Source of the DNA: Erythrobacter sp.
Lineage (GTDB): Bacteria > Pseudomonadota > Alphaproteobacteria > Sphingomonadales > Sphingomonadaceae
Assembly (NCBI GenBank): GCA_027311945.1
Contig: DAICXZ010000009.1
Location: forward strand, 114,243 to 178,242
Length of the DNA: 64,000 nucleotides
Reading direction: 5' to 3'
Shown here: positions 1 to 64,000 of the stretch, piece by piece
Numbering within the stretch: position 1 is the stretch's first letter
Layout of the letters: each line of letters begins with the position of its first letter
The notes under the pieces: model-generated
What the model was told of the DNA's origin: nothing
What the model saw: only the letters and a program-made list of their open reading frames with translations
Database searches by the model: none
Made by a program: the position numbers and the translations under genes

Positions 1-999
1 CCCGCGCCGGAATCGTTCCTCGATCCGCTGCCGCAGCGTCGGCGTGATCGCCAGGCAGATGCCGACGTAAAGAATGATCGTCACCAGCACGATCAGCAGC
101 AGCCACGGCGAATAGAACCACATCACGGCCAGAAAGACGAACGTGAACAGGAGATCGACCCCGAGGGTCATCGCCGAGGATGTGAGAAACTCCCGGATCG
201 TATCCAGTTCGCGGACCCGCGCCACCGTGTCACCCACGCGCCGTTGCTCAAAGTAGGCGAGCGGAAGGGCGAGCGTGTGCCGATAGAGCCGTGCACCAAG
301 CTCGACATCGACCCGGCTGGTCGTGTGGGTGAACAGCCACGCGCGCAGCCCGCCCAGGAACGTCTCGAACAGGATGATGCCGCCAAGAGCAATGCCCAGA
401 ACGTCAAGCGTCGTCAGTCCGCGATGCACCAGCACCTTGTCGATCACCACCTGGAAGATCAGCGGCGTCGCCAGCGCAAAGAGCTGGAGCACGAAGGTTG
501 CAGCCAGCACTTCTCCGAGCAGGGCACGATAGCGCATCAGGGCCGGCACGAACCATGAAAGGTCGAAGCGGCCCTCGACACCGCCACCGGCACGTGTTGT
601 CATCAGGAGCATCTCGCCTGTCCACGATGGCTCCAGATCATCGAGGGAGCAGGCAATCGGCGGCTGCCCGGGCCGCTGGATCAGCAATTCACCGTCGCGA
701 GCCGCACCGACCACCACATAGGAACCATCCGCCATGCGTGCGATAGCAGGAAGGGGCGCATCGCCCAAGCGTGCAAGCGCAACAGTGGATGTCCGGGCTC
801 GGGCGCCGAAACGGCGGGCGAGCCGCAGCAAATCCTCACTGTTTGCAAGCTCCCCTTTACCGAGCGTACCGAGCGCGTGGCGCAACTGCTCAGGGTCGGC
901 AGCAATCTGGTGAACGCCAAGCAGGAGAACAAGAGCCGCCAGCCCGGAATCCTCGACGGCCTCGCTTTGGTCGAATGATCCACTGCTGGCAGCGCCCAT
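1..999 (-). CDS. Type I secretion system permease/ATPase, HlyB family (N-terminal 333 codons; 3' part lies beyond the left edge)
   Basis: Absent from the ORF track because it runs off the edge. I translated the minus strand by hand from the ATG at 999-997 to position 1 and found no stop. The translation is MGAASSGSFDQSEAVEDSGLAALVLLLGVHQI...FDLSWFVPALMRYRALLGEVLAATFVLQLFALATPLIFQVVIDKVLVHRG...RRVGDTVARVRELDTIREFL. It is collinear with the HlyB C39-like domain plus the ABC transmembrane domain. Confidence 0.85.
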   Translation of the reverse strand, partial: MGAASSGSFDQSEAVEDSGLAALVLLLGVHQIAADPEQLRHALGTLGKGELANSEDLLRLARRFGARARTSTVALARLGDAPLPAIARMADGSYVVVGAARDGELLIQRPGQPPIACSLDDLEPSWTGEMLLMTTRAGGGVEGRFDLSWFVPALMRYRALLGEVLAATFVLQLFALATPLIFQVVIDKVLVHRGLTTLDVLGIALGGIILFETFLGGLRAWLFTHTTSRVDVELGARLYRHTLALPLAYFEQRRVGDTVARVRELDTIREFLTSSAMTLGVDLLFTFVFLAVMWFYSPWLLLIVLVTIILYVGICLAITPTLRQRIEERFRRG

Positions 1000-1730
1000 C
1001 ACCACCCCCCTTGCCGACGCAGAGATGTATTACACCCCCGCAGTCCAGCAGACTGACGCCACTTACTTGTCGATTTCGCTGCAGAAACGTTCAACGACTG
1101 AAGGCGCGCCCAAAATCGCTGTCTTCTTTTGCACCTAATCCACTACATGATCAAACCCGATTCGCCAAGAAGAATCAGATTATTACAACAATGTCACACT
1201 ACTTGACTTAAAAAGAAGGCTCGTTGTTCGGATTGCCACTTTTACGTATGCTATCCCTACAGCCGGATGACACCCGAAGGTAGGTTTATTAGCCTGGAAA
1301 CTATAACCATTTCTATGTGATTCCGTGGCGTTTCGGATCGAACATTTAGAGAACCAACTGGTCGCATCGTTCGGTATAGCGTGACCACGCCAACCATCGA
1401 CACAATGAAATCCAGCAAGCGATGTCGGTTACTTGTATGATCGCAGGGTTCGACGCGCAGATAGAAACGAGCGCGTAACGACCGCTGTCATTCGTTGATG
1501 GATGCCGGAGCCCCCACTTATTCCCCAGCAGTATCATTCGGCCTCAAATAATCCCACTGGACAGTTGGCACTTGTGATGGTATGAGCACCCCGCAGTAAG
1601 AAAATACTGCCGTAAAATCAATACCTTGCCTCGGCAACCGGGTGCCCGTAGGGGTCACCAGCCGGACTTATGCCGGCTCCCGCCAACTTCTCCCTAGCCA
1701 AGTCGCCCGCCTTATGCTGTTGCACCCGGC

Positions 1731-2915
1731 ATGGGAGGACGCCCGCTACCATTTTCCGGAATCGCACTCGCGCTGATCACCGGCGCCGTGCTGGTCGCTG
1801 CGGGCATGGATTTCTGGCTTGTTGCCGGCGCCTGCCTGGTGTGGATCGGATCGCTGTGGCTGCTCGCTCCCCCGCCCCCACCCCCGCGTGCGCAGGAACC
1901 CGATAGCGTCAAGATGACCCGCTCGGGCATGCGCGACATGATCGAACATTCAGGCCTTCCGGTACTGATGCTCGATGGCAACCGAATCATCTCGGCCAAT
2001 GCTGCCGCGCGTGAAGCCATCGGTGCCCACGTGGTCGGGCAGGACGCGCGCGTCGCGCTGCGCCATCCGGCCGCGGTCGACCTGCTCTCCCGCCCCAAGG
2101 GCGGCTCTGCCACCGTGCAGGGGCTCACCGGTCCGCGGTCCAGCTGGCAAATGACGCGCCAGCCCATCGACGAACGCTATTGCCTGATCGAGCTGGTCAA
2201 CCGCACCGCTGAGGCCGACGTGAGCCGGGCGCACACCGATTTCGTCGCCAATGCGAGCCACGAGCTACGCACGCCGTTGGCCTCGATCATCGGCTATATG
2301 GAAACGCTGGAGGACGAGGGTGAAAACGTCGATCCCAAGCAGGCAAGCAAGTTCTACGGCACCGTTCTGCGCGAGGCGCGGCGGTTGCAGGCGCTGGTCG
2401 ATGACCTGATGAGCCTGAGCCGGGTCGAAGCTGAAAAGCACGACCACCCGCGCGAAAAGATCGATCTGCGCCCAATCGTGGTGCAGGCCGCGCGCGACGG
2501 TGCCGGTCCCAACCGTCTCGAGCGCCTGGTCGCCAACATCCCCGAGGACGCATTTCCGGTGCGGGGTGATTCGCGTCAGCTTGAGCAGCTCGTGCGCAAT
2601 CTCGTGGACAACGCGATGAAATATGGCGGGCAGGACAAACCCGTCACCGTCACGCTCGAACACGGTACGCGCGAGATGGCCGTCATCACCGTGCGCGACG
2701 AAGGCGAAGGCATTGCGCCCGAACATATCCCCCACCTCACCCGCCGCTTTTACCGCACAGATCCGGGCCGCAGCCGCGCACAAGGCGGCACCGGGCTGGG
2801 CCTTGCCATCGTGAAGCATATTGTGGAACGGCACCGCGGCCGGCTCGACATAAGCAGCAAACTCAACAAGGGAACGACGGTGGAAGTGAAGCTTCCGCTG
2901 GTGACCGAAGCCTAG
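1731..2915 (+). CDS. phoR: Phosphate regulon sensor histidine kinase PhoR
   Basis: 394 aa. It has N-terminal TM segments, a PAS-like region, an H-box (FVANASHELRTPLASIIGYMETL) and a HATPase_c domain (GGTGLGLAIVKHIV). It sits directly upstream of pstSCAB-phoU-phoB. Confidence 0.9.
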   Translation: MGGRPLPFSGIALALITGAVLVAAGMDFWLVAGACLVWIGSLWLLAPPPPPPRAQEPDSVKMTRSGMRDMIEHSGLPVLMLDGNRIISANAAAREAIGAHVVGQDARVALRHPAAVDLLSRPKGGSATVQGLTGPRSSWQMTRQPIDERYCLIELVNRTAEADVSRAHTDFVANASHELRTPLASIIGYMETLEDEGENVDPKQASKFYGTVLREARRLQALVDDLMSLSRVEAEKHDHPREKIDLRPIVVQAARDGAGPNRLERLVANIPEDAFPVRGDSRQLEQLVRNLVDNAMKYGGQDKPVTVTLEHGTREMAVITVRDEGEGIAPEHIPHLTRRFYRTDPGRSRAQGGTGLGLAIVKHIVERHRGRLDISSKLNKGTTVEVKLPLVTEA

Positions 2916-3049
2916 CCTCGCAGCCCGGTCTGAGGAACAAAGTCCCCAAGTGTCGCGAAATCAGGGGTTGCTTTGACAGCCGACCTTGGCTGTAGCGACA
3001 GCGTAACCTGGCTGACCTAGGTTGCGATCGGAAGGAATTGGAATTGCCA

Positions 3050-4078
3050 ATGAATGCGAGACCTGCCCTGCTCCTGCTCGCAGCCGCCAGCGCGCTGCTT
3101 TCCGCCTGTGGAGATTCCGGCGAAGGCCGCACCGGGATTCGCGCGGTCGGCTCGTCCACCGTCTATCCCTTTGCCAAGGTGGTGTCGGAAACTTTTGCCC
3201 GCTCCTATCCTGAATTTTCGTCACCAGTGATCGAAGCGATCGGCTCGGGCGCGGGTATTTCCCTGTTCTGCAAGGGCATCGGCCCAGACACGCCCGATTT
3301 CGCCCATGCCTCGCGCCGGATGAAGAAGAGCGAGTTCGAAACCTGCAGCGCCAATGGCGTCAACTCGATCACCGAAATCCAGGTCGGGCTCGACGGCATT
3401 GCCTTTGCCTCCTCGCGCGGCGGGGTCACGATCGATCTCACGCCCGAAATTGTCTATCGTGCGCTTGCTGCAAACCCTTATGGCGGCGAGCAGACCACAC
3501 GCACCTGGTCTGATATCGACCCGTCGCTGCCTGATCTGCCAATCCTCGTCTATGGTCCGCCTTCCACCTCGGGTACGCGCGATGCGCTTAAGGAACTGGT
3601 GCTGAAGGTCGGCTGTGAGGCCGGGCCTTTGCCCGAAGGGCTAAGCGAAGAGGAAGAAGACCGCATCTGCACCGAAGTCCGCGCCGACGGCGCTTTTGTC
3701 GAGCAGGGCGAGCAGGACAACCTCATCGTGCAGAAGATCGAGAGCAATCCCAACACCATCGGCGTGTTCGGTTATTCCTATCTCGAAGAAAACCTCGATA
3801 AGCTGCAAGGCTTGACCATGAACGGGGTCGCGCCGACTTACGACAACATCGCCAGCTTCGCCTATCCCGGCGCGCGGCCGCTCTACGTTTACGTGAAAAA
3901 CGACCATGTCGGGGCAATTCCGGGAATAGTTGAATATCTACAGGTCTGGCGTGACAGCTGGAAAGCCGATGGCCCGCTGGCAAAGGTTGGCCTGGTCGCC
4001 AATCCGACCGAAAAGATGGCTGAAATGGACGCAGCGATTTCCAGCCGCCCCGCCCTCACCCCGGCCGATTTCCAGTAA
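3050..4078 (+). CDS. pstS: Phosphate ABC transporter substrate-binding protein PstS
   Basis: The ORF is listed as 3038..4078. The ATG at 3050 lies 13 nt after a GGAAGGA motif. The product has a lipoprotein-type signal (LLSAC) followed by GSSTVYPF, typical of the PstS/PBP fold. First gene of the pst operon. Confidence 0.9.
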   Translation: MNARPALLLLAAASALLSACGDSGEGRTGIRAVGSSTVYPFAKVVSETFARSYPEFSSPVIEAIGSGAGISLFCKGIGPDTPDFAHASRRMKKSEFETCSANGVNSITEIQVGLDGIAFASSRGGVTIDLTPEIVYRALAANPYGGEQTTRTWSDIDPSLPDLPILVYGPPSTSGTRDALKELVLKVGCEAGPLPEGLSEEEEDRICTEVRADGAFVEQGEQDNLIVQKIESNPNTIGVFGYSYLEENLDKLQGLTMNGVAPTYDNIASFAYPGARPLYVYVKNDHVGAIPGIVEYLQVWRDSWKADGPLAKVGLVANPTEKMAEMDAAISSRPALTPADFQ

Positions 4079-4096
4079 CCGGACGAAGCGCTCAGC

Positions 4097-5482
4097 ATGT
4101 CGCCTGCCCTTCCCATCCTGCTGGCACTTGGCCTTGGCCTCGCCGCCTGGCTTTTCGCGCGGGCGCGGGCGCAGACGTTCCGCGCCAACAGCAGTGCCAA
4201 GCGCCATGCGGCGCTCCCCTCCCACTTTGGCTGGTATGCGGCCATTTGGGTGGCGGTGCCGATGGCGCTGTTCCTGCTGGCCTGGGAGCCGATCTCGTCG
4301 CAACTTATCATGGCCGACGTGCTGGACAGCCCGGCCGCGCAGGGCCTGCCCGCTTTCGGACAGCAGCGCTTGGCGATTCTTGCCGAAGCACGGAACCTTG
4401 CCAGCAATCCAGGCGGCCCGAACTTCTACGATGAAGCCCGCGCCCTTGCCGAGGTCTATGCCGCGTCGAGCCAGTTCTACACTTTCGTCGGCGTCGCCAT
4501 TGCGCTGCTGATTGCAGGTGCCTCGGCGGTTTACGTCTTCCTGCGCCTCAAGCCTGATCTTGCCGCGCGCAACCATGTCGAGCGCATGGTGATGGGCGTG
4601 CTGCTGGCCTTCTCACTTGTGGCCATCCTGACGACTCTTGGTATCTTCGGAACGCTGGTGTTCGAAACCTGGCGCTTCTTCGGTATGGTCTCACCGCTTG
4701 ATTTCCTGTTCGGCATCCAGTGGAACCCCGACCCGATGAGCGCGGTCGAGAGCATCGACCCAAGCCGTTATGGCGCGGTGCCGCTGTTCTGGGGTACGCT
4801 CTTCATCGGCGCGATTATCGCGATGATCGTCGCGATCCCGGTCGGCATGATGAGCGCGATTTACCTCACGCAATATGCGAACCCGCGCTTTCGCGCCTGG
4901 GCCAAACCTGCGCTTGAAGTGCTCGCTGGCGTGCCGACCGTGGTTTACGGCTACTTCGCCGCGCTGACCATCGGCCCGGCCATCCGGGACGTGGCGGTGG
5001 CGCTCGGCGTCTCCAACCCGTCAAGCGAGAGCGCGCTTTCGGCAGGCCTGGTGATGGGCGTGATGATTATCCCGTTCGTCTCCTCAATGGCAGACGATTC
5101 GATCGCTGCCGTGCCATCGGCCATGCGCGATGGCAGCCTCGCGATGGGCGCGACCAAGAACGAGACGATCCGCCGCGTGCTCGTTCCCGCCGCGCTGCCG
5201 GGCATTGTGGCCGGTGTGATGCTGGCGATCAGCCGCGCTATCGGTGAAACCATGATCGTGGTGATGGCCGCCTCCACCGCCGCTAACCTCACCGCCAACC
5301 CGCTCGAAGCGATGACCACGGTGACGGTTCAGATCGTGGCCCTGCTCACCGGCGAAGGCAGTTTCGATCATCCGACCACGCTCGCTGCATTCGCGCTAGG
5401 TTTCGTGCTGTTTCTGGTCACGCTGGCGCTCAATTTCATAGCTCTGCGCGTGGTGAAGAGGTTCCGTGAAGCCTATGAATGA
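4097..5482 (+). CDS. pstC: Phosphate ABC transporter permease PstC
   Basis: 461 aa multi-pass membrane protein with the ABC permease EAA-like region (SRAIGETMIVVMAA). Located between pstS and pstA. Confidence 0.9.
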   Translation: MSPALPILLALGLGLAAWLFARARAQTFRANSSAKRHAALPSHFGWYAAIWVAVPMALFLLAWEPISSQLIMADVLDSPAAQGLPAFGQQRLAILAEARNLASNPGGPNFYDEARALAEVYAASSQFYTFVGVAIALLIAGASAVYVFLRLKPDLAARNHVERMVMGVLLAFSLVAILTTLGIFGTLVFETWRFFGMVSPLDFLFGIQWNPDPMSAVESIDPSRYGAVPLFWGTLFIGAIIAMIVAIPVGMMSAIYLTQYANPRFRAWAKPALEVLAGVPTVVYGYFAALTIGPAIRDVAVALGVSNPSSESALSAGLVMGVMIIPFVSSMADDSIAAVPSAMRDGSLAMGATKNETIRRVLVPAALPGIVAGVMLAISRAIGETMIVVMAASTAANLTANPLEAMTTVTVQIVALLTGEGSFDHPTTLAAFALGFVLFLVTLALNFIALRVVKRFREAYE

Positions 5483-6734
5483 CATCACCGAACCGCTCGG
5501 CCCCACCCGAACCCCGGCTTTCGCTGCAAGGCTGAAGAAGCGCTATGCTGCCGAGCGTCGCTTCAAGTATCTCGGCATGGCCGCCGTGGGATTCTCGATT
5601 GCCATGCTGCTGTTTCTGCTGGTGACGATGACGCTCAACGGGTTGGGCGGTTTCCAGCGCGCCGAACTGCGGGTGGACGTCGATCTTTCGGAGGCCTCCC
5701 TCTCGCTCGACCCGACGGTCGACTCCGACGCGGTGCAGATCCGCGCGCTAGAGAGCCAGGGCTTGCCCGAGGTGGTCACTTTCTCGGCCGAGCAGAGCCT
5801 GGGCGAGGAAGCCGCCGAGCAACTGAACATCGATGCCTGGCGCTCGGTTGCAGAGCGCATCCTCGACGATCCCACGATCCTCAATCGGTCGACCACGCTC
5901 TGGCTTCCGGCCAGCAACTCGCTCGCTTCGGCTTTTGCGGGCGACGGTCAGATCCAGTTGCAGCCGTTGGCGAAACAACTCGCCGCCGAAGGCAAGCTGG
6001 CCGAGCGCTTCGATGTCGGCTTCCTTGCCCGTTCGGACGCGACCGACCCGCAGTTGGCAGGCATCTGGGCCGCGCTTAAAGGCTCTATCCTGACGATGAT
6101 CGTCACCCTCGTGCTCGCCTTTCCTATCGGCGTGCTCGCGGCGCTCTATCTTGAGGAATATGCGCCGAAGAATCGCTGGACCGACATCATCGAGGTCTCG
6201 ATCAACAACCTGGCCGCCGTACCTTCGATTATCTTCGGCCTGCTTGGCCTTGCGGTTTTCCTCGCGATCTTTCCCGGCTATCGCTCGGCCCCTCTGGTCG
6301 GCGGTCTGACGCTGGCGTTGATGACGATGCCGGTGATCGTGATCTCGGGCCGCAACGCGATCAAGGCCGTGCCGCCCTCGATCCGCGCCGGCGCGCTCGC
6401 CATCGGGGCCTCGCCGATCCAGGTGGTGTTCCACCATGTGCTGCCGCTGGCGCTGCCCGGCATCCTCACCGGCACCATCATCGGCATGGCCCGCGCCTTG
6501 GGTGAAACCGCGCCCTTGCTGCTGATCGGGATGCGCGCCTTCGTCGCCACCCCGCCCGATGGATTCACTGACAACGCCACTGTTCTGCCGATGCAGATCT
6601 TCCTGTGGTCGGACGAAATCGACCGCGGGTTTGTGGAAAGGACCAGCGCGGCTATTATCGTCCTGCTCGTCTTCCTCCTGCTGATGAATGGTCTCGCCAT
6701 TTATCTGCGCAACCGCTTCGAGAAGAAATGGTAA
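5466..6734 (+). CDS. pstA: Phosphate ABC transporter permease PstA
   Basis: 422 aa permease ([14 protein letters not shown]). The start overlaps the pstC stop: GTG at 5466, or alternatively ATG at 5475. Confidence 0.88.
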
Positions 6735-7564
6735 TGACCGAATATCCGGAAGCCCCGCAAGTGCGGGCGGCCATGCCCTCTATCGACGCCGAGCGCGCCG
6801 AACATGGCCCAGCCAAGATGACCGCGCGCGACGTGTCGGTTTACTATGGAGACAAGCAGGCGATCGATTCGGTGTCGATCGACGTGTTCAGCGAGTATGT
6901 GACCGCGTTCATCGGCCCGTCAGGCTGTGGCAAGTCGACCTTCCTGCGCTCGCTCAACCGGATGAACGACACCATCGCTTCGGCGCGTGTCACTGGCCAG
7001 ATCGCACTCGATGGCGAGGACATCTACGATAGCGGGATGGACGTGGTGCAGCTGCGCGCGCGGGTGGGCATGGTGTTCCAGAAGCCCAATCCGTTCCCCA
7101 AGTCGATCTACGAGAACATCGCCTATGGCCCGCGCATTCACGGGCTGGCTGAGAATAAGGCCGATCTCGATATTCTCGTGGAAAAGAGCCTCCAGCGCGC
7201 TGGCCTTTGGAATGAGGTCAAAGACCGTCTCGCCGACACAGGCACCGCGCTTTCGGGCGGCCAGCAACAGCGCCTGTGCATCGCGCGCGCCATCGCGGTT
7301 GAACCCGAAGTGATCCTGATGGACGAGCCATGCAGCGCGCTCGACCCGATTGCCACCGCCAAGATCGAGGAACTTATCGATGATCTGCGCGGTAACTATG
7401 CTATCGTGATCGTCACCCATTCGATGCAGCAAGCGGCGCGCGTGTCGCAGCGAACTGCCTTTTTTCACCTCGGCCATCTGGTCGAATACGGTCTGACATC
7501 CGATGTCTTCACCAACCCGGCGGAAGAGCGGACCAAGGACTATATTACAGGGCGTTACGGCTGA
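6728..7564 (+). CDS. pstB: Phosphate ABC transporter ATP-binding protein PstB
   Basis: Walker [10 protein letters not shown], signature [14 protein letters not shown], Walker [12 protein letters not shown]. The listed ORF (6605) extends back into pstA. The realistic starts are the ATGs at 6728 or 6734, at the pstA stop. Confidence 0.9.
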
Positions 7565-8232
7565 TGAGCGAACATACCGTCAAGGCGTTCGATGAAGACA
7601 TCACCCGCTTGCGCGGGCTGATCGCCGAAATGGGCGGTCTGGCCGAACTGGCGATTCATCAGGCGATGGAGGCCATGCTCAGCGGCGACGAAGTGCTCGC
7701 CGCCGAGGTGGTGGAACGTGACAAGAAGCTCGACATGCTCGAAGCCGAGGTCGACGCGATGGCGGTGCGGATGCTCGCCCTGCGCGCGCCGATGGCTGAT
7801 GACCTGCGCGAAATCATCGCAGCGCTGAAGATCGGCGGCGTGATCGAGCGGATCGGCGACTACGCCAAGAACATCGCCAAGCGCACCGGCCGCATCGAAG
7901 GTCGCGCCCGGTTCGAGCCGCTGACTCTGCTGCCCGCCATGGCAGAGGTCGCCATCGAGATGGTGCACGACGTGCTTACTGCCTATGCCGCGCGCGACCC
8001 CATCGTGGCGCGCGACGTGATCGAGGCCGACGCCAAGGTTGATGCCTTCTACGACAGCATTTTCCGCAATTACGTCAGCTACATGGTCGAAAATCCTGCG
8101 ACCATTTCGAGCGCGGCGCAACTGTTGTTCGTGGCCCGCAATATCGAGCGGATTGGCGACCATGCGACCAACGTGGCCGAGATGGTGCACTTTGCCGCAG
8201 TCGGCACCTATCCGCAGGATATCGAGCGCTAA
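7564..8232 (+). CDS. phoU: Phosphate signalling complex protein PhoU
   Basis: 222 aa with two PhoU repeats (ERIGDYAKNIAK and ERIGDHATNVAE). The ATG overlaps the pstB stop (TGATG). Confidence 0.92.
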   Translation: MSEHTVKAFDEDITRLRGLIAEMGGLAELAIHQAMEAMLSGDEVLAAEVVERDKKLDMLEAEVDAMAVRMLALRAPMADDLREIIAALKIGGVIERIGDYAKNIAKRTGRIEGRARFEPLTLLPAMAEVAIEMVHDVLTAYAARDPIVARDVIEADAKVDAFYDSIFRNYVSYMVENPATISSAAQLLFVARNIERIGDHATNVAEMVHFAAVGTYPQDIER

Positions 8233-8262
8233 AGGGCAATCCTGCGTCAGCGTTGTGTCTTA

Positions 8263-8280
8263 TTGTCACAAATTTGTCGA
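8263..8280 (+). promoter_or_regulatory. Putative Pho box upstream of phoB
   Basis: TTGTCAC-AAAT-TTGTCGA is two 7-nt direct repeats on an 11-bp pitch. It matches the enterobacterial Pho box CTGTCATA(A/T)A(A/T)CTGTCA(C/T) at 13 of 18 positions, and lies about 64 nt before the phoB ATG. Confidence 0.45.
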
Positions 8281-8343
8281 AAAAATGCCATAACTGCGTG
8301 ACGGCGGGCCGCGCTTGTGCGGCCGCCCATGAGGTGTTGTGCA

Positions 8344-9033
8344 ATGTCCGCTCCCAAACTGTTGCTGGTCGAAGATGATACGGCGCTCGCCGAACTGCTC
8401 GAATACCGCTTTGCCAGCGAAGGCTACGAGGTGCGCACCAGCGCCGACGGTGACGAGGCGCTGGTCATGGCGGCCGAGGATACGCCCGATCTGGTCCTGC
8501 TCGACTGGATGATCGAGGGCACAAGCGGGATCGAGGTCTGCCGCCGACTGCGCCGCGACAAGGCGACCGCCCACGTTCCGATCATCATGCTGACGGCGCG
8601 CGAAGCCGAGGACGACCGCGTGCGCGGGCTGGAGACAGGCGCTGACGACTATGTCACCAAGCCGTTCTCCCCGCGCGAGTTGCTGGCGCGTGTGTCCGCT
8701 GTGCTGCGCCGCGTGCGTCCGGCACTGGCAGGTGAGACTATTGAGACGGGCGACATCAAGCTCGATCCGGTCGCGCACCGGGTGGAGCGCCGGGGCCGCG
8801 CCTTGCAGATCGGCCCAACCGAATATCGCCTGCTCAAATTCTTCATGGAGCACCCGCGCCGGGTGTTCTCGCGCAGCCAGTTGCTAGACGCGGTATGGGG
8901 CACGGGTAGCGAGATCGAGGAACGCACGGTCGACGTGCATATCCGCCGTCTGCGCAAGGCGATTGCACTCGACAATGCACGAGATCCGATCCGCACGGTA
9001 CGCTCGGCCGGCTACGCGCTCGAGCCGGTCTGA
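8344..9033 (+). CDS. phoB: Phosphate regulon response regulator PhoB (OmpR family)
   Basis: Begins MSAPKLLLVEDD, with a receiver domain (DLVLLDWM) and a winged-helix output domain (RTVDVHIRRLRK). The internal ATG at 8344 fits the family N-terminus better than the listed 8317. Confidence 0.9.
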   Translation: MSAPKLLLVEDDTALAELLEYRFASEGYEVRTSADGDEALVMAAEDTPDLVLLDWMIEGTSGIEVCRRLRRDKATAHVPIIMLTAREAEDDRVRGLETGADDYVTKPFSPRELLARVSAVLRRVRPALAGETIETGDIKLDPVAHRVERRGRALQIGPTEYRLLKFFMEHPRRVFSRSQLLDAVWGTGSEIEERTVDVHIRRLRKAIALDNARDPIRTVRSAGYALEPV

Positions 9034-9035
9034 AG

Positions 9036-9764
9036 CTAGCGGCAGGCGCCCATCACTGTCGGGCGACCCTGATCGAGGTGGAAGTGATTGGCGTGCGCGG
9101 CGTTGTAGTCAGGTGACAGGACAGTGCCGAAACTTGCGCAGGCCGCTTTGCGTGCAGCCTGCAGGAACTGGCCGCGCGCGCCCTCATCGCCCCAGTCGTC
9201 GAGCACGCTGATCCGGCGGCCATCGTCCAGCACGAAAGCGGCGATGTCGATAGCGTTGCCGGTGGCGTGCTCGCTCCAGTTGCCGGTTTGCGCGCCATAC
9301 ATGCGGCGGCACGAATAGGTGCCCAGCTGCTCGATCCGCGCGATGGGCGAGCCGAGGATATCCACGGCGAGCGGCGCGAGGTCTTTCGTCCACAAGGTGA
9401 GACCTATGGCGACCGGGCAGGTCATTTGCGGTACTGCGGGTGTTAGCGAAAGGTCCGGCAGTGTTAGCCGATCCTCGCGGCGGCACTCCCCCTCCCCTGA
9501 GGGATCGAGCGCGGTGAAGGACACTTCGCTGCGGGTCAGCACAGCGCGGCAGGTGTCTACGTCCTCTCGCGCCAGCTCGAGCTTGGCGGCAGTGGCCCAG
9601 CCCCGCTCCTGCCTCAGATCGAGCGGCGCCCAGGGGTTATGCTGCGGGTTCTCCTGCAGCCAGATCCACCCGGCATAGGCGAATGCCACCAGCGCCATGA
9701 TGGTGGCCCATGTTCCCGGCGCTGGCAGTTTCGATGGTTGGCGGCGTCGCTTTGGTCTGGCCAT
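9036..9764 (-). CDS. Extensin-like C-terminal domain protein
   Basis: Taken from the ATG at 9764 (MARPKRRRQ...), it has one TM segment and a C-terminal motif SPDYNAAHANHFHLD characteristic of extensin-like (PF06904-type) proteins. The upstream part of the listed 341-aa ORF overlaps dnaE2 and is Arg/Ser/Thr-rich junk. Confidence 0.75.
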   Translation of the reverse strand: MARPKRRRQPSKLPAPGTWATIMALVAFAYAGWIWLQENPQHNPWAPLDLRQERGWATAAKLELAREDVDTCRAVLTRSEVSFTALDPSGEGECRREDRLTLPDLSLTPAVPQMTCPVAIGLTLWTKDLAPLAVDILGSPIARIEQLGTYSCRRMYGAQTGNWSEHATGNAIDIAAFVLDDGRRISVLDDWGDEGARGQFLQAARKAACASFGTVLSPDYNAAHANHFHLDQGRPTVMGACR

Positions 9765-9765
9765 G

Positions 9766-12700
9766 TCAATGAAAGTCGCGGGACTTGGGAATGATCCTGA
9801 GATCGCGCGGATGGCCGCGCAGATCGGGGCCGTGGAAGCCGCAGTCACGGTTGCCCGGCGGCGGATCTTGCCATGGCTCGACCGGATCGCCTGCCCCTTC
9901 GCGCAGATTGTCGCGCGGGTTGGCTCTGCCGCTGGGCAGCGGTGCCTTGATATGGTCGGCGCGCGCAAGCGGGGCCGACAGCAGGTCGTCGGACAGGCGG
10001 TGAAGGTCGCGCGTTGTGTCGGTGATATGCTGGGCGATGATGTGAACCACCTCATCGTCATACTCGACCCGGCCGCGCACTTCCATCAGACGTGCGCCCA
10101 TCACCACGCGGCGCAGACGCTCCATGAGGTCGGGCCAGACCACCACGTTGGCGACGCCGGTCTCGTCCTCTATGGTGATGAAGCAGACGCCCTTGGCAGA
10201 GCCGGGCCGCTGGCGGATCAGCACCACGCCCGCCACCTGCACCATCGCCCGGTTCTTGCGCGCACGCAGGTCTGCCGCGCGAACGAATCCGCGCTCGCCC
10301 AGCGAGGCGCGCAGGAAACTCATCGGGTGGGCCTTCAGGCTGAGCCTCGTGGTCTGGTAGTCGGTTACGACCTCCTCGCTGAGCGACATTCTGGGCAGCA
10401 GTGCCCGGCCCCGCTCGGCCCCTTCCTCGCGCGTTTCGGCGTGGGTAAACAGCGGCAGGTCGGGCGCGGCGACGAGGCTGCGCGCATCCCACAGGGCCTG
10501 CCTACGGGTGAGCCCTAATGAGCCGAAACAGTCGGCGCTGGCGAGCTTCTCGATATGCGCGGGGGTAAGCCTGGCCCGTTCGCGCAGATCGGCCACATCG
10601 GCAAAAGCCCCGCCTGCCTGCCGCGCGGCGACCAGCATAGCGGCGGCGTGTTCGGACAGTCCGTCAAGCTGACGAAAGCCCAAGCGTAGGGCGATGTCGC
10701 GGTCTTGCCTGCCGGATTGCGGGGGGGCGCTCACAGAGACCGCAGAAGACGCAGAGATGATATCGCATTCCATATCCCTCTGCGCTTTATTAAAGCCTGC
10801 GGCGCTGTTGTCCTCTGTGCCTTTGTGTCTCTGTGAGTGCCCCTCCAAAACCTCCAGCGTACAATCCCATTCCGAGTGGTTCACATCGACCGGCAGCACC
10901 ACAACGCCATGCTCGCGCGCATCGCGCACGATCTGCGCCGGTGCGTAAAACCCCATCGGCTGCGAATTGAGCAAGGCGCAGGCGAAAGCACCGGGGAAAT
11001 GGCACTTCAACCAGCTCGAAACATAGACGAGATGCGCAAAGCTCGCCGCGTGGCTTTCGGGAAAGCCATATTCGCCAAAGCCCTTGATCTGGTTGAAGCA
11101 CCGCTCCGAAAAGTCCGGATCATAGCCGCGCTTTATCATTCGCCCGACCATCATGTCCTGCAATTCGTCGACCATGCCCCGGCTGCGGAAGGTGGCCATG
11201 GCCTTGCGCAGTCGGTTCGCTTCGAGCGCGTTGAACTTCGCCGCATCGAGCGCGATCTTCATCGCCTGCTCCTGAAAGATAGGCACGCCCAAGGTCCGCT
11301 TGAGAATGCTCGACAATTCATCAGGCGGGCCGTGTTCGGGACTGGGCGCCGGTATTTCCACCGCCTCCGCCCCGCGCCGCCGGCGCAGATAGGGGTGCAC
11401 CATATCGCCCTGAATCGGGCCGGGGCGCACGATGGCGACCTGGATCACAAGATCGTAGAACTCGCGCGGGCGCAGCCGGGGCAGCATGTTCATCTGCGCG
11501 CGGCTCTCGACCTGAAACACCCCCAGCGAATCGCCCTTGCGCAGCATCGCGTAGGTCTCTTCGTCCTCGCGCGGCACCGTTGCCAGCGTGAGCGCGCGGC
11601 CATGGTGATCCTCCAGCAGGTCGAGGCACTTGCGGATGCAGGTCAGCATTCCCAGCGCCAGCACGTCGACCTTGAGGATGCCGAGCGCGTCGATATCGTC
11701 CTTGTCCCACTCGATGAACGAACGCTCGGGCATGGCACCGTTGCCGATCGGCACCGTCTCGGTGAGCGGGCTGGCGGTGAGAATGAAGCCGCCGACATGC
11801 TGGCTGAGATGGCGCGGCATGCCGATCATCTGCTCGGTCAGCGCCAGCACGCGGCGCAGGTGCGGGTCGGAAAGGTCCATGCCGATTTCCTCGGCGTGCC
11901 GGTGGCTCACCTCGCGGCCCATGCTGCCCCAGACCGTGCGCGCCAGCGCCGAGGTGACGTCCTCGCTAAGGCCCATCACCTTGCCCACCTCGCGGATGGC
12001 CATGCGCGGGCGATAGTGGATCACCGTCGCGCACAGCCCGGCGCGGTGGCGGCCATACTTGCGGTAGATGTACTGGATCACTTCCTCGCGCCGCTCGTGC
12101 TCGAAGTCGACGTCGATATCGGGTGGCTCCTTGCGCTCCTCGGAGATGAAGCGGTCGAACAGCAGCGCGTGTTTCGCCGGGTCCACGCTGGTGATGCCGA
12201 GCACGTAGCAGACAGCCGAATTGGCCGCGCTGCCGCGCCCCTGGCACAGGATCGGCGGCTCCTGCCCGCGAGCGAAATCGACGATGTCCTTGATGGTGAG
12301 GAAATAGCGCGCAAGGCCCAGCTTGCCGATCAGCTTCAGCTCGCGCTCCAGCGTCTCGCGGACGGTCTGGGGAACGCCTTGCGGGAACTCTTCGATCGGA
12401 TAGCGCTGCGTCGCACCGAGCCATGTCTCGGCTTCGAGATGCTGCTGCGGGGTGCGGCCTTCGGGGTAAATCTCCTCGGGGTAGTCGTAGGCCAGCTCTT
12501 CCAGATCGAACGTGCAGGCATCGGCCACCTGCCGCGCCGCGTGGATCGCGTGGGGCCAGCGGGCGAACAGGCGCTCCATTTCCTGCGTGGACTTCAGGTG
12601 CCGCTCGGCATTGGCGTGAAGCAGGTGACCGGCCTGAGCGATGGTGGTCTTGTGGCGGATCGCCGTCATCACGTCTTGCAGCGGGCGGCGTTCGGGGGCG

Positions 12701-13437
12701 TGGTGGTGGACGTCATTGGTGGCGAGGATCGTCATCGCATTGGCGCGCGCGAGCATGTCGAGCCGCTCGATCCTTGCGATATCGTCGCCGGCATAGAGGA
12801 AACAGGTGGCAAGGTGCTTCATGGTGGGGAGTTGCTCGGCAAGGTGCGGGAGCAGGTCGACATAGGCGGCGGTGAGCGGGCGGGTTTTTGCGTCTCTGCG
12901 TGAACCCGAAACGGGAAAGGCCACCACGTTGTCCTCCACCGCGATGGTGAACTCAGCCGTCAGATCGCGCGGAGGCAGCGCAATCAGGTGCACCCCCTCG
13001 GCATGAGCCGCCAGCATCGCGAGCGAAATTGCACAGGCGCCCTTGTCCTGCCACTCGCCGTCCAGCGTCTGCATCCGGCCTGCCGAGATCAGCCGACACA
13101 GGTGCCCATAGGCGGCGCGGTCTTGCGGATAGGCGAGGAAGGCGAGCCCTTCGACCGTCTCGATCCGGCAGCCGATCACCGGACGCAGCTTCAGCGCCTT
13201 GGCCTCGCCATGCACCCTCACCACGCCCGCCATCGAATTGGCATCGGCAATGCCCAGCGCATCGTAGCCCAGCGCCCGCGCGGTGAGCGCAAGATCGACC
13301 GCGTCGGAAGCCCCGCGCAGGAAGGAAAAACAGCTCATCACCCCCAGCTCGACGAAACTGGCGCGCGGCGGCTGCCCGATCAGTTCGGGATCGACTTCGA
13401 CATGGCGTTTGCCGGGTGTGAGCGGAGCGTCAGGCAC
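9766..13437 (-). CDS. dnaE2: Error-prone DNA polymerase DnaE2 (ImuC)
   Basis: 1223 aa. It has a PHP domain at the N-terminus (FVELGVMSCFSFLRGAS), a Pol III alpha core, and the C-terminal tail ...ILPKSRDFH typical of DnaE2. A LexA box lies upstream and imuA/imuB are nearby. Confidence 0.92.
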   Translation of the reverse strand: MPDAPLTPGKRHVEVDPELIGQPPRASFVELGVMSCFSFLRGASDAVDLALTARALGYDALGIADANSMAGVVRVHGEAKALKLRPVIGCRIETVEGLAFLAYPQDRAAYGHLCRLISAGRMQTLDGEWQDKGACAISLAMLAAHAEGVHLIALPPRDLTAEFTIAVEDNVVAFPVSGSRRDAKTRPLTAAYVDLLPHLAEQLPTMKHLATCFLYAGDDIARIERLDMLARANAMTILATNDVHHHAPERRPLQDVMTAIRHKTTIAQAGHLLHANAERHLKSTQEMERLFARWPHAIHAARQVADACTFDLEELAYDYPEEIYPEGRTPQQHLEAETWLGATQRYPIEEFPQGVPQTVRETLERELKLIGKLGLARYFLTIKDIVDFARGQEPPILCQGRGSAANSAVCYVLGITSVDPAKHALLFDRFISEERKEPPDIDVDFEHERREEVIQYIYRKYGRHRAGLCATVIHYRPRMAIREVGKVMGLSEDVTSALARTVWGSMGREVSHRHAEEIGMDLSDPHLRRVLALTEQMIGMPRHLSQHVGGFILTASPLTETVPIGNGAMPERSFIEWDKDDIDALGILKVDVLALGMLTCIRKCLDLLEDHHGRALTLATVPREDEETYAMLRKGDSLGVFQVESRAQMNMLPRLRPREFYDLVIQVAIVRPGPIQGDMVHPYLRRRRGAEAVEIPAPSPEHGPPDELSSILKRTLGVPIFQEQAMKIALDAAKFNALEANRLRKAMATFRSRGMVDELQDMMVGRMIKRGYDPDFSERCFNQIKGFGEYGFPESHAASFAHLVYVSSWLKCHFPGAFACALLNSQPMGFYAPAQIVRDAREHGVVVLPVDVNHSEWDCTLEVLEGHSQRHKGTEDNSAAGFNKAQRDMECDIISASSAVSVSAPPQSGRQDRDIALRLGFRQLDGLSEHAAAMLVAARQAGGAFADVADLRERARLTPAHIEKLASADCFGSLGLTRRQALWDARSLVAAPDLPLFTHAETREEGAERGRALLPRMSLSEEVVTDYQTTRLSLKAHPMSFLRASLGERGFVRAADLRARKNRAMVQVAGVVLIRQRPGSAKGVCFITIEDETGVANVVVWPDLMERLRRVVMGARLMEVRGRVEYDDEVVHIIAQHITDTTRDLHRLSDDLLSAPLARADHIKAPLPSGRANPRDNLREGAGDPVEPWQDPPPGNRDCGFHGPDLRGHPRDLRIIPKSRDFH
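10721..10846. repeat. 126-bp imperfect palindromic (MITE/RPE-like) element inserted in frame in dnaE2
   Basis: The terminal inverted repeats are gggggggcgctcacagagac (10721-10740) and gtctctgtgagtgcccctcc (10827-10846), matching at 18 of 20 positions. The interior is visibly AT-richer than the rest of the gene. The length is 42 codons, translated as EGHSQRHKGTEDNSAAGFNKAQRDMECDIISASSAVSVSAPP. Confidence 0.5.
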
Positions 13438-13491
13438 AGGCGCCTTCGCACCGACGAGCGCGCTTTTGGATGATCGTAGCCTGCGGCATAT

Positions 13492-13506
13492 GTTCTATAT
13501 ATGTTC
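13492..13506. promoter_or_regulatory. Alphaproteobacterial LexA box (GTTC-N7-GTTC) upstream of dnaE2
   Basis: An exact GTTCtatatatGTTC lies about 55 nt upstream of the dnaE2 start, in an AT-rich patch. Confidence 0.65.
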
Positions 13507-13672
13507 TTATAATTGAGCCGCCAACCACTTTCGTCTGTAGGGAACCCTTGCACTTGGCTCACGTATGGTTAGAGCGCGCTAGCGGCCGGGCCCCTCTGGC
13601 GAGCATGTGCTCGTGATGTCGGACGCTTCAACAGGGGCCGTTTCGCAATGCGGCCCTCAGTAACAGGGACCA

Positions 13673-14473
13673 TTGATGGACATCCTCGCCCTCCTTTCCG
13701 ATCCCGGCGCATGGCTCGCGCTGCTTACGCTGATTGCGCTCGAAGTCGTGCTCGGGATCGACAACCTCATCTTCATCGCCATTCTCTCGAACAAGCTGCC
13801 CGTGCACCAGCAGCAGCGCGCACGCCGCATCGGCCTCGCGCTGGCCCTGGTGATGCGGATTGGCCTGCTGATGCTGATCGGGTGGCTGGTCACCTTGCAG
13901 GCGCCGCTGTTCGATCTCGGCATCCGCGGTGCCCCCGGCCCCTATGGCGAGCCAACCTTCGATACCGCTTTCTCGGGCCGTGACCTGATCCTTCTGGCAG
14001 GCGGCCTGTTCCTGCTATGGAAGGCCACCAAGGAGATTCACCACTCGATGGAGCCGGAAGACCAGTCGGGCGATCTGCTGGATAAGACCCCCGGTGTGGC
14101 TGCTGCGGCCACGGCCACCTTCGGCACGGTGATCCTGCAGATCGTGGCGATCGACATGGTGTTCTCGGTCGATTCAATCCTCACCGCCGTTGGCATGACC
14201 GACGAGATCCCGATCATGGTCACGGCCGTTGTGATCACCGTGGGCGTCATGATGTTGGCGGCCGATCCGCTGTCAAAGTTCATCGAGAAGAACCCGACGC
14301 TGGTGATGTTGGCGCTGGCCTTCCTCGTAATGATCGGCCTCGTGCTGATCGCCGATGGCTTCGGCGTCCACGTGCCGAAGGGCTACATCTATGCGGCGAT
14401 GGGCTTCTCTGTCGGCGTGGAAATGCTCAACATGGTGCAGCGGAACCGGCGCGCGAAAAAGGCTCTGAACTAG
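13673..14473 (+). CDS. TerC family integral membrane protein
   Basis: 266 aa. Contains [16 protein letters not shown] and a second half-repeat with [10 protein letters not shown], typical of the TerC/YoaE-type family. Confidence 0.85.
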
Positions 14474-14483
14474 ACTGGATATT

Positions 14484-14518
14484 TGCGGCAAGGCGGAAAA
14501 ATCATCCGCCTTGCCGCA
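14484..14518. terminator. Bidirectional stem-loop between convergent genes
   Basis: tgcggcaaggcgga-aaaatca-tccgccttgccgca is a 14-bp perfect stem with A/T-rich flanks. It lies between the TerC stop and the lipoprotein stop. Confidence 0.6.
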
Positions 14519-14527
14519 ATTGCCATA

Positions 14528-14968
14528 TTATCTTGGGGCCGGTGCTGGCGTTTCCACGCGCATCGCTTCGGGCAGAGCCATGAGATCTTCTGCGGTTATC
14601 GAAGTAACAAGATCGATATCGTCGCCCCGGCGTTCGACGGTGAGATCCGCGACCGGCACTTCGACATAGCGATCCGGGTTGCTGTCTTCGATTTCCACGA
14701 GCAGGCGATCGACCGTGCCTCCCGCATCGCGCCGGACCGCAGCGACATCGGCCAGCTCGCGTCCATCGGCGCTGCGCAGCTCGCCTTCGAGCAATTCCGC
14801 TTCGGTCAAGCCGAGAGCCACGATGGTGTTGCCCGACTGTACGGCGCTGGCTTCGGCGGCCATTTCGATCTGGTCTTCGGCCCGCTCCTGCGCCGTATCG
14901 TTGTCCGCGCAGGAGGCCAGAATCACTGCTGGGGCGAGAATTATCGACTTTAATACATAGCTTTGCAT
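14528..14968 (-). CDS. Lipoprotein, PRC-barrel-like
   Basis: 146 aa with a lipobox (VILASC). The acidic mature part has a pattern (GRELADVAAVRRDAGGTVDRLLVEI...YVEVPVADL) that resembles PRC-barrel domains. Confidence 0.55.
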   Translation of the reverse strand: MQSYVLKSIILAPAVILASCADNDTAQERAEDQIEMAAEASAVQSGNTIVALGLTEAELLEGELRSADGRELADVAAVRRDAGGTVDRLLVEIEDSNPDRYVEVPVADLTVERRGDDIDLVTSITAEDLMALPEAMRVETPAPAPR

Positions 14969-15012
14969 GGCACTTCTTTCTCTTGAGGGGAATAGTCACA
15001 TAAGTGCGACGT

Positions 15013-16620
15013 TCACCCGCACAACCCCTGCAAGAACCAGTCGGGCATTCCGCCGCGCCCGTCATCGGGAAGGCCGCTGCGATAAATCCAGTAGCGACGG
15101 CCTTCGCCGTCCTCGACGCGGTAATAGTCGCGCAGGCGGGCATTACCGCGCTCTCGCCACCATTCGGGCGCTATCCGCTCCGGCCCTTCGACGCGCGCCA
15201 CCTCGTGCACCTCGCCGCGCCAGCGGAACCGGCGTGGGTAGCCATCGGGGCTGGCATACAGCACCGAAATCGCCTCCGCCTTGTCGAGCAGCTTGGCCGG
15301 GCGGGCGTGGAAGCGCAGCTCTTCCTGATGGACCGGCTCTGGCTCCAGCGGGGGCTGCCAGCGCAGGATTCGTTCGGGAATGTGGCTGGGATGCAGCACC
15401 GGACGGCGCACCGCCCCTGCTCCAAGCCGTACGCTGAGCCGGTCGATACAGGCTGCGAGCGAGGTGCCGTGCTCCTCGGCGGCGGTTTCGAGATCGGCCT
15501 GACCCAGCGGTAGCGGCTGCGCCCAGCTGGCGGTGAGGCGCACCATCTCGATCCCGAACCCGGCGTCGATATCGTCGAGCTTTGCCGCGAACAGGCGACA
15601 GATATGTGCGGCTTCGCGGGTGGCAGAGGCGAGTTCGAGGCGGCGTGCCAGCACCTCTCCATCGACCCGCCACAAGGCCAGATCGAGCCGCCGCGCACCC
15701 TCGCCCCGGCCTTCGAGCAGCCGTTCCATATCCGCCGCCAGATCGGCCATCACCGTGTCGAGCGAAGCGCGGTGGCGCACCGGCTCCATCAGGCGGCGCT
15801 GCACCAGTGGCACCTCGGGCATGGCCACCGGCAGCAGCGGTTCGGGCACATGGCCGATAAGCTGGTCGAGCCGGATCAACGGGTTGGCGCTGGCCGCATG
15901 GCGGGTGCGGAAACGACGGCGCAACGCGTCGCGTCCGCTGGCCTGATCGCCCTCGCCACTCTCGACCCGCGCCAGCTCGCCAATCCGCTTCAGGCCGAGC
16001 CGGCGCAATACCAGCAGCACGTCGGGATCGAGCCTGAGTGCAGCGACCGGCAGATCGGCCAAGTGCGCCAGCGGATCGTGGCCAGGCGCAAGGATCGCGC
16101 GCTCTGGCCCATGGTGCGCCAGCGCCCAGGCCGCGCCCGCTGTGGGCGCAATCGCCGCACGCACCGTCAGCCCGCGCGCGGTGCAGCGGCCCACCACGTC
16201 GGTCAGCAAGGCCCCCTCGCCGCCGAATAGGTGCGCCAACGCTGACACATCGACCAGCACGCCATCGGGCGCATCGAGCGCGCTCCACGGCCCCCAGCGC
16301 TGCGCCCACAAGGCGAACCGTTCGAGAAAGGCGAGATCGCCCGCCGGGTCTGCCGCGCGCAGGGCGAGGCTCGGGCACAAGGTGCGCGCATCGGCCAGCA
16401 TCATGCCCGGCGCTGCGCCTTCGGCCAGCGCCGCCGCGTTCGCCGCCGCGATGCGCGGACCATGGGCCGTATCCACGGTCAGAACCAGCGGCGCGGCATC
16501 TGCCCCCTTTCCGGGCGCGAAGCCTTCAGCCTGCCGCCAGCGATCGAGCGCCAGCGTCCGGCACCAGATCGCCATGATCCGGCGTGGAGACGCGTTCGGC
16601 GCCAAGGGCGTGTCCATCAT
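15013..16620 (-). CDS. imuB: Y-family DNA polymerase-like protein ImuB
   Basis: The translation ...RRIMAIWCRTLALDRWRQ...LADARTLCPSL...VDVSALAHLFGGE matches the ImuB family. It follows imuA on the same strand. The start is uncertain (16620, 16617 or 16575), and the listed start at 16782 lies deep inside imuA. Confidence 0.85.
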   Translation of the reverse strand: MMDTPLAPNASPRRIMAIWCRTLALDRWRQAEGFAPGKGADAAPLVLTVDTAHGPRIAAANAAALAEGAAPGMMLADARTLCPSLALRAADPAGDLAFLERFALWAQRWGPWSALDAPDGVLVDVSALAHLFGGEGALLTDVVGRCTARGLTVRAAIAPTAGAAWALAHHGPERAILAPGHDPLAHLADLPVAALRLDPDVLLVLRRLGLKRIGELARVESGEGDQASGRDALRRRFRTRHAASANPLIRLDQLIGHVPEPLLPVAMPEVPLVQRRLMEPVRHRASLDTVMADLAADMERLLEGRGEGARRLDLALWRVDGEVLARRLELASATREAAHICRLFAAKLDDIDAGFGIEMVRLTASWAQPLPLGQADLETAAEEHGTSLAACIDRLSVRLGAGAVRRPVLHPSHIPERILRWQPPLEPEPVHQEELRFHARPAKLLDKAEAISVLYASPDGYPRRFRWRGEVHEVARVEGPERIAPEWWRERGNARLRDYYRVEDGEGRRYWIYRSGLPDDGRGGMPDWFLQGLCG

Positions 16621-17254
16621 CGCGCAAGGTCCATTCTCCCGGAGCGTGCCCGCGGGCACGGAACAGTTCCGCATGCCAGCTCGGATGGCCGGGAGCGCCC
16701 CGGTCCCACAGCGGCGGAACCGACGGAGACGAGCGCACCCGCCAGCGCATCCGCGCCGAGCCAAGGTCAGGCCGGGCATCATGCCGAAGCACGAACAACG
16801 GCACGTCGTGCCGCTCTGCCGCGAGGGTGAGCCGGCGCGAGGCGGTGAAGTCCATCTCCTTGGGGTTGCCGGCGATCTCCCCGATCACGCAGGCCAGATC
16901 GCGGCAGCGCAGGCCTTCCTCCAGGGCAAACAGCGCATCCTTGGCACTGTCTGCCGCAACGTGGATCACCCGGTGGCGCAGCCCCGGTGGCAGACCGGGG
17001 GGATAGGGCCGCCCGCTCAGCCGGATCGCCGCCTTGTCCTGCACCCACAGCAGTGCGCGCTGTTCCAGCCTGCCCCGCTCGCGCTGGCGTAATGCCCCGC
17101 CTGCCAGCGCCAGGAGCGCGCCCATGCCGCCGCCATCGCTGGACGCGGCGAAGATTTCGCTATGCAGCGCCGGGGCAACGCCGGGATGCCAGCGCGGGTT
17201 GCGCGCGCCCGCATGCACCAGTTCCACCGCCCGTGGCAGCGAGGCCAGTTCCAT
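16526..17254 (-). CDS. imuA: Translesion/SOS mutagenesis protein ImuA (RecA/SulA-like)
   Basis: 242 aa. It sits directly upstream of imuB and is preceded by a LexA box. The motif LLWVQD...GLRCRDLACVIGE fits the ImuA family. Confidence 0.8.
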   Translation of the reverse strand: MELASLPRAVELVHAGARNPRWHPGVAPALHSEIFAASSDGGGMGALLALAGGALRQRERGRLEQRALLWVQDKAAIRLSGRPYPPGLPPGLRHRVIHVAADSAKDALFALEEGLRCRDLACVIGEIAGNPKEMDFTASRRLTLAAERHDVPLFVLRHDARPDLGSARMRWRVRSSPSVPPLWDRGAPGHPSWHAELFRARGHAPGEWTLRDDGHALGAERVSTPDHGDLVPDAGARSLAAG

Positions 17255-17268
17255 GATTCGACTCCTTT

Positions 17269-17283
17269 GTTCTTATTATGTTC
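17269..17283. promoter_or_regulatory. Alphaproteobacterial LexA box (GTTC-N7-GTTC) upstream of imuA
   Basis: An exact GTTCttattatGTTC lies 15 nt upstream of the imuA ATG, in the divergent region shared with the gene starting at 17354. Confidence 0.65.
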
Positions 17284-17353
17284 TTGTACTCGCGTCATGA
17301 CAAGAGCGGAACCGCAGCGTCGACACGCCGTTGGTAAACAAAGGAGATTGTTT

Positions 17354-17824
17354 ATGACCGACACTGACGACCTCAAGAAGCGCTTCTGGAAGACGCTGGA
17401 CGACAGCCCTTTCGTGTTCCTCCAACACGACAGCGACCCCAGCACCGCCGTGCCGATGACGGCCCAGCTCGACAAGGACGCCAATCATGCGATCTGGTTC
17501 TTCGGTCGCCGTTCGTCTGCCCTCGCCAAGGGCGGTCCTGTCACCGCGACTTTCGCGGGCAAGGGGCACGAAATGTTCGCCCGCTTCAGCGGTGTGCTCA
17601 GTGAAGAGCCCAGCCGCGAGCGGCTTGAGCAGTTCTGGGGCAAGCCGGTGGAAGCCTGGTATCCGCAGGGAAAACAGGACCCCGAGCTGATCCTTCTGCG
17701 CATGGATCTAGGCGAGGCCGAACTGTGGAACTCCGACCTCGGCTTCCTCGATACGGCACGCATGCTGTTCGGCTTCGACATGCTCGACGAAGCGAAGGAC
17801 GAACACGCAGAAACAATGCTCTAA
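17354..17824 (+). CDS. Pyridoxamine 5'-phosphate oxidase-like / general stress protein 26 family
   Basis: The ATG at 17354 is preceded by AAGGAG at 17341-17346. The translation MTDTDDLKKRFWKTLDDSPFVFLQ...AIWFF...AELW fits the PNPOx-like split-barrel family. Confidence 0.72.
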   Translation: MTDTDDLKKRFWKTLDDSPFVFLQHDSDPSTAVPMTAQLDKDANHAIWFFGRRSSALAKGGPVTATFAGKGHEMFARFSGVLSEEPSRERLEQFWGKPVEAWYPQGKQDPELILLRMDLGEAELWNSDLGFLDTARMLFGFDMLDEAKDEHAETML

Positions 17825-17836
17825 CCGCGTTGGGTC

Positions 17837-17864
17837 GGGCCGTCGTATGTCCTTGCGACGGCCC
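17837..17864. terminator. Stem-loop between convergent genes
   Basis: gggccgtcg-tatgtccttg-cgacggccc lies between the stop at 17824 and the permease stop at 17874. Confidence 0.45.
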
Positions 17865-17873
17865 GAAACTCAC

Positions 17874-19463
17874 TCAGCGATCGCGCTGGCTCTCTGGCGT
17901 ATCGATCGGAAAATCGTGCTCCAAGCCCCCAATATCGTCGACCACTTCCACTACTCCGCGACCGAGATGGCTGTGGCGCCGACTGTAGCCCAGATAGATC
18001 AGGATACCGAGCAAGCCCCATCCGGGCAGGAAGAGCATCGCTTCGGTCGGCAGGTTGAGAAACAGGAATATCGTACCCAGCACCGTCAATGGGGCAACGA
18101 CCCAAACAGCCGGAACTCTGAACGAACGCTGCCGTTGCGGATCGCGCTTGCGCAGCACCATCACGGCAATCGCCACCATCATGAACGCATAGAGCGTTCC
18201 CGCGTTCGAAATGTCGGCCAGCTTGCCGACAGGGAAGAATGCAGCCGCTATCGCGACCACGCCACCGGTGAGCAAAGTCACCACGTGCGGAGTCTTGTAC
18301 TTGGGATGCACCGAACTCAGCTTTTCCGGTAGCAGGCCATCGCGCGCCATCACGAAAAAGATGCGAGTCTGGCCGAAGATCAGCACCAGGATCACAGACG
18401 GCAAGGCGAGGAAGGCCGCAATACCCAAGGCATTACCGATACCGGAAAAGCCGATTTCGCGCAGCACATGCGCCAGCGCCTCGTTCGAGCAGACCAGCGC
18501 ACCAGCATGTTCGGGCATCGCGCATTGGCGCGCCAGCTCTTCAGAACCGGCCGGGAATGGCACACCGCCCGGCCCCATGATCGGTTGTCCGCCGATCGTG
18601 CCCACCGCACCCGCGGCCACCGCGATATAGAACACGGTGCAGAACAACAGCGAACCTACCAGCCCGATCGGGACGTTACGCTGCGGGTTCTTGGTTTCCT
18701 CGGCTGCGGTGGAGACGGCATCGAAGCCAACATAGGCAAAGAAGATCGTGGCCGCCGCGCCCACCGCGCCGACACCCGTGCCCCAGCCTCCGAAGATACC
18801 CGCGGGCAGGAAGGGGTTGAACTTGTCGGTAGAAAACTCGGGGCTGGTAAATGTGAGTGCCACGAAGGCAGTCAGCGCGATTACTTTGATGGAGACCAGA
18901 ATGGCGTTGAGCTTGGCGCTCTCACTGGTGCCGATCACAAGCAGGCCGGTGATCAGCAGCGCGATGACAAGAGCAGGCAGGTTGATCATCCCGCCCGGCG
19001 CGCCGCCCAGCGCCAGTGGCCCGGCAGATAGAGCCGGTGGCAGACTGACCCCGAGAATCTCATTGAGGAAGGTGCCGGAAAAATACCCTGACCAGCCGAC
19101 AGACACCGCCGAAGCGGCGATGGCATATTCCATGATCAGGGCCCAGCCCACAGTCCAGGCCAGAAACTCGCCCATCGAGGCGTAGGAATAGGTGTAGGCG
19201 CTCCCCGCTACCGGGATCATCGCGGCAATTTCGGCATAGCAGAGCGCGGCCACGATACAGACCGCCCCGGCGATGGCGAAGGCCAGCATCAGGCCCGGCC
19301 CAGCCTTCTGCGCGCCCGCAGAAGTCAGCACGAAAATGCCGGTGCCGATGACCGCACCAATCCCGAACAAGGTCAGCTGGAATGCGCCAAGCGTGCGATG
19401 CAGTGATTTCTTGTTGGCTGTCGCCAGGATTGCGTCGAGAGGCTTGATGCGATCCAGAAGCAT
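17874..19463 (-). CDS. Amino acid permease (APC superfamily)
   Basis: 529 aa with about 12-14 TM segments. The N-terminal motif FQLTLFGIGAVIGTGIFVLTS is typical of APC/cationic amino acid transporters. Confidence 0.85.
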   Translation of the reverse strand: MLLDRIKPLDAILATANKKSLHRTLGAFQLTLFGIGAVIGTGIFVLTSAGAQKAGPGLMLAFAIAGAVCIVAALCYAEIAAMIPVAGSAYTYSYASMGEFLAWTVGWALIMEYAIAASAVSVGWSGYFSGTFLNEILGVSLPPALSAGPLALGGAPGGMINLPALVIALLITGLLVIGTSESAKLNAILVSIKVIALTAFVALTFTSPEFSTDKFNPFLPAGIFGGWGTGVGAVGAAATIFFAYVGFDAVSTAAEETKNPQRNVPIGLVGSLLFCTVFYIAVAAGAVGTIGGQPIMGPGGVPFPAGSEELARQCAMPEHAGALVCSNEALAHVLREIGFSGIGNALGIAAFLALPSVILVLIFGQTRIFFVMARDGLLPEKLSSVHPKYKTPHVVTLLTGGVVAIAAAFFPVGKLADISNAGTLYAFMMVAIAVMVLRKRDPQRQRSFRVPAVWVVAPLTVLGTIFLFLNLPTEAMLFLPGWGLLGILIYLGYSRRHSHLGRGVVEVVDDIGGLEHDFPIDTPESQRDR

Positions 19464-19642
19464 AAAGGGCTCTATTCCAAATTAAGAGGCCCGCCCCGTT
19501 CGGGCCTTTGTGTCGGCGAAGCTAATATATGTCGCGCCCATGGCAAGCCGGAATGCTGGATTGCCCGCAGTTCCCCACAATCTGGCAAAATCGCCGACGC
19601 GCACGGCTTGTTGTGAAGGAATCTGAAGGCTAGAACCGCGCC

Positions 19643-20512
19643 ATGTCCACCAGCTTCACGCTCGACACCTCCACCAGCCGCGCCAACCCCACGCCCGCGC
19701 CGATGAAACGGCTGACGGTTCCTGCAATCCGCGCGCGCAAGGTCGATGGCGTTACCGCCGAGCCAGTCGTCATGCTCACCGCCTATACCGCGCGGCAGGC
19801 GCAGCTGCTCGATCCGCACTGCGATATGCTGCTGGTAGGGGATTCGCTGGGGCAGGTGATCTATGGCCTGCCTTCCACCATCCCCGTCACGCTAGACATG
19901 ATGGCCAACCACGCCGCTGCCGTTGTGCGCGGCTCTTACCATTCGGTGGTTGTGGTCGATATGCCCTTCGGTTCTTACGAGGCTTCGCCGCAAGCCGCTT
20001 TCGATGCCGCCGCCATGCTGCTGAAGGCAAGCAATGCGGCTGCCGTGAAGCTGGAAGGCGGAGAAGCCATGGCCGAGACCGTCGCCTTCCTCGTTCAGCG
20101 CGGCATTCCGGTGGTCGGCCATGTCGGGCTTACCCCGCAGGCGGTGAATGTGCTTGGGGGCTATGGCGCGCGCGGGCGCTCCGATGCCGAGGCCGACAAG
20201 ATTGTGAGCGATGCCAAGGCCTTGTGCGACGCGGGCGCCTTTGCCATCGTGGTTGAAGGCGTGGTCGAACCCATTGCCATTGCGGTAACCGAAGCGGTGA
20301 ACTGCATCACCATCGGCATCGGCGCTTCGGCCAAGTGCGACGGGCAAGTGCTGGTGACCGAAGACATGCTCGGCATGTTCGAGCGTGTTCCCCGCTTCGT
20401 CAAACGCTATGAAGACATGGCCGGCCTGATCAGCCGCACCGCCGAAACCTACGCCGCCGAAGTGCGTGGGCGCAGCTTCCCCGGCCCCGAACAGACCTAT
20501 CAGCCCAAGTAG
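19643..20512 (+). CDS. panB: 3-methyl-2-oxobutanoate hydroxymethyltransferase
   Basis: 289 aa. Motifs MLTAYTA, LVGDSLG, KLEGG and GHVGLTPQ are characteristic of PanB. Confidence 0.92.
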   Translation: MSTSFTLDTSTSRANPTPAPMKRLTVPAIRARKVDGVTAEPVVMLTAYTARQAQLLDPHCDMLLVGDSLGQVIYGLPSTIPVTLDMMANHAAAVVRGSYHSVVVVDMPFGSYEASPQAAFDAAAMLLKASNAAAVKLEGGEAMAETVAFLVQRGIPVVGHVGLTPQAVNVLGGYGARGRSDAEADKIVSDAKALCDAGAFAIVVEGVVEPIAIAVTEAVNCITIGIGASAKCDGQVLVTEDMLGMFERVPRFVKRYEDMAGLISRTAETYAAEVRGRSFPGPEQTYQPK

Positions 20513-20616
20513 CGCAGCGGGCTCGGTGGGGGAACGCTTGCGCCGCCCGCCTCACCCGCCTAGCGCTCGCTAGTTCGAAATCTATCCCGCTTCTTTCACC
20601 GCGAGACGCCAGGTAC

Positions 20617-21692
20617 ATGTCCACACTGCTGCGCTATTATAAATTCTCGCTCGCTTTCACACTCGTCTGCTTCGGGCTGGCGGTATGGTACGGGGCAGCC
20701 AGCACGGGCAGCTTGGGCGGCATGCTGGAGATCCTGTGGATCGTGGCCATCCTCTCGGTGCTCGAAGTGTCGCTCAGCTTCGATAACGCGGTCGTGAATG
20801 CCACCGTGCTCAAGGAGATGGATGAGAAGTGGCAGCAACGCTTCCTTGTCTGGGGCATTGCCATTGCAGTGTTCGGCACCCGCATCATCTTCCCGCTTGC
20901 GATCGTCGCCATCGCGGCGGGAATCGGCCCGATCGAGGCGATTGATCTGTCGCTCAACAATCCGCAGGAATACGAGCGGATCGTCTCTTCGGCGCATGTC
21001 GGCATTGCGGGCTTCGGCGGAGCCTTCCTCGCTATGGTCGGCCTCAAGTTCTTCTTCGACGGCGAGAAGGACGTTCACTGGATCACGGCGATAGAAACCC
21101 GTCTTTCGCGCGTTTCGGCCCTGCCTGCGATCGAGATCGGGCTCCTGCTGGTAGTCTTGTGGATCATTTCCACCTTCCTGCCAGAAACGGAGGCGCTGAC
21201 TTTCCTTACGGCGGGCATGCTCGGCCTTGCCACCTATATTGCAGTTGACGCTCTGGGCTCCTGGCTTGACCAGAAGGAACAGGCCAAGAAGGCGAGCGGC
21301 GCCGTTATGCGTTCGGGCCTGGGCGGTTTCCTCTATCTCGAAGTGCTTGACGCTTCGTTCAGCTTCGATGGCGTGATCGGCGCCTTTGCCCTGTCAAACA
21401 ACATGATCGTGATCGCGCTGGGGCTGTCAATTGGCGCCATGTTCGTGCGATCGATGACGATCCACCTTGTCCGTCAGGGCACCCTGGCCGAATATCGCTA
21501 TCTTGAGCACGGCGCTTTTTGGGCGATCATCGTGCTCGGTTCGATCATGCTGCTATCGGCCCTTGTGCATATTCCTGAGGTCTTTACCGGCCTGATCGGA
21601 GCGACGCTTATCGGGTTTTCCCTGTGGTGGTCGGTCCGGTTCAACCGTCGCAACGGTTCAGTTCCGGACGAGAGGGAAGCATCGTCCCAAAC

Positions 21693-21696
<4 letters not shown>
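20617..21696 (+). CDS. DUF475 family integral membrane protein (TerC-superfamily-like)
   Basis: 359 aa multi-pass protein with the motif LEVSLSFDNAVVNA, repeated as LEVLDASFSFDGVIGAFA. Confidence 0.72.
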
Positions 21697-23056
<1,360 letters not shown>

Positions 23057-23060
<4 letters not shown>

Positions 23061-25165
23061 GCCACCTCGGCGTTCACATCGTTGATATTGGACCGCATTG
23101 CGGCAACTGTGCTGGTCGGCATTCGCAGCAGAAACCGTGTCCCCTGCCCCTCGCGGGATTCGACGTCGAGCCGACCGCCCATGGCGCGGATCATCTCGCG
23201 CGCTTCGAAAGCACCGATGCCGAAACCTCCCGGCTTGGAGGAGTGGAACGGCTTGAACAGGTGCGTGCGGATGAACTCGGGGCTCATACCAACACCGTTG
23301 TCAGCAACTTCGATAATGGCGGTGTCTTGCTCCACGCGCAGGTCGAGCGTCACCGGAGAATTCGGCGCGCTTGCCTCGATGGCGTTCTGCACCAGATGGA
23401 CGAGCGATTGCTCGAGCGCCTCGGTATTGGCTTCAATGAAGCAGGCAGGATGCTCTGCTGAGATCACCTCATGCCGCGCGCTGTATTGCCCGGCAACCGA
23501 ACCGATCATAGTCGCCAGATCGACCTGTTCACGAACCGCTCCCGACTGCGCCCCGTATCGACCGAGGCGGGCCAGCAGCGCCTGCAACTTGTCGGTCGAG
23601 TTCCTGAGCGTCAGCAGCATGTCTGCGCGAAATTCGGGCTTGTCGGCGTGAATTTCGGCATTGCGTGCCAGCAGCGAAAGCTGGCTGGCGAGGTTCTTGA
23701 TGTCGTGCATCACGAAGGCGATGCGGCGGTTGAATTCGTCGAACCGCTGCGCTTCGCCCAGCGCGTCCTGGCTCGCATGTTCTGCAAGGTAGCTGGCCAG
23801 CTGTCGGCCGACCACGCGCAGGAGATCGAAGTCCTCCCAGTCGAGCTGACGCGCCAGCGGCGGGCGGGCAAGCACAACGAGGCCGACAAGCCGCTCGTAA
23901 TGGACCAGCGGCACCACGGCCCAGGCGCGTTCGTCGTCGAATAGCCAGGCGGGATAGGCCGTGGGCGGGATTGCCTGCTCACGCCCGGCGCGCAGATCGT
24001 CGAGGTCGAGGATGAACTGGCTCTCCTCGAAGAACCGAGCGCCATCGCAGCAGACGGCTACGCCCGGCACTTCGATGGCGTCCCATTGCCAGCGCGCGGC
24101 GAGCGCCAGCCCGCCTTCATCCAGCGGGCTGAGCAGCAGGCCGGCCGGGCTGTCGGTCACGTCGGCAACTGCCTGCACGATGCGCTGCGGCAAAGGCGGC
24201 GCCTCCGGTCCGGCGCGACCGATCGTGTCGGTGAAGCGAAGCCACTCGGTGCGATAGTCGTAGCGATGCTGAAACAGGTGCTTCGAGACCATCACCCTGA
24301 GCCAACGGCGCAGCTTGGGCGAAGGCAGCACTGCCAGAGCCATGGCGCTGGCCGCCAGCATGAACCCGGCTTGCATGGCAGGCGCATAGGCATTGCCCGC
24401 ATAGGCAATCGCCTGAGCGACCACCACCATCACCACCAGATAGGTGCCGATCACCAGCAGCGAGAACGACTGGAACGCAAAGCTGCGCGAAGGGCGGAAC
24501 TTCAGCTCGGTCTCGTTGCGCAGCGCGCCGACGGCCAGCACAATTACCGCCGCCAGCAGCGAGGCACCGCGCAGCTGGGCAAGCATGTCGGGCAGCCCGT
24601 TGAGCAGATAGGCAATGGTGTAGAAGTTGAGATCGTAAAGCCAGATCGCGCCCATGGCTGCGGCGGGCCAGCGCAGCGATTGGCGCGACTGTTGCTCGGC
24701 CCCGGCATAGAGATTGTGCACCAGCACCAGAGCGCCCACACAGAACAGCAGGCGGAAGATCACGGCGAAGTGCGCAATCAGTTGCGCGGGTGCGGTGTCG
24801 CTGGGATGGCTGATCAAGGCCAGCAGCGTTGAAAGATGCAGCAGTTCCACCAGCGCCAGCGATGCAACCACCGGGCGGATCGGCGCGAGGTTCTTGTCGC
24901 GGTCGTCGTGCCCGAAAAGGCGGTAGAGCAGCCATAACCATGCGAAATAGGTGGCCGAAAGCATGAGGAGAGTCGGCATGGCGAGATAGCCAAAGCCGAC
25001 CGCGCAGAAGCCCCATGCGCTGGATACGCCCAGCGCTACGGCAGTGGCCGTCTTGGCAGGGCTTTTTGCGCGCTCGCTGGAGAGAAGCCAAATGGCAAGC
25101 ACGGCCGCCCCCGAGGCACCGGCCACGAACATGAGGAAGACAAACAGGAACCACAGCGGCCCCAT
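23057..25165 (-). CDS. prsK: XrtA/PEP-CTERM system histidine kinase PrsK
   Basis: 702 aa. It has a long polytopic N-terminus, a GAF-like region, an H-box (FVMHDIKNLASQLSL) and a HATPase domain (GFGIGAFEAREMI). Its stop overlaps the prsR start. Confidence 0.8.
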
Positions 25166-26598
25166 CAGCGCGCGCCCTCTGGCCAGAGCACCACGCGCAG
25201 CGTCTGCAACAGGATCAGCAGATCAAGGAATGGCGTGTAGTTCTTGGCGTAGTAGAGATCGTATTCGAGCTTGGCGCGCGCATCCTCGACCGACGCGCCA
25301 TAGGGATAGTTGATCTGCGCCCAGCCCGTGATCCCCGGCTTCACCATGTGCCGCTCGGTATAGTAAGGCAGCTCGGCGTCCAGTTCCTCGACGAATTTGG
25401 GCACCTCGGGCCGCGGACCGACGAAGCTCATCTCGCCTTTGAGGACGGTCCACACCTGTGGCAGCTCATCGACCCGGACCTTGCGGATGACGTTGCCGAC
25501 ACGGGTGATACGTGGATCGTCCTTGTCGGCCCATTTTGCGCCGTCCTTCTCGGCGTCGGTGCGCATTGAGCGCAGCTTCACCAGCTCGAATTTCTGGCCG
25601 TAAAGGCCCACGCGCTGTTGGCGGAAGAAGGCCGGACCTTTGGAATCGATCTTGACCAGCAGGGCGAAGAACAGGATCACCGGAAGCGCGAGGACCAGCA
25701 GCAGCAGGCTGGCGGTGACGTCGAACACACGCTTGGCGAAGCTGGAGAACATCCGGCTTGATGAAAAGCCGTCGGAAAATATCAGCCAACTCGGGTTGAG
25801 CGTGTCGAGATCGACCCGGCCCGTCTCGCGTTCGAGGAAGCTCGAGAAATCGTTCACATGGACGCCCGCGGTCTTGATCCGCAGCAAGTCCTTCAGCGGC
25901 AATGCATTGCGCCGCTCTTCGAGGGCGAGCACAACCTCGGTGACGCCCAGATTGCTGACGAACTTGGCCAGATCATGGATCGCCGAGCGCGCGATGGCCT
26001 CGGCGATGATGGTTTTCTGCTGATCGCCCATCGCGATATAGCCAACGATAGCGAAGCCGCTGCCGGGCCTTTCACTCAGTTCGAGCAGGCGCTGCGCCCG
26101 TGGGCCCGCACCAAGCACCAGAACCCGGCGCCGAAAGGCCGCCGTGCCGAGCAGACCGCCCACCAAGAGACGGTTCGCGACCAGCAGGCCGATGGAAAGC
26201 CCCATCGAATAGAGCAGCGTCGAACGCCAGAAGGTGTGCCCCGGCAGGAGAAAGTCGATCAGCGCGAGGGCGAGGATGGCAAGGCTCACCGCGACCAGCA
26301 GGCGGGCGCAGGCAAACCGCATCGAGCGCAGCGCATCGGCGCCGTAAACGCCCACCGCGATCATCGCGGCAAGCGTGGTGAAGGCAAAGGCACTCAGCGG
26401 CACGAGGCGCTCGGCCAGGGGGCCGGGGATCATGGCGATCTGAGACGCCCTGAACGTCCAGGCGAAATTGGCCGCGATCAGCAACAACACAAAATCGAGC
26501 AGGCCGAGCAGCAACACGGCATGTGGAATGTAGTGTTTGAATAATCGGATCATGGTTCCTGCCGCTTGTCTCCGGATGGCCACCCGGCACTCGGGCAC
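25165..26598 (-). CDS. Polyprenyl glycosylphosphotransferase (EPS priming sugar transferase, PEP-CTERM-system-associated type)
   Basis: 477 aa with N-terminal TM segments. The C-terminal bacterial sugar transferase domain reads [13 protein letters not shown]...[17 protein letters not shown]...[21 protein letters not shown]. First gene of the operon containing prsK and prsR. Confidence 0.85.
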
Positions 26599-26733
26599 TA
26601 GCCGGTAAGGATAAATTGTCGGTAAACTTTACAACCGGCAGGGTTCAAGCACCTCGACCAAAATATATCATAGGTGAATATCTGTATGCCTTTGACCTAA
26701 TGTTTAAGGGTTATCCCGTATGCGACAGTTGCG

Positions 26734-27240
26734 ATGGCACAGATCAGAAAACCTGCGGTCCCGCCCAAGCTGTTCAAGCACTTCGCCATGGCAACGGTTG
26801 CACTGACCGCTGCCGTCGCGATGCTGGCGGACGGCAGCCATCGCGAGGCAAAGGGTGATGGCGAACTGACGCAAGCCTCCGAAAGCAGTGCCGCCAGAGA
26901 GAAACCCGCGCTCTTGCGCCGGGACATCGGTAGATCGGACCGTGCCAGCGATGGCGGGGACTTCTATGCGGATTCCGCAAGCGCATTCGGAGCGCCGATG
27001 GTCCAGCCCGTTCGATCTGGCGGCACCATCGCACCCCAGCAGGCTTCGCGCGGAGGCATCCGTCCTCCCGTTGCGGGATACTCACAGACCTATCTCGATA
27101 GCCTCAGCGATGAGGAATACGAGGCCCTCGTCGAAGGGCTGCGAGAGGCAGGTATGCTCGACCCCGATCAACGCGATTTCCAGGTTGCCGCGCTCGAGCG
27201 GGAATCGGAATCGCGCAGCGGCAAGGCCACGCGGGACTAA
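26734..27240 (+). CDS. Hypothetical single-pass membrane protein
   Basis: 168 aa. It has one hydrophobic segment (FAMATVALTAAVAMLA), and its third-position codon bias looks like the neighbouring genes. I recognise no domain. Confidence 0.45.
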   Translation: MAQIRKPAVPPKLFKHFAMATVALTAAVAMLADGSHREAKGDGELTQASESSAAREKPALLRRDIGRSDRASDGGDFYADSASAFGAPMVQPVRSGGTIAPQQASRGGIRPPVAGYSQTYLDSLSDEEYEALVEGLREAGMLDPDQRDFQVAALERESESRSGKATRD

Positions 27241-27241
27241 G

Positions 27242-29038
27242 CTACATTCCGTAGGTTATGGCCAGCAGGATACTGAGCGTGGTAACCATGATCAGCACCA
27301 GTGGCACGCCCGTGCGCAGATAGTCGGCGAAGGAATAGCGCCCCTCGGCCATGATCAGCATGTTGGTCTGATAGGCGATCGGAGTTGCATAGCAAAGGTT
27401 GCAACCGAACAGCACGGCCAGCACCAGCGGTTCTTGCGGCATGCCGAGCTGGGTCGCCAGATTGAACGCAATCGGCGTGCCGACGGTGGCCGCAGTTGCG
27501 TTGGAGGCAAAGTTGGTCAGCACAGTCACAAACAGCATGATCGCTGCAATCACGCCTGCTGGCGGGAGGTGTTGCAGGCCCAGCGCCAGCGCCTCGCCCA
27601 GCCACATCGCCGCGCCGCTATCGAGCACGATGCGCCCGATGGCGATGCTGGCGGCGACCAGCACGATCACCTTGCCAGACAGCGCGCGGCCCACCCGGTC
27701 GAACTTCACGCAGCCAGTCACGAACATCAGGATCGCACCGGCGAGCGCGGAAATGGCGATCGGCACCAGGCCCACCGAGGCGAAGGCGACCGAACCGAAC
27801 ATGATCGCCGCCGCAATCAGCGCCTTCGACCGGCGCGGCATCTCGCGCGCGCCTTCAAGCCGAAGCAGGCCGTCACCGGCGGTGAAGGCCTCGAGGCCGT
27901 CGCTGAGCCCCATCACCAGCAAGACGTCGCCTTCGCTGAGACGCACGTCGGCATCGACGTTGCTGCGCTCTTCCGCCAGCGGCTTGGCCGGGCGGTGGAT
28001 GCCGAGCACCGCAACGCCATAGTGATCGGCAATGTTGCTGCTGGCCAGCGTGCGACCGATCAGGCGGCTGTCGCCAGTCACGATCATCTCTACGACCTGA
28101 ATATCCTCGCCGCGCGCCTTGCCCTCGCTGCTGATCCGGTCAATCGCCCAGGCGGGCGCCACCGGGCCGCGCAGCAGCCGCATCGCGTTTTCAAGCCCCG
28201 CATGAGTGCCCGAGATCATCATGCGCTGGCCTGCCTCGAACGGCCCCGTCGGCCGCTCCTCGAAGCGAAAATCTTCCGGCAGCGTGGCGACGATTTCGTC
28301 GAAGTGCTTGCCCACCAGCCCGCTCAGCTCGGTTACGCGCAGCTTGGCGAAGAAACGGCGTTCGTGTTGGTCCTGGTCGGGCGAGTTGTCGGGCAACAAA
28401 CGCGGCATCACCAGCCAGAGGTAAGGAAAAGCGACGAGCGCAGCAGCCAGAACGATCGGTGTGTAGTGGAACACGCTCATCTGGGGCATGCCGAGATCGA
28501 CCGCGATGCCGACCACCAGCAGGTTGGTCGAGGTGCCAATGGTGGTTGCCATGCCGCCGATCAGCACCGCAGCGTTGATGGGAATGAGCGTCTTGGAAGC
28601 GGGCATGGCTCCACGTTGCGCAAGCGCAACGAAGATCGGCAACAGCAACACCAGCACTGGCGTATCGTTGACGATCATGGAAAGGCCCATGGCCATTCCC
28701 AGCGATACGAACAGGCCAAGCTGGGTGTTTACTTTCCAGACCCGTTCAAGCGCGCGCGACACTGGATCCAGCGCGCCGGTCACCACAAGCCCACGGCCCA
28801 TGATCATCAGTGCGCAGATCGTTATCAGCGCGTAATGACCAAATCCCCCGAAAGCGAGGGCGATCCCGTCGGTCGGCAGGGTATCGGGCAACGGATAGAA
28901 ATAGAGCCCCACGGCGATCACCGCGATGGTGCCGAGCGAGACGATCTCGGTCGACATCTTCCCCCGTGCGAACAGGTAGAAAACTACGACGGTCAGCACC
29001 ATGGCGGCAAGCGCATGGTAAGAAGGCATTGCGAGCAT
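27242..29038 (-). CDS. SLC13/DASS family permease with central TrkA-C domains
   Basis: 598 aa. Two transporter halves flank a soluble region containing TrkA_C-like repeats (VTELSGLVGKHFDEI... and VVEMIVTGDSRLIGRTLA...). Confidence 0.82.
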   Translation of the reverse strand: MLAMPSYHALAAMVLTVVVFYLFARGKMSTEIVSLGTIAVIAVGLYFYPLPDTLPTDGIALAFGGFGHYALITICALMIMGRGLVVTGALDPVSRALERVWKVNTQLGLFVSLGMAMGLSMIVNDTPVLVLLLPIFVALAQRGAMPASKTLIPINAAVLIGGMATTIGTSTNLLVVGIAVDLGMPQMSVFHYTPIVLAAALVAFPYLWLVMPRLLPDNSPDQDQHERRFFAKLRVTELSGLVGKHFDEIVATLPEDFRFEERPTGPFEAGQRMMISGTHAGLENAMRLLRGPVAPAWAIDRISSEGKARGEDIQVVEMIVTGDSRLIGRTLASSNIADHYGVAVLGIHRPAKPLAEERSNVDADVRLSEGDVLLVMGLSDGLEAFTAGDGLLRLEGAREMPRRSKALIAAAIMFGSVAFASVGLVPIAISALAGAILMFVTGCVKFDRVGRALSGKVIVLVAASIAIGRIVLDSGAAMWLGEALALGLQHLPPAGVIAAIMLFVTVLTNFASNATAATVGTPIAFNLATQLGMPQEPLVLAVLFGCNLCYATPIAYQTNMLIMAEGRYSFADYLRTGVPLVLIMVTTLSILLAITYGM

Positions 29039-29104
29039 AGGCCGCCTCTATCCCACCCTTCGCATGAGGTGAAGCGAAGACATCATAGCAACTTCTGCGT
29101 AGAC

Positions 29105-29135
29105 AACGAAAAAGGGGCGCAGTGAGCGCCCCTTT
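29105..29135 (-). terminator. Rho-independent terminator downstream of tRNA-Leu
   Basis: aaaggggcgc-agtga-gcgccccttt. On the minus strand the stem is followed by TTTTCGTT. Confidence 0.55.
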
Positions 29136-29142
29136 CGATGCC

Positions 29143-29227
29143 TGGTACCTCCGGCCGGACTCGAACCGGCACTTCCGAAGAAACTCGATTTTGAGTCGAG
29201 CGCGTCTACCAATTCCGCCACGGAGGC
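29143..29227 (-). tRNA. tRNA-Leu (anticodon CAA)
   Basis: The minus strand reads GCCTCCGTGGCGGAATTGGTAGACGCGCTCGACTCAAAATCGAGTTTCTTCGGAAGTGCCGGTTCGAGTCCGGCCGGAGGTACCA. It folds as a cloverleaf with a 7-bp acceptor stem, anticodon loop CUCAAAA, a long variable arm, T-loop TTCGAGT and an encoded CCA. Confidence 0.88.
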
Positions 29228-29273
29228 ATCGCTAGCGCAAGGGCCGATACAGCCCGCCGCGCGCCCTGACAAG

Positions 29274-30095
29274 CTATGCCTTGAGCGCTTCCGTCACCAA
29301 CTTGTGGAGACGCGAGTGCATCTGGTCGTTGCCGGCGATCACCTGCTTGTCGCAAATGGTGAGGCTACGTCCGCGATAGTCGGAGACGAAACCGCCCGCT
29401 TCGCGCACCAGCAGGCAGCCGGCGGCGGTGTCCCATGCGGACAGATCGCTTTCCCAGAACCCGTCGAAACGGCCTGCGGCCAGCCACGCGAGGTCAAGCG
29501 AGGCCGCGCCATAGCGGCGAATGCCTGCCACGTTCGGGCCGACACGGCCGAAGATGCGGGTCCATTCGGAGAAGTTGCCATGGCCCTGATAAGGCGTGCC
29601 CGTGGCGATCAGCGCCTCACTGAGGTGCCTGCGGCCGGAGACGCGCAGCCGCGCATCCTGCAGCCACGCGCCGCGCGTTTTCTCGGCCCAGAAGGTCTCG
29701 TCGGTGATCGGCTGATAGATGACACCGGCGGTGACCTCGCCCCACTCGTCCGAGCCGAGCTTTCGCTCCTGCACGGCGATCGAGATCGCGAAGTGCGGCA
29801 GGCCGTGGAGGAAGTTGCTGGTGCCATCGAGCGGGTCGATGATGAAGCGCGGCAGACCCGGCTCCGCCTCGATCTCGCCGCCCTCCTCAAGCAGATAGCC
29901 CCAACCAGGGCGCGCCGCCTTGAGTTCGTCCCACAGGATGCGCTCGGAGGCTTCGTCCGCCTTGGAGACGAAGTCGGCCGGGCCCTTGCGGCTGACCTGC
30001 AGGTTCTCGATTTCGCCGAAGTCGCGACGGAGGCGGGCGCCCGCCTTGCGGGCGGCCTTCTCCATCACGCGAATGAGGCCGGAAATTGCTGCCAT
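29274..30095 (-). CDS. suhB: Inositol monophosphatase family protein (SuhB-like)
   Basis: 273 aa. Motifs LEEGGE, IDPLDGTSNFLHG and WDTAAG are diagnostic of the IMPase family. Confidence 0.85.
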   Translation of the reverse strand: MAAISGLIRVMEKAARKAGARLRRDFGEIENLQVSRKGPADFVSKADEASERILWDELKAARPGWGYLLEEGGEIEAEPGLPRFIIDPLDGTSNFLHGLPHFAISIAVQERKLGSDEWGEVTAGVIYQPITDETFWAEKTRGAWLQDARLRVSGRRHLSEALIATGTPYQGHGNFSEWTRIFGRVGPNVAGIRRYGAASLDLAWLAAGRFDGFWESDLSAWDTAAGCLLVREAGGFVSDYRGRSLTICDKQVIAGNDQMHSRLHKLVTEALKA

Positions 30096-30101
30096 GACTG
30101 T

Positions 30102-30665
30102 TTAGTTCGCCTTCCCGACGTAGCTCTGCTCGTAAACGTCGACCACGATGCGGGTGCCGCTTTCGATGTGCGGCGGCACGAGGATGCGCACGCCGTTGTC
30201 GAGCACCGCGGGCTTGTAGCTCGACGAAGCGGTCTGCCCCTTCACCACGGCGTCGGCCTCAACGATGGTGGCTTCGATCTGGCTCGGCAGCTCCACCGAG
30301 ATCGGGCGCTCTTCCCACAATTCGAGCGAGACCTGCATGCCGTCCTGAAGGAACGGGCGGGCATCGCCCAGCAGGTCCGAAGGAAGGTTGATCTGCTCGA
30401 AGGTGTCGGTGTCCATGAACACCAGCATATCGCCGTCTTCGTAGAGGAACTGGTAGTCCTTGGTGTCCAGACGCACCTTTTCGACCGTGTCGGCGCTGCG
30501 GAAGCGGACGTTGGTCTTGCGGCCATCGATGAGGTTCTTCATCTCGACCTGCATATAGGCACCGCCCTTGCCGGGCTGGGTATGCTGGATCTTGGCGACC
30601 TTCCAGATGCCCTTTTCGTATTCGATGATGTTGCCGGGACGAATGTCCACGCCGCTGATCTTCAT
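30102..30665 (-). CDS. efp: Elongation factor P
   Basis: From the ATG at 30665 the translation is [23 protein letters not shown]...[15 protein letters not shown] (188 aa). The listed ORF carries an Arg-rich 77-aa false N-terminal extension. Confidence 0.92.
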
Positions 30666-30730
30666 GGGTCTGCTTCCGATTTCAAAGAGATTGGCACGCG
30701 CCCTAGCCGCAGTTGGGCCGAGCGGCAAGC

Positions 30731-31402
30731 TCAGCCGAGCGTGTCGGCCATGGCGATCGCGTCGATCACCTGCTCGATACAGCGCCGCGAGGTGCCAAGA
30801 GCGAAGTGCTGGGCCTTCACCTCGATGCGCAGATCGCTCTCGTCGTCGCGCCCGCGTGCCGAATGCGCGGCGACGATCCCGTCGATGGCCGACCATATGG
30901 CTACGGTCGGCATCGGTGGCTTCTGGCTGAAGTCCTCGGCAAAGGGCGGATTATCGACGCTGTGGTCGTTGATCAGTTCGTAGTAGCGCCAGCCTGCATT
31001 GTCGCGCCGCCCACCCGAGAACGGGCTGCCCACGGTGATGACCGAGGCGATATGCTCGGAGGCGCGCTGGCCGAGAATACGGGCATAGAGCCCGCCAAGG
31101 CTCCACCCGATCACGACCACCTTGCGCCCGGTCTGGCTGTGCAGTGCGGCAACGCGCGCTTCGAGCCGGGCAAGCTTGGCAAGATCGGCGCCGTGGTTCA
31201 TCCCGAGACGCCAGCCACTTGGCACAAATCCACGAGCACGCAGTGTGCGCCGCATCAGCAGCGTAGAGATATCACCGGTAGCAAGGCCGGGGATGACGAG
31301 CACCGCCCGCCCTTCCCCGATCTGTTTGCCCTTGCGCGGGGCCCTGAACGGGTTGGCAAGCAAGGCGGGCATGGCCAATCCTTCGCGCAAGGTGTTGCGC
31401 AA
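30731..31402 (-). CDS. Alpha/beta hydrolase (lipase/esterase-like)
   Basis: 223 aa with the nucleophile elbow VIGWSLGG. Confidence 0.6.
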
Positions 31403-31430
31403 GGGGGGTGGATTGGCCTTCCCGCTCAGA

Positions 31431-32837
31431 TCAGTCCCCGGTCAGGATACGGTCGACCAGCTGCTTCACCGTGGGGGTGAAGTTGTTCGAATAGAACGGG
31501 TCTTCCGCAAAGCGATAGGCCGCGTGGCCGGCGAACATCAGGTTCTCTTCGACCGGAGCGCCATGGGCGATTTCCTGCAGGGTCTTCTGGATGCAGAAGC
31601 TGCGCGGATCGGCGAGGCGACCGGTGGTGTAGTCGTCGTGGTCTTTCCAGCTCGAGAAGCCGCAATGCGACAGGCAGCCCATGCAGTCGGCCTGATCCTT
31701 GCGGATCGTCTCGCGGCTTTCGGGAGTGACGAAGACGACAGTATCGTCAGGCGTCTTGAGCGCGGTGGTGTAACCTGCCGAGGCCCAGCCGCGCGCACGC
31801 TCCAGGTCCTTGGGCGTGACCCAGAAGTTCTTGCCCTTCACGCCCACGTCGAGCTGCACTGTGTGCTCGCCCGCCGAAACGCGGCTGTAGGGAATCTGCC
31901 GGTCCGACCGGGCCATCAGGTCAAGCAGGAACGGGTTGCGCACCGCGCTCGAATAGAAGCCGGTGGGGCTGAAGCGGTGCAGCTCGACATCGCCAGGCTG
32001 GATCGTGCGCAGAGCGTCCTTCCAACCCTCCGGGATCGGGCTTTCCTCGGTCAGCAGCGGACGGGTGCCGAACTGGAACGCGATCGGGCCAAGCTCGTCG
32101 TTATCGATCCAGTCGTTCCACTCGCGCAAATACCAGACGCCGCCCGCCATCACGATCGGCACGCTTTCAGACACGCCTTCCTTGCGCATCATCGCGCGCA
32201 GCTCGGCCACGCGCGGATAAGGGTCTTGCGGCTTCTTCGGGTCTTCAGCGTTGGAGAGGCCATTGTGACCGCCCGCCAGCCACGGGTCTTCATAGACCAC
32301 CGCCGCCAGCAGGTGCGAAACCTTGTGATAGGCCCGCTTCCACAGCGCCCTGAACGCACGGCCCGAGCTGACGATGGGCAGATAGTGCACGTTGTAGCGC
32401 TGCGCGATCTCGGACAGGCGATAGGGCATGCCCGCGCCGCAGGTCACGCCGGTGACGAGACCCTTGGTGCGTTCGAGCACGCCTTCGAGCACGGGCTGCG
32501 CCCCGCCCATTTCCCACAGCACGTTGATGTTGATCGCGCCCTTGCCGCCGGCAATATCGTGGGCCCGCTTCACCTGCTCCACAGCGCCATCGATGGCGTA
32601 GCGGATCAGTTGCTCGTGCCGCTCCTTGCGGGTGAGCTGGTCATAGATCTGGGGCACGATCTTGCCCTCGGCGTCATAGCTGTCGGCATTGACCGCGCTG
32701 ACCGTGCCGATACCGCCAGCTGCAGCCCAGGCGCCGGAACTCGCGTGGTTGGTGGCGGAAACGCCTTTGCCACCTTCCACCAGCGGCCACACCTCGCGGC
32801 CACCATACATAATCGGCTTCAAACCCTTGAACGTCAT
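31431..32837 (-). CDS. Nitronate monooxygenase family flavoprotein (long form)
   Basis: 468 aa TIM-barrel NMO/2-nitropropane dioxygenase-like protein (motifs GGIGTVSA and VMAGGVW). Confidence 0.72.
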   Translation of the reverse strand: MTFKGLKPIMYGGREVWPLVEGGKGVSATNHASSGAWAAAGGIGTVSAVNADSYDAEGKIVPQIYDQLTRKERHEQLIRYAIDGAVEQVKRAHDIAGGKGAININVLWEMGGAQPVLEGVLERTKGLVTGVTCGAGMPYRLSEIAQRYNVHYLPIVSSGRAFRALWKRAYHKVSHLLAAVVYEDPWLAGGHNGLSNAEDPKKPQDPYPRVAELRAMMRKEGVSESVPIVMAGGVWYLREWNDWIDNDELGPIAFQFGTRPLLTEESPIPEGWKDALRTIQPGDVELHRFSPTGFYSSAVRNPFLLDLMARSDRQIPYSRVSAGEHTVQLDVGVKGKNFWVTPKDLERARGWASAGYTTALKTPDDTVVFVTPESRETIRKDQADCMGCLSHCGFSSWKDHDDYTTGRLADPRSFCIQKTLQEIAHGAPVEENLMFAGHAAYRFAEDPFYSNNFTPTVKQLVDRILTGD

Positions 32838-32859
32838 CTAATTCCCCTGCCATCACCGA

Positions 32860-33600
32860 TCATTTGGCGATGGAACCATCTTCTTCATTTGCCTGAACAC
32901 AGGGTGTGATTTCACCCGGTTCGGGCCGCTTGCCTGCCGCTTCGAACTCGGCATAATATCCGGCGATTTCCGGCTTGCGGACAAATTCGGTCAGCCGATA
33001 GCCCACGCGGGCAAATTCGCAAAACAGCAATTGCGGGCTGATCCCGTGCTCTGCCGTCGGCCGATCGACATCGACGACCACCACATGCCCCTTTTCGCGC
33101 AGCGCCGGGCGAAGGTGCCAGAGGAACGCATAGGGCTCCTCCACCTCGTGATACATGTGCACGAGCATCACGCGATCGAAGCTATTGACGGGCAGACGCG
33201 GATCGTCGGGCAGGCCCGGCTTGATCGAGACATTTTCGAGCCGATCGCGCTCCACCCGGCTGCCAAGCCGACGCAATGCGTCCTCGTTGATGTCGCTCGC
33301 CAGCACCCGGCCCTTCTCGCCTACGCGGGCAGCAAGGCGCACGGTGTAGTAGCCCTCGCCCGCGCCGACGTCGGCCACGCTCATGCCGGGCTCAATTCCG
33401 GCAAGGTCCATGACCGTCTCGGCTTCCTGCCGCCGGTCGCGCGCTTCTTCGTTGGAAAAGGCGGTCGCGCCGCTTCCTGAGACAGGCCGGTCGGCCTTGG
33501 GGAAATCTTGCGATCCGGGCGCGCGCTCGCCATCCACCAGATCGCAGCCGACAACCAGCGCGAGTGCGGCAAAGGCAACCAGAGAGCGCAGCGCCAACAT
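32860..33600 (-). CDS. Class I SAM-dependent methyltransferase with an N-terminal signal/lipobox-like segment
   Basis: The internal start at 33600 gives MLALRSLVAFAALALVVGC..., followed by SAM-binding motif I (VADVGAGEGYYT). The listed longer ORF is Arg-rich upstream of this start. Confidence 0.68.
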   Translation of the reverse strand: MLALRSLVAFAALALVVGCDLVDGERAPGSQDFPKADRPVSGSGATAFSNEEARDRRQEAETVMDLAGIEPGMSVADVGAGEGYYTVRLAARVGEKGRVLASDINEDALRRLGSRVERDRLENVSIKPGLPDDPRLPVNSFDRVMLVHMYHEVEEPYAFLWHLRPALREKGHVVVVDVDRPTAEHGISPQLLFCEFARVGYRLTEFVRKPEIAGYYAEFEAAGKRPEPGEITPCVQANEEDGSIAK

Positions 33601-33674
33601 GGCGTGGCTCTTTACCCCGCGCGGGCGCGGAAGGCAAAGGCCCGAAACCGGATGCATTCTCACAGCCCGGGTTC

Positions 33675-34802
33675 CTAGTCGACGTCGTCCACTTCGACCG
33701 CTTCGCCCGTAACCTTGAGGGCGAGCGCGGCAGCGATGAAAGCGTCGATATCGCCGTCGAGCACATCGTCGGGCGTGGGGCTGGTGACGCCGGTGCGCAG
33801 GTCCTTCACCATCTGGTATGGCTGGAGGACGTAGGAGCGAATCTGGCGGCCCCAACCTATCTCGGTCTTTTCCTCGTATTCGCTCGCCGCGGCAGCCTCG
33901 CGCTCGGCCATTTCGCGTTCGTAGAGGCGGGCCTTCAGCATGTTCATCGCAGTGACGCGGTTTTTGAGCTGGTTGCGGTCGGCCTGACAGGCGACCACGA
34001 TGCCTGAAGGAATATGCGTAATCCGGACCGCAGAATCGGTGGTGTTCACGTGCTGACCGCCCGAGCCGGAGGCGCGGTAGGTATCGACCTTGAGGTCCGA
34101 ATCGTTGACGGTGATCTCGATATTGTCGTCGATCACCGGATAGACCCAGGCGCTGGAGAAGCTGGTATGGCGGCGCGCCGAGCTGTCATAGGGGCTGATG
34201 CGGACGAGCCGGTGCACCCCGCTCTCGGTCTTGGCATAGCCATAGGCGTTCTCGCCCTTGATCAGCAGCGTGGCCGACTTGATGCCAGCCTGATCGCCCG
34301 CCTGATATTCCACCACCTCGACCTTGAAGCCGCGCTTCTCGGCCCAGCGGTAATACATGCGGAACAGCATCTCGGCCCAGTCGCAGCTTTCGGTGCCGCC
34401 CGCGCCAGAGTGGATTTCGATATAGGTGTCGTTGCCGTCGACTTCGCCCGAGAGCAGCGCCTTGACCTTGTCGCGGTCGGCCCGTTCGGCCAGCGAGGCG
34501 AGTGTGGCCATGCCATCGGCCACAACCTCGTCGTCACCCTCGGCCTCGCCCATCTCGATGAACTCGACCGCATCGGACATTTCCGCGGCGATCTCGTTCA
34601 CGGTCTCGACCGCGTCCTTGAGGTTCTTGTGCTCGCGACTGATCGCCTGCGCGAGCTTGGGGTCGTTCCACAGGTTCGGGTCCTGCACGCGCGCTTCCAG
34701 CTCGTCGAGCCGACGCAGCGCGGCGTCCCAGTCGAGCGACTTCCTGACCAGCGCCAGTGCGGCTTCGATCCGGACGATATGGGCCTGCCCTTCGGCACGC
34801 AT
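33675..34802 (-). CDS. prfB: Peptide chain release factor 2
   Basis: 375 aa containing SPF, GGQHVNTTDSAVRITH (the GGQ motif) and GWGRQIRSYV. It is a single uninterrupted ORF. Confidence 0.92.
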   Translation of the reverse strand: MRAEGQAHIVRIEAALALVRKSLDWDAALRRLDELEARVQDPNLWNDPKLAQAISREHKNLKDAVETVNEIAAEMSDAVEFIEMGEAEGDDEVVADGMATLASLAERADRDKVKALLSGEVDGNDTYIEIHSGAGGTESCDWAEMLFRMYYRWAEKRGFKVEVVEYQAGDQAGIKSATLLIKGENAYGYAKTESGVHRLVRISPYDSSARRHTSFSSAWVYPVIDDNIEITVNDSDLKVDTYRASGSGGQHVNTTDSAVRITHIPSGIVVACQADRNQLKNRVTAMNMLKARLYEREMAEREAAAASEYEEKTEIGWGRQIRSYVLQPYQMVKDLRTGVTSPTPDDVLDGDIDAFIAAALALKVTGEAVEVDDVD

Positions 34803-34894
34803 GGCATTGGTCTCCGCTAAAACAAAGCGCGCCGACTAGCGCAGCCGGGCGCTCAAAGAAAGGGGTGCAACAATATGGGGATGCAGACGGCGCC

Positions 34895-37429
34895 TTAGTA
34901 GATGCCGCCCTGATCCTCGGCAAAGTTGCTAGGCTCGCCTTCGGACGCACCGCTCTGATTACGGTCGCCCTGCTCGCGCCGGCGAAGCTGCGTGAGGATA
35001 AGATCGCGCATGGCGGCAGTGGTATCGCCATCACGCCCGCGGCGGCGTGGCTCGGTGTCGGGCTTGAACGCTTCCCAGATCACCGCATCGGCGCCCTGCG
35101 CAGGCCAGCCATCGAGCACGCGCCGCCCGCTGCGCCGGTCGATCCGCACCATCCGCATACCTTCGGGCGCGATGAACGGCCGTTCCGACCAGCGATCACG
35201 CGTCGCCTTGGCGAAATCGACGAAGATCGGTGCGGCCGTGTTGCCACCCTGGACATAGCCGCCCAGCGTCCGCGATTGCTGATCGAAGCCGATGCAGGTC
35301 CCCGCCACGATATCCGGCGAGCCGCCCACGAACCACGCATTGGTCGGGCCGGAGCTGGTGCCGGTCTTGCCGAACAGCGGCATGTCGAGCACCTTCAGGC
35401 GCGTCGCCGTGCCGCGCTGGACCACGCCTTCGAGCATGTGCACGATCTGGAACGCGGTGCGCGGGTCCATCCGCTGCGCGCCCATGCGTTCAAACCGGGG
35501 CATCGGTTTGCCGTCCCACTCGTCCATGTTGCAGCCGTTGCAGGCCCGCTCGTCAGCGCGCCAGATGACCTTGCCGTTGCGATCCTGAACATAGTCGATC
35601 AGCGAGGGCTGGATCAGCTTGCCGTGGTTCACCATCATCGAATAGGCGGCGACCATCTTGATCACCGTGGTATCGCCCGCGCCGAGCGCGAAGGCGGGAT
35701 AGGGATCGTATTGATCCTTGTCGGCAATGCCGACGTTTTCGAACGTCTTGATGACGTTTTCCATCCCCGAATCCATCGCGATGTGCACGGTCATCAGGTT
35801 CTTCGACTGCTCGAGCCCGTAGCGCATCGGATATTCCCCGCCGCCGCGCGAACCGCCAAAGTTGGTGAAGCATTTCTCGCCGAGATTAGAGCCCTGATAG
35901 TAACAATATTGCCGGTCGGGAATGAGCGTCGCGGGCGTCATCCCGTTGTCGAGCCCGGTAGCATAGACGAACGGCTTGATGGTCGAGCCCGGCTGCCGCA
36001 GCGCCTGTGTCGCACGGTTGAAAGCGCCGAGCCGCGAATCGAACCCGCCCTGCATCGCCATTACCCGGCCCGTGGTCGGGCTCATCGCGACAAAGCCGCC
36101 CGACACCTCGGGGATTGCGCGCACACGCCAGCCATTGCCCTGCGGTGAAACGGCAATAATGTCGCCCGTCTTCAGCGCATCTGGCAGCGCACCGGCAAGC
36201 GAACCTTCGTCACCATCGGCAAAGCCGACCATGCCCGACCCACCGGAGCGGCTTAGCACTACGGCAATCCGCCAGTCGCGATAGTTGATGCCGATATAGG
36301 AGCTGCGCAGCTGGCTCTTCATATCGCCGTCGCCCGGATTTACCGTGGCAATCGGCTTTTTCCATGGGCGGTTGTTGTCGTAGCGCAGGATCGCATTGCG
36401 AAGCGCATCGCGCGCAGCATCCTGCATTTCGGTGTCGAGCGAGGTGCGCACCCACAGGCCGCCGCCATAGACGCTGTTCGGCCCATCTTCGGCCTCTTCG
36501 CCATAGCGATCGATCAGTTCGCGCCGCACTTCTTCGAGGAAGTAGCCCGCATCGGCCGTTTCATTGTTGCTGGAATTGCTCACGATCCCGAGCGGTTTGG
36601 CCTGCGCCGCCTGCATCTGGGCACTGGTGATATGGCCATTGTCCTCCATTTGCTGGAGCACCCAGTTGCGACGGGCACGTGCGGTCTCGTAGTTCTTCGC
36701 CCGGCTGTAGACTTCCGGGGCACGCGGCAGGATCGCCAGATAGGCCATCTCATGCAGTTCGAGATCGTCGACATCCTTGTCAAAATAGGCACGCGCGGCG
36801 GCCTGGACCCCGAACGAGCGCCGTCCAAGCGGAATTTCGTTAAGGTACAAGGTGATGATCTCACGCTTCGACAGCACGCTTTCGACGCGGGTAGCGAGAA
36901 TCATTTCCTTCAGCTTGCGGGTGATCGAATACTCGTTGCCGACGAGGATGTTCTTGGCCACCTGCTGGGTGATGGTCGAACCACCAACCGCACGCTCGCC
37001 AGAGCCGAGCTTGGAGATATAATCGATCACGGCGTTGACGAAACCACCGGCGTCGATGCCGCCATGGCTCCAGAAGGTCTCGTCCTCAGCCGAGGTATAA
37101 GCGTTGACGAGCTGCGTCGGCAGATCCTTGAACTGCAATTCCACGCGCCGTTCACGCTCGTAACGGCTGACGATCTCGCCATCAATGCCGCGCACCACGG
37201 TGGGCAAATTGGGGCGATAATCGAGCAGGCTCTCGGCATCGGGCAGATCGCGCACCAACACCGCCCAGAGGGCAGCGGCGAACAGCAGCCCCAGCAGGAG
37301 CGCGTAGCCCGCAAGGCGGACCAGCAGGTTTGCGCGCCAGATCTCGCCGATCCGGCCGAAGGCGGCCCCGGCGTTGCGGCGGATGCGAAGGCTGGTGGAG
37401 CCGTCGTCCATGGTATGATCGTCACTCAT
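34895..37429 (-). CDS. mrcA: Penicillin-binding protein 1A (bifunctional transglycosylase/transpeptidase)
   Basis: 844 aa. It has an N-terminal TM anchor, glycosyltransferase-51 motifs (EDETFWSHGGID, GGSTITQQVAKN), transpeptidase motifs (STIKPF, KTGT) and a Gly/Arg-rich tail. Confidence 0.9.
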   Translation of the reverse strand: MSDDHTMDDGSTSLRIRRNAGAAFGRIGEIWRANLLVRLAGYALLLGLLFAAALWAVLVRDLPDAESLLDYRPNLPTVVRGIDGEIVSRYERERRVELQFKDLPTQLVNAYTSAEDETFWSHGGIDAGGFVNAVIDYISKLGSGERAVGGSTITQQVAKNILVGNEYSITRKLKEMILATRVESVLSKREIITLYLNEIPLGRRSFGVQAAARAYFDKDVDDLELHEMAYLAILPRAPEVYSRAKNYETARARRNWVLQQMEDNGHITSAQMQAAQAKPLGIVSNSSNNETADAGYFLEEVRRELIDRYGEEAEDGPNSVYGGGLWVRTSLDTEMQDAARDALRNAILRYDNNRPWKKPIATVNPGDGDMKSQLRSSYIGINYRDWRIAVVLSRSGGSGMVGFADGDEGSLAGALPDALKTGDIIAVSPQGNGWRVRAIPEVSGGFVAMSPTTGRVMAMQGGFDSRLGAFNRATQALRQPGSTIKPFVYATGLDNGMTPATLIPDRQYCYYQGSNLGEKCFTNFGGSRGGGEYPMRYGLEQSKNLMTVHIAMDSGMENVIKTFENVGIADKDQYDPYPAFALGAGDTTVIKMVAAYSMMVNHGKLIQPSLIDYVQDRNGKVIWRADERACNGCNMDEWDGKPMPRFERMGAQRMDPRTAFQIVHMLEGVVQRGTATRLKVLDMPLFGKTGTSSGPTNAWFVGGSPDIVAGTCIGFDQQSRTLGGYVQGGNTAAPIFVDFAKATRDRWSERPFIAPEGMRMVRIDRRSGRRVLDGWPAQGADAVIWEAFKPDTEPRRRGRDGDTTAAMRDLILTQLRRREQGDRNQSGASEGEPSNFAEDQGGIY

Positions 37430-37497
37430 TTGCGGCGCCCTCTAGCATGGCCTTGCCGTCCTGCGCCAGATGGATGCGATGGCCTGAACGCGAACAC

Positions 37498-38370
37498 TCA
37501 GGGCGCTGCCGCATTGCGGGCGAGAAAGATGCGGATCGCACTCGCCATGGTGGAGGCAAAGTTCTCCCGCCCCTCGCGCGAGGCTAGCCGCTGCGCTTCG
37601 GCGGGATTGCTGACGAAGCCCGCCTCATAGAGGATCGCGGGCACATCGGGCGCGCGCAGCACCGCCAGTGCGGCTTTCCGGCGCGGTTGGGGATGGAACG
37701 TCAGCCGCCCCTCGCCCTCGCGCACGATCAGCGAGGCAAACTCGTCCGACTGCGCGGCGGTCTGCCGCTGCGAAAGTTCGACCAGGATCGTCTCGACGGC
37801 CTCGTCCTGCCCAGAAAGGTCTAGGCCATTGATCACGTCGGCCCCGTTCTCGCGCTGGGCGAAGCGGGCGGCGGCCTGCGAGTTGGCCGCTTCGCTCAGC
37901 GTATAGATGCTGGCGCCGCGCACATCGGCCTGCTCTCCGGCGCTGTCGGCATGGATCGAAACGAACAGGTCTGCGCCTAGCTCGCGGGCGATGGCCGCCC
38001 GTTCGGCCAGCACCACGAAGCTGTCGTCGTCGCGCGTCATGGCAACGCGCACGCCGCCTTCCTCCAGCAACCGATCGCGCAAAGCCTTCGCAAGGCCAAG
38101 CACGATTCGTTTCTCCTGGAAGCCCGGCCCCACGGCGCCGGGGTCGGGGCCGCCATGGCCTGCGTCGATCACCACCAGCGGCCGGGTCATGTCTTGCGGT
38201 CCCAGCACCTCGGGCAGATCGAGCTGCTGTCCCGCTTCGGGCAGATCTATCCGCACCACATAGCTGCGCCCAAGCACAGGCACCGGAATAGTGAGCCCCC
38301 ACGCATAGATCACCCCCAGCAGCAGCACGGGCGCCAGAAATATCAGCATTATCTTGAAGCGTTCAGGCAC
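37498..38370 (-). CDS. N-acetylmuramoyl-L-alanine amidase (Amidase_3, AmiC-like)
   Basis: 290 aa with a TM anchor and the motifs VIDAGHGGPDPGA and LFVSIHADS. Confidence 0.85.
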   Translation of the reverse strand: MPERFKIMLIFLAPVLLLGVIYAWGLTIPVPVLGRSYVVRIDLPEAGQQLDLPEVLGPQDMTRPLVVIDAGHGGPDPGAVGPGFQEKRIVLGLAKALRDRLLEEGGVRVAMTRDDDSFVVLAERAAIARELGADLFVSIHADSAGEQADVRGASIYTLSEAANSQAAARFAQRENGADVINGLDLSGQDEAVETILVELSQRQTAAQSDEFASLIVREGEGRLTFHPQPRRKAALAVLRAPDVPAILYEAGFVSNPAEAQRLASREGRENFASTMASAIRIFLARNAAAP

Positions 38371-38836
38371 CGTACTGCAAAATCCCCCCGATGTTGCGGC
38401 TCATTCGCGTATTTACCTAGCGTGATGCAAAGAGAAATTGACCTGAATGCGCAACATGGTTGCCGAGCCTTTCCCCGAATGCTAGCGAAATGCAATCCGG
38501 CCAGATTGGTCGGCAAGGGTCTGGAAAGCTAGGGCTCCCCTCCTTTTCCGCCGCAGTTACAGGTTGATGTCGTAATGCCAAGCAAAAGCCCCCTCGCCAC
38601 GCTGCAGCCTCTGTGCTGCTGCACAGGCGAACCGGGCTTTGCGCAGAACACGAAGCTGCGCCTCGGCATTGCTGCAGACACGAATCACGGTTCCGTCGGG
38701 CGCAATGCCCGTGGAATCTGTCCATATCCCCCGCAAGTCACTGGAATTACGCCTTTGGCGGCGGGGATTCACACATTGGGACAGCGCAGCCGGGCAGGCA
38801 CCGCCTCCTCGCGCCCCGCTGTCCGGAGACTTATCA
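38371..38836 (+). promoter_or_regulatory. Long rne upstream/leader region (divergent from the amidase gene)
   Basis: 466 bp with no credible ORF, directly preceding the conserved RNase E start. In enterobacteria rne has a long autoregulatory 5' UTR. Promoter and UTR boundaries are not determined here. Confidence 0.35.
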
Positions 38837-41695
38837 ATGGCTACGCGCATGCTTATCGATGCGCGCCACCCGGAAGAAACACGGGTGGCGGTGCTCCAGG
38901 GAAATCGCATTGAGGAATTCGACTTTGAATCTGCCGAACACAAGCAGATCAAAGGCAACATCTATCTCGCCAAGGTCACACGGGTAGAACCCAGCCTGCA
39001 GGCTGCTTTCGTCGATTTTGGCGGCAACCGGCACGGGTTCCTCGCCTTCAGCGAAATCCATCCCGACTATTACCAGATCCCGCAGGCTGATCGTGACGCG
39101 CTGCTGGCTGAAGAACAGGCCGCGGCCGACGAAGAAGCCGCCCTGCGCGAGCAGGAAGACGGCGACGATGGCGATCTCGACGGTCACGATGGTGACGACG
39201 AGCCCGGCGTCGAAGAGATCGACACCTCCGAAAAGGACGATGTCGCGACGATCGAGGATGGTCACGTCGAAAACGGCGATGACGATGACAGCGACGGCGA
39301 AGATACCGGCGCCGACGACGAAGACGAGGGTGACGACAGCGAATCCGGCGAGGACGACAATGGCGAGCAGCGCTCGCGTCGAGGCCGCGGCCGGGGCCGC
39401 GCGCGCCGTCAGGGCAATGGTCGCCGCAATAGCGGTGGCAGCCGTGCCAAGGAAATCGACGAAGCCCGCGCCAAGCGTCAGGCGCTGCGTCGCCGCTACA
39501 AGATCCAGGACGTTATCCAGCGCCGCCAGGTGCTGCTGGTGCAGGTCGTCAAGGAAGAGCGCGGCAACAAGGGCGCTGCCCTCACCACCTATCTCTCGCT
39601 GGCGGGCCGCTATTGCGTGCTGATGCCGAACTCCAGCCACGGCGGCGGCATCAGCCGCAAGATTTCGTCGGGCTCGGACCGCAAGCGCCTGAAGAGCATC
39701 GTCAGCGACCTGTCGCTGCCGCGCTCTATGGGCCTGATCGTGCGCACCGCCGGCCTTTCGCGCACCAAGACCGAGATCAAGCGCGACTTCGACTATCTCG
39801 CCCGCCTGTGGGACGAGATCCGCGAGAACACGCTGAAGTCGTCAGCGCCGGCGATGATCCATTCGGACAGCGACCTGATCAAGCGCGCCATTCGCGACAT
39901 CTACAACCGCGAGATCGAAGAGGTCGTGGTCGAGGGTGAGGCTGGCTACAAGGCCGCGCGCGCCTTCATGAAGCTGCTGATGCCGAGCCACGCCCGGCGG
40001 GTGAAGCACTATTCCGATCCGGTGCCGCTGTTCCAGCGCTATGGCGCGGAAGACCAGCTTTCGGCGATGTACGATCCGATGGTGCAGCTGAAATCGGGCG
40101 GCTACCTCATCATCAACCCGACCGAGGCGCTGGTCTCGATCGACATCAACTCGGGCCGCTCCACCAAGGAACACGGCATCGAGCAGACCGCACTGCACAC
40201 CAACCTCGAGGCGGCGCGCAAAATCGCCCGCCAGCTGCGCCTGCGCGATATGGCCGGATTGGTGGTGATCGACTTCATCGACATGGAGCACGGCTCGAAC
40301 GTGCGCAAGGTCGAGAAGGCGATGAAGGACGCGCTCAAGAACGACCGGGCGCGCATTCAGGTCGGCCGCATTTCGGGCTTCGGCCTCATGGAAATGAGCC
40401 GCCAGCGCCTGCGCACCGGCGTGCTCGAGGCGACCACGCGCGAATGCCCGCACTGCGACGGCACCGGCCTTGTCCGCACCGCCAGCTCGGCGGGCCTGTC
40501 GGCACTGCGTATGATCGAGGACGAGGCGGCCAAGGGCAAAGGCACGCTGATCACGCTCTTTGCCTCAACCGAGGCTTCGATCTACCTGCTCAACGCCAAG
40601 CGCGCCGATCTCGCCGAGATCGAGAAGCTTTATGGCGTGACGGTGGAAGTCCAGCCCGAGGGTGAGGACGAAGGCGCGAAGATGCGTGTCACCTCCTCCG
40701 GCCCGCGCCCGACCGAGACGCCGAAGTTCGAACAGATCGTCGACGAGGATGACGATCCGATCGAGGATGAGGACGAAGGCACCGAGGACGAGGCCGAAGA
40801 TCATGCCGACAACGATGACGACGATCAGCGCCGCTCGAAGCGTCGCCGTCGCCGCCGGGGTGGTCGTGGCCGCAACAAGGGCCGCGACGAGGATGGCGAC
40901 AGCGAAGGTTCAGATAACGAGGACGAGGCAGGCTCGGACGACGATGCTTCTGACAATGCCGAGAGCGACGACAGCGGGAACGAGGCCGACACCGATGGCG
41001 ATGGCGAGGAGAAGCCGCGTCGCCGCCGTCGCCGGGGTGGTCGCGGCCGCAACCGTCGCCGTGACGAGAACGGTGCGGAAGGTGAAGACGAAGCAGGCTC
41101 CGAGGGCGACGATGCTTCCACCGAGGACGCCCAGCCCGAGCTTGCCGAGGCCACGGCAGACGCGCCTGCACCTGAAGTAGCCGAGGCAGCGGAACCCGCC
41201 GCCGAGACCGCCGAAGCTGCTGCACCGGCTGAAGAAGAAGCGCCCAAGCCCAAGCGCCGCTCGCGCGCAAAGAAGGCGGAGCCCAAGCCCGAAGCTGAGG
41301 CCGAAGCCGAAGCTCGTGCCGAGGAGGCTCCCAAGCCCAAGCGCCGCTCGCGCGCCAGGAAGGTGGAGCCCAAGCCCGAAGCTGAGGCCGAAGCCGAGGC
41401 ACCTGCCGAGGAGGCTCCGAAGCCGAAGCGTCGCTCGCGTGCCAAGAAGGTTGCCGAACCGGCAACGGAAGCGGCTGCTGCTACCGAAGAGGCGGCAGAA
41501 GCGAAGCCAGAGGTAGAGGCGGCACCCGCCCCGGCCAAACCGGAAGCAGCCGAACCGGCTCAGGAACCCGCTCCCGCCGAGGAAGCGCCGACGGCTGAAG
41601 CAGCCCCGTCCGCCGAAGACAGCCAAGCAAGCGATGATAAGGGCGAAGAACAGCCCCGCCGCGGCGGGTGGTGGCAGCGCACTTTCGGCGCCTGA
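38837..41695 (+). CDS. rne: Ribonuclease E
   Basis: From the ATG at 38837 the translation is MATRMLIDARHPEETRVAVLQGNRIEEFDFES...IYLAKVTRVEPSLQAAFVDFG. An acidic/Arg-rich insertion splits the S1 domain. This is followed by a DNase I-like/Zn-link core (CPHCDGTG) and a long charged, disordered C-terminal half. Confidence 0.92.
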   Translation: MATRMLIDARHPEETRVAVLQGNRIEEFDFESAEHKQIKGNIYLAKVTRVEPSLQAAFVDFGGNRHGFLAFSEIHPDYYQIPQADRDALLAEEQAAADEEAALREQEDGDDGDLDGHDGDDEPGVEEIDTSEKDDVATIEDGHVENGDDDDSDGEDTGADDEDEGDDSESGEDDNGEQRSRRGRGRGRARRQGNGRRNSGGSRAKEIDEARAKRQALRRRYKIQDVIQRRQVLLVQVVKEERGNKGAALTTYLSLAGRYCVLMPNSSHGGGISRKISSGSDRKRLKSIVSDLSLPRSMGLIVRTAGLSRTKTEIKRDFDYLARLWDEIRENTLKSSAPAMIHSDSDLIKRAIRDIYNREIEEVVVEGEAGYKAARAFMKLLMPSHARRVKHYSDPVPLFQRYGAEDQLSAMYDPMVQLKSGGYLIINPTEALVSIDINSGRSTKEHGIEQTALHTNLEAARKIARQLRLRDMAGLVVIDFIDMEHGSNVRKVEKAMKDALKNDRARIQVGRISGFGLMEMSRQRLRTGVLEATTRECPHCDGTGLVRTASSAGLSALRMIEDEAAKGKGTLITLFASTEASIYLLNAKRADLAEIEKLYGVTVEVQPEGEDEGAKMRVTSSGPRPTETPKFEQIVDEDDDPIEDEDEGTEDEAEDHADNDDDDQRRSKRRRRRRGGRGRNKGRDEDGDSEGSDNEDEAGSDDDASDNAESDDSGNEADTDGDGEEKPRRRRRRGGRGRNRRRDENGAEGEDEAGSEGDDASTEDAQPELAEATADAPAPEVAEAAEPAAETAEAAAPAEEEAPKPKRRSRAKKAEPKPEAEAEAEARAEEAPKPKRRSRARKVEPKPEAEAEAEAPAEEAPKPKRRSRAKKVAEPATEAAAATEEAAEAKPEVEAAPAPAKPEAAEPAQEPAPAEEAPTAEAAPSAEDSQASDDKGEEQPRRGGWWQRTFGA
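41240..41455 (+). repeat. 87-bp coding tandem repeat (about 2.5 copies) in the RNase E C-terminal region
   Basis: The units begin at 41240, 41327 and 41414. Each full unit encodes A-PKPKRRSRAKK-EPKPEAEAEAEA--AEE, with only a few substitutions between copies. Confidence 0.85.
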
Positions 41696-41718
41696 TCACC
41701 GCATTACAGCTACAAGAG

Positions 41719-41757
41719 CGGGCCGCTTGCCTTCCGGGCAGGCGGCCCGTTTTGCTT
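41719..41757 (+). terminator. Rho-independent terminator after rne
   Basis: cgggccgcttgcc-ttccg-ggcaggcggcccg followed by TTTTGCTTTG. Confidence 0.65.
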
Positions 41758-41771
41758 TGAGTTAAGTTTTG

Positions 41772-42407
41772 TCAGGCTCCGGCCCGGCGGGCCATGCCCC
41801 ACTCCATCCACCCGGCCCAACGCGGCGCCTTGGCGAAGTACTCCTGCCCGATCGGCTCGACCTCGAACCCGGCCCCGCGGATGGCAGCGCCGATCTCGCG
41901 GGTAAGGTGGCAATTGCCCGCAAGCCGCTTCCAGACGGGCTCGATACGGCCTTGCCAGCGGACAACGCCCGCGTCGGGCGCTCTGCCATGTTCGAGATAG
42001 AGCAGGCGTCCACCTGGCTTAAGCACCCGCCGCAGTTCGGCCAGCACCCGTGCCTGATCTCCGACCGAGCACAAGGTATATGTGCACACTACCGTATCGA
42101 AAGAGCCGTCGGCAAAGGGGATGTTCTCGCCTACCCCACTGCGGAAATCGGCAGCCAGGCCGGTAGCCTGCGCGCTCGCCCGCGCGGCCTCCAGCAGGGT
42201 GGCATTAGGGTCAATCCCGGCGAAGCTGCTGATTTGGGCGGGATCGTAGAGCTGCTGGTTGAAGCCGCCGCCGCATCCCAGCTCAAACACTGCGCCGCGC
42301 GCCAAGGGCACGACCTCGCGCCGCAGTTGCGCCACATCGTCGCTGCTGCAACCCATCGCGATAACGCGCGGAAGCACATGCGCATCATACCAGGACCGTA
42401 CCCCCAT
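41772..42407 (-). CDS. Class I SAM-dependent methyltransferase
   Basis: Motif I is VFELGCGGG, followed by DTVVCTYTLCSV and LKPGGRLLYLEHG. The start is probably the ATG at 42407 rather than the listed 42464. Confidence 0.7.
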   Translation of the reverse strand: MGVRSWYDAHVLPRVIAMGCSSDDVAQLRREVVPLARGAVFELGCGGGFNQQLYDPAQISSFAGIDPNATLLEAARASAQATGLAADFRSGVGENIPFADGSFDTVVCTYTLCSVGDQARVLAELRRVLKPGGRLLYLEHGRAPDAGVVRWQGRIEPVWKRLAGNCHLTREIGAAIRGAGFEVEPIGQEYFAKAPRWAGWMEWGMARRAGA

Positions 42408-42470
42408 CGCCGCTCCTTCGCGCCGCCAAGTCCCTATTCTAGCAGGTCTTTCCCCCGTTACCAATCGTGA

Positions 42471-43187
42471 TCATGGCGTAATGCGCTCGCCGCGCCAGTC
42501 GAACAAGCCGCCGCTGTCTGCCGGGGTCAGCCTTTCGATAACCGACAACAGGTTCGCGCTTGCAGCACCAGGCGCGGTCAGCTGGCCCTCGGGCAGGTTG
42601 CTTTGAAAGGGGGACGACAGGCGCGTATCGACGGTTCCCGGATGCAGCGCGACGATCACGGCTTCGGGATGGGTGCGCCCCATTTCGATCGCGAAGTTCG
42701 CCACCAGCATGTTAAGCGCCGCCTTGCTCGCCCGGTACGAATGCCACCCGCCGATCCGGTTATCGGAGATTGACCCGACGCGCGCCGAAAGCGCCGCAAA
42801 CACGCTGCGCCGCCCGCGCGGAAATAGCGGCAACACATGCTTTGCAACCATGGCGGGAGCGATCGTGTTGATCCGCAAGATCTCGGCCATAGCTGCGGGA
42901 TCGAGCGCCTTGTAGCTTCGCTCGGGCCCGGTTCCGTCAGGCAGCGTCAGCGCGCCAGTCGCCACCACCACGAGGTCGGGCGGATCGCCGGTCCAGCCCG
43001 AGAGGGCCTGTGCGATACTGTCTTCGTTGCCGATATCACAGGCGAACCATCGCACACCTTGCATTGGCGCGCCTTCGCCGCTGCGCGATCCGGCCAGCAC
43101 CTCCACACCCCGCGCTGCCAGACTGGTCACCAGCGCACTGCCGATCCCGCCGCTTGCTCCGAACACTGCTGCCTTGCCGATGGTCAT
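42471..43187 (-). CDS. SDR family oxidoreductase (C-factor-like)
   Basis: From the ATG at 43187 the translation is MTIGKAAVFGASGGIGSAL (TGxxxGIG-type motif), with the catalytic YRASKAAL. Confidence 0.8.
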   Translation of the reverse strand: MTIGKAAVFGASGGIGSALVTSLAARGVEVLAGSRSGEGAPMQGVRWFACDIGNEDSIAQALSGWTGDPPDLVVVATGALTLPDGTGPERSYKALDPAAMAEILRINTIAPAMVAKHVLPLFPRGRRSVFAALSARVGSISDNRIGGWHSYRASKAALNMLVANFAIEMGRTHPEAVIVALHPGTVDTRLSSPFQSNLPEGQLTAPGAASANLLSVIERLTPADSGGLFDWRGERITP

Positions 43188-43309
43188 TGCCGTTTTCGCT
43201 CTCCAAAACCGTGCCTGAGGGTGAAATTCCCCGCTCTGCTGCGCCTGCACACCTTGCGCCGTGGCGTCAGGCGGCTAGATAGGGACCAAATTCAAATAGG
43301 ACCGATCCC

Positions 43310-44092
43310 ATGGCGACCTTCACCCTCCCCAAGAACTCCAAGATTTCCGGCAAGGGCAATGTCCATAAGGCCGAAGGCGCGAACCGTGTGAAGTCCTTCA
43401 AAATCTACCGCTACGATCCCGACAGCGGCCAGAACCCGCGCTACGACACTTTCGAGATCGACCTCGACGACTGCGGCCCGATGGTGCTGGATGCGCTGTT
43501 CAAGATCAAGAACGAGGTTGATCCCACGCTGACCTTCCGCCGCTCGTGCCGCGAGGGGATTTGCGGTTCATGCTCGATGAACATGAACGGCAAGAACGGC
43601 CTCGCCTGCACCACCGCGATCGAAGATCTTTCGGGCGACATCCGCATCACCCCGCTGCCGCACATGGAGGTGATCAAGGATCTGGTGCCCGACTTCACCC
43701 ATTTCTACGCGCAGTATGCCAGCATCCGCCCGTGGCTGCAGACGGTCAGCACCACGCCTTCGGGCAAGGAGCGGTTGCAGTCACCTGAACAGCGCGAGAA
43801 GCTCGACGGGCTTTACGAGTGCATTCTGTGCGCCTGCTGCTCGACCTCGTGCCCCAGCTACTGGTGGAATTCCGACAAGTTCCTTGGCCCGGCGATCCTG
43901 CTTCAGGCCTACCGCTGGCTGGCCGACAGCCGCGACGAAATGACCGGCGAACGGCTCGACGCGCTGGAAGACCCGTTCCGGCTCTATCGCTGTCACACCA
44001 TCATGAACTGTGCGAACGTCTGCCCCAAGGGGCTATCGCCCGCCAAGGCGATTGCCGAAACCAAGAAGATGATGGCTGAAAGGCACATCTGA
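43310..44092 (+). CDS. sdhB: Succinate dehydrogenase iron-sulfur subunit
   Basis: 260 aa with three Cys clusters: [27 protein letters not shown] and [12 protein letters not shown]. Confidence 0.95.
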
Positions 44093-44095
44093 CCC

Positions 44096-44554
44096 TTGGC
44101 CGACGTGAGCCAACCGGCCCAGCGCCGGGAGCATCCCGATTACCCCGGTTGGATCGATGCCGCCTTCGGCGAGGCCGAGCACTATAATCGCGCGGTTATC
44201 GGCACGTTGCTGATCCGGCGGGACAGCCCGCAGGTGGCGCGCCTGCGGATGATCCCTGAGGAGCGGCACAAGAACCAGTATGGCGTCGTCCATGGCGGCG
44301 CGATTCTCGGTCTGATCGACATCGCCGGTTTCGCTGGCGCCACCGAACTGACCGACGGCGCCTTTCCCGGCGGCGTCACCATCGAGCTGACCAATCACTT
44401 CGTAGGCTCGGCTGATCCCGAACAGCCGCTCGATGCCACGGTCGAAGTTATCCGCGAAACGGGCAAGATGGTGTTCGTTCGCGGCACCGTCGAGCAAGAC
44501 GGCGCAATCCTCGGTTCGTGGTCCTCGATCCTGCGCAAAGTTTCCGCGAGATAA
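44096..44554 (+). CDS. PaaI/hotdog-fold thioesterase
   Basis: 152 aa containing NQYGVVHGGAILGLIDIA, typical of PaaI-family thioesterases. The start is a non-ATG codon (TTG at 44096) and is uncertain. Confidence 0.68.
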   Translation: MADVSQPAQRREHPDYPGWIDAAFGEAEHYNRAVIGTLLIRRDSPQVARLRMIPEERHKNQYGVVHGGAILGLIDIAGFAGATELTDGAFPGGVTIELTNHFVGSADPEQPLDATVEVIRETGKMVFVRGTVEQDGAILGSWSSILRKVSAR

Positions 44555-44564
44555 AGGCTTCGCG

Positions 44565-45677
44565 ATGAGCGTACTGGCACGCTACGAACGGCTCGTCACC
44601 GACGGCCAGCTCCGCCCCGACCCCGATCAGCGTCGTGCTGCCGAACGGCTCGACCGGCTCCAGCGTGAGCTTGAGGCCGACGAGACCGGCGGGCTGCTCG
44701 GCCAATTGTTCGGGCGCAAGAAGGTGCGGCCGCAGGGCGTTTACATGTGGGGCGGCGTCGGGCGCGGCAAGTCGATGCTGATGGACCTGTTCCACGACAA
44801 CCTTGCCATCAGCGAGAAGCGGCGCGCGCATTTCCATGCCTTCATGCAGGAAGTCCACGCCCGCCTGCGCGATGCCCGCAAGAGCGAAAGCGGCGACCCG
44901 ATCCCGGTCATAGCCCGCGACATTGCCGCTGGCCTGCGCGTGCTTGCCTTCGACGAGATGGTGGTCACCAATTCGGCCGATGCAATGATCATGAGCCGAC
45001 TGTTTACCGCGCTGATCCGCGAGCATTCGATTGCCGTGGTTACAACGAGTAACCGCCCGCCGTGCGACCTTTACAAGGACGGGATCAACCGCGACCTGTT
45101 TTTGCCCTTCATCGCGCTGATTGAGGAGGAACTGGACGTTCTCCCGCTCGACGGGCCGACCGACTACCGGATGCAGCGGATCGGCGGGCTCGACACCTGG
45201 CATTGCCCGCTGGGGGACGAGGCCACGGCCAAAGTGCGCGAGGCGTTCTTCCGCCTTACCGACTTCGCGCCCGAGGATGCCGCCAATGTGCCCAGCGCCG
45301 AGCTTGATGTCGGTGGCGGGAGGATGCTGCATGTACCCAAGAGCATGAAGGGCGTGGCCGTGTTCAGTTTCAAGAAGCTATGCGCCGAGGCGCGCGGTGC
45401 GCCTGACTATCTCGCCATCGCCCACGCCTATCACACCGTCATCCTCGTGGGCATTCCGCAGATGGGTCCGCAGATGCGAAACGAAGCGGCGCGTTTCGTG
45501 ACACTGATCGACGCACTTTACGAAATGCGCGTGAAGCTGTTTGCGACCGCCGCCTGCGCGCCAGACGACCTCTATCCCTCAGGCGACGGGGCCTTCGAGT
45601 TCGAACGCACGGTCAGCCGCCTCAACGAGATGCAGAGCCGCGAATATATGGCGCTCGGCCATGGCGAGGGTGACTAG
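44565..45677 (+). CDS. zapE: Cell division protein ZapE (AFG1-family ATPase)
   Basis: From the ATG at 44565 the translation is MSVLARYERLVTDGQLRPDPDQ, with Walker A GGVGRGKSMLMD and Walker B LAFDEM. Confidence 0.85.
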   Translation: MSVLARYERLVTDGQLRPDPDQRRAAERLDRLQRELEADETGGLLGQLFGRKKVRPQGVYMWGGVGRGKSMLMDLFHDNLAISEKRRAHFHAFMQEVHARLRDARKSESGDPIPVIARDIAAGLRVLAFDEMVVTNSADAMIMSRLFTALIREHSIAVVTTSNRPPCDLYKDGINRDLFLPFIALIEEELDVLPLDGPTDYRMQRIGGLDTWHCPLGDEATAKVREAFFRLTDFAPEDAANVPSAELDVGGGRMLHVPKSMKGVAVFSFKKLCAEARGAPDYLAIAHAYHTVILVGIPQMGPQMRNEAARFVTLIDALYEMRVKLFATAACAPDDLYPSGDGAFEFERTVSRLNEMQSREYMALGHGEGD

Positions 45678-47572
45678 CAGCTGATCCCCAACCGGGCGAG
45701 TGACCGATCCAGCATCACGAGCTGCCACAAAAGTCTCCCATGGTCCGAGCGGCCCGAGATGTGCTCCTCCGCCACCCCTGCAAGCCGAGCGTTGTCGAAC
45801 CAGCCCGTCCGCGCCAGCGCCGATGGCCCCGCAATGCCGCGCGCCTTATCGGCCAGCGGACCGCGAAACCACTCGGCAATCGGGGTGACGAATCCTTGCT
45901 TGGGGCGATAGAGGATGTCCTTGGGCAGATAGCGTTCCATCGCCTTTTTCAGCAGCCACTTGCCCTGCCCGCCCTTCACCCGCAGCCCCTGGGGCAGCCG
46001 CGCGCAGAACTCGACCAGATGGTGATCGAGCAGCGGCTCGCGCGCTTCGAGGCTCACGGCCATCGAGGTGCGGTCGACCTTGGTGAGGATGTCACCCGGC
46101 AGCCAGAAAGTGAGGTCGGCATATTGCGCCGCATCGAGGCCCGAACGCGCCGGTGCTCCCGCCATCCGCTCGATCAGCGCCGTCTCGCCGCGATAGTCAC
46201 CGATCTGCCGGGAGAGCGCTTCGGAATAGAGGCCAAGCCTAACCTCGGGCGGCGTTACCGATAGCGCGCGTGCATAGCCCTGCGGCCCGGTTCCCGAGAG
46301 CGACTGCAAGGTCGACTTGAAGCGCAAAGGGCGTGGGAGCCAGTCGGCCTTGGGCCAGGCTGCGCCTAATGGCGCGAGCGCCTTCTCGCGCAGCGCCTGC
46401 GGGATCATCCCGCGAACCCGCTCCTCATGCGCGTGGAAAACCTGTCGGCGATATCCCGCAAGTGCCTCGTCCGCCCCGTCGCCAGATAGCGCCACGGTCA
46501 CGCTTTCGCGTGCGAGCTGGCACACGCGCCAAGTCGGCAGAGCAGAGGCATCGGCGAAGGGCTCGTCGAACATACCTGCGATGGCGTCGATGGCGTCGAA
46601 CTGGTCGGCGCTGACCGTTCGGGCGGCGTGGTTGGTGCCGAACAGTTCGGCCACGCGCTGGGCGTAACTTGTCTCATCGGCGCTGGCGACGTCGAACCCG
46701 ATCGAGCAGGTCCGCACCGGCTCGCGCGCCTCTTCCGCCATCATCGCCACCACGGTGGAGCTGTCGACCCCGCCCGAGAGGAAGGCGCCGAGCGGCACGT
46801 CAGCCACCATGCGCGAGGATACCCCCAGCTTCAGCCGGTGCAGCAGCTCGGCCTCGAGATCACGCGCGTTGCCCGCATGGCGGTCAGCAAAGGAGATGTC
46901 CCAATAGCGCTGCGGCTGCGCCACCGCGCTGTCATGCCGCAGCAGCATGGTGTGCGCGGCAGGCAGCTTTTCCACGCCCTTGAGGATCGAACGATGATCG
47001 GGGACATAGCCCCAGGTCATGTAGTCCTCGATCGCCAGTGGATCGACCTCGCGGCGCAGAAGCGGATGCGCGAGCAGGCCCTTCAGCTCCGAGGCGAAGG
47101 CGAGCGATCCGTCCGACAGATGCGCGAGGAACAGCGGCTTCACCCCGAACCGGTCGCGCGCGAGGAACAGCGTGCGCTCGCCCTGATCGTAGATCGCGAA
47201 GGCGAACATCCCGTCGAGCCGCCGCACGCAGTCAGGCCCCCAGCGCCTCCACGCGGCAAGGATCACTTCGGTATCGCCGTCAGTGCGGAATTGCTCACCC
47301 AGCGCTGCAAGGTCGCGGCGCAGCTCGCGGAAGTTGTAGATCTCGCCGTTGAACACGATAACCGTGCGCTCATCCGGCGTGAGCATCGGTTGCGGCGAGC
47401 CTTCGATGTCGATGATCGAGAGGCGGCGGTGGCCGAGCGCAACACCCGGCGCATTCCACACGCCCGATCCGTCCGGCCCGCGATGCGCGAGCACGTCGCA
47501 CATCCGCGCGACCCGGCCGGGATCGACCGGCTTGATCGTGCCACAGTGAAAAATGCCAGCGATCCCGCACAT
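45674..47572 (-). CDS. Asparagine synthase-like amidotransferase, XrtA/PEP-CTERM-system-associated type
   Basis: The true start gives MCGIAGIF (an Ntn Cys2), followed by the PP-loop SGGVDSS. It is the last gene of the xrtA operon. The listed ORF extends 105 codons into xrtA. Confidence 0.85.
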   Translation of the reverse strand: MCGIAGIFHCGTIKPVDPGRVARMCDVLAHRGPDGSGVWNAPGVALGHRRLSIIDIEGSPQPMLTPDERTVIVFNGEIYNFRELRRDLAALGEQFRTDGDTEVILAAWRRWGPDCVRRLDGMFAFAIYDQGERTLFLARDRFGVKPLFLAHLSDGSLAFASELKGLLAHPLLRREVDPLAIEDYMTWGYVPDHRSILKGVEKLPAAHTMLLRHDSAVAQPQRYWDISFADRHAGNARDLEAELLHRLKLGVSSRMVADVPLGAFLSGGVDSSTVVAMMAEEAREPVRTCSIGFDVASADETSYAQRVAELFGTNHAARTVSADQFDAIDAIAGMFDEPFADASALPTWRVCQLARESVTVALSGDGADEALAGYRRQVFHAHEERVRGMIPQALREKALAPLGAAWPKADWLPRPLRFKSTLQSLSGTGPQGYARALSVTPPEVRLGLYSEALSRQIGDYRGETALIERMAGAPARSGLDAAQYADLTFWLPGDILTKVDRTSMAVSLEAREPLLDHHLVEFCARLPQGLRVKGGQGKWLLKKAMERYLPKDILYRPKQGFVTPIAEWFRGPLADKARGIAGPSALARTGWFDNARLAGVAEEHISGRSDHGRLLWQLVMLDRSLARLGISC

Positions 47573-47583
47573 GGGAGCCTCGC

Positions 47584-49158
47584 CTAGTCCAGCCCGACGA
47601 TCCGGTCCATCCATTTGCCGGACGGGCCGACGGCGCCGAGGAAGTCGGAAATGGCAGCCTGTGCCTCCTCGCCCCCGCCCTCTGCCGAGACGATCATCGT
47701 CGCCGTCGGGCGGGCGGTAAACAGCAGGCGGTCGCGCATCGTCAGCGCCTTGAGTTCGAGGCGGCTGCTGCCCGTCCAGTCGCCATGGCGATACCAGGTC
47801 ATGGCCAGGCGCGGGTGGACGCCCACCGCCTGAAGCCGCTCGCCCTTGCCGCCGTCGATGGCTGGGGCCTCGCCCAGCCAGCGCCATTCGGTGCCCGGCG
47901 GCTGCGCGCCCTCGCCATAGGCCCCGGCCTCGCGGCCCTCTTCCTGCGCGCCGTAGTAGGCAAGGAATATGTCGACCCGTTGGCCGCTGTCGCTGCGATA
48001 GGTGCCGAAGAGGCGTCGGTCCGCACCCGGAGCCTGAGGCAGCCAGGGCCAGGCCTGCTCGGTCGGCACCTGCTCCCAGCCTGCCACCTGCGGCAGCACG
48101 ATAGCCTGCGGCAGCGGAGCCTCGACCGCACGCGCCGCACCAGCCCAGGCGGTGGTGGCCAAGGCAAGCGCTGCAATGCCGACAAGCACAGCCCAGCCCG
48201 GCGCCGTGATGCGTTCGAGCGGCGCAATCCAGCGAGCGCCTTCAATTTCAGCGAGGTCGATCGCGGGCTCGTCCACACTGCGGTCGAAGAAGCGCCAGCC
48301 GGCGCCGATCAGGATCGTCATAACCACGGCGAAGAAGATCCAGCCGTAGAAGATATGGTCGAACCCGGCGGCGAACTCGATGCCCTGAAACTGCGCGATA
48401 TAGATAGTGCCCCATGCACGCACGCCGTTGGCGAGGATCGGCACGATGACCGAGGCTGCCATGAACGCAGCCCGCCGCCAGACGGAGCGGAAACACTGGT
48501 TTGCGATCAGCGCACCCAGCGCCACCATGGCAATGAGGAACTTCACGCCCGAACAGGCCTCGGCCACTTCGAACAGGCCGACCGGGGTGTCGATGAACAC
48601 GCCTTCGATCTCAGCCGGGATGCCGGAAAAGTGCGTGAGTGCGATGGTTATGTCCGCCGTGATCATTTGCAGCACGGGCACAAGTTCCTCGCCGATGGGC
48701 ACGAGAAACACGCTGTAGAACAGCGGGAACAGCAGCGCATAGGAAACGCGTGGACCGAACAGCGCCAGCACGCTCGCCGGGAGCATGGCCACCGCGCCAA
48801 GCTGGCTTGCCGTCGCCAGCCCCGAGACATTTCCGAGCAGCCAGACCAGCATCGCGCCAGCCAGCGCCAGCAAGCCCGGCCACCATGCGCGCGGGGTCAG
48901 GCGGGCGAGTTCGGGCAGCCGCTGCCAGACGAGCCAGGCGATGATTAGCGGCACCAGCAGGATATGGTTGTAGGTCGAGTTGCTCCACCAGTGGCCGGCC
49001 ATCGCGGCCCAATCGCCCGCAAACAGCGCCAGCTGCGCTGCCCATGCCAGTGCGAGGTGCAACAACGGCACGCGCCACTGCGGCGCGAGGCTCTCGGTGA
49101 GCGGCGCCCGTGTGGGAGAAATCACCTCATGCCGCATCGCGACTGGCCGATCGATCAA
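47584..49158 (-). CDS. xrtA: Exosortase A (XrtA) fused to an EpsI-family domain
   Basis: 524 aa. The polytopic N-terminal half carries exosortase motifs (EACSGVKFL, ANGVRAW, FDHIFYGW). After one further TM segment there is an EpsI-like soluble domain. The gene neighbourhood is canonical for XrtA. Confidence 0.82.
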   Translation of the reverse strand: MIDRPVAMRHEVISPTRAPLTESLAPQWRVPLLHLALAWAAQLALFAGDWAAMAGHWWSNSTYNHILLVPLIIAWLVWQRLPELARLTPRAWWPGLLALAGAMLVWLLGNVSGLATASQLGAVAMLPASVLALFGPRVSYALLFPLFYSVFLVPIGEELVPVLQMITADITIALTHFSGIPAEIEGVFIDTPVGLFEVAEACSGVKFLIAMVALGALIANQCFRSVWRRAAFMAASVIVPILANGVRAWGTIYIAQFQGIEFAAGFDHIFYGWIFFAVVMTILIGAGWRFFDRSVDEPAIDLAEIEGARWIAPLERITAPGWAVLVGIAALALATTAWAGAARAVEAPLPQAIVLPQVAGWEQVPTEQAWPWLPQAPGADRRLFGTYRSDSGQRVDIFLAYYGAQEEGREAGAYGEGAQPPGTEWRWLGEAPAIDGGKGERLQAVGVHPRLAMTWYRHGDWTGSSRLELKALTMRDRLLFTARPTATMIVSAEGGGEEAQAAISDFLGAVGPSGKWMDRIVGLD

Positions 49159-50365
49159 CGTTGCGTGTCAGGCCGACGATGTCTGCCAGCGGGGCCATCA
49201 TGGCGGGCCAGCTCATCCGGTCGAGCATGAGTTGGCGCGCAGCCCGGCCGATCCGCTCTGCCCGGACTTTTTCGTTCGCCAGGGTGCAAGCCATGGCGAC
49301 AAATTCGGCATCGTTCTCGCAGCGCAGGAAGTGTTCGCCATTCTCACCATCGATCCCCACCAGTGCCTCAGGCGAGGCGAGGACGGGCTTGGCCATCGCC
49401 ATGGCCTCGAGCACCTTGTTCTGTACCCCGCGCGCAATGGTGAGCGGCGCGACAACCATGCTGGCCGCTGCGAGGAACGGGCGCATGTCGGGCACTTCGC
49501 CCCACACGGTCACGCCCGGCTCGCTCGCCAGTTTGCGTACCGCCGGGGTGGGCGCGCGGCCGACGATGTGGAATTGCGCCTTGGGCTGTTGGAGGAGGAT
49601 CGCGGGCATGATCTGACGGGCAAACCGCTCCACCGCCTCGATATTCGGCGCATAGTCCATCTGCCCCGAGAAGACGAAATGCGGACCTTCCGCGCTCGCC
49701 AGTTCGGGATGGGGCCGGATATTGGCGGGATCGAAGGCCGCGCAATCGATGCCGTTGCGCAAGGCTCCAATATTCGCCGCAACCGGGCATCGCTCACGCA
49801 TCAGCGCAGCCTCTTCCTCGCTCACCAGCAGCGAGCGGTCAGCGCGGGCGGCAAGCTGTGTTTCGAACTGGCGCAGCAACCGTCCCTCACGCGAATGGAC
49901 CCAGCGCATTGGCCAGCCGCTCTTGGCAGCATAGGCTTCAAACTTGGCGGAATCGACGTCGACGAAATCGACCACCAGCCGCCCGGACCAGCCTTGCGGA
50001 ACATATTGCCCCATCTGGCCCGAGAAGACGTAAATGGTTGTGATCGGACGGCTCGCGAGTGTGTCGCGCACCCAGCGATGCAGCGCCTTGTTGGCAAAGG
50101 CGGAGAGGCTGATCGGCGCACCCTTCGCCAGCGCCTCTACCCCGGCAACGGGGAGCGGTTTCGCGCGCCGGGGCATGCAATAGCTCGTCGCCAGTTCGGC
50201 CAGCGTCTGTTCCTCAGCCATATCGGCGTCGGTCTCGGCCAGACAGCCGACATGCAGGGGAGCCAGCTCTGCCAGCGCCTTCAGCACGTTGTGCGAACGG
50301 ATCTTGTCGCCACGGTCGGGCGGAAAGGGTGTCCGATGCGCGAGGAACAGGATCTCGCCCGCCAT
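49127..50365 (-). CDS. Glycosyltransferase, PEP-CTERM/XrtA-system-associated (GT-B fold)
   Basis: From the ATG at 50365 the translation is MAGEILFLAHRTPFPPDRGDKIRSHNVLKAL. A C-terminal GT1/GT4-like motif follows (GVQNKVLEAMAMAKPV). Confidence 0.75.
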   Translation of the reverse strand: MAGEILFLAHRTPFPPDRGDKIRSHNVLKALAELAPLHVGCLAETDADMAEEQTLAELATSYCMPRRAKPLPVAGVEALAKGAPISLSAFANKALHRWVRDTLASRPITTIYVFSGQMGQYVPQGWSGRLVVDFVDVDSAKFEAYAAKSGWPMRWVHSREGRLLRQFETQLAARADRSLLVSEEEAALMRERCPVAANIGALRNGIDCAAFDPANIRPHPELASAEGPHFVFSGQMDYAPNIEAVERFARQIMPAILLQQPKAQFHIVGRAPTPAVRKLASEPGVTVWGEVPDMRPFLAAASMVVAPLTIARGVQNKVLEAMAMAKPVLASPEALVGIDGENGEHFLRCENDAEFVAMACTLANEKVRAERIGRAARQLMLDRMSWPAMMAPLADIVGLTRNVDRSASRDAA

Positions 50366-51423
50366 CAGCCCAGCCCCCGCGCGATCACCGGCCCGAGCCG
50401 GTTCGCCACGGCCAGTGGCAGCTGCTTCCATGCGGCAATGCGCGACTGGTGCTGCGGGCTGAGCGGATCGGCATCGCGCGCTTCGCAGCCGGGCACGGTC
50501 CATTCGGCATAGGTCAGCGGCTGCGGCTCGAAACCCCAGGTCTTCTTGTAGGCATAGGGGCCGGTGCCTGTCTTGCTACGTCCGAAGTCGAACTCGGTGC
50601 AGCCCTTGCGGCGGGCATGGCACATCAGATCGTAATACATCCGATCGTTGCTGCGCAGGCGGCGCGCGGCATGGGTGCCGCCGCCCCAATAGGGCATCAC
50701 GGTTCCGCTGTGATAGAACGAGAGCACCGAGGACACCGGCACGCCTTGGTGGCGCACCGTCAGGATATCGGCATCGAGGGCATCGAGCACCGCATCGAAC
50801 AGGCTGCGCGGAAACACCGGCGTGCCCAGATTGCGCACGCTTTCAGCATAGACGGCATAGTGCGCCGCCCGGTCGCTCTCGTCGCGGCCGATGGTCACTT
50901 CCAGCTCTGCGCCGAGGCTCTTGCGCACTTCGGCGCGCTGCTTGCGCGGGATCGCGGCGAGCTGCGCCTCATCGTCTTCCGCGAGTGGCATAACGAACCC
51001 GCAATAACGCTCGGTGAGCAAGTCCCACCCGGCGCGCGCCGGTCCTCCCCGCAGCTCCACGCTGGAGCACGAGAGCCGCTGCGCCAGTTCCTCGACCGCC
51101 TCGATCAGAAGCTCGGCCACGTGGTCCTCCACCGTCAGCACGCCGCCACCCACGGCAAAGCCTGAAGAGGCCAGCGTCCGCCCGAAAATCGGCGAGTGCA
51201 GTTCGGTCAGCGGCATCCAGCCGGTAAGCGCACTCGCGCGCTCGGCAATCAGGCCCAGCGCCCTCTGCCCGGTGCCCTGCTCTACGGCATGGAGCCATCG
51301 CGGGCGATGAAACACTGTGCCGCTGTGCAGCGCCACAAAGGCCTCGATCCGCGCGCACTCGTCGGGTTGCGACAAATCGGCAAGGCGCACTGTGTCGGCT
51401 ATCATGGCGAACGGCGCGGTCAT
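50365..51423 (-). CDS. FemAB-family protein, PEP-CTERM-system-associated
   Basis: 352 aa. It has the features of an acyl-CoA N-acyltransferase/FemAB-like fold and sits at the position this family occupies in XrtA loci. Stop and start overlaps exist with both neighbours. Confidence 0.7.
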   Translation of the reverse strand: MTAPFAMIADTVRLADLSQPDECARIEAFVALHSGTVFHRPRWLHAVEQGTGQRALGLIAERASALTGWMPLTELHSPIFGRTLASSGFAVGGGVLTVEDHVAELLIEAVEELAQRLSCSSVELRGGPARAGWDLLTERYCGFVMPLAEDDEAQLAAIPRKQRAEVRKSLGAELEVTIGRDESDRAAHYAVYAESVRNLGTPVFPRSLFDAVLDALDADILTVRHQGVPVSSVLSFYHSGTVMPYWGGGTHAARRLRSNDRMYYDLMCHARRKGCTEFDFGRSKTGTGPYAYKKTWGFEPQPLTYAEWTVPGCEARDADPLSPQHQSRIAAWKQLPLAVANRLGPVIARGLG

Positions 51424-52322
51424 GCCGCCGCGTCCAGCCTCGCTGCCTCGCGCGCGACAACCATATCGACCCGGTCCCAGGCAAACTCGTTCACGACGCG
51501 CGAAAGTTTGCCCGCCATCCGGTCAAGATTGGTGTAGTGCCGAAAACGCGAACGCAGCGGGGCATCGGCCACGCGCGGCTGATCGGGGTCCACTTCCCAC
51601 GGGTGGAAGTAGAAGATCGCCGGCCGCCCCTCGCGCTGGTTCACTTGGCGGATCGCCCAGCGGCTGAATTGATAGGGCAGCACGCGGAAGAACCCGCCGC
51701 CGCCAGCGGCAATGCGCCTGCTGCCAAGCATTGCCGTGGTGACCGGCAGTTCGATAAGGTCTGCATCGGCCAGCGGCCGGAACGCAAAGCGCGGTGCCTC
51801 GGGCCAACCATAGTGATCGTGCGCCACCGGGGCCACGCTCGACGAATAGGTGTAGCCCTGTTCGGCCAGCACTTCGAACGCCCAAGGGTTGCGCTTGTCG
51901 ATGGAAAAGCTCGGCGCGCGATAACCCTGCACCGCAGTCCCGCCCGCATCTTCCAGCACACCGCGCGCGTGCGCAAGATCCTCGGCAAATTGCTCGCGCG
52001 TGAGCGAGAACACGCGTGCATGGTCCCAGCCATGGCTGGCGATCTCGTGCCCTGCTTCGGCAATGCGGCGGATCAGCCCTTTGTGCCGTTCGGCCACCCA
52101 GCCCAGCGTGAAGAACGTGGCCTTCACCTGCGCTTCGTCGAACATGGCAAGGATCGCCTCGACATTGCGCTCCACCCGGTCCTCCAGCGAGGGCCAGCTA
52201 TCGCGCTCGATCACCTTTTCAAAGGCGCCGACCTGAAACCAGTCTTCGACATCGACCGACAAGGCATTGACCACCTTCGCGGCGGCTGCCTTGCCCTCGC
52301 GGGCGGCACGATCTGGCGCCAT
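51420..52322 (-). CDS. Polysaccharide deacetylase, PEP-CTERM-locus subfamily
   Basis: Contains LSVDVEDWFQV and IASHGWDH (NodB-type motifs). The start is either 52322 or 52394. Confidence 0.8.
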   Translation of the reverse strand: MAPDRAAREGKAAAAKVVNALSVDVEDWFQVGAFEKVIERDSWPSLEDRVERNVEAILAMFDEAQVKATFFTLGWVAERHKGLIRRIAEAGHEIASHGWDHARVFSLTREQFAEDLAHARGVLEDAGGTAVQGYRAPSFSIDKRNPWAFEVLAEQGYTYSSSVAPVAHDHYGWPEAPRFAFRPLADADLIELPVTTAMLGSRRIAAGGGGFFRVLPYQFSRWAIRQVNQREGRPAIFYFHPWEVDPDQPRVADAPLRSRFRHYTNLDRMAGKLSRVVNEFAWDRVDMVVAREAARLDAAA

Positions 52323-52354
52323 CGCGTTCACCTTGCCCTGCCCCCTGTCGCCGA

Positions 52355-53617
52355 TCAGGCGGCCTTGCTCGAATCTATCTCGGCCTCGATCCACTCGATC
52401 AGCATCGAGAGGGTCTGGCGAATGGTGCGCTCCTGCTCGAAGGCGCGTGCTTCGAGCTTCGACATCTCGGCGCGCATGGCCTCGATTTCTGGCGCGAGCA
52501 GACGCTTGACGCTCTCCTCCGCCTGACCCGACAAATCGAGGACGGCATGTTGCAGCTCGGCAATCTGCTCGCGAATGCTCTCCTGATCGGACTCGGACAC
52601 GGGCGCTCTTTCTGCCTTGGCCGCCAGCTCGTCGAGCGCCTCGCCAAGTTCAGCAATGCGCACATCGCGTTCGGCCAGCAGGTCGTCGATCAGCTGCGGA
52701 TCTATGGCGGGCTGAGCAACCTGTTCGCTAGGCGGCGCGGGTTCCTGCTGGGCTGAGGCGGGATGCGCGAACACCTGCGCGCCGGCAACCGGCGCAAGAT
52801 GGGAAGTCTCCGCTGCCATCTCGGCCAGAACCTGATCGAGCAATGCGAGGTCGATCACCTCGATCCGGTCAAGCGAACCGAGCATCAGCACGCGGTTGAC
52901 GATCTGGTTGACCTTGCGCGGAATGCCGCCGCTGGCCTCGTAAAGTTCGTCGAAAACGCCCTCGTCAAACTGCGGGTTGCCGTGCCAGCCCGCCTTCTGG
53001 AGCCGGTGCAGCACATATGGCTCCACCTCCTCCGGCTGCATCGGGTCGAGATGATGCGCGGCGATAATGCGCTGGCGCAGCTGTTCGAGCGAGGGTTCGT
53101 TCTGCAAGGTCGCGCGGAACTCGGGCTGGCCGAGCAGCAGCACCTGCAGCAGCGGATGGCTGCCAAGCTGGAAGTTCGACAGCATCCGCAGCTCTTCAAG
53201 CGCCGACACCGACAGGTTCTGCGATTCGTCCACCACCAGCAGGCAGCGACGGCCCGCGCGCGCCTCATCGTGCAGGAAGGCCTCGATCTCGCCCAGCGCG
53301 GTCGCCTTGTCATGCCCCGCCACCGCCAGACCGAAGGCCCGGGCGACAACGTGGACGATCTCCTCGCCATCGAGGTGGCTGGTGACGACCTGCGCGACCG
53401 TCACCTGATTCTCGTCGAGGCTGCGGATCGTGTGTGCGACCAGCGTCGACTTGCCCGCGCCGATCTCGCCGGTGATGACGATGAAGCCCTCGCCCTGGGC
53501 CAGGCCATAGCCAAGGTATGACAGCGCCTTGCGATGCGTGGTGCTGCGGAAGTAGAACTCCGGATCGGGGGTCAGCTGGAAGGGCTTCGCGGTGAAGCCG
53601 TAGAATTCGTCGTGCAT
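52355..53617 (-). CDS. XrtA/PEP-CTERM-system-associated AAA ATPase (ExeA/GspA-like)
   Basis: 420 aa with Walker A GEIGAGKST and Walker B LLVVDESQ. The C-terminal part is predicted to be coiled coil. Confidence 0.8.
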   Translation of the reverse strand: MHDEFYGFTAKPFQLTPDPEFYFRSTTHRKALSYLGYGLAQGEGFIVITGEIGAGKSTLVAHTIRSLDENQVTVAQVVTSHLDGEEIVHVVARAFGLAVAGHDKATALGEIEAFLHDEARAGRRCLLVVDESQNLSVSALEELRMLSNFQLGSHPLLQVLLLGQPEFRATLQNEPSLEQLRQRIIAAHHLDPMQPEEVEPYVLHRLQKAGWHGNPQFDEGVFDELYEASGGIPRKVNQIVNRVLMLGSLDRIEVIDLALLDQVLAEMAAETSHLAPVAGAQVFAHPASAQQEPAPPSEQVAQPAIDPQLIDDLLAERDVRIAELGEALDELAAKAERAPVSESDQESIREQIAELQHAVLDLSGQAEESVKRLLAPEIEAMRAEMSKLEARAFEQERTIRQTLSMLIEWIEAEIDSSKAA

Positions 53618-53637
53618 CTGTGAACTCCCGTAGTCCG

Positions 53638-55284
53638 TCAGAATGAATAGCGCAGGCCGAGCAGGGCCGATGCAGAGGTGTAATCGGGCAGGCTTTCGCG
53701 CGTAATGCCGTCGAGGCCGACGGCTGCCGTGCCGCTGAGGCCTGCAATGATGGATCTATAATATGAAACGCTTGCGCTGTAACCGAGCGAGCCGCCAGCG
53801 TTATCGAGTCCAGTTTCGAACCATGACCCCGTGGCATTGAAGTTGAGGCTCGAGCGGCGGTCAAGCTGCCGGCTCGCATAGGCCGAGACCCAGAAATTCT
53901 CGTCGGTGAGGCCATCGAGCGCGCCCAGCACCGTGCCCGCCGCCGCGATATATTTGCGCCGGTCGTAGCCGAGCCCGAGGCCAAGCTGGGTGCGGCCCAT
54001 GGCGTGGGCGAAGGTGGCGCTGACGCCGCGGCGCCGGTAAATCGCCGAGCGCAGCGAACCGAGCCCGGCCAGCGTGCAGTTCTCGCCCTCGAGGCTGCCG
54101 ACGCAGCCGCCAAGATCGCCGGTCACCGGATTGCGGATCGCCTCGAAGTTGGTGCTGAGCCCGTTGAGCGAATTCGCTATCTGCCCGCCGAAGCCGGTGA
54201 TGTTGTCGTAGACCGAGAGACCGACCGAGGTGTTCGCGCTCGGCGCATAGGACAGCGAGCCGTAATAGGTCATCGAATCGTAACGGCGGCCCACGGTGGC
54301 GGTCAGGCTGGTGCGGCGGCTGGGCCGCCACATCACGCCCACATCCCAGATCAGCCCGTCGGTTTCATAGGCGATCTGGCGTGGCTGGCTCTCGTCGGTA
54401 ACGAAGCGGCCATCCGGGCCGACCACCGGGTTGCCATCGCCATCACGCAAGGCATCGCGGCTCGAAACTTCGACGTCCTCATAACCCACGCCGCCGATCA
54501 GCGCGACTTCGCGCGTTACCGGCACGGTGACGTCGGCGCGCACGTGGCGGTCGTCGACCCGCTGGTCGAGATTGGAGATGTCCTGCCGGTTCCAGCCCGC
54601 GCCCACGCCAAGCCCGACAGGTAGTACCATATCGGGTGCAATTCCGGCGCGCAGGCTGGCCGCCTGGCTCACACTGTCGTCAAACACGTCGACCAGGTCG
54701 CCGTTCGATGAGGTCGGCACAACGTCGGGCGAATCGACCCGCGAGTAGCCGATCAGGTAGGTTCCGCTGACTTCGACATCGCCCACATTCGTCTGCAGGC
54801 TGGGGCCGGCATAGACCGAGTAAATTTGCGTGGTTGAATCCGAATTGGCGCCATAGCCGCCGATAGAGGCCGCGCCATTGCGGTCGATCCGGGTCCGTGC
54901 CGCCATGCCGCCCGCTTCAAGCGTGAGCGCCTGCGGCACCAGCGCGAGCGACCCGCGCGCAACGCCGGTAAGGGTGTCGACATCGGCGACATTGTCGTCC
55001 CACCCGATCGAGCGTTCGTAACGCAGCGACACCGATGCGGCCGAATTGCGCCCGGAAATCGCCGCATCCACACCGGCGCCAAGCCGGGTGTAGGTGAAGA
55101 CGTCGGAACCCGGCTGAAGCTCGGCGGTGACGACCTGGGCGGCCTCGATATAGGGCGTGATATTGGCCCGGCTCCTGCGCTCGCCACTGGTATCGTCATC
55201 GCGCGCCAGTGCAGGTGTTGCGGCCACAGTGATCATAGCAGCAGCCAGAGCAGCGGAGTGACGGAGGCTGTGCATCATGCTCAT
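53638..55284 (-). CDS. PEP-CTERM-system-associated outer membrane beta-barrel protein
   Basis: 548 aa. It has a signal peptide (AATPALA), alternating beta-strand-like composition, and a C-terminal ...LGLRYSF ending in Phe, as in outer membrane proteins. Confidence 0.65.
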   Translation of the reverse strand: MSMMHSLRHSAALAAAMITVAATPALARDDDTSGERRSRANITPYIEAAQVVTAELQPGSDVFTYTRLGAGVDAAISGRNSAASVSLRYERSIGWDDNVADVDTLTGVARGSLALVPQALTLEAGGMAARTRIDRNGAASIGGYGANSDSTTQIYSVYAGPSLQTNVGDVEVSGTYLIGYSRVDSPDVVPTSSNGDLVDVFDDSVSQAASLRAGIAPDMVLPVGLGVGAGWNRQDISNLDQRVDDRHVRADVTVPVTREVALIGGVGYEDVEVSSRDALRDGDGNPVVGPDGRFVTDESQPRQIAYETDGLIWDVGVMWRPSRRTSLTATVGRRYDSMTYYGSLSYAPSANTSVGLSVYDNITGFGGQIANSLNGLSTNFEAIRNPVTGDLGGCVGSLEGENCTLAGLGSLRSAIYRRRGVSATFAHAMGRTQLGLGLGYDRRKYIAAAGTVLGALDGLTDENFWVSAYASRQLDRRSSLNFNATGSWFETGLDNAGGSLGYSASVSYYRSIIAGLSGTAAVGLDGITRESLPDYTSASALLGLRYSF

Positions 55285-56270
55285 ACCTCCTGCCCGTAAT
55301 AGGTGCCGAAGCGGCGGCCGCTGGGGCTGAAGTGCGCCGCGTTGAGCAGCAACTTGATATCGGGGCAGGCCGACAGCAGCGTGAGCGCGTCTTCCAGCGC
55401 CGTCTGGCCGGTACGGTCGGCGCGGGTCACGACGATAGCCTGGCCGACATGGCGGGCCAGCTCCGCCGCCGGAGAAGCCGCCAGCGCCGGGGGCGAATCG
55501 AAGATGACGATCCGGTTGGGTTCGCCCGCCGTCAGCCGGTCAAGCATTTGCGCGGTGCGGGCGCTGGCGAGAAACTCGCTGTCCGAATTGGTCTGGTTGC
55601 CCGCAGGAAGCACCAGCAGACCGGCGATGTCGGTCTCGATGATGCAGTCTTCCAGCTCGACATCGGGATTGGCGAGCACGTCCATCAGGCCAAGGCTGCT
55701 CGACAGGCCGAGCGTGGAGAGGATCGAAGGCTTGGCAAAGTCGGCATCGACCAGCAGCACTTCGCTGTCCTTCTCCGCCGCCATGGCCAGTGCCAGATTG
55801 GTGGCGCAGAAGGTCTTGCCCTCGCCAGGCAGCGGCGAGCATACCAGCACCCGCTGAGCACGCGCGCCCTTGCCCGCATCGAGCGCCTTGCGCACCGAAC
55901 CCAGCACCTGCCGCTTCACGATGCGGAATTCCTCCAGCAGGCCGGTCACCTGACCTTCGGGCTGGATCAGACCGGCCCGTTGCAGCTGTTCGCGGTCGAT
56001 CGGCTCGATGCGGCCCGAGAGGTGCAGCGGCTGGCTATCCGTTGGAGCGGGCGCAGCCGCGTCGGCGACGAGCGCCTCAGCTTTTCGCGGGGTCGACTGC
56101 GGGGCAGCCGCAGAAACAGGGCGTTCGGCACGCTTCGGGGCCTGCCGGTTCACCGGGCGCGCAAGCTCGCTCGGGACAGGAGCCGCGCGCAGATCGTCCG
56201 CGCCCCAGACATCCTCTTCGCGGTCGAACAGCGAGCGGCCGGGACCGGGTATCTTGCTCTGGTCGGTCAT
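55281..56270 (-). CDS. XrtA-associated tyrosine autokinase (CpsD/CapB family)
   Basis: 329 aa with Walker A SPLPGEGKTF, Walker A' LLVDAD and a C-terminal GTYYGQ. Confidence 0.75.
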   Translation of the reverse strand: MTDQSKIPGPGRSLFDREEDVWGADDLRAAPVPSELARPVNRQAPKRAERPVSAAAPQSTPRKAEALVADAAAPAPTDSQPLHLSGRIEPIDREQLQRAGLIQPEGQVTGLLEEFRIVKRQVLGSVRKALDAGKGARAQRVLVCSPLPGEGKTFCATNLALAMAAEKDSEVLLVDADFAKPSILSTLGLSSSLGLMDVLANPDVELEDCIIETDIAGLLVLPAGNQTNSDSEFLASARTAQMLDRLTAGEPNRIVIFDSPPALAASPAAELARHVGQAIVVTRADRTGQTALEDALTLLSACPDIKLLLNAAHFSPSGRRFGTYYGQEV

Positions 56271-56280
56271 GCGTAGATCC

Positions 56281-57849
56281 TCATGCCACCAGCCCGCGCT
56301 GGACGAATTCGAGCCCCATCAGGATCACAAACAGCAGCCCTAGTCCGCCGACACCGGCAGCGAAATACTTGAGACGCCTTGCGCGCAGCGCACGGCCTGC
56401 GGGGGTGAACACATGCGACACCGTGCCGATTACCGGCAGCCCGATCTCGCGTTCGAGCTGGCTGGCCGTGGCAAAGGTGGAGCCGAGCTTGGACAGGGCA
56501 AAGGCCGTTGCCGCCCCGGCCCCCAGCCCCACGATCAGCACGCCCAGCAGCAGCAGCGGACGGTTGGGCGCAGCGGGCTTGCGCGGCGTGCTTGGCGGGT
56601 CGATCACTTCGAACTTGATCGCGCTGTTCTCGCTCTCGACATCGCCGCGCAGGCGCAGTTGTTCGCGGTCGTTCAGCAGGTCGTCGTAGCGCTTGCGCAG
56701 CACGTCATAGTCGCGGCTGATGCGCTGGGCCTCGGCGGTCGCACCCGGCTCGCGGGCAAGGCTGCTGTTGATCGACGCGATTTCGGACCGCAGCGCCGCT
56801 GCGCGCGAAGTGAGTGCCTGCACATTGGCCTCGCGCTCGACCAGCATCGACTGGAGCGAACTGAAAGCCGGATTGAGCGCCCCGCCACTGCCGGGGCCGG
56901 AGCGCTGGACTGTGGCGCGCAGGTTCGCCACCGTGCGCTGCGCTGCCATCAGGTCGGGATGTTCGGGGGTCAGCCCGCGTGCCTGCAGCGCGGCAAGGTT
57001 CGCCTCGGCCTGCGCCAAGGCAGCCTGCGGCCCGCCCGAATTGGCGGAAATGATCGTGCGCGGCGTGCTGGCTAGCTGACCGCGCAGCGCCGCAAGCGCG
57101 CTCTGAGCGGCGGCAAGGTCGGCCTCGACGCTGCGCAGTTCGTTGCGCGCCGCGCTCATCTGCGAGGCGATCGCGGCTGAACCGCCCACCAGATCGGGGT
57201 TGGCCGCTTCGAATGCGAGCCGACGTTCCTCGGCCTTCGCCAGTTCCGCCTCGCGTTCGGCAAGCTGCTGGTCGGGGAAGGCAATCGACTGCTGCACCTC
57301 GCCGCGCGCGCCGCCGAGGTTTTCCTCGCGGAAGATGTCGATCATCCGCTGGGTGATGGTCTGCGCCAGCTCCGCGTTCTCGCGGTCGGAGAAGTCACCG
57401 CGGCCCATCTTTGCCGAAATCTCGAAGATGTTCTCGCCCTGGCTCTCGACCGTTATTTCCTCGGCCAGCTTGGTGGTCGCGGCCTCCATTTCTGCCGGGG
57501 TGGTGACGGCATCGCCAAGCCGGGTGGCGCGCACGACCTTCTCGAGATTCACCGAGCTTACCAGCGTCTGGCGGATGCGGTCGATATCGCGCTCGCGACT
57601 GGCCGAACCGATGCCGATCTGATCGGCCAGAAGGTCGTCGAGCTGGACGAAGATGCGCGTTTCGCTCTCATAGGCGTTGGGGATCAGCGCCACGGCAAGC
57701 CAGCCCAGCAGGCAGATGCCCCAGGCTATGCCCAGCGCCAGCCAGCGGCGGTTCCACACCGCCCAGATCGCTGCCCGCGCTTCTTCCAGAAGGTGATTCA
57801 AGCCCCCCGCCTCCGGTTCAGAACATGCTTTCCGGGATGATGATGACAT
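56281..57849 (-). CDS. Polysaccharide chain length determinant (PCP/Wzz-type), XrtA system
   Basis: 522 aa with an N-terminal and a C-terminal TM segment flanking a long coiled-coil periplasmic region. Confidence 0.75.
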   Translation of the reverse strand: MSSSSRKACSEPEAGGLNHLLEEARAAIWAVWNRRWLALGIAWGICLLGWLAVALIPNAYESETRIFVQLDDLLADQIGIGSASRERDIDRIRQTLVSSVNLEKVVRATRLGDAVTTPAEMEAATTKLAEEITVESQGENIFEISAKMGRGDFSDRENAELAQTITQRMIDIFREENLGGARGEVQQSIAFPDQQLAEREAELAKAEERRLAFEAANPDLVGGSAAIASQMSAARNELRSVEADLAAAQSALAALRGQLASTPRTIISANSGGPQAALAQAEANLAALQARGLTPEHPDLMAAQRTVANLRATVQRSGPGSGGALNPAFSSLQSMLVEREANVQALTSRAAALRSEIASINSSLAREPGATAEAQRISRDYDVLRKRYDDLLNDREQLRLRGDVESENSAIKFEVIDPPSTPRKPAAPNRPLLLLGVLIVGLGAGAATAFALSKLGSTFATASQLEREIGLPVIGTVSHVFTPAGRALRARRLKYFAAGVGGLGLLFVILMGLEFVQRGLVA

Positions 57850-58459
57850 CGCCCGGCATCAGCATCACGTTGGCATCGCTGTCGCCCTTGCGCAGCAGAT
57901 CGGACAGGCGCAACGAATATTCGGCCTGGCTGCCACTTTCGCGGTCGAACCGGATCAGCTTGGCCCGGTTGCCCGCCGCGTATTCGCTGAGGCCGCCCAC
58001 CGCGATCATTGCATCGAGCAGCGTCATGTTCGCGCGGTAAGGCAGCGAAGCGGGCTGCTCGGTTGCGCCGACGATGCGGACCTGCTGGCTGAAGGTGCCG
58101 GCAAACTTGTTGACGATGACGGTGACCAGCGGCTCCTCGATATATTGCGAGAGCTGCAGGCGGATGTCTTCGGCGAGCATGGTCGGGGTCTTGCCCACGG
58201 CGGGCATATCCTCGACCAGCGGGGTGCTGATGCGCCCGTCGGGCCGCACCTGCACCGAAGCGCCCAGTTCGTCGTTACGCCACACGTGGATGGTCAATTC
58301 GTCAAGCGGACCAATGACATATTCCTCGCCCGGGCCTTCCTGCATGGCCACGAACCGCGCTGGTTCGAGCTGCGGCGCGCTGCTGGTGGCGCAGCCGCCC
58401 AGCGTCAGCGCAAGGGCCGCACCTGCAAGAGAGAGACGGGCGATTTGTGTCGTTCGCAT
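57818..58459 (-). CDS. Polysaccharide export protein (Wza/OPX family), XrtA system
   Basis: The internal start gives MRTTQIARLSLAGAALALTLGGC (a lipobox). Poly_export motifs follow (YVIGPLDELTIHVW, GDVIIIPE). Confidence 0.8.
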   Translation of the reverse strand: MRTTQIARLSLAGAALALTLGGCATSSAPQLEPARFVAMQEGPGEEYVIGPLDELTIHVWRNDELGASVQVRPDGRISTPLVEDMPAVGKTPTMLAEDIRLQLSQYIEEPLVTVIVNKFAGTFSQQVRIVGATEQPASLPYRANMTLLDAMIAVGGLSEYAAGNRAKLIRFDRESGSQAEYSLRLSDLLRKGDSDANVMLMPGDVIIIPESMF

Positions 58460-58659
58460 CGAAAGTCCTTCACGTGGTCGGGCCCGTGATGCAGCAGAGG
58501 CAAGCCCCATGCACCAGCAAAGCCCGTGGATCCGCGGTCGCTTCTCACCAAAAAGGGTGAACATTGCGTTAGTTTTGCGCCCGAACCCGCCGGAATGGCG
58601 GGCTTTATCTCGCCCCGTGCCAAATAGGGACGACTTGTTGAGCTCCGGTAAAGAGCCCG

Positions 58660-59886
58660 TCAGACCAACACTTCGGCGGCCGGCCCCTGCCCCAGGAATG
58701 TCGCCGGACTCGCGCTGGCGCCATAGGCCCCGGCGCAGAATACGGCGACCAGATCGCCCACTTCGGCATGCGGAAGCAAGGCATTGTCGGCCAGCCGGTC
58801 AAGCGGGGTGCACAGGCACCCGACGACGCTTACCTCTTCCTCGCCGGGCGCATCGAACCTGCTGGCAATGGCGAGCGGGTAGTTGCGCCGTACCACCGCG
58901 CCAAAGTTGCCCGAAGCTGCGAGCTGGTGATGCAGCCCTCCGTCGGTGACGAGATAGGTCGTGCCATGGCTGACCTTGCGGTCGACGATGCGGGTCAGGT
59001 AGACCCCCGCCTCACCCACGAGATAGCGGCCCAGTTCGATGGCAAACTTCGTCTCCCGCAGCCGTTCGGGCAGTTGAGCCAATTGTGCCCCCAATGCGGA
59101 GCCGATTGACGCGATATCCAGCGGCGTGTCCTTGTCGAAATAGGGGATACCGAAACCGCCGCCCATGTTGAGATGCGGCACGGCGACGCCCGCCTCTTCG
59201 CCCAGCCTTGCGGCCAGAGCGATGACATTGGCCTGCGTCTCCATGATGGCCGAAGCGTCGAGCGCCTGACTGCCGGTATAGATGTGAAAGCCGCGCCAGT
59301 CCGCGCCTTCGTCGACGATCCTTCGCGCAAGGGCTGGCACCTGCTCCTCGTCGATCCCGAACGGCTTTGCCCCTCCCCCCATCTTCATGCCGGAGCCGCG
59401 CATCTCGAACCCCGGATTGACCCGGATTGCGAGGCGCGGCTTGACCGACAGCGCCTTGCCCATGGCCAGCGCACGCGAAATTTCGCCTTCGCTTTCGCAG
59501 TTTAGCGTGACCCCGGTGGTGATCGCGGCCTTCAGCTCGGTATCGCGCTTGCCCGGCCCTGCGAAGCTGATTTCGCGCGGGAGGTAGCCTGCCTTCCGGG
59601 CGATCTCCAGCTCTCCGCCCGAGGCAATATCGAGCCCGTCGACCAGTTCCGCCAGATGTTGCAGCAGCGGCGGATAGGGGTTCGCCTTCATCGCATAGTG
59701 GATGCTGAGTTGCTCGGGCATGGCGGCGCGCAAAGCCGCAACCCGTGCCTCGACGATGTCGCGCGAATAGACGAACAGCGGCGTCCGCCGTGCCTCCTTC
59801 ACCAGCGCCGACACCTTGCGCCCGCCGATCGCGAGTTCACCATCGATGGCGGTGTAGTCTGCCGGAATGGGACCGAGCGGCTTCAT
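58660..59886 (-). CDS. PLP-dependent decarboxylase (Orn/DAP/Arg decarboxylase fold), exosortase A-associated
   Basis: From the ATG at 59886 the translation is MKPLGPIPADY..., with YAMKANP (the PLP lysine), GGGFGIPY and CGPLC-like CLCTPLD. The start overlaps the ligase stop. Confidence 0.85.
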   Translation of the reverse strand: MKPLGPIPADYTAIDGELAIGGRKVSALVKEARRTPLFVYSRDIVEARVAALRAAMPEQLSIHYAMKANPYPPLLQHLAELVDGLDIASGGELEIARKAGYLPREISFAGPGKRDTELKAAITTGVTLNCESEGEISRALAMGKALSVKPRLAIRVNPGFEMRGSGMKMGGGAKPFGIDEEQVPALARRIVDEGADWRGFHIYTGSQALDASAIMETQANVIALAARLGEEAGVAVPHLNMGGGFGIPYFDKDTPLDIASIGSALGAQLAQLPERLRETKFAIELGRYLVGEAGVYLTRIVDRKVSHGTTYLVTDGGLHHQLAASGNFGAVVRRNYPLAIASRFDAPGEEEVSVVGCLCTPLDRLADNALLPHAEVGDLVAVFCAGAYGASASPATFLGQGPAAEVLV

Positions 59887-61397
59887 GAATGTTCCTTCGC
59901 GAGCGCAGCGCGGTCGATCTTGCCGTTGGGATTCAAGGGCATGGCCTCGATCCACCGGATTGCCGCCGGCTGCATGAAATTGGGCAGGTCGGCGCGCAGG
60001 GCGGCGCGCAAGGCCTCCTCCTCGCCGCTGCCGCGCACCACCAGATGGATCGCCTGTCCGAGCCGCGCATCGGGCACCCCGAAGGCGACAGCCTCGCTGG
60101 CATGACCGGTGGCGACGGCGGCCTCCTCGATCTCCTGCGGGCTGATGCGGTTGCCCACGCTCTTGATCATGGCATCGGTGCGGCCGACGAAGTGAAGCAG
60201 GCCCAGCTCGTCACGCCGCACCGTATCGCCCGAGAACACCGCCATGCCGCCATAGAGCGAGGCCTTGGGCGCAGGCTTGAACCGTTCTGCGGTGCGCTCC
60301 GGGTCGTTCCAGTAGCCCTGCGCGACCAGCGGCCCGCAATGGACCAGCTCACCCTCGCTCGCCGGCTCGCCCTTTTCGTCGATCACCAGGATTTCGGCGA
60401 AGGGGATCGCGCGGCCCATGGAGGTCGGGTGTTCATCGACCATGGCGGGATCGAGATAGGTCGAGCGGAAGGCTTCGGTGAGGCCATACATCGGGAAGAG
60501 CCGCGCCTCGGGGAACATCCTGCGCAGCGCCCTTACCATATCCTCGGTCAGCGCCCCGCCCGAATTGGTGAGCCGCCGCATCGGCGCGACCGCCTCGGCA
60601 GGCCAGTCCTGCTCGATCAGCTGCACCCACAAGGGCGGGACCGCCGCGAGCGTCGTCACCCCGTGTCGCGCGCAGGCCTTCACCACGTCGCGCGGGGTCA
60701 GATAGTCAAGCGGAACGACGCAACCGCCCGCATACCAGGTTGAGAGCAGCTGGTTCTGGCCATAGTCGAAGCTTAGCGGCAGCACGCCAAGCGTCACGTC
60801 ATCATCTGCCATGCCGAGATAGTGCGCCACGCTTACCGCGCCGAGCCACATGTTGGTATGGCTGAGCATTACCCCCTTTGGCCGCCCGGTGGAGCCGGAG
60901 GTGTAGAGAATGGCCGCGAGAGCATCGGGATCGGCCGTGCTGGGCGGCAGAGCCTCGGCCTCCTGCGCCTCAGCCAGAACCGCCAGGTCCTCTAGCGCCG
61001 TGCAGCCCTCGGGCAGGTCACCCGCTTCGAGCAGTGCCAACCGCGCCTTGTTGCCGAGCAGCAGGCTTGCCCCGCAGTCGGCGAGGATATGCGCCACCTG
61101 CGCGCGCTTGAGCAGCGGGTTGATCGGCACATGGACAAGCCCCGCCCGCGCTGCAGCGAGCGGCATCAGGCAGGTCAGTTCGCCCTTGCCCGCCCAGCTC
61201 GCAACCCGCGCGCCCGGCTCGGGCACCCGCGCCTTGAGCCAGCCCGCCAGCTTGCCCACACGGCTTCTTAAGTCCTTCCAGCTAAGGACCTCGTGCTTGA
61301 GCACCAAGGCTGCGCTATCGTCGCTCCCGCGCAGGGCGAGATGGTCAAGCGGCCACGGCGCTGGATCGGGTTCGAAAAGGTTTGCAGGCTGCTTCAA
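59883..61397 (-). CDS. Acyl-CoA/ACP ligase (AMP-forming, ANL superfamily), exosortase A-associated
   Basis: 504 aa with the AMP-binding motifs YTSGSTGRPKGV, FSGDTVRRD and NPNGKIDR. The apparent start is TTG at 61397. Confidence 0.85.
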   Translation of the reverse strand: MKQPANLFEPDPAPWPLDHLALRGSDDSAALVLKHEVLSWKDLRSRVGKLAGWLKARVPEPGARVASWAGKGELTCLMPLAAARAGLVHVPINPLLKRAQVAHILADCGASLLLGNKARLALLEAGDLPEGCTALEDLAVLAEAQEAEALPPSTADPDALAAILYTSGSTGRPKGVMLSHTNMWLGAVSVAHYLGMADDDVTLGVLPLSFDYGQNQLLSTWYAGGCVVPLDYLTPRDVVKACARHGVTTLAAVPPLWVQLIEQDWPAEAVAPMRRLTNSGGALTEDMVRALRRMFPEARLFPMYGLTEAFRSTYLDPAMVDEHPTSMGRAIPFAEILVIDEKGEPASEGELVHCGPLVAQGYWNDPERTAERFKPAPKASLYGGMAVFSGDTVRRDELGLLHFVGRTDAMIKSVGNRISPQEIEEAAVATGHASEAVAFGVPDARLGQAIHLVVRGSGEEEALRAALRADLPNFMQPAAIRWIEAMPLNPNGKIDRAALAKEHS

Positions 61398-61417
61398 AAG
61401 ATGGGGACTTCTTCGCT

Positions 61418-62404
61418 GTGACGGCGATCAGCTATCACGTCAGTCTTAACGATCTGCAAGCCCAAGGCTGGGCCGAGGCAGGCCCTTTTGCCCGGCCGCG
61501 CTGGTTTGCGCTGCTCGAAGAGGCAGGTAAGCAGCCCTTTCTCGCCTGCGCCAGCCATGGCGACAAGCAGGTCTGCCTGCCGCTTGAGCAGTGCGAGGGA
61601 AGGCTCGTTTCGCTTGCCAACTGGTATGCGTTCACCTGGTCGCCGCTTCACACAGGCGCTTCGCCGGATGCAGACCTTTTACGCGCGCTGGCCCAAGACC
61701 TTTCTCGCCGCAGCCGCCGCGTTGTGCTCCACAAGCTGACCGTGGAAGACGGCAGCGCCGCTCGGCTCGCGCAGGTGTTCCGCCGCACGGGCTGGATCGT
61801 GCTCGACGAGCGCTGCGACGTGAACCACGTGCTCGCCGTGAACGGGCGCAGCTATTCGGAGTATCTCGCGACACGCCCCGGCCAGCTGCGCACCACGCTA
61901 AAACGCAAGGGGCACAAGGTGGAGGTCGCGCTCTCGCAAACGTTCGACCCCAATGACTGGGCCGCCTACGAGGACATCTACGCCGACAGCTGGAAGCCCG
62001 AAGAGGGCGACCCGGCGCTGCTCAAGCGCTTTGCCATCGAGGAAGCCGCAGCGGGCCGGATGCGCTTCGGCATTGCGCGGGCCGAGGGCCATCCGGTCGC
62101 CGCGCAGTTCTGGACCGTGGAGGGCGGCACGGCCTACATCCACAAGCTGGCCCACCGCGAGAGCGCCAAGCCCCTGTCGCCCGGCACCACGCTGTCGGCG
62201 GCACTGTTCGCGCAGGTGATTGACGTCGACAAGGTCGAGCTGGTGGACTTCGGCACCGGCGACGATGGCTACAAGCGCGACTGGATGGAGCAGGTGCGTG
62301 AACGCCGTCGCCTCACCTGCCTCAGGCCCGGTGCACCCGCCAACTGGCCTGAACTGGCCAAGGCCACCGCGCGCAAACTTGTTTCACGGATCAGCCAAGG
62401 CTAA
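61418..62404 (+). CDS. GNAT/FemAB-like N-acyltransferase (BioF2/CelD-like acetyltransferase domain)
   Basis: Its length and pattern (RPRWFALLEEAG...SYSEYLATRPGQLRTTLKRKGHK...GTAYIHKLAHRE) resemble Acetyltransf_6-type proteins. The start is uncertain: GTG at 61418 is preferred over TTG at 61382, which would overlap the ligase start. Confidence 0.62.
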   Translation: MTAISYHVSLNDLQAQGWAEAGPFARPRWFALLEEAGKQPFLACASHGDKQVCLPLEQCEGRLVSLANWYAFTWSPLHTGASPDADLLRALAQDLSRRSRRVVLHKLTVEDGSAARLAQVFRRTGWIVLDERCDVNHVLAVNGRSYSEYLATRPGQLRTTLKRKGHKVEVALSQTFDPNDWAAYEDIYADSWKPEEGDPALLKRFAIEEAAAGRMRFGIARAEGHPVAAQFWTVEGGTAYIHKLAHRESAKPLSPGTTLSAALFAQVIDVDKVELVDFGTGDDGYKRDWMEQVRERRRLTCLRPGAPANWPELAKATARKLVSRISQG

Positions 62405-62416
62405 GGCCCCACCACT

Positions 62417-62710
62417 ATGACGACCAATCTCCCCGCTTCGGTGGCAAATCCCGAAGATACCGACGCTATCCTGCGCTCGATCCTGCGCGACGTGCTGGGC
62501 CTGTCGGACGAGCGCGTTGCCGAGCTTGCCGCTGGCTCGGGCCTGTTCGGCCATATCCCCGAGTTCGACTCGATGGCCGTGGCGGGGCTGCTCACCGAGG
62601 TCGAGGACCGCTGCGACATCCTGATCGAGGACGACGAGGTGGATGGCGACATGCTTGAAACCTACGGCGCCTTGCTCACCTTCGTCAGCACCAAGCGCGC
62701 CGAGGGCTGA
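62417..62710 (+). CDS. Acyl carrier protein
   Basis: 97 aa and acidic, with the phosphopantetheine attachment motif IPEFDSMAVAGLL. Confidence 0.8.
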   Translation: MTTNLPASVANPEDTDAILRSILRDVLGLSDERVAELAAGSGLFGHIPEFDSMAVAGLLTEVEDRCDILIEDDEVDGDMLETYGALLTFVSTKRAEG

Positions 62711-62716
62711 CCGCCT

Positions 62717-63367
62717 GTGCTGACCACTTGGCAACCGCCCGGCGGCAGCGAAGAATTGGCAATCCGCTTTGGCGATGACACCGGCCCTTGTCTGCTGGTG
62801 CTGCCCGCGTGGTTCGACGAGGGCAACAAGACCCGCCACTTCACCATCGAGACAATGCGCCTGCTGGCCGGGCGCGGCGTGCCCAGCGTCCTGCCCGACC
62901 TGCCCGGTTGCAACGAGAGCCTGACCGGCCTTACCGAACAGACGCTCGCCACATGGCGCGAGGCGGCGGCAGCGGCGGCGGCGCAGTTCGGCTGCTCGCA
63001 GGTGCTCGCCATTCGCGCTGGCGCGAACATCGCGCCGGGCCTGCCGGGTTTCGCCTATGCGCCGCTGGCCGGTAAGTCGGCTCTGCGCGCTCTGCTCAGG
63101 GCGCGGACACTGGCGGCCAAGGAGGCTGGCCACCCCGAGACGACCGAGGCCCTGCTCCAGACCGGCAAGGTCGAGGGGCTGGAGCTGGCGGGCTACCATC
63201 TGGGCGCCGCAATGGTTGCCGAGCTCGCCGAAGCGGTGCTTGCGCCGAGCGCACTGGTGCCGCTCGATCCGGGCGGCCCGCTGCTTTGGCTGCGGGCCGA
63301 GCCGGAGCACAACCCCGAGCAAGCTGCCGCTCTGGCTGACCTCATTGCCGAGGGCATGACCGCATGA
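62717..63367 (+). CDS. Alpha/beta-fold protein (hydrolase 2 type of exosortase A loci)
   Basis: 216 aa. The assignment rests on its position and size between the ACP and the second hydrolase-like gene. I found no clear GxSxG nucleophile elbow. Confidence 0.55.
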   Translation: MLTTWQPPGGSEELAIRFGDDTGPCLLVLPAWFDEGNKTRHFTIETMRLLAGRGVPSVLPDLPGCNESLTGLTEQTLATWREAAAAAAAQFGCSQVLAIRAGANIAPGLPGFAYAPLAGKSALRALLRARTLAAKEAGHPETTEALLQTGKVEGLELAGYHLGAAMVAELAEAVLAPSALVPLDPGGPLLWLRAEPEHNPEQAAALADLIAEGMTA

Positions 63368-64000
63368 GCCGCTCGCACTTCACCGTCGACTGCCACGGCG
63401 ACACTCTCGCCTGCACACTCGACGACGGCGCGAGCCCGGTCGGCTTGCTGATCGTCAGCGGCGGCAACGAGACCCGCGCCGGTGCCTTCTCGGGGCAGGC
63501 CCGCCTCGCCGCCCGGATCTCCGAGGCAGGCTACCCGGTGCTGCGCTTCGACCGGCGCGGCGTGGGTGACAGCACCGGTGATAACCTCGGCTTCACCGGC
63601 AGCGCACCCGATATCGCCACCGCCCTGCGCGCCTTCGCTGCGGCCCACCCCGGTCTGCGCCGCGTGGTCGCCTTCGGCAACTGCGATGCGGCCAGCGCAC
63701 TGATGCTCGGCGCGGGGGCCGGGTGCGACGGGCTGGTGCTCGCCAACCCGTGGACCTTCGAGGGCGAAGCCGCTGACGACGCCTCGGCCATGCCCGCCGA
63801 GGCGATCCGGGCGCGCTACGCCGCTTGCCTCAAGGACCCGCGCGAATGGCTCCGCCTGGTGAGTGGCGGGGTCGATCTGCGCAAGCTGGCGCGCGGCCTG
63901 CGCGGGTCGCTGAGCAAGCCTGCCCCGCCCTCGTCGCTGACCGAGGACATGCGCAAGGGGCTGCACCGGTTTACAGGCAACACCCGTATCCTGCTCGCAA
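63364..64000 (+). CDS. Alpha/beta-fold protein (hydrolase 1 type of exosortase A loci), 3' end beyond the window
   Basis: Absent from the ORF track because it runs off the edge. I translated it by hand from the ATG at 63364, which overlaps the upstream stop as ATGA: MSRSHFTVDCHGDTLACTLDD...LLIVSGGNETRAG...RFDRRGVGDSTG...RRVVAFGNCDAASALML. No stop occurs up to position 64000. Confidence 0.6.
   Translation, partial: MSRSHFTVDCHGDTLACTLDDGASPVGLLIVSGGNETRAGAFSGQARLAARISEAGYPVLRFDRRGVGDSTGDNLGFTGSAPDIATALRAFAAAHPGLRRVVAFGNCDAASALMLGAGAGCDGLVLANPWTFEGEAADDASAMPAEAIRARYAACLKDPREWLRLVSGGVDLRKLARGLRGSLSKPAPPSSLTEDMRKGLHRFTGNTRILLA

Follow-up and report, generated by a model that had tools for sequence, protein, structure and literature searches.

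A putative carrier-protein-dependent aminoacylation cassette beside the XrtA exopolysaccharide operon of an Erythrobacter sp.

What chemistry could be carried out by a module of six genes that adjoins an exosortase A (XrtA) operon and contains a carrier protein, but whose families are known mainly by their neighborhood? We addressed this question in a 64,000-nucleotide stretch of DNA from Erythrobacter sp. (hereafter, the window). Four of the families are named solely as exosortase A-associated "hypothetical equivalogs", and full-text literature searches found no demonstrated product and no biochemical or genetic data on any of the six proteins, in agreement with the first-pass annotation, which had described them as marker families without a known product. 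Our proposal, to which we assign a probability of about 0.5, is that the six genes form a carrier-protein-dependent aminoacylation cassette serving the XrtA-linked exopolysaccharide; we infer each catalytic step from the genes present, the families to which they belong, their motifs and folds, and synteny.

On the minus strand, an ANL ligase (59883-61397; TIGR03098, 633 bits versus an NCBIfam cutoff of 592) and a PLP-dependent decarboxylase (58660-59886; TIGR03099, 593 bits versus 478) share an ATGA overlap of the ligase stop with the decarboxylase start (59883-59886), consistent with translational coupling, and are co-directional, reading into the export operon. The plus strand carries a double-GNAT (Fem-like) protein (61418-62404; Pfam Acetyltransf_6, 1e-15), a stand-alone carrier protein of 97 aa (62417-62710), a short hydr2_PEP-like alpha/beta-type protein of 216 aa (62717-63367; 46 bits to TIGR03101 versus a cutoff of 203) and the hydr1_PEP (TIGR03100) alpha/beta-fold enzyme (63364-64000, truncated where the window stops; 192 bits for the partial protein versus a cutoff of 168). 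The first two junctions on this strand are gaps of 12 nt (Fem-like/carrier) and 6 nt (carrier/hydr2-like), and an ATGA overlap occurs only between the alpha/beta genes (hydr2-like stop and hydr1 start, 63364-63367). The two overlaps were read from the sequence, and the six genes and the XrtA operon were located as previously annotated, with the support of family matches. The description of the genes as head to head applied to the ligase and the Fem-like gene, which diverge from a region of about 20 bp (61398-61417) between TTG 61397 and GTG 61418, the latter start being set by 328-aa homologues, but not to the rest, since only these two diverge. A search of 58300-62500 gave no sigma-70-like site. 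On the source contig (L001), the full-length hydr1 is 269 aa and is followed by unrelated housekeeping genes; thus, the six genes are the whole module, which ends just beyond the window.

The XrtA / PEP-CTERM-type exopolysaccharide operon, identified by NCBIfam matches, occupies 45674-58564 on the minus strand, downstream of the ligase-decarboxylase pair, with housekeeping genes below 45674. It encodes export, chain-length determinant, tyrosine autokinase, outer-membrane, ATPase, polysaccharide deacetylase, FemAB (TIGR03019), stp1 glycosyltransferase, XrtA-EpsI fusion and amidotransferase proteins. Seven of these 10 genes scored above the curated NCBIfam cutoffs; the tyrosine autokinase (193 versus 231) and the outer-membrane protein (43.5 versus 91) scored below, and TIGR03109, exosortase A, gave 338 bits.

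The arrangement is not a product of chance: both the ligase-decarboxylase pair and the gene order carrier-hyd2-hyd1 are found again in dozens of loci of other genomes. The ligase and the decarboxylase were neighbors in 74 of 80 related loci, and elsewhere they form one fused protein in either order. In 25 of 26 Sphingomonadales loci, and in actinobacterial loci as well, the carrier lies beside this pair, and the carrier-hyd2-hyd1 order is kept in alpha-, beta- and gammaproteobacterial loci. In most full-flank Sphingomonadales loci (21/26), the module adjoins the XrtA export operon and is read in the same direction, and the core was away from any XrtA-operon gene in five Sphingomonadales loci (L020, L027, L029, L035 and L037). 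In Massilia, the module is found among DegT sugar aminotransferase, glycosyltransferase, Wzx and Wzy genes, and in Actinoplanes and Nocardioides among GT4/GT2, Wzy, Wzz and ABC transporter genes; no XrtA-operon genes were detected within 10 kb of the core trio in the actinobacterial polysaccharide loci. As the ligase-decarboxylase-carrier core is thus present in polysaccharide loci without exosortase genes, it appears to be a general cassette for the decoration of polysaccharides.

This distribution also bears on a rather unlikely alternative, in which the product would be a diffusible or membrane-bound small metabolite (a beta-amino-acid natural product, signal or aminolipid), linked to the polysaccharide genes merely by location or regulation. 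The five Sphingomonadales loci above are in line with it, as are a close decarboxylase homologue inside a PKS cluster (L070) and the combination of a stand-alone A enzyme, a carrier and a decarboxylase, which is characteristic of natural-product pathways (PMC11284099). N-acyl amino acid synthases, which belong to another acyltransferase family, have been tied to exosortase loci as well, according to the citing passage of PMC11631085 (Craig et al, 2011). However, no condensation, ketosynthase or thioesterase-release enzyme was found in the module with NCBIfam and Pfam, and both the tight, co-directional link to the export operon and, in Betaproteobacteria and Actinobacteria, the independent association with genes for glycosyltransferases, Wzx, Wzy and DegT argue against a free metabolite.

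For the proposed polysaccharide aminoacylation, the central evidence comes from the decarboxylase, which is a PLP-dependent, BtrK/VinO-like enzyme of the alanine-racemase fold. Among solved structures, its top relative was BtrK (7ru7/2j66) with 237 bits and an E value of 3e-69, whereas the best DAP decarboxylase reached 155 bits and no DAP, Orn, Lys or Arg type exceeded this value; the identity to BtrK is only 36%, and the chain length of the substrate is not readable from the sequence. In the alignment, the PLP-site residues are retained, and the motifs CTPLD and DGGLHHQLAASGNFG are BtrK-like and unlike those of DAP decarboxylase, with CTPLD replacing CExGD and HHQLAASGNFG replacing the RxxxY loop. 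The residues that we take to grip the far end of DAP in DAP decarboxylase are substituted in the same manner as in BtrK. CTP[LI]D was present in all related loci (82/82), and the second substrate-end motif (DGG..GNF; HH..ASGNF) was found in 60 of the 82 by a simple pattern search. Fusions to PP-binding carrier, AMP-binding (in both orders) and 4HBT thioesterase domains occur among homologues with 35-40% identity, and a 54%-identical homologue in Amycolatopsis is located beside a type I PKS, which is the setting of VinO-type enzymes. BtrK itself is an L-glutamyl-[BtrI carrier] decarboxylase with Glu-S-BtrI as its substrate (PMC7857480), and in the pathway formed by the ANL ligase VinN, the stand-alone carrier VinL and the PLP decarboxylase VinO, decarboxylation takes place only after thioester formation (PMC11284099). 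The best-supported reading is that the module decarboxylase would act on an amino acid after its attachment to the carrier protein.

The ligase resembles the A domains of NRPS, scoring 251 bits with the NCBIfam amino-acid adenylation domain model and, nearly equally, 243 bits with a fatty-acid--CoA ligase model. Its top single-domain matches among solved structures were the peptide synthetase 8xjz (184 bits) and VinN 3wvn (173 bits), with MatB-type acyl-CoA synthetases close behind. The pocket positions, mapped by motif rather than by structure with a possible off-by-one in the beta13-beta14 loop, are D235, Y236, S301, R330 and K517, of which D235, R330 and K517 are near-invariant across 76 orthologues. 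The D/Y/S/R set mirrors D230, F231, S299 and K330/R331 of VinN (PMC11253843), Asp being the amino-group-binding residue. Because of the amino-acid adenylating matches, this Asp and the VinN-like pocket, there is no pointer to a fatty acid substrate, and we propose that the ligase charges the carrier with an amino-dicarboxylic acid (Asp or Glu). The carrier has a DSM motif with Ser52 (codon 62570-62572) as the predicted phosphopantetheine-attachment residue; its PP-binding match was weak (17.2 bits, below the Pfam cutoff of 20.8), and it was similar to the solved carrier-like protein 2lki (E = 9e-14) in an alignment that runs through the Ser motif. The earlier view of a module centered on a carrier protein is upheld.

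The chemistry that the first-pass annotation had assigned to the module is, in our estimate, unlikely. In that scheme, free DAP, Orn, Lys or Arg would be decarboxylated to a diamine, the ligase would load a carboxylic or fatty acid on the carrier, and the GNAT protein would N-acylate the amine to an acyl-polyamine or lipo-amino compound. The Orn/DAP/Arg Pfam family of the decarboxylase and the fatty-acid--CoA ligase match agree with it, as does the Sphingomonas locus L020, in which the trio is near polyamine-type genes, namely, a deoxyhypusine-synthase-like gene and a second Orn/Arg-type decarboxylase. Against it, the decarboxylase scored 247 bits with the LysA model versus a cutoff of 298 and far lower with the Lys/Orn and Arg decarboxylase models, BtrK leads the solved matches by 80 bits, the presumed DAP-end-holding residues are substituted, decarboxylase-carrier fusions occur among the relatives, and the ligase retains the amino-binding Asp235 and has a VinN-like pocket.

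The fold predicted for the GNAT protein of this scheme also speaks against it. The protein had no NCBIfam match, and its AlphaFold model (pLDDT 84, pTM 0.80) was best matched in Foldseek by FemX, the Sba18/Sbb17 aminoacyl-tRNA-dependent peptide synthases and the MprF synthase domain (E ~1e-12, TM 0.63-0.65), aminoacyl-transferases being the only matches; the predicted model is, hence, that of a Fem aminoacyl-transferase instead of a simple acetyl-/acyl-CoA GNAT. It is just 23% identical to the TIGR03019 FemAB of the XrtA operon, and the two are distinct genes. To our knowledge, all Fem-fold enzymes described so far use aminoacyl-tRNA donors and none uses an acyl carrier. The Fem-like gene was present in 14 of the 26 full-flank Sphingomonadales loci and missing from many XrtA-adjacent, otherwise complete modules.

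As for the alpha/beta proteins, hydr1 has a triad of Cys107 (codon 63682-63684), Asp215 and His240 at canonical positions, the Cys being invariant family-wide within G-x-C-D-x-A. In its AlphaFold model (pLDDT 87), Cys107 is at the strand-helix elbow, D215 follows strand 206-212, and H240 follows strand 232-235; the Foldseek matches were esterases and lipases. The hydr2-like protein, the N-terminal half of which shows homology with hydr1 (hhalign probability 89%), carries Arg100 (codon 63014-63016) in place of the nucleophile; its family alignment contains an invariant Arg in LWGLRxGALLA, compared with LWGLCDGASAA in hydr1, and neither an invariant His nor a C-terminal Asp. We predict that it is a non-hydrolytic partner. 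A role of hydr1 in polymerizing an omega-aminoacyl thioester to an oligo- or polyamide, in the manner of PHA synthases, which have the same Cys-Asp-His set, or of both proteins as mere editing thioesterases of the carrier, is highly improbable: the triad, the activated bifunctional monomer and the invariant carrier-hyd2-hyd1 sub-operon would suit it, but ordinary esterases and lipases top the Foldseek matches with PHA synthases absent from the best 50, the sequence gives no sign of polymerase activity, and both proteins are missing in the actinobacterial versions. From this last observation and the absence of the Fem-like gene from many modules, it follows that the transfer step is not identical everywhere.

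The aminoacylation pathway that we propose would begin with adenylation of an amino-dicarboxylic acid, most likely L-aspartate and secondly L-glutamate, via its side-chain carboxyl and its thioesterification to the holo carrier. The decarboxylase would then strip the free alpha-carboxylate from the bound amino acid, which is the best-supported step, yielding beta-alanyl-S-carrier, or 4-aminobutyryl-S-carrier in the case of Glu. More speculatively, the Cys-Asp-His triad of hydr1 may take the omega-aminoacyl group off the thioester, with the catalytically dead, Arg-bearing hydr2-like protein as its probable partner and, in this lineage, with participation of the FemX-like protein, for cytoplasmic transfer to a repeat-unit sugar at an amino or hydroxyl group. 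Alternatively, the Fem-like protein may add a second amino acid to the new amine as a cap, like VinM and BtrJ in their own pathways. The net product would be an exopolysaccharide with a primary-amine (cationic or zwitterionic) substituent; we know of no report of beta-alanine or GABA in a polysaccharide from these bacteria. The predicted free primary amine would also fit the earlier suggestion that the module supplies an amine acceptor for PEP-CTERM sorting, which is possible but unsupported; set beside this fit are the core copies found away from XrtA-operon genes and the XrtA-adjacent copies that lack the Fem-like gene. If the proposed pathway is true, exosortase-associated marker families that had no prior chemistry would gain a testable one.

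The six genes that the first-pass annotation had assigned to the module were borne out over 58400-64000 by the ORF listing and by direct reading of the sequence, and its list of parts agreed with the ORFs, NCBIfam, and Pfam. On the minus strand, the ORF listing and the sequence placed a PLP-dependent decarboxylase of 408 aa at 58660-59886 and an ANL-family ligase of 504 aa at 59883-61397, with the TGA of the ligase gene and the ATG of the decarboxylase gene sharing an ATGA overlap (59883-59886). On the plus strand, an Acetyltransf_6 protein of 328 aa, referred to here as Fem-like (61418-62404), the GTG start of which was inferred from 328-aa homologues, is followed after a 12-nt gap by a carrier protein of 97 aa (62417-62710) and, after a further gap of 6 nt, by a hydr2-like protein of 216 aa (62717-63367). 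A second ATGA overlap, read from the sequence at 63364-63367, joins the latter to hydr1, an alpha/beta-fold protein that starts at 63364 and runs past the window end, its full length of 269 aa being taken from the source contig beyond the window. Because genes for a tRNA methyltransferase, YjeF, and IlvD come after hydr1 on that contig, the module consists of exactly six genes. The TTG start of the ligase gene at 61397 and the GTG start of the Fem-like gene at 61418 diverge with only about 20 bp between them (61398-61417), so that the two promoters would have to be located within the coding sequence of the opposite gene, unless the annotated starts are incorrect. A promoter and terminator scan of 58300-62500 returned no promoter-like or sigma-70-like site and a single hairpin, a count at or below the chance expectation from shuffled sequence, and no Rfam match was present in the module region. 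The GC-rich hairpin CCCGCCGGAATGGCGGG at 58586-58602, which separates the decarboxylase and export genes, carries a T-containing tail on the plus strand and, since no T run follows it on the coding (minus) strand, is no obvious terminator at the junction of the module and the export operon.

The decarboxylase is a member of TIGR03099 (593.4 bits against a cutoff of 478.45, NCBIfam). Comparison with all solved structures indicated that its closest relative among these is BtrK (237 bits, E 3e-69, 36% identity over 383 positions), whereas the solved DAP decarboxylases scored 155 bits at most and the Lys/Orn and Orn decarboxylases about 94 bits or less. BtrK converts Glu-S-BtrI to GABA-S-BtrI by decarboxylation (PMC7857480). 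In the family alignment, K68 is nearly invariant and H202, E285, C360, and Y389 are invariant, the catalytic residues being intact. Pairwise alignments indicated that the PLP-site motifs are retained and that the window protein and BtrK share replacements relative to the DAP decarboxylases: the E-x-G-R motif reads ELGRY in the window protein, ESGRY in BtrK, and EPGRS in DAP decarboxylase, the loop reads DGGLHHQLAASGNFG, DGGMHHHAASTFRG, and AGMNDLIRPSIYNAY, and the Cys motif reads CTPLD, CTPED, and CETGD, respectively. With CTPLD in place of CETGD and HHQLAASGNFG in place of DLIRPSIYNAY, as in BtrK, the residues presumed to bind the distal part of DAP are lost; in DAP decarboxylase structures, the loop Arg and Tyr and the Glu after the Cys are presumably those that bind its far carboxylate and amine. 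The CTP[LI]D motif was present in all 82 related loci, and HH..ASGNF was found by simple pattern in 60 of them. Furthermore, the carrier and the loading ligase are both encoded in the same module. Taken together, these features indicate that the decarboxylase is BtrK-like, and it is predicted to act on an amino acid tethered to the carrier. Such an on-carrier scheme is a likelier reading of the six genes than the chemistry first put forward for them, in which a free diamine would be released and N-acylated to give a lipo-amino product.

The wider family of the decarboxylase was also surveyed, and 1387 clusters were obtained at E < 1e-30 in a search of 1.84 billion cluster representatives. Among the homologues at 35-40% identity, there were fusions to an AMP-binding ligase in both orders (proteins P0171, P0222, P0259, and P0253), to a PP-binding carrier domain (P0211), and to a 4HBT thioesterase (P0242). 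A homologue from Amycolatopsis (locus L070), which is 54% identical, adjoins a type I polyketide synthase and a SARP regulator, a polyketide setting of the kind where VinO-type enzymes work. Separately, two homologues were fused to Sulfotransfer_3 (P0236 and P0250) and one to a 2OG-Fe(II) oxygenase fragment (P0248), which suggests further, different tailoring contexts for this decarboxylase clade.

The ligase is a member of TIGR03098 (632.6 bits against a cutoff of 592.35, NCBIfam) and carries all A-domain core motifs, and it is adjacent to the decarboxylase in a locus that also holds the XrtA system, as expected for the TIGR03099/TIGR03098 pair. Its best single-domain matches among solved structures were a peptide synthetase (8xjz, 184 bits) and VinN (3wvn, 173 bits), followed by malonyl-CoA synthetase and acyl-CoA synthetases at 140-150 bits, and DltA models matched it at about 1e-45. 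LgrA, top-ranked at 275 bits, was rejected as the nearest relative, because two A domains contribute to this score (115 + 158). Ten specificity positions were mapped by motif to GrsA numbering, and in this motif-based, not structure-based, register the pocket consists of D235, Y236, N239, A278, T299, S301, M322, R330, S331, and K517. Across 76 ligase orthologues, virtually no variation was seen at D235, M322, R330, and K517, and the pocket occurs in two subtypes, DY(N/S)(A/G)TSMRSK and DAS(A/C/G)ATMR(S/A)K, the second having A236 and T301 in place of Y236 and S301. VinN binds 3-methyl-Asp or Asp via D230 (GrsA D235), F231 (A236), and S299 (A301), and its K330 and R331 (GrsA I330 and C331), on a shortened loop, also recognize the substrate (PMC11253843). 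For adenylating enzymes of the VinN type, which work in the side-chain-carboxyl (beta-amino-acid) mode, the expected pattern is an Asp that holds the amino group, a bulky residue at GrsA position 236, Ser at 301, and one or more basic residues in a shortened beta13-beta14 loop. The D / Y / S / R pattern of the ligase, in its motif-mapped register, would thus parallel the VinN pocket, and the ligase resembles an amino-acid adenylating enzyme with a putative pocket for an acidic substrate. Fatty-acid–CoA ligase models score 243 bits on the same protein, and a fatty or lipid substrate is nevertheless less likely in view of the conservation of Asp235, a pocket that looks VinN-like by motif, and the higher rank of solved A domains.

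The carrier has a D-S-M serine motif that aligned with that of the solved carrier-like protein 2lki (E 9e-14), and its score against Pfam PP-binding, 17.2 bits, is under the cutoff of 20.8. No phosphopantetheinyl transferase is encoded in the locus, and a literature search on 2LKI returned nothing relevant. If decarboxylation takes place on the carrier, the amino acid would be tethered via a second carboxyl group, because a PLP decarboxylase requires a free alpha-amino-acid end; the substrate would then be an amino-dicarboxylic acid, independently of how the pocket is read. We rank Asp, which would give a beta-alanyl group, first and Glu, which would give a 4-aminobutyryl group, second, and a variant that leads from DAP to a lysyl group may also be considered. 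The first two steps of the scheme that we propose would accordingly be the loading of an amino-dicarboxylic acid onto the carrier and its decarboxylation there to an omega-aminoacyl thioester. On several independent lines, we consider these two steps jointly to be fairly probable.

The Fem-like protein had no sequence relative among the solved structures, where a sequence search with hydr1 was likewise uninformative, and the folds of both were therefore predicted. The Fem-like model (pLDDT 84, pTM 0.80) matched only tandem-GNAT aminoacyl-transferases, namely FemX, Sba18/Sbb17, and MprF (Foldseek, probability 1.00, TM 0.57-0.65), and it has the tandem GNAT fold of the Fem or double-GNAT aminoacyl-transferases. 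The matched folds include Sba18/Sbb17, which are aminoacyl-tRNA-dependent peptide synthases that acylate an amino sugar, and the aminoacyl-phosphatidylglycerol synthase domain of MprF; from the model, the donor of the Fem-like protein could be an aminoacyl-tRNA or an aminoacyl-carrier. It is only 23% identical to the TIGR03019 FemAB of the XrtA operon, and neither it nor the carrier matched any XrtA-specific NCBIfam model.

Hydr1 is a member of TIGR03100, with 192.5 bits against a cutoff of 168.45 on the truncated 212 aa (NCBIfam). Its model is that of a canonical alpha/beta hydrolase (pLDDT 87), with Cys107 at the strand-turn-helix elbow, Asp215 after the strand at 206-212, and His240 after the strand at 232-235, and its nearest folds by Foldseek were ordinary esterases and lipases. 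Because these three residues are invariant in the family and occupy canonical positions, hydr1 appears to be a Cys-Asp-His enzyme, a set that, in the model, suits thioester-to-thioester acyl transfer. The hydr2-like protein of 216 aa scored 46.2 bits against TIGR03101, well below the cutoff of 202.75 (NCBIfam), and it has in common with true members, such as the Zoogloea hydr2 (251 bits), the position between the carrier and hydr1 and an invariant Arg; it is best called a short, divergent TIGR03101 relative. A Ser nucleophile in a G-x-S-x-G motif was present in neither protein, the residues concerned being Cys107 in hydr1 and the invariant Arg100 in the hydr2-like protein. The hydr2 family has LWGLRxGALLA in place of the LWGLCDGASAA of hydr1, with Arg at the nucleophile position and no invariant His. 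Profile-profile alignment of the two families covered the N-terminal halves (90 columns) only, and the equivalence of Cys and Arg is drawn from the matching LWGL[C/R]xGA motif in the long forms. The invariant residues of the hydr2 family, determined from the window protein at 62717-63367 and its homologues in L003-L080, are E35, R40, R100, and R128, and they suggest a binding rather than a hydrolytic role. Hydr2 is not a hydrolase in the usual sense, and it is predicted to be a non-catalytic partner, since its gene invariably lies between those of the carrier and hydr1 and is, in this module, translationally coupled to hydr1. Both alpha/beta-fold proteins are unusual, hydr1 for its Cys nucleophile and the hydr2-like protein for the invariant Arg at the nucleophile position. 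The hydr2 members of Sphingomonadales are about 70 aa shorter than those of beta- and gammaproteobacteria.

A complete XrtA-type operon of ten genes (45674-58564, minus strand) follows directly downstream of the decarboxylase in the same orientation, and seven of its genes exceed curated NCBIfam cutoffs. It encodes an export protein (TIGR03027), a chain-length determinant (TIGR03007), an ATPase (TIGR03015), a polysaccharide deacetylase (TIGR03006), a FemAB protein (TIGR03019), an stp1 glycosyltransferase (NCBIfam), an XrtA-EpsI fusion (TIGR03109, 338 bits), and an amidotransferase (TIGR03108), together with a tyrosine autokinase (TIGR03018, 193 bits against a cutoff of 231) and an outer-membrane protein (TIGR03016, 43.5 against 91) that fall below their cutoffs. 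XrtA is encoded 9.5 kb from the ligase-decarboxylase pair in the same locus. Within 45674-49158, a single 524-aa ORF holds both XrtA and the EpsI domain. About 300 nt of this ORF are shared with the longest ORF of the amidotransferase downstream, in which the TIGR03108 match begins only at residue 106, and the true amidotransferase start is therefore probably internal. The whole XrtA locus (45674-64000) is unusually compact, with 16 genes, six of them in the module, and housekeeping genes (ZapE, SdhB, RNase E, PBP1A, and RF2) lie below 45674. Neither Wzx, Wzy, a priming or stp2 glycosyltransferase, nor a PrsK/PrsR regulator was seen in the window, and a regular-expression search, a weak negative, found no PEP-CTERM tails in it; these genes are therefore presumed to be elsewhere in the genome. 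A terC RNA motif (Rfam, 54 bits; 13578-13631, plus strand) upstream of an ORF at 13673-14473 and a tRNA-Leu(CAA) gene (29143-29227, minus strand) are unrelated to the module.

To place the module in other genomes, an alignment of the decarboxylase was scanned over 185,579 species-representative genomes, and the resulting 80 loci were searched with the window proteins and iterated profiles. The ligase gene directly precedes the decarboxylase gene in 74 of the 80, most exceptions being truncated contigs, and the order carrier, hydr2, hydr1 is kept in Alpha-, Beta-, and Gammaproteobacteria. Among the 26 loci of the Sphingomonadales type with full 10-kb flanks, the carrier was present in 25, hydr1 and hydr2 in 21, the Fem-like gene in 14, and an abutting XrtA export operon in 21, and the core of ligase, decarboxylase, and carrier occurred with no nearby XrtA-operon gene in five loci of this type (L020, L027, L029, L035, and L037). 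None of the 21 full-flank loci of Beta- and Gammaproteobacteria abuts an XrtA operon. In Massilia, genes for a DegT-family sugar aminotransferase, GT2, Wzx, GT4, and Wzy accompany the module on all sides, and the aminotransferase gene, which recurs in six loci, lies between the Fem-like gene and the ligase. In Actinoplanes, Micromonospora, and Nocardioides, the core occurs with identical decarboxylase motifs among genes for GT4/GT2, Wzy, Wzz, and ABC transporters; hydr1, hydr2, and the Fem-like gene are all missing from these loci, no gene of an XrtA operon was present within 10 kb, and we know of no exosortases in actinobacteria. A TIGR03100-type protein, Bcam1334, belongs to the Burkholderia cenocepacia exopolysaccharide cluster Bcam1330-1341, for which an exosortase is not mentioned (PMC3584217). 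The common denominator of all module contexts is polysaccharide assembly, not protein sorting.

Individual loci had further features. In Zoogloea sp. LCSB751 (L065:579-11224), a nine-gene same-strand array beside nuo genes, and not beside an XrtA operon, encodes in order the carrier, a fused E1 alpha/beta 2-oxoacid dehydrogenase (663 aa), a lipoyl-E2 acyltransferase (395 aa), hydr2, hydr1, a 282-aa protein, a GT4 glycosyltransferase, the ligase, and the decarboxylase. The E1/E2 pair may point to another route for acylation of the carrier; since it was found in this locus alone (1 of 82), it was rejected as a component of the module in general. In the actinobacterial loci, in a Mesorhizobium MAG, and in Zoogloea (L046:7549-8427, L044, L056, L061, and L065:6145-6993), the position directly upstream of the ligase gene is taken by a family of about 280-290 aa; the two members scanned (L046 and L065) had no Pfam match and the Zoogloea member had no NCBIfam match, and the family is a candidate transferase for versions without hydr1, hydr2, and the Fem-like gene. 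In Sphingomonas aurea (L020:11444-14270), the carrier, ligase, and decarboxylase genes stand apart from any XrtA gene in a polyamine-type neighbourhood, with a deoxyhypusine-synthase-like gene and a second Orn/Arg-type decarboxylase (535 aa).

The module resembles several characterized systems in part. As in butirosin biosynthesis (BtrI, BtrJ, BtrK, BtrH, and BtrG), there is a stand-alone carrier, an acidic amino acid would be tethered by its side-chain carboxyl, an alanine-racemase-fold PLP decarboxylase would act on it once tethered, and the resulting omega-aminoacyl group is proposed to go onto an amino sugar. The butirosin enzyme BtrJ is of the ATP-grasp type, BtrH comes from another transferase family, and the pathway also includes a hydroxylase and a gamma-glutamyl-cyclotransferase deprotection enzyme. 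The module differs in that loading is by an ANL/A-domain ligase, the transfer proteins (a Fem-like double GNAT and a Cys alpha/beta protein) are unrelated to BtrH, there is no hydroxylase or deprotection enzyme, and the proposed target is a polysaccharide and not an antibiotic. The macrolactam starter-unit cassettes VinN/VinL/VinO and FlvN/L/O have the same three enzyme types, an ANL enzyme, a stand-alone carrier, and a PLP decarboxylase. In vicenistatin biosynthesis, VinN puts 3-methyl-Asp on VinL, which is a stand-alone carrier, and only the thioester is a substrate for decarboxylation by VinO, a PLP enzyme, ANL enzymes of this type being selective for Asp or 3-methyl-Asp (PMC11284099); FlvN, of fluvirucin biosynthesis, does the same as VinN with Asp. 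VinN is also one of the best solved matches of the ligase, and by motif mapping its D / aromatic / S / basic pocket pattern would recur there, whereas the module has, by homology, no PKS, second ligase (VinM), VinK-type acyltransferase, or VinJ-type peptidase and lies in an exopolysaccharide export and XrtA context in Gram-negative hosts.

The systems for D-alanyl teichoic acids (DltABCD) and glycyl lipid A (AlmEFG, a precedent cited in PMC11631085) likewise pass an amino acid from a stand-alone ANL ligase to a small dedicated carrier, and the aminoacyl group ends on a cell-surface glycopolymer and adds positive charge, as is proposed for the module. Of their membrane transferase partners, no DltB MBOAT, DltD, or AlmG homologue or domain was present in the six genes or the adjacent operon, and the module would add on-carrier decarboxylation and other transfer proteins; it would work like these systems and is not a member of them. 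By these analogies, the module would combine two known logics, surface-polymer aminoacylation of the Dlt/Alm type and on-carrier decarboxylation of the BtrK/VinO type.

We therefore propose, at a probability of about 0.5 for the whole scheme, that the module is a carrier-protein-dependent aminoacylation cassette. After loading and decarboxylation, the Cys enzyme hydr1, the Fem-like transferase, or both would pass the acyl group on to a sugar in the repeat unit of the exopolysaccharide; this third step and the polysaccharide acceptor, for which fold, motif, and synteny are the evidence, are put forward tentatively, at somewhat less than even odds. Because the six proteins have no obvious signal peptides or membrane spans by inspection, the transfer would probably be cytoplasmic. 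The acceptor amine might be supplied by the adjacent polysaccharide deacetylase here and by the DegT aminotransferase in Massilia. Alternatively, the Fem-like protein might add a second amino acid onto the new amine, parallel to the protecting-group steps of VinM and BtrJ, which could make sense for a cyclization-prone 4-aminobutyryl thioester.

It had also been suggested that the module supplies the sorting acceptor for PEP-CTERM proteins. In that case, the exopolysaccharide or a lipid-linked precursor would receive from it a flexible primary-amine handle, beta-alanyl or 4-aminobutyryl, which the Fem-like enzyme might lengthen, and this amine would resolve the XrtA acyl-enzyme, so that PEP-CTERM proteins would be covalently attached to the polymer through an amine made by the module. 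The idea is attractive in that the predicted product would expose a primary amine, and it would be a Gram-negative counterpart of the pentaglycine built by FemXAB on lipid II for sortase A; the distribution data, however, make an obligatory link of the ligase-decarboxylase-carrier core to XrtA unlikely, and we regard the sorting role as improbable.

The marker families TIGR03098, TIGR03099, TIGR03100, and TIGR03101 are described as "exosortase A system-associated" "hypothetical equivalogs" with no assigned chemistry, and the ligase, the decarboxylase, and hydr1 exceed the curated cutoffs of the first three beside an XrtA operon. The earlier statement that no product is known was supported, as literature searches on the family accessions and on exosortase with the enzyme names returned nothing mechanistic. 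The module is not mentioned in Haft 2006 or discussed in the floc-formation and epsSMASH papers, and a December 2025 preprint, in which this Sphingomonadales XrtA polysaccharide cluster is presented as new, is silent on it. The present analysis turns four marker families without a function and two unnamed neighbours into a concrete proposed pathway, according to which the loaded carrier should lose 44 Da and hydrolysates of the polymer should contain beta-alanine or GABA. On-carrier decarboxylation of the BtrK/VinO type, which is known from antibiotic pathways, is probably also used in several phyla for the biosynthesis of surface polysaccharides. XrtA-linked exopolysaccharide loci, on which the formation of flocs and biofilms is based, occur widely among soil, sludge, and marine bacteria, and the predicted cationic or zwitterionic modification would alter the charge and adhesion of the polymer and, possibly, the attachment of proteins to it.
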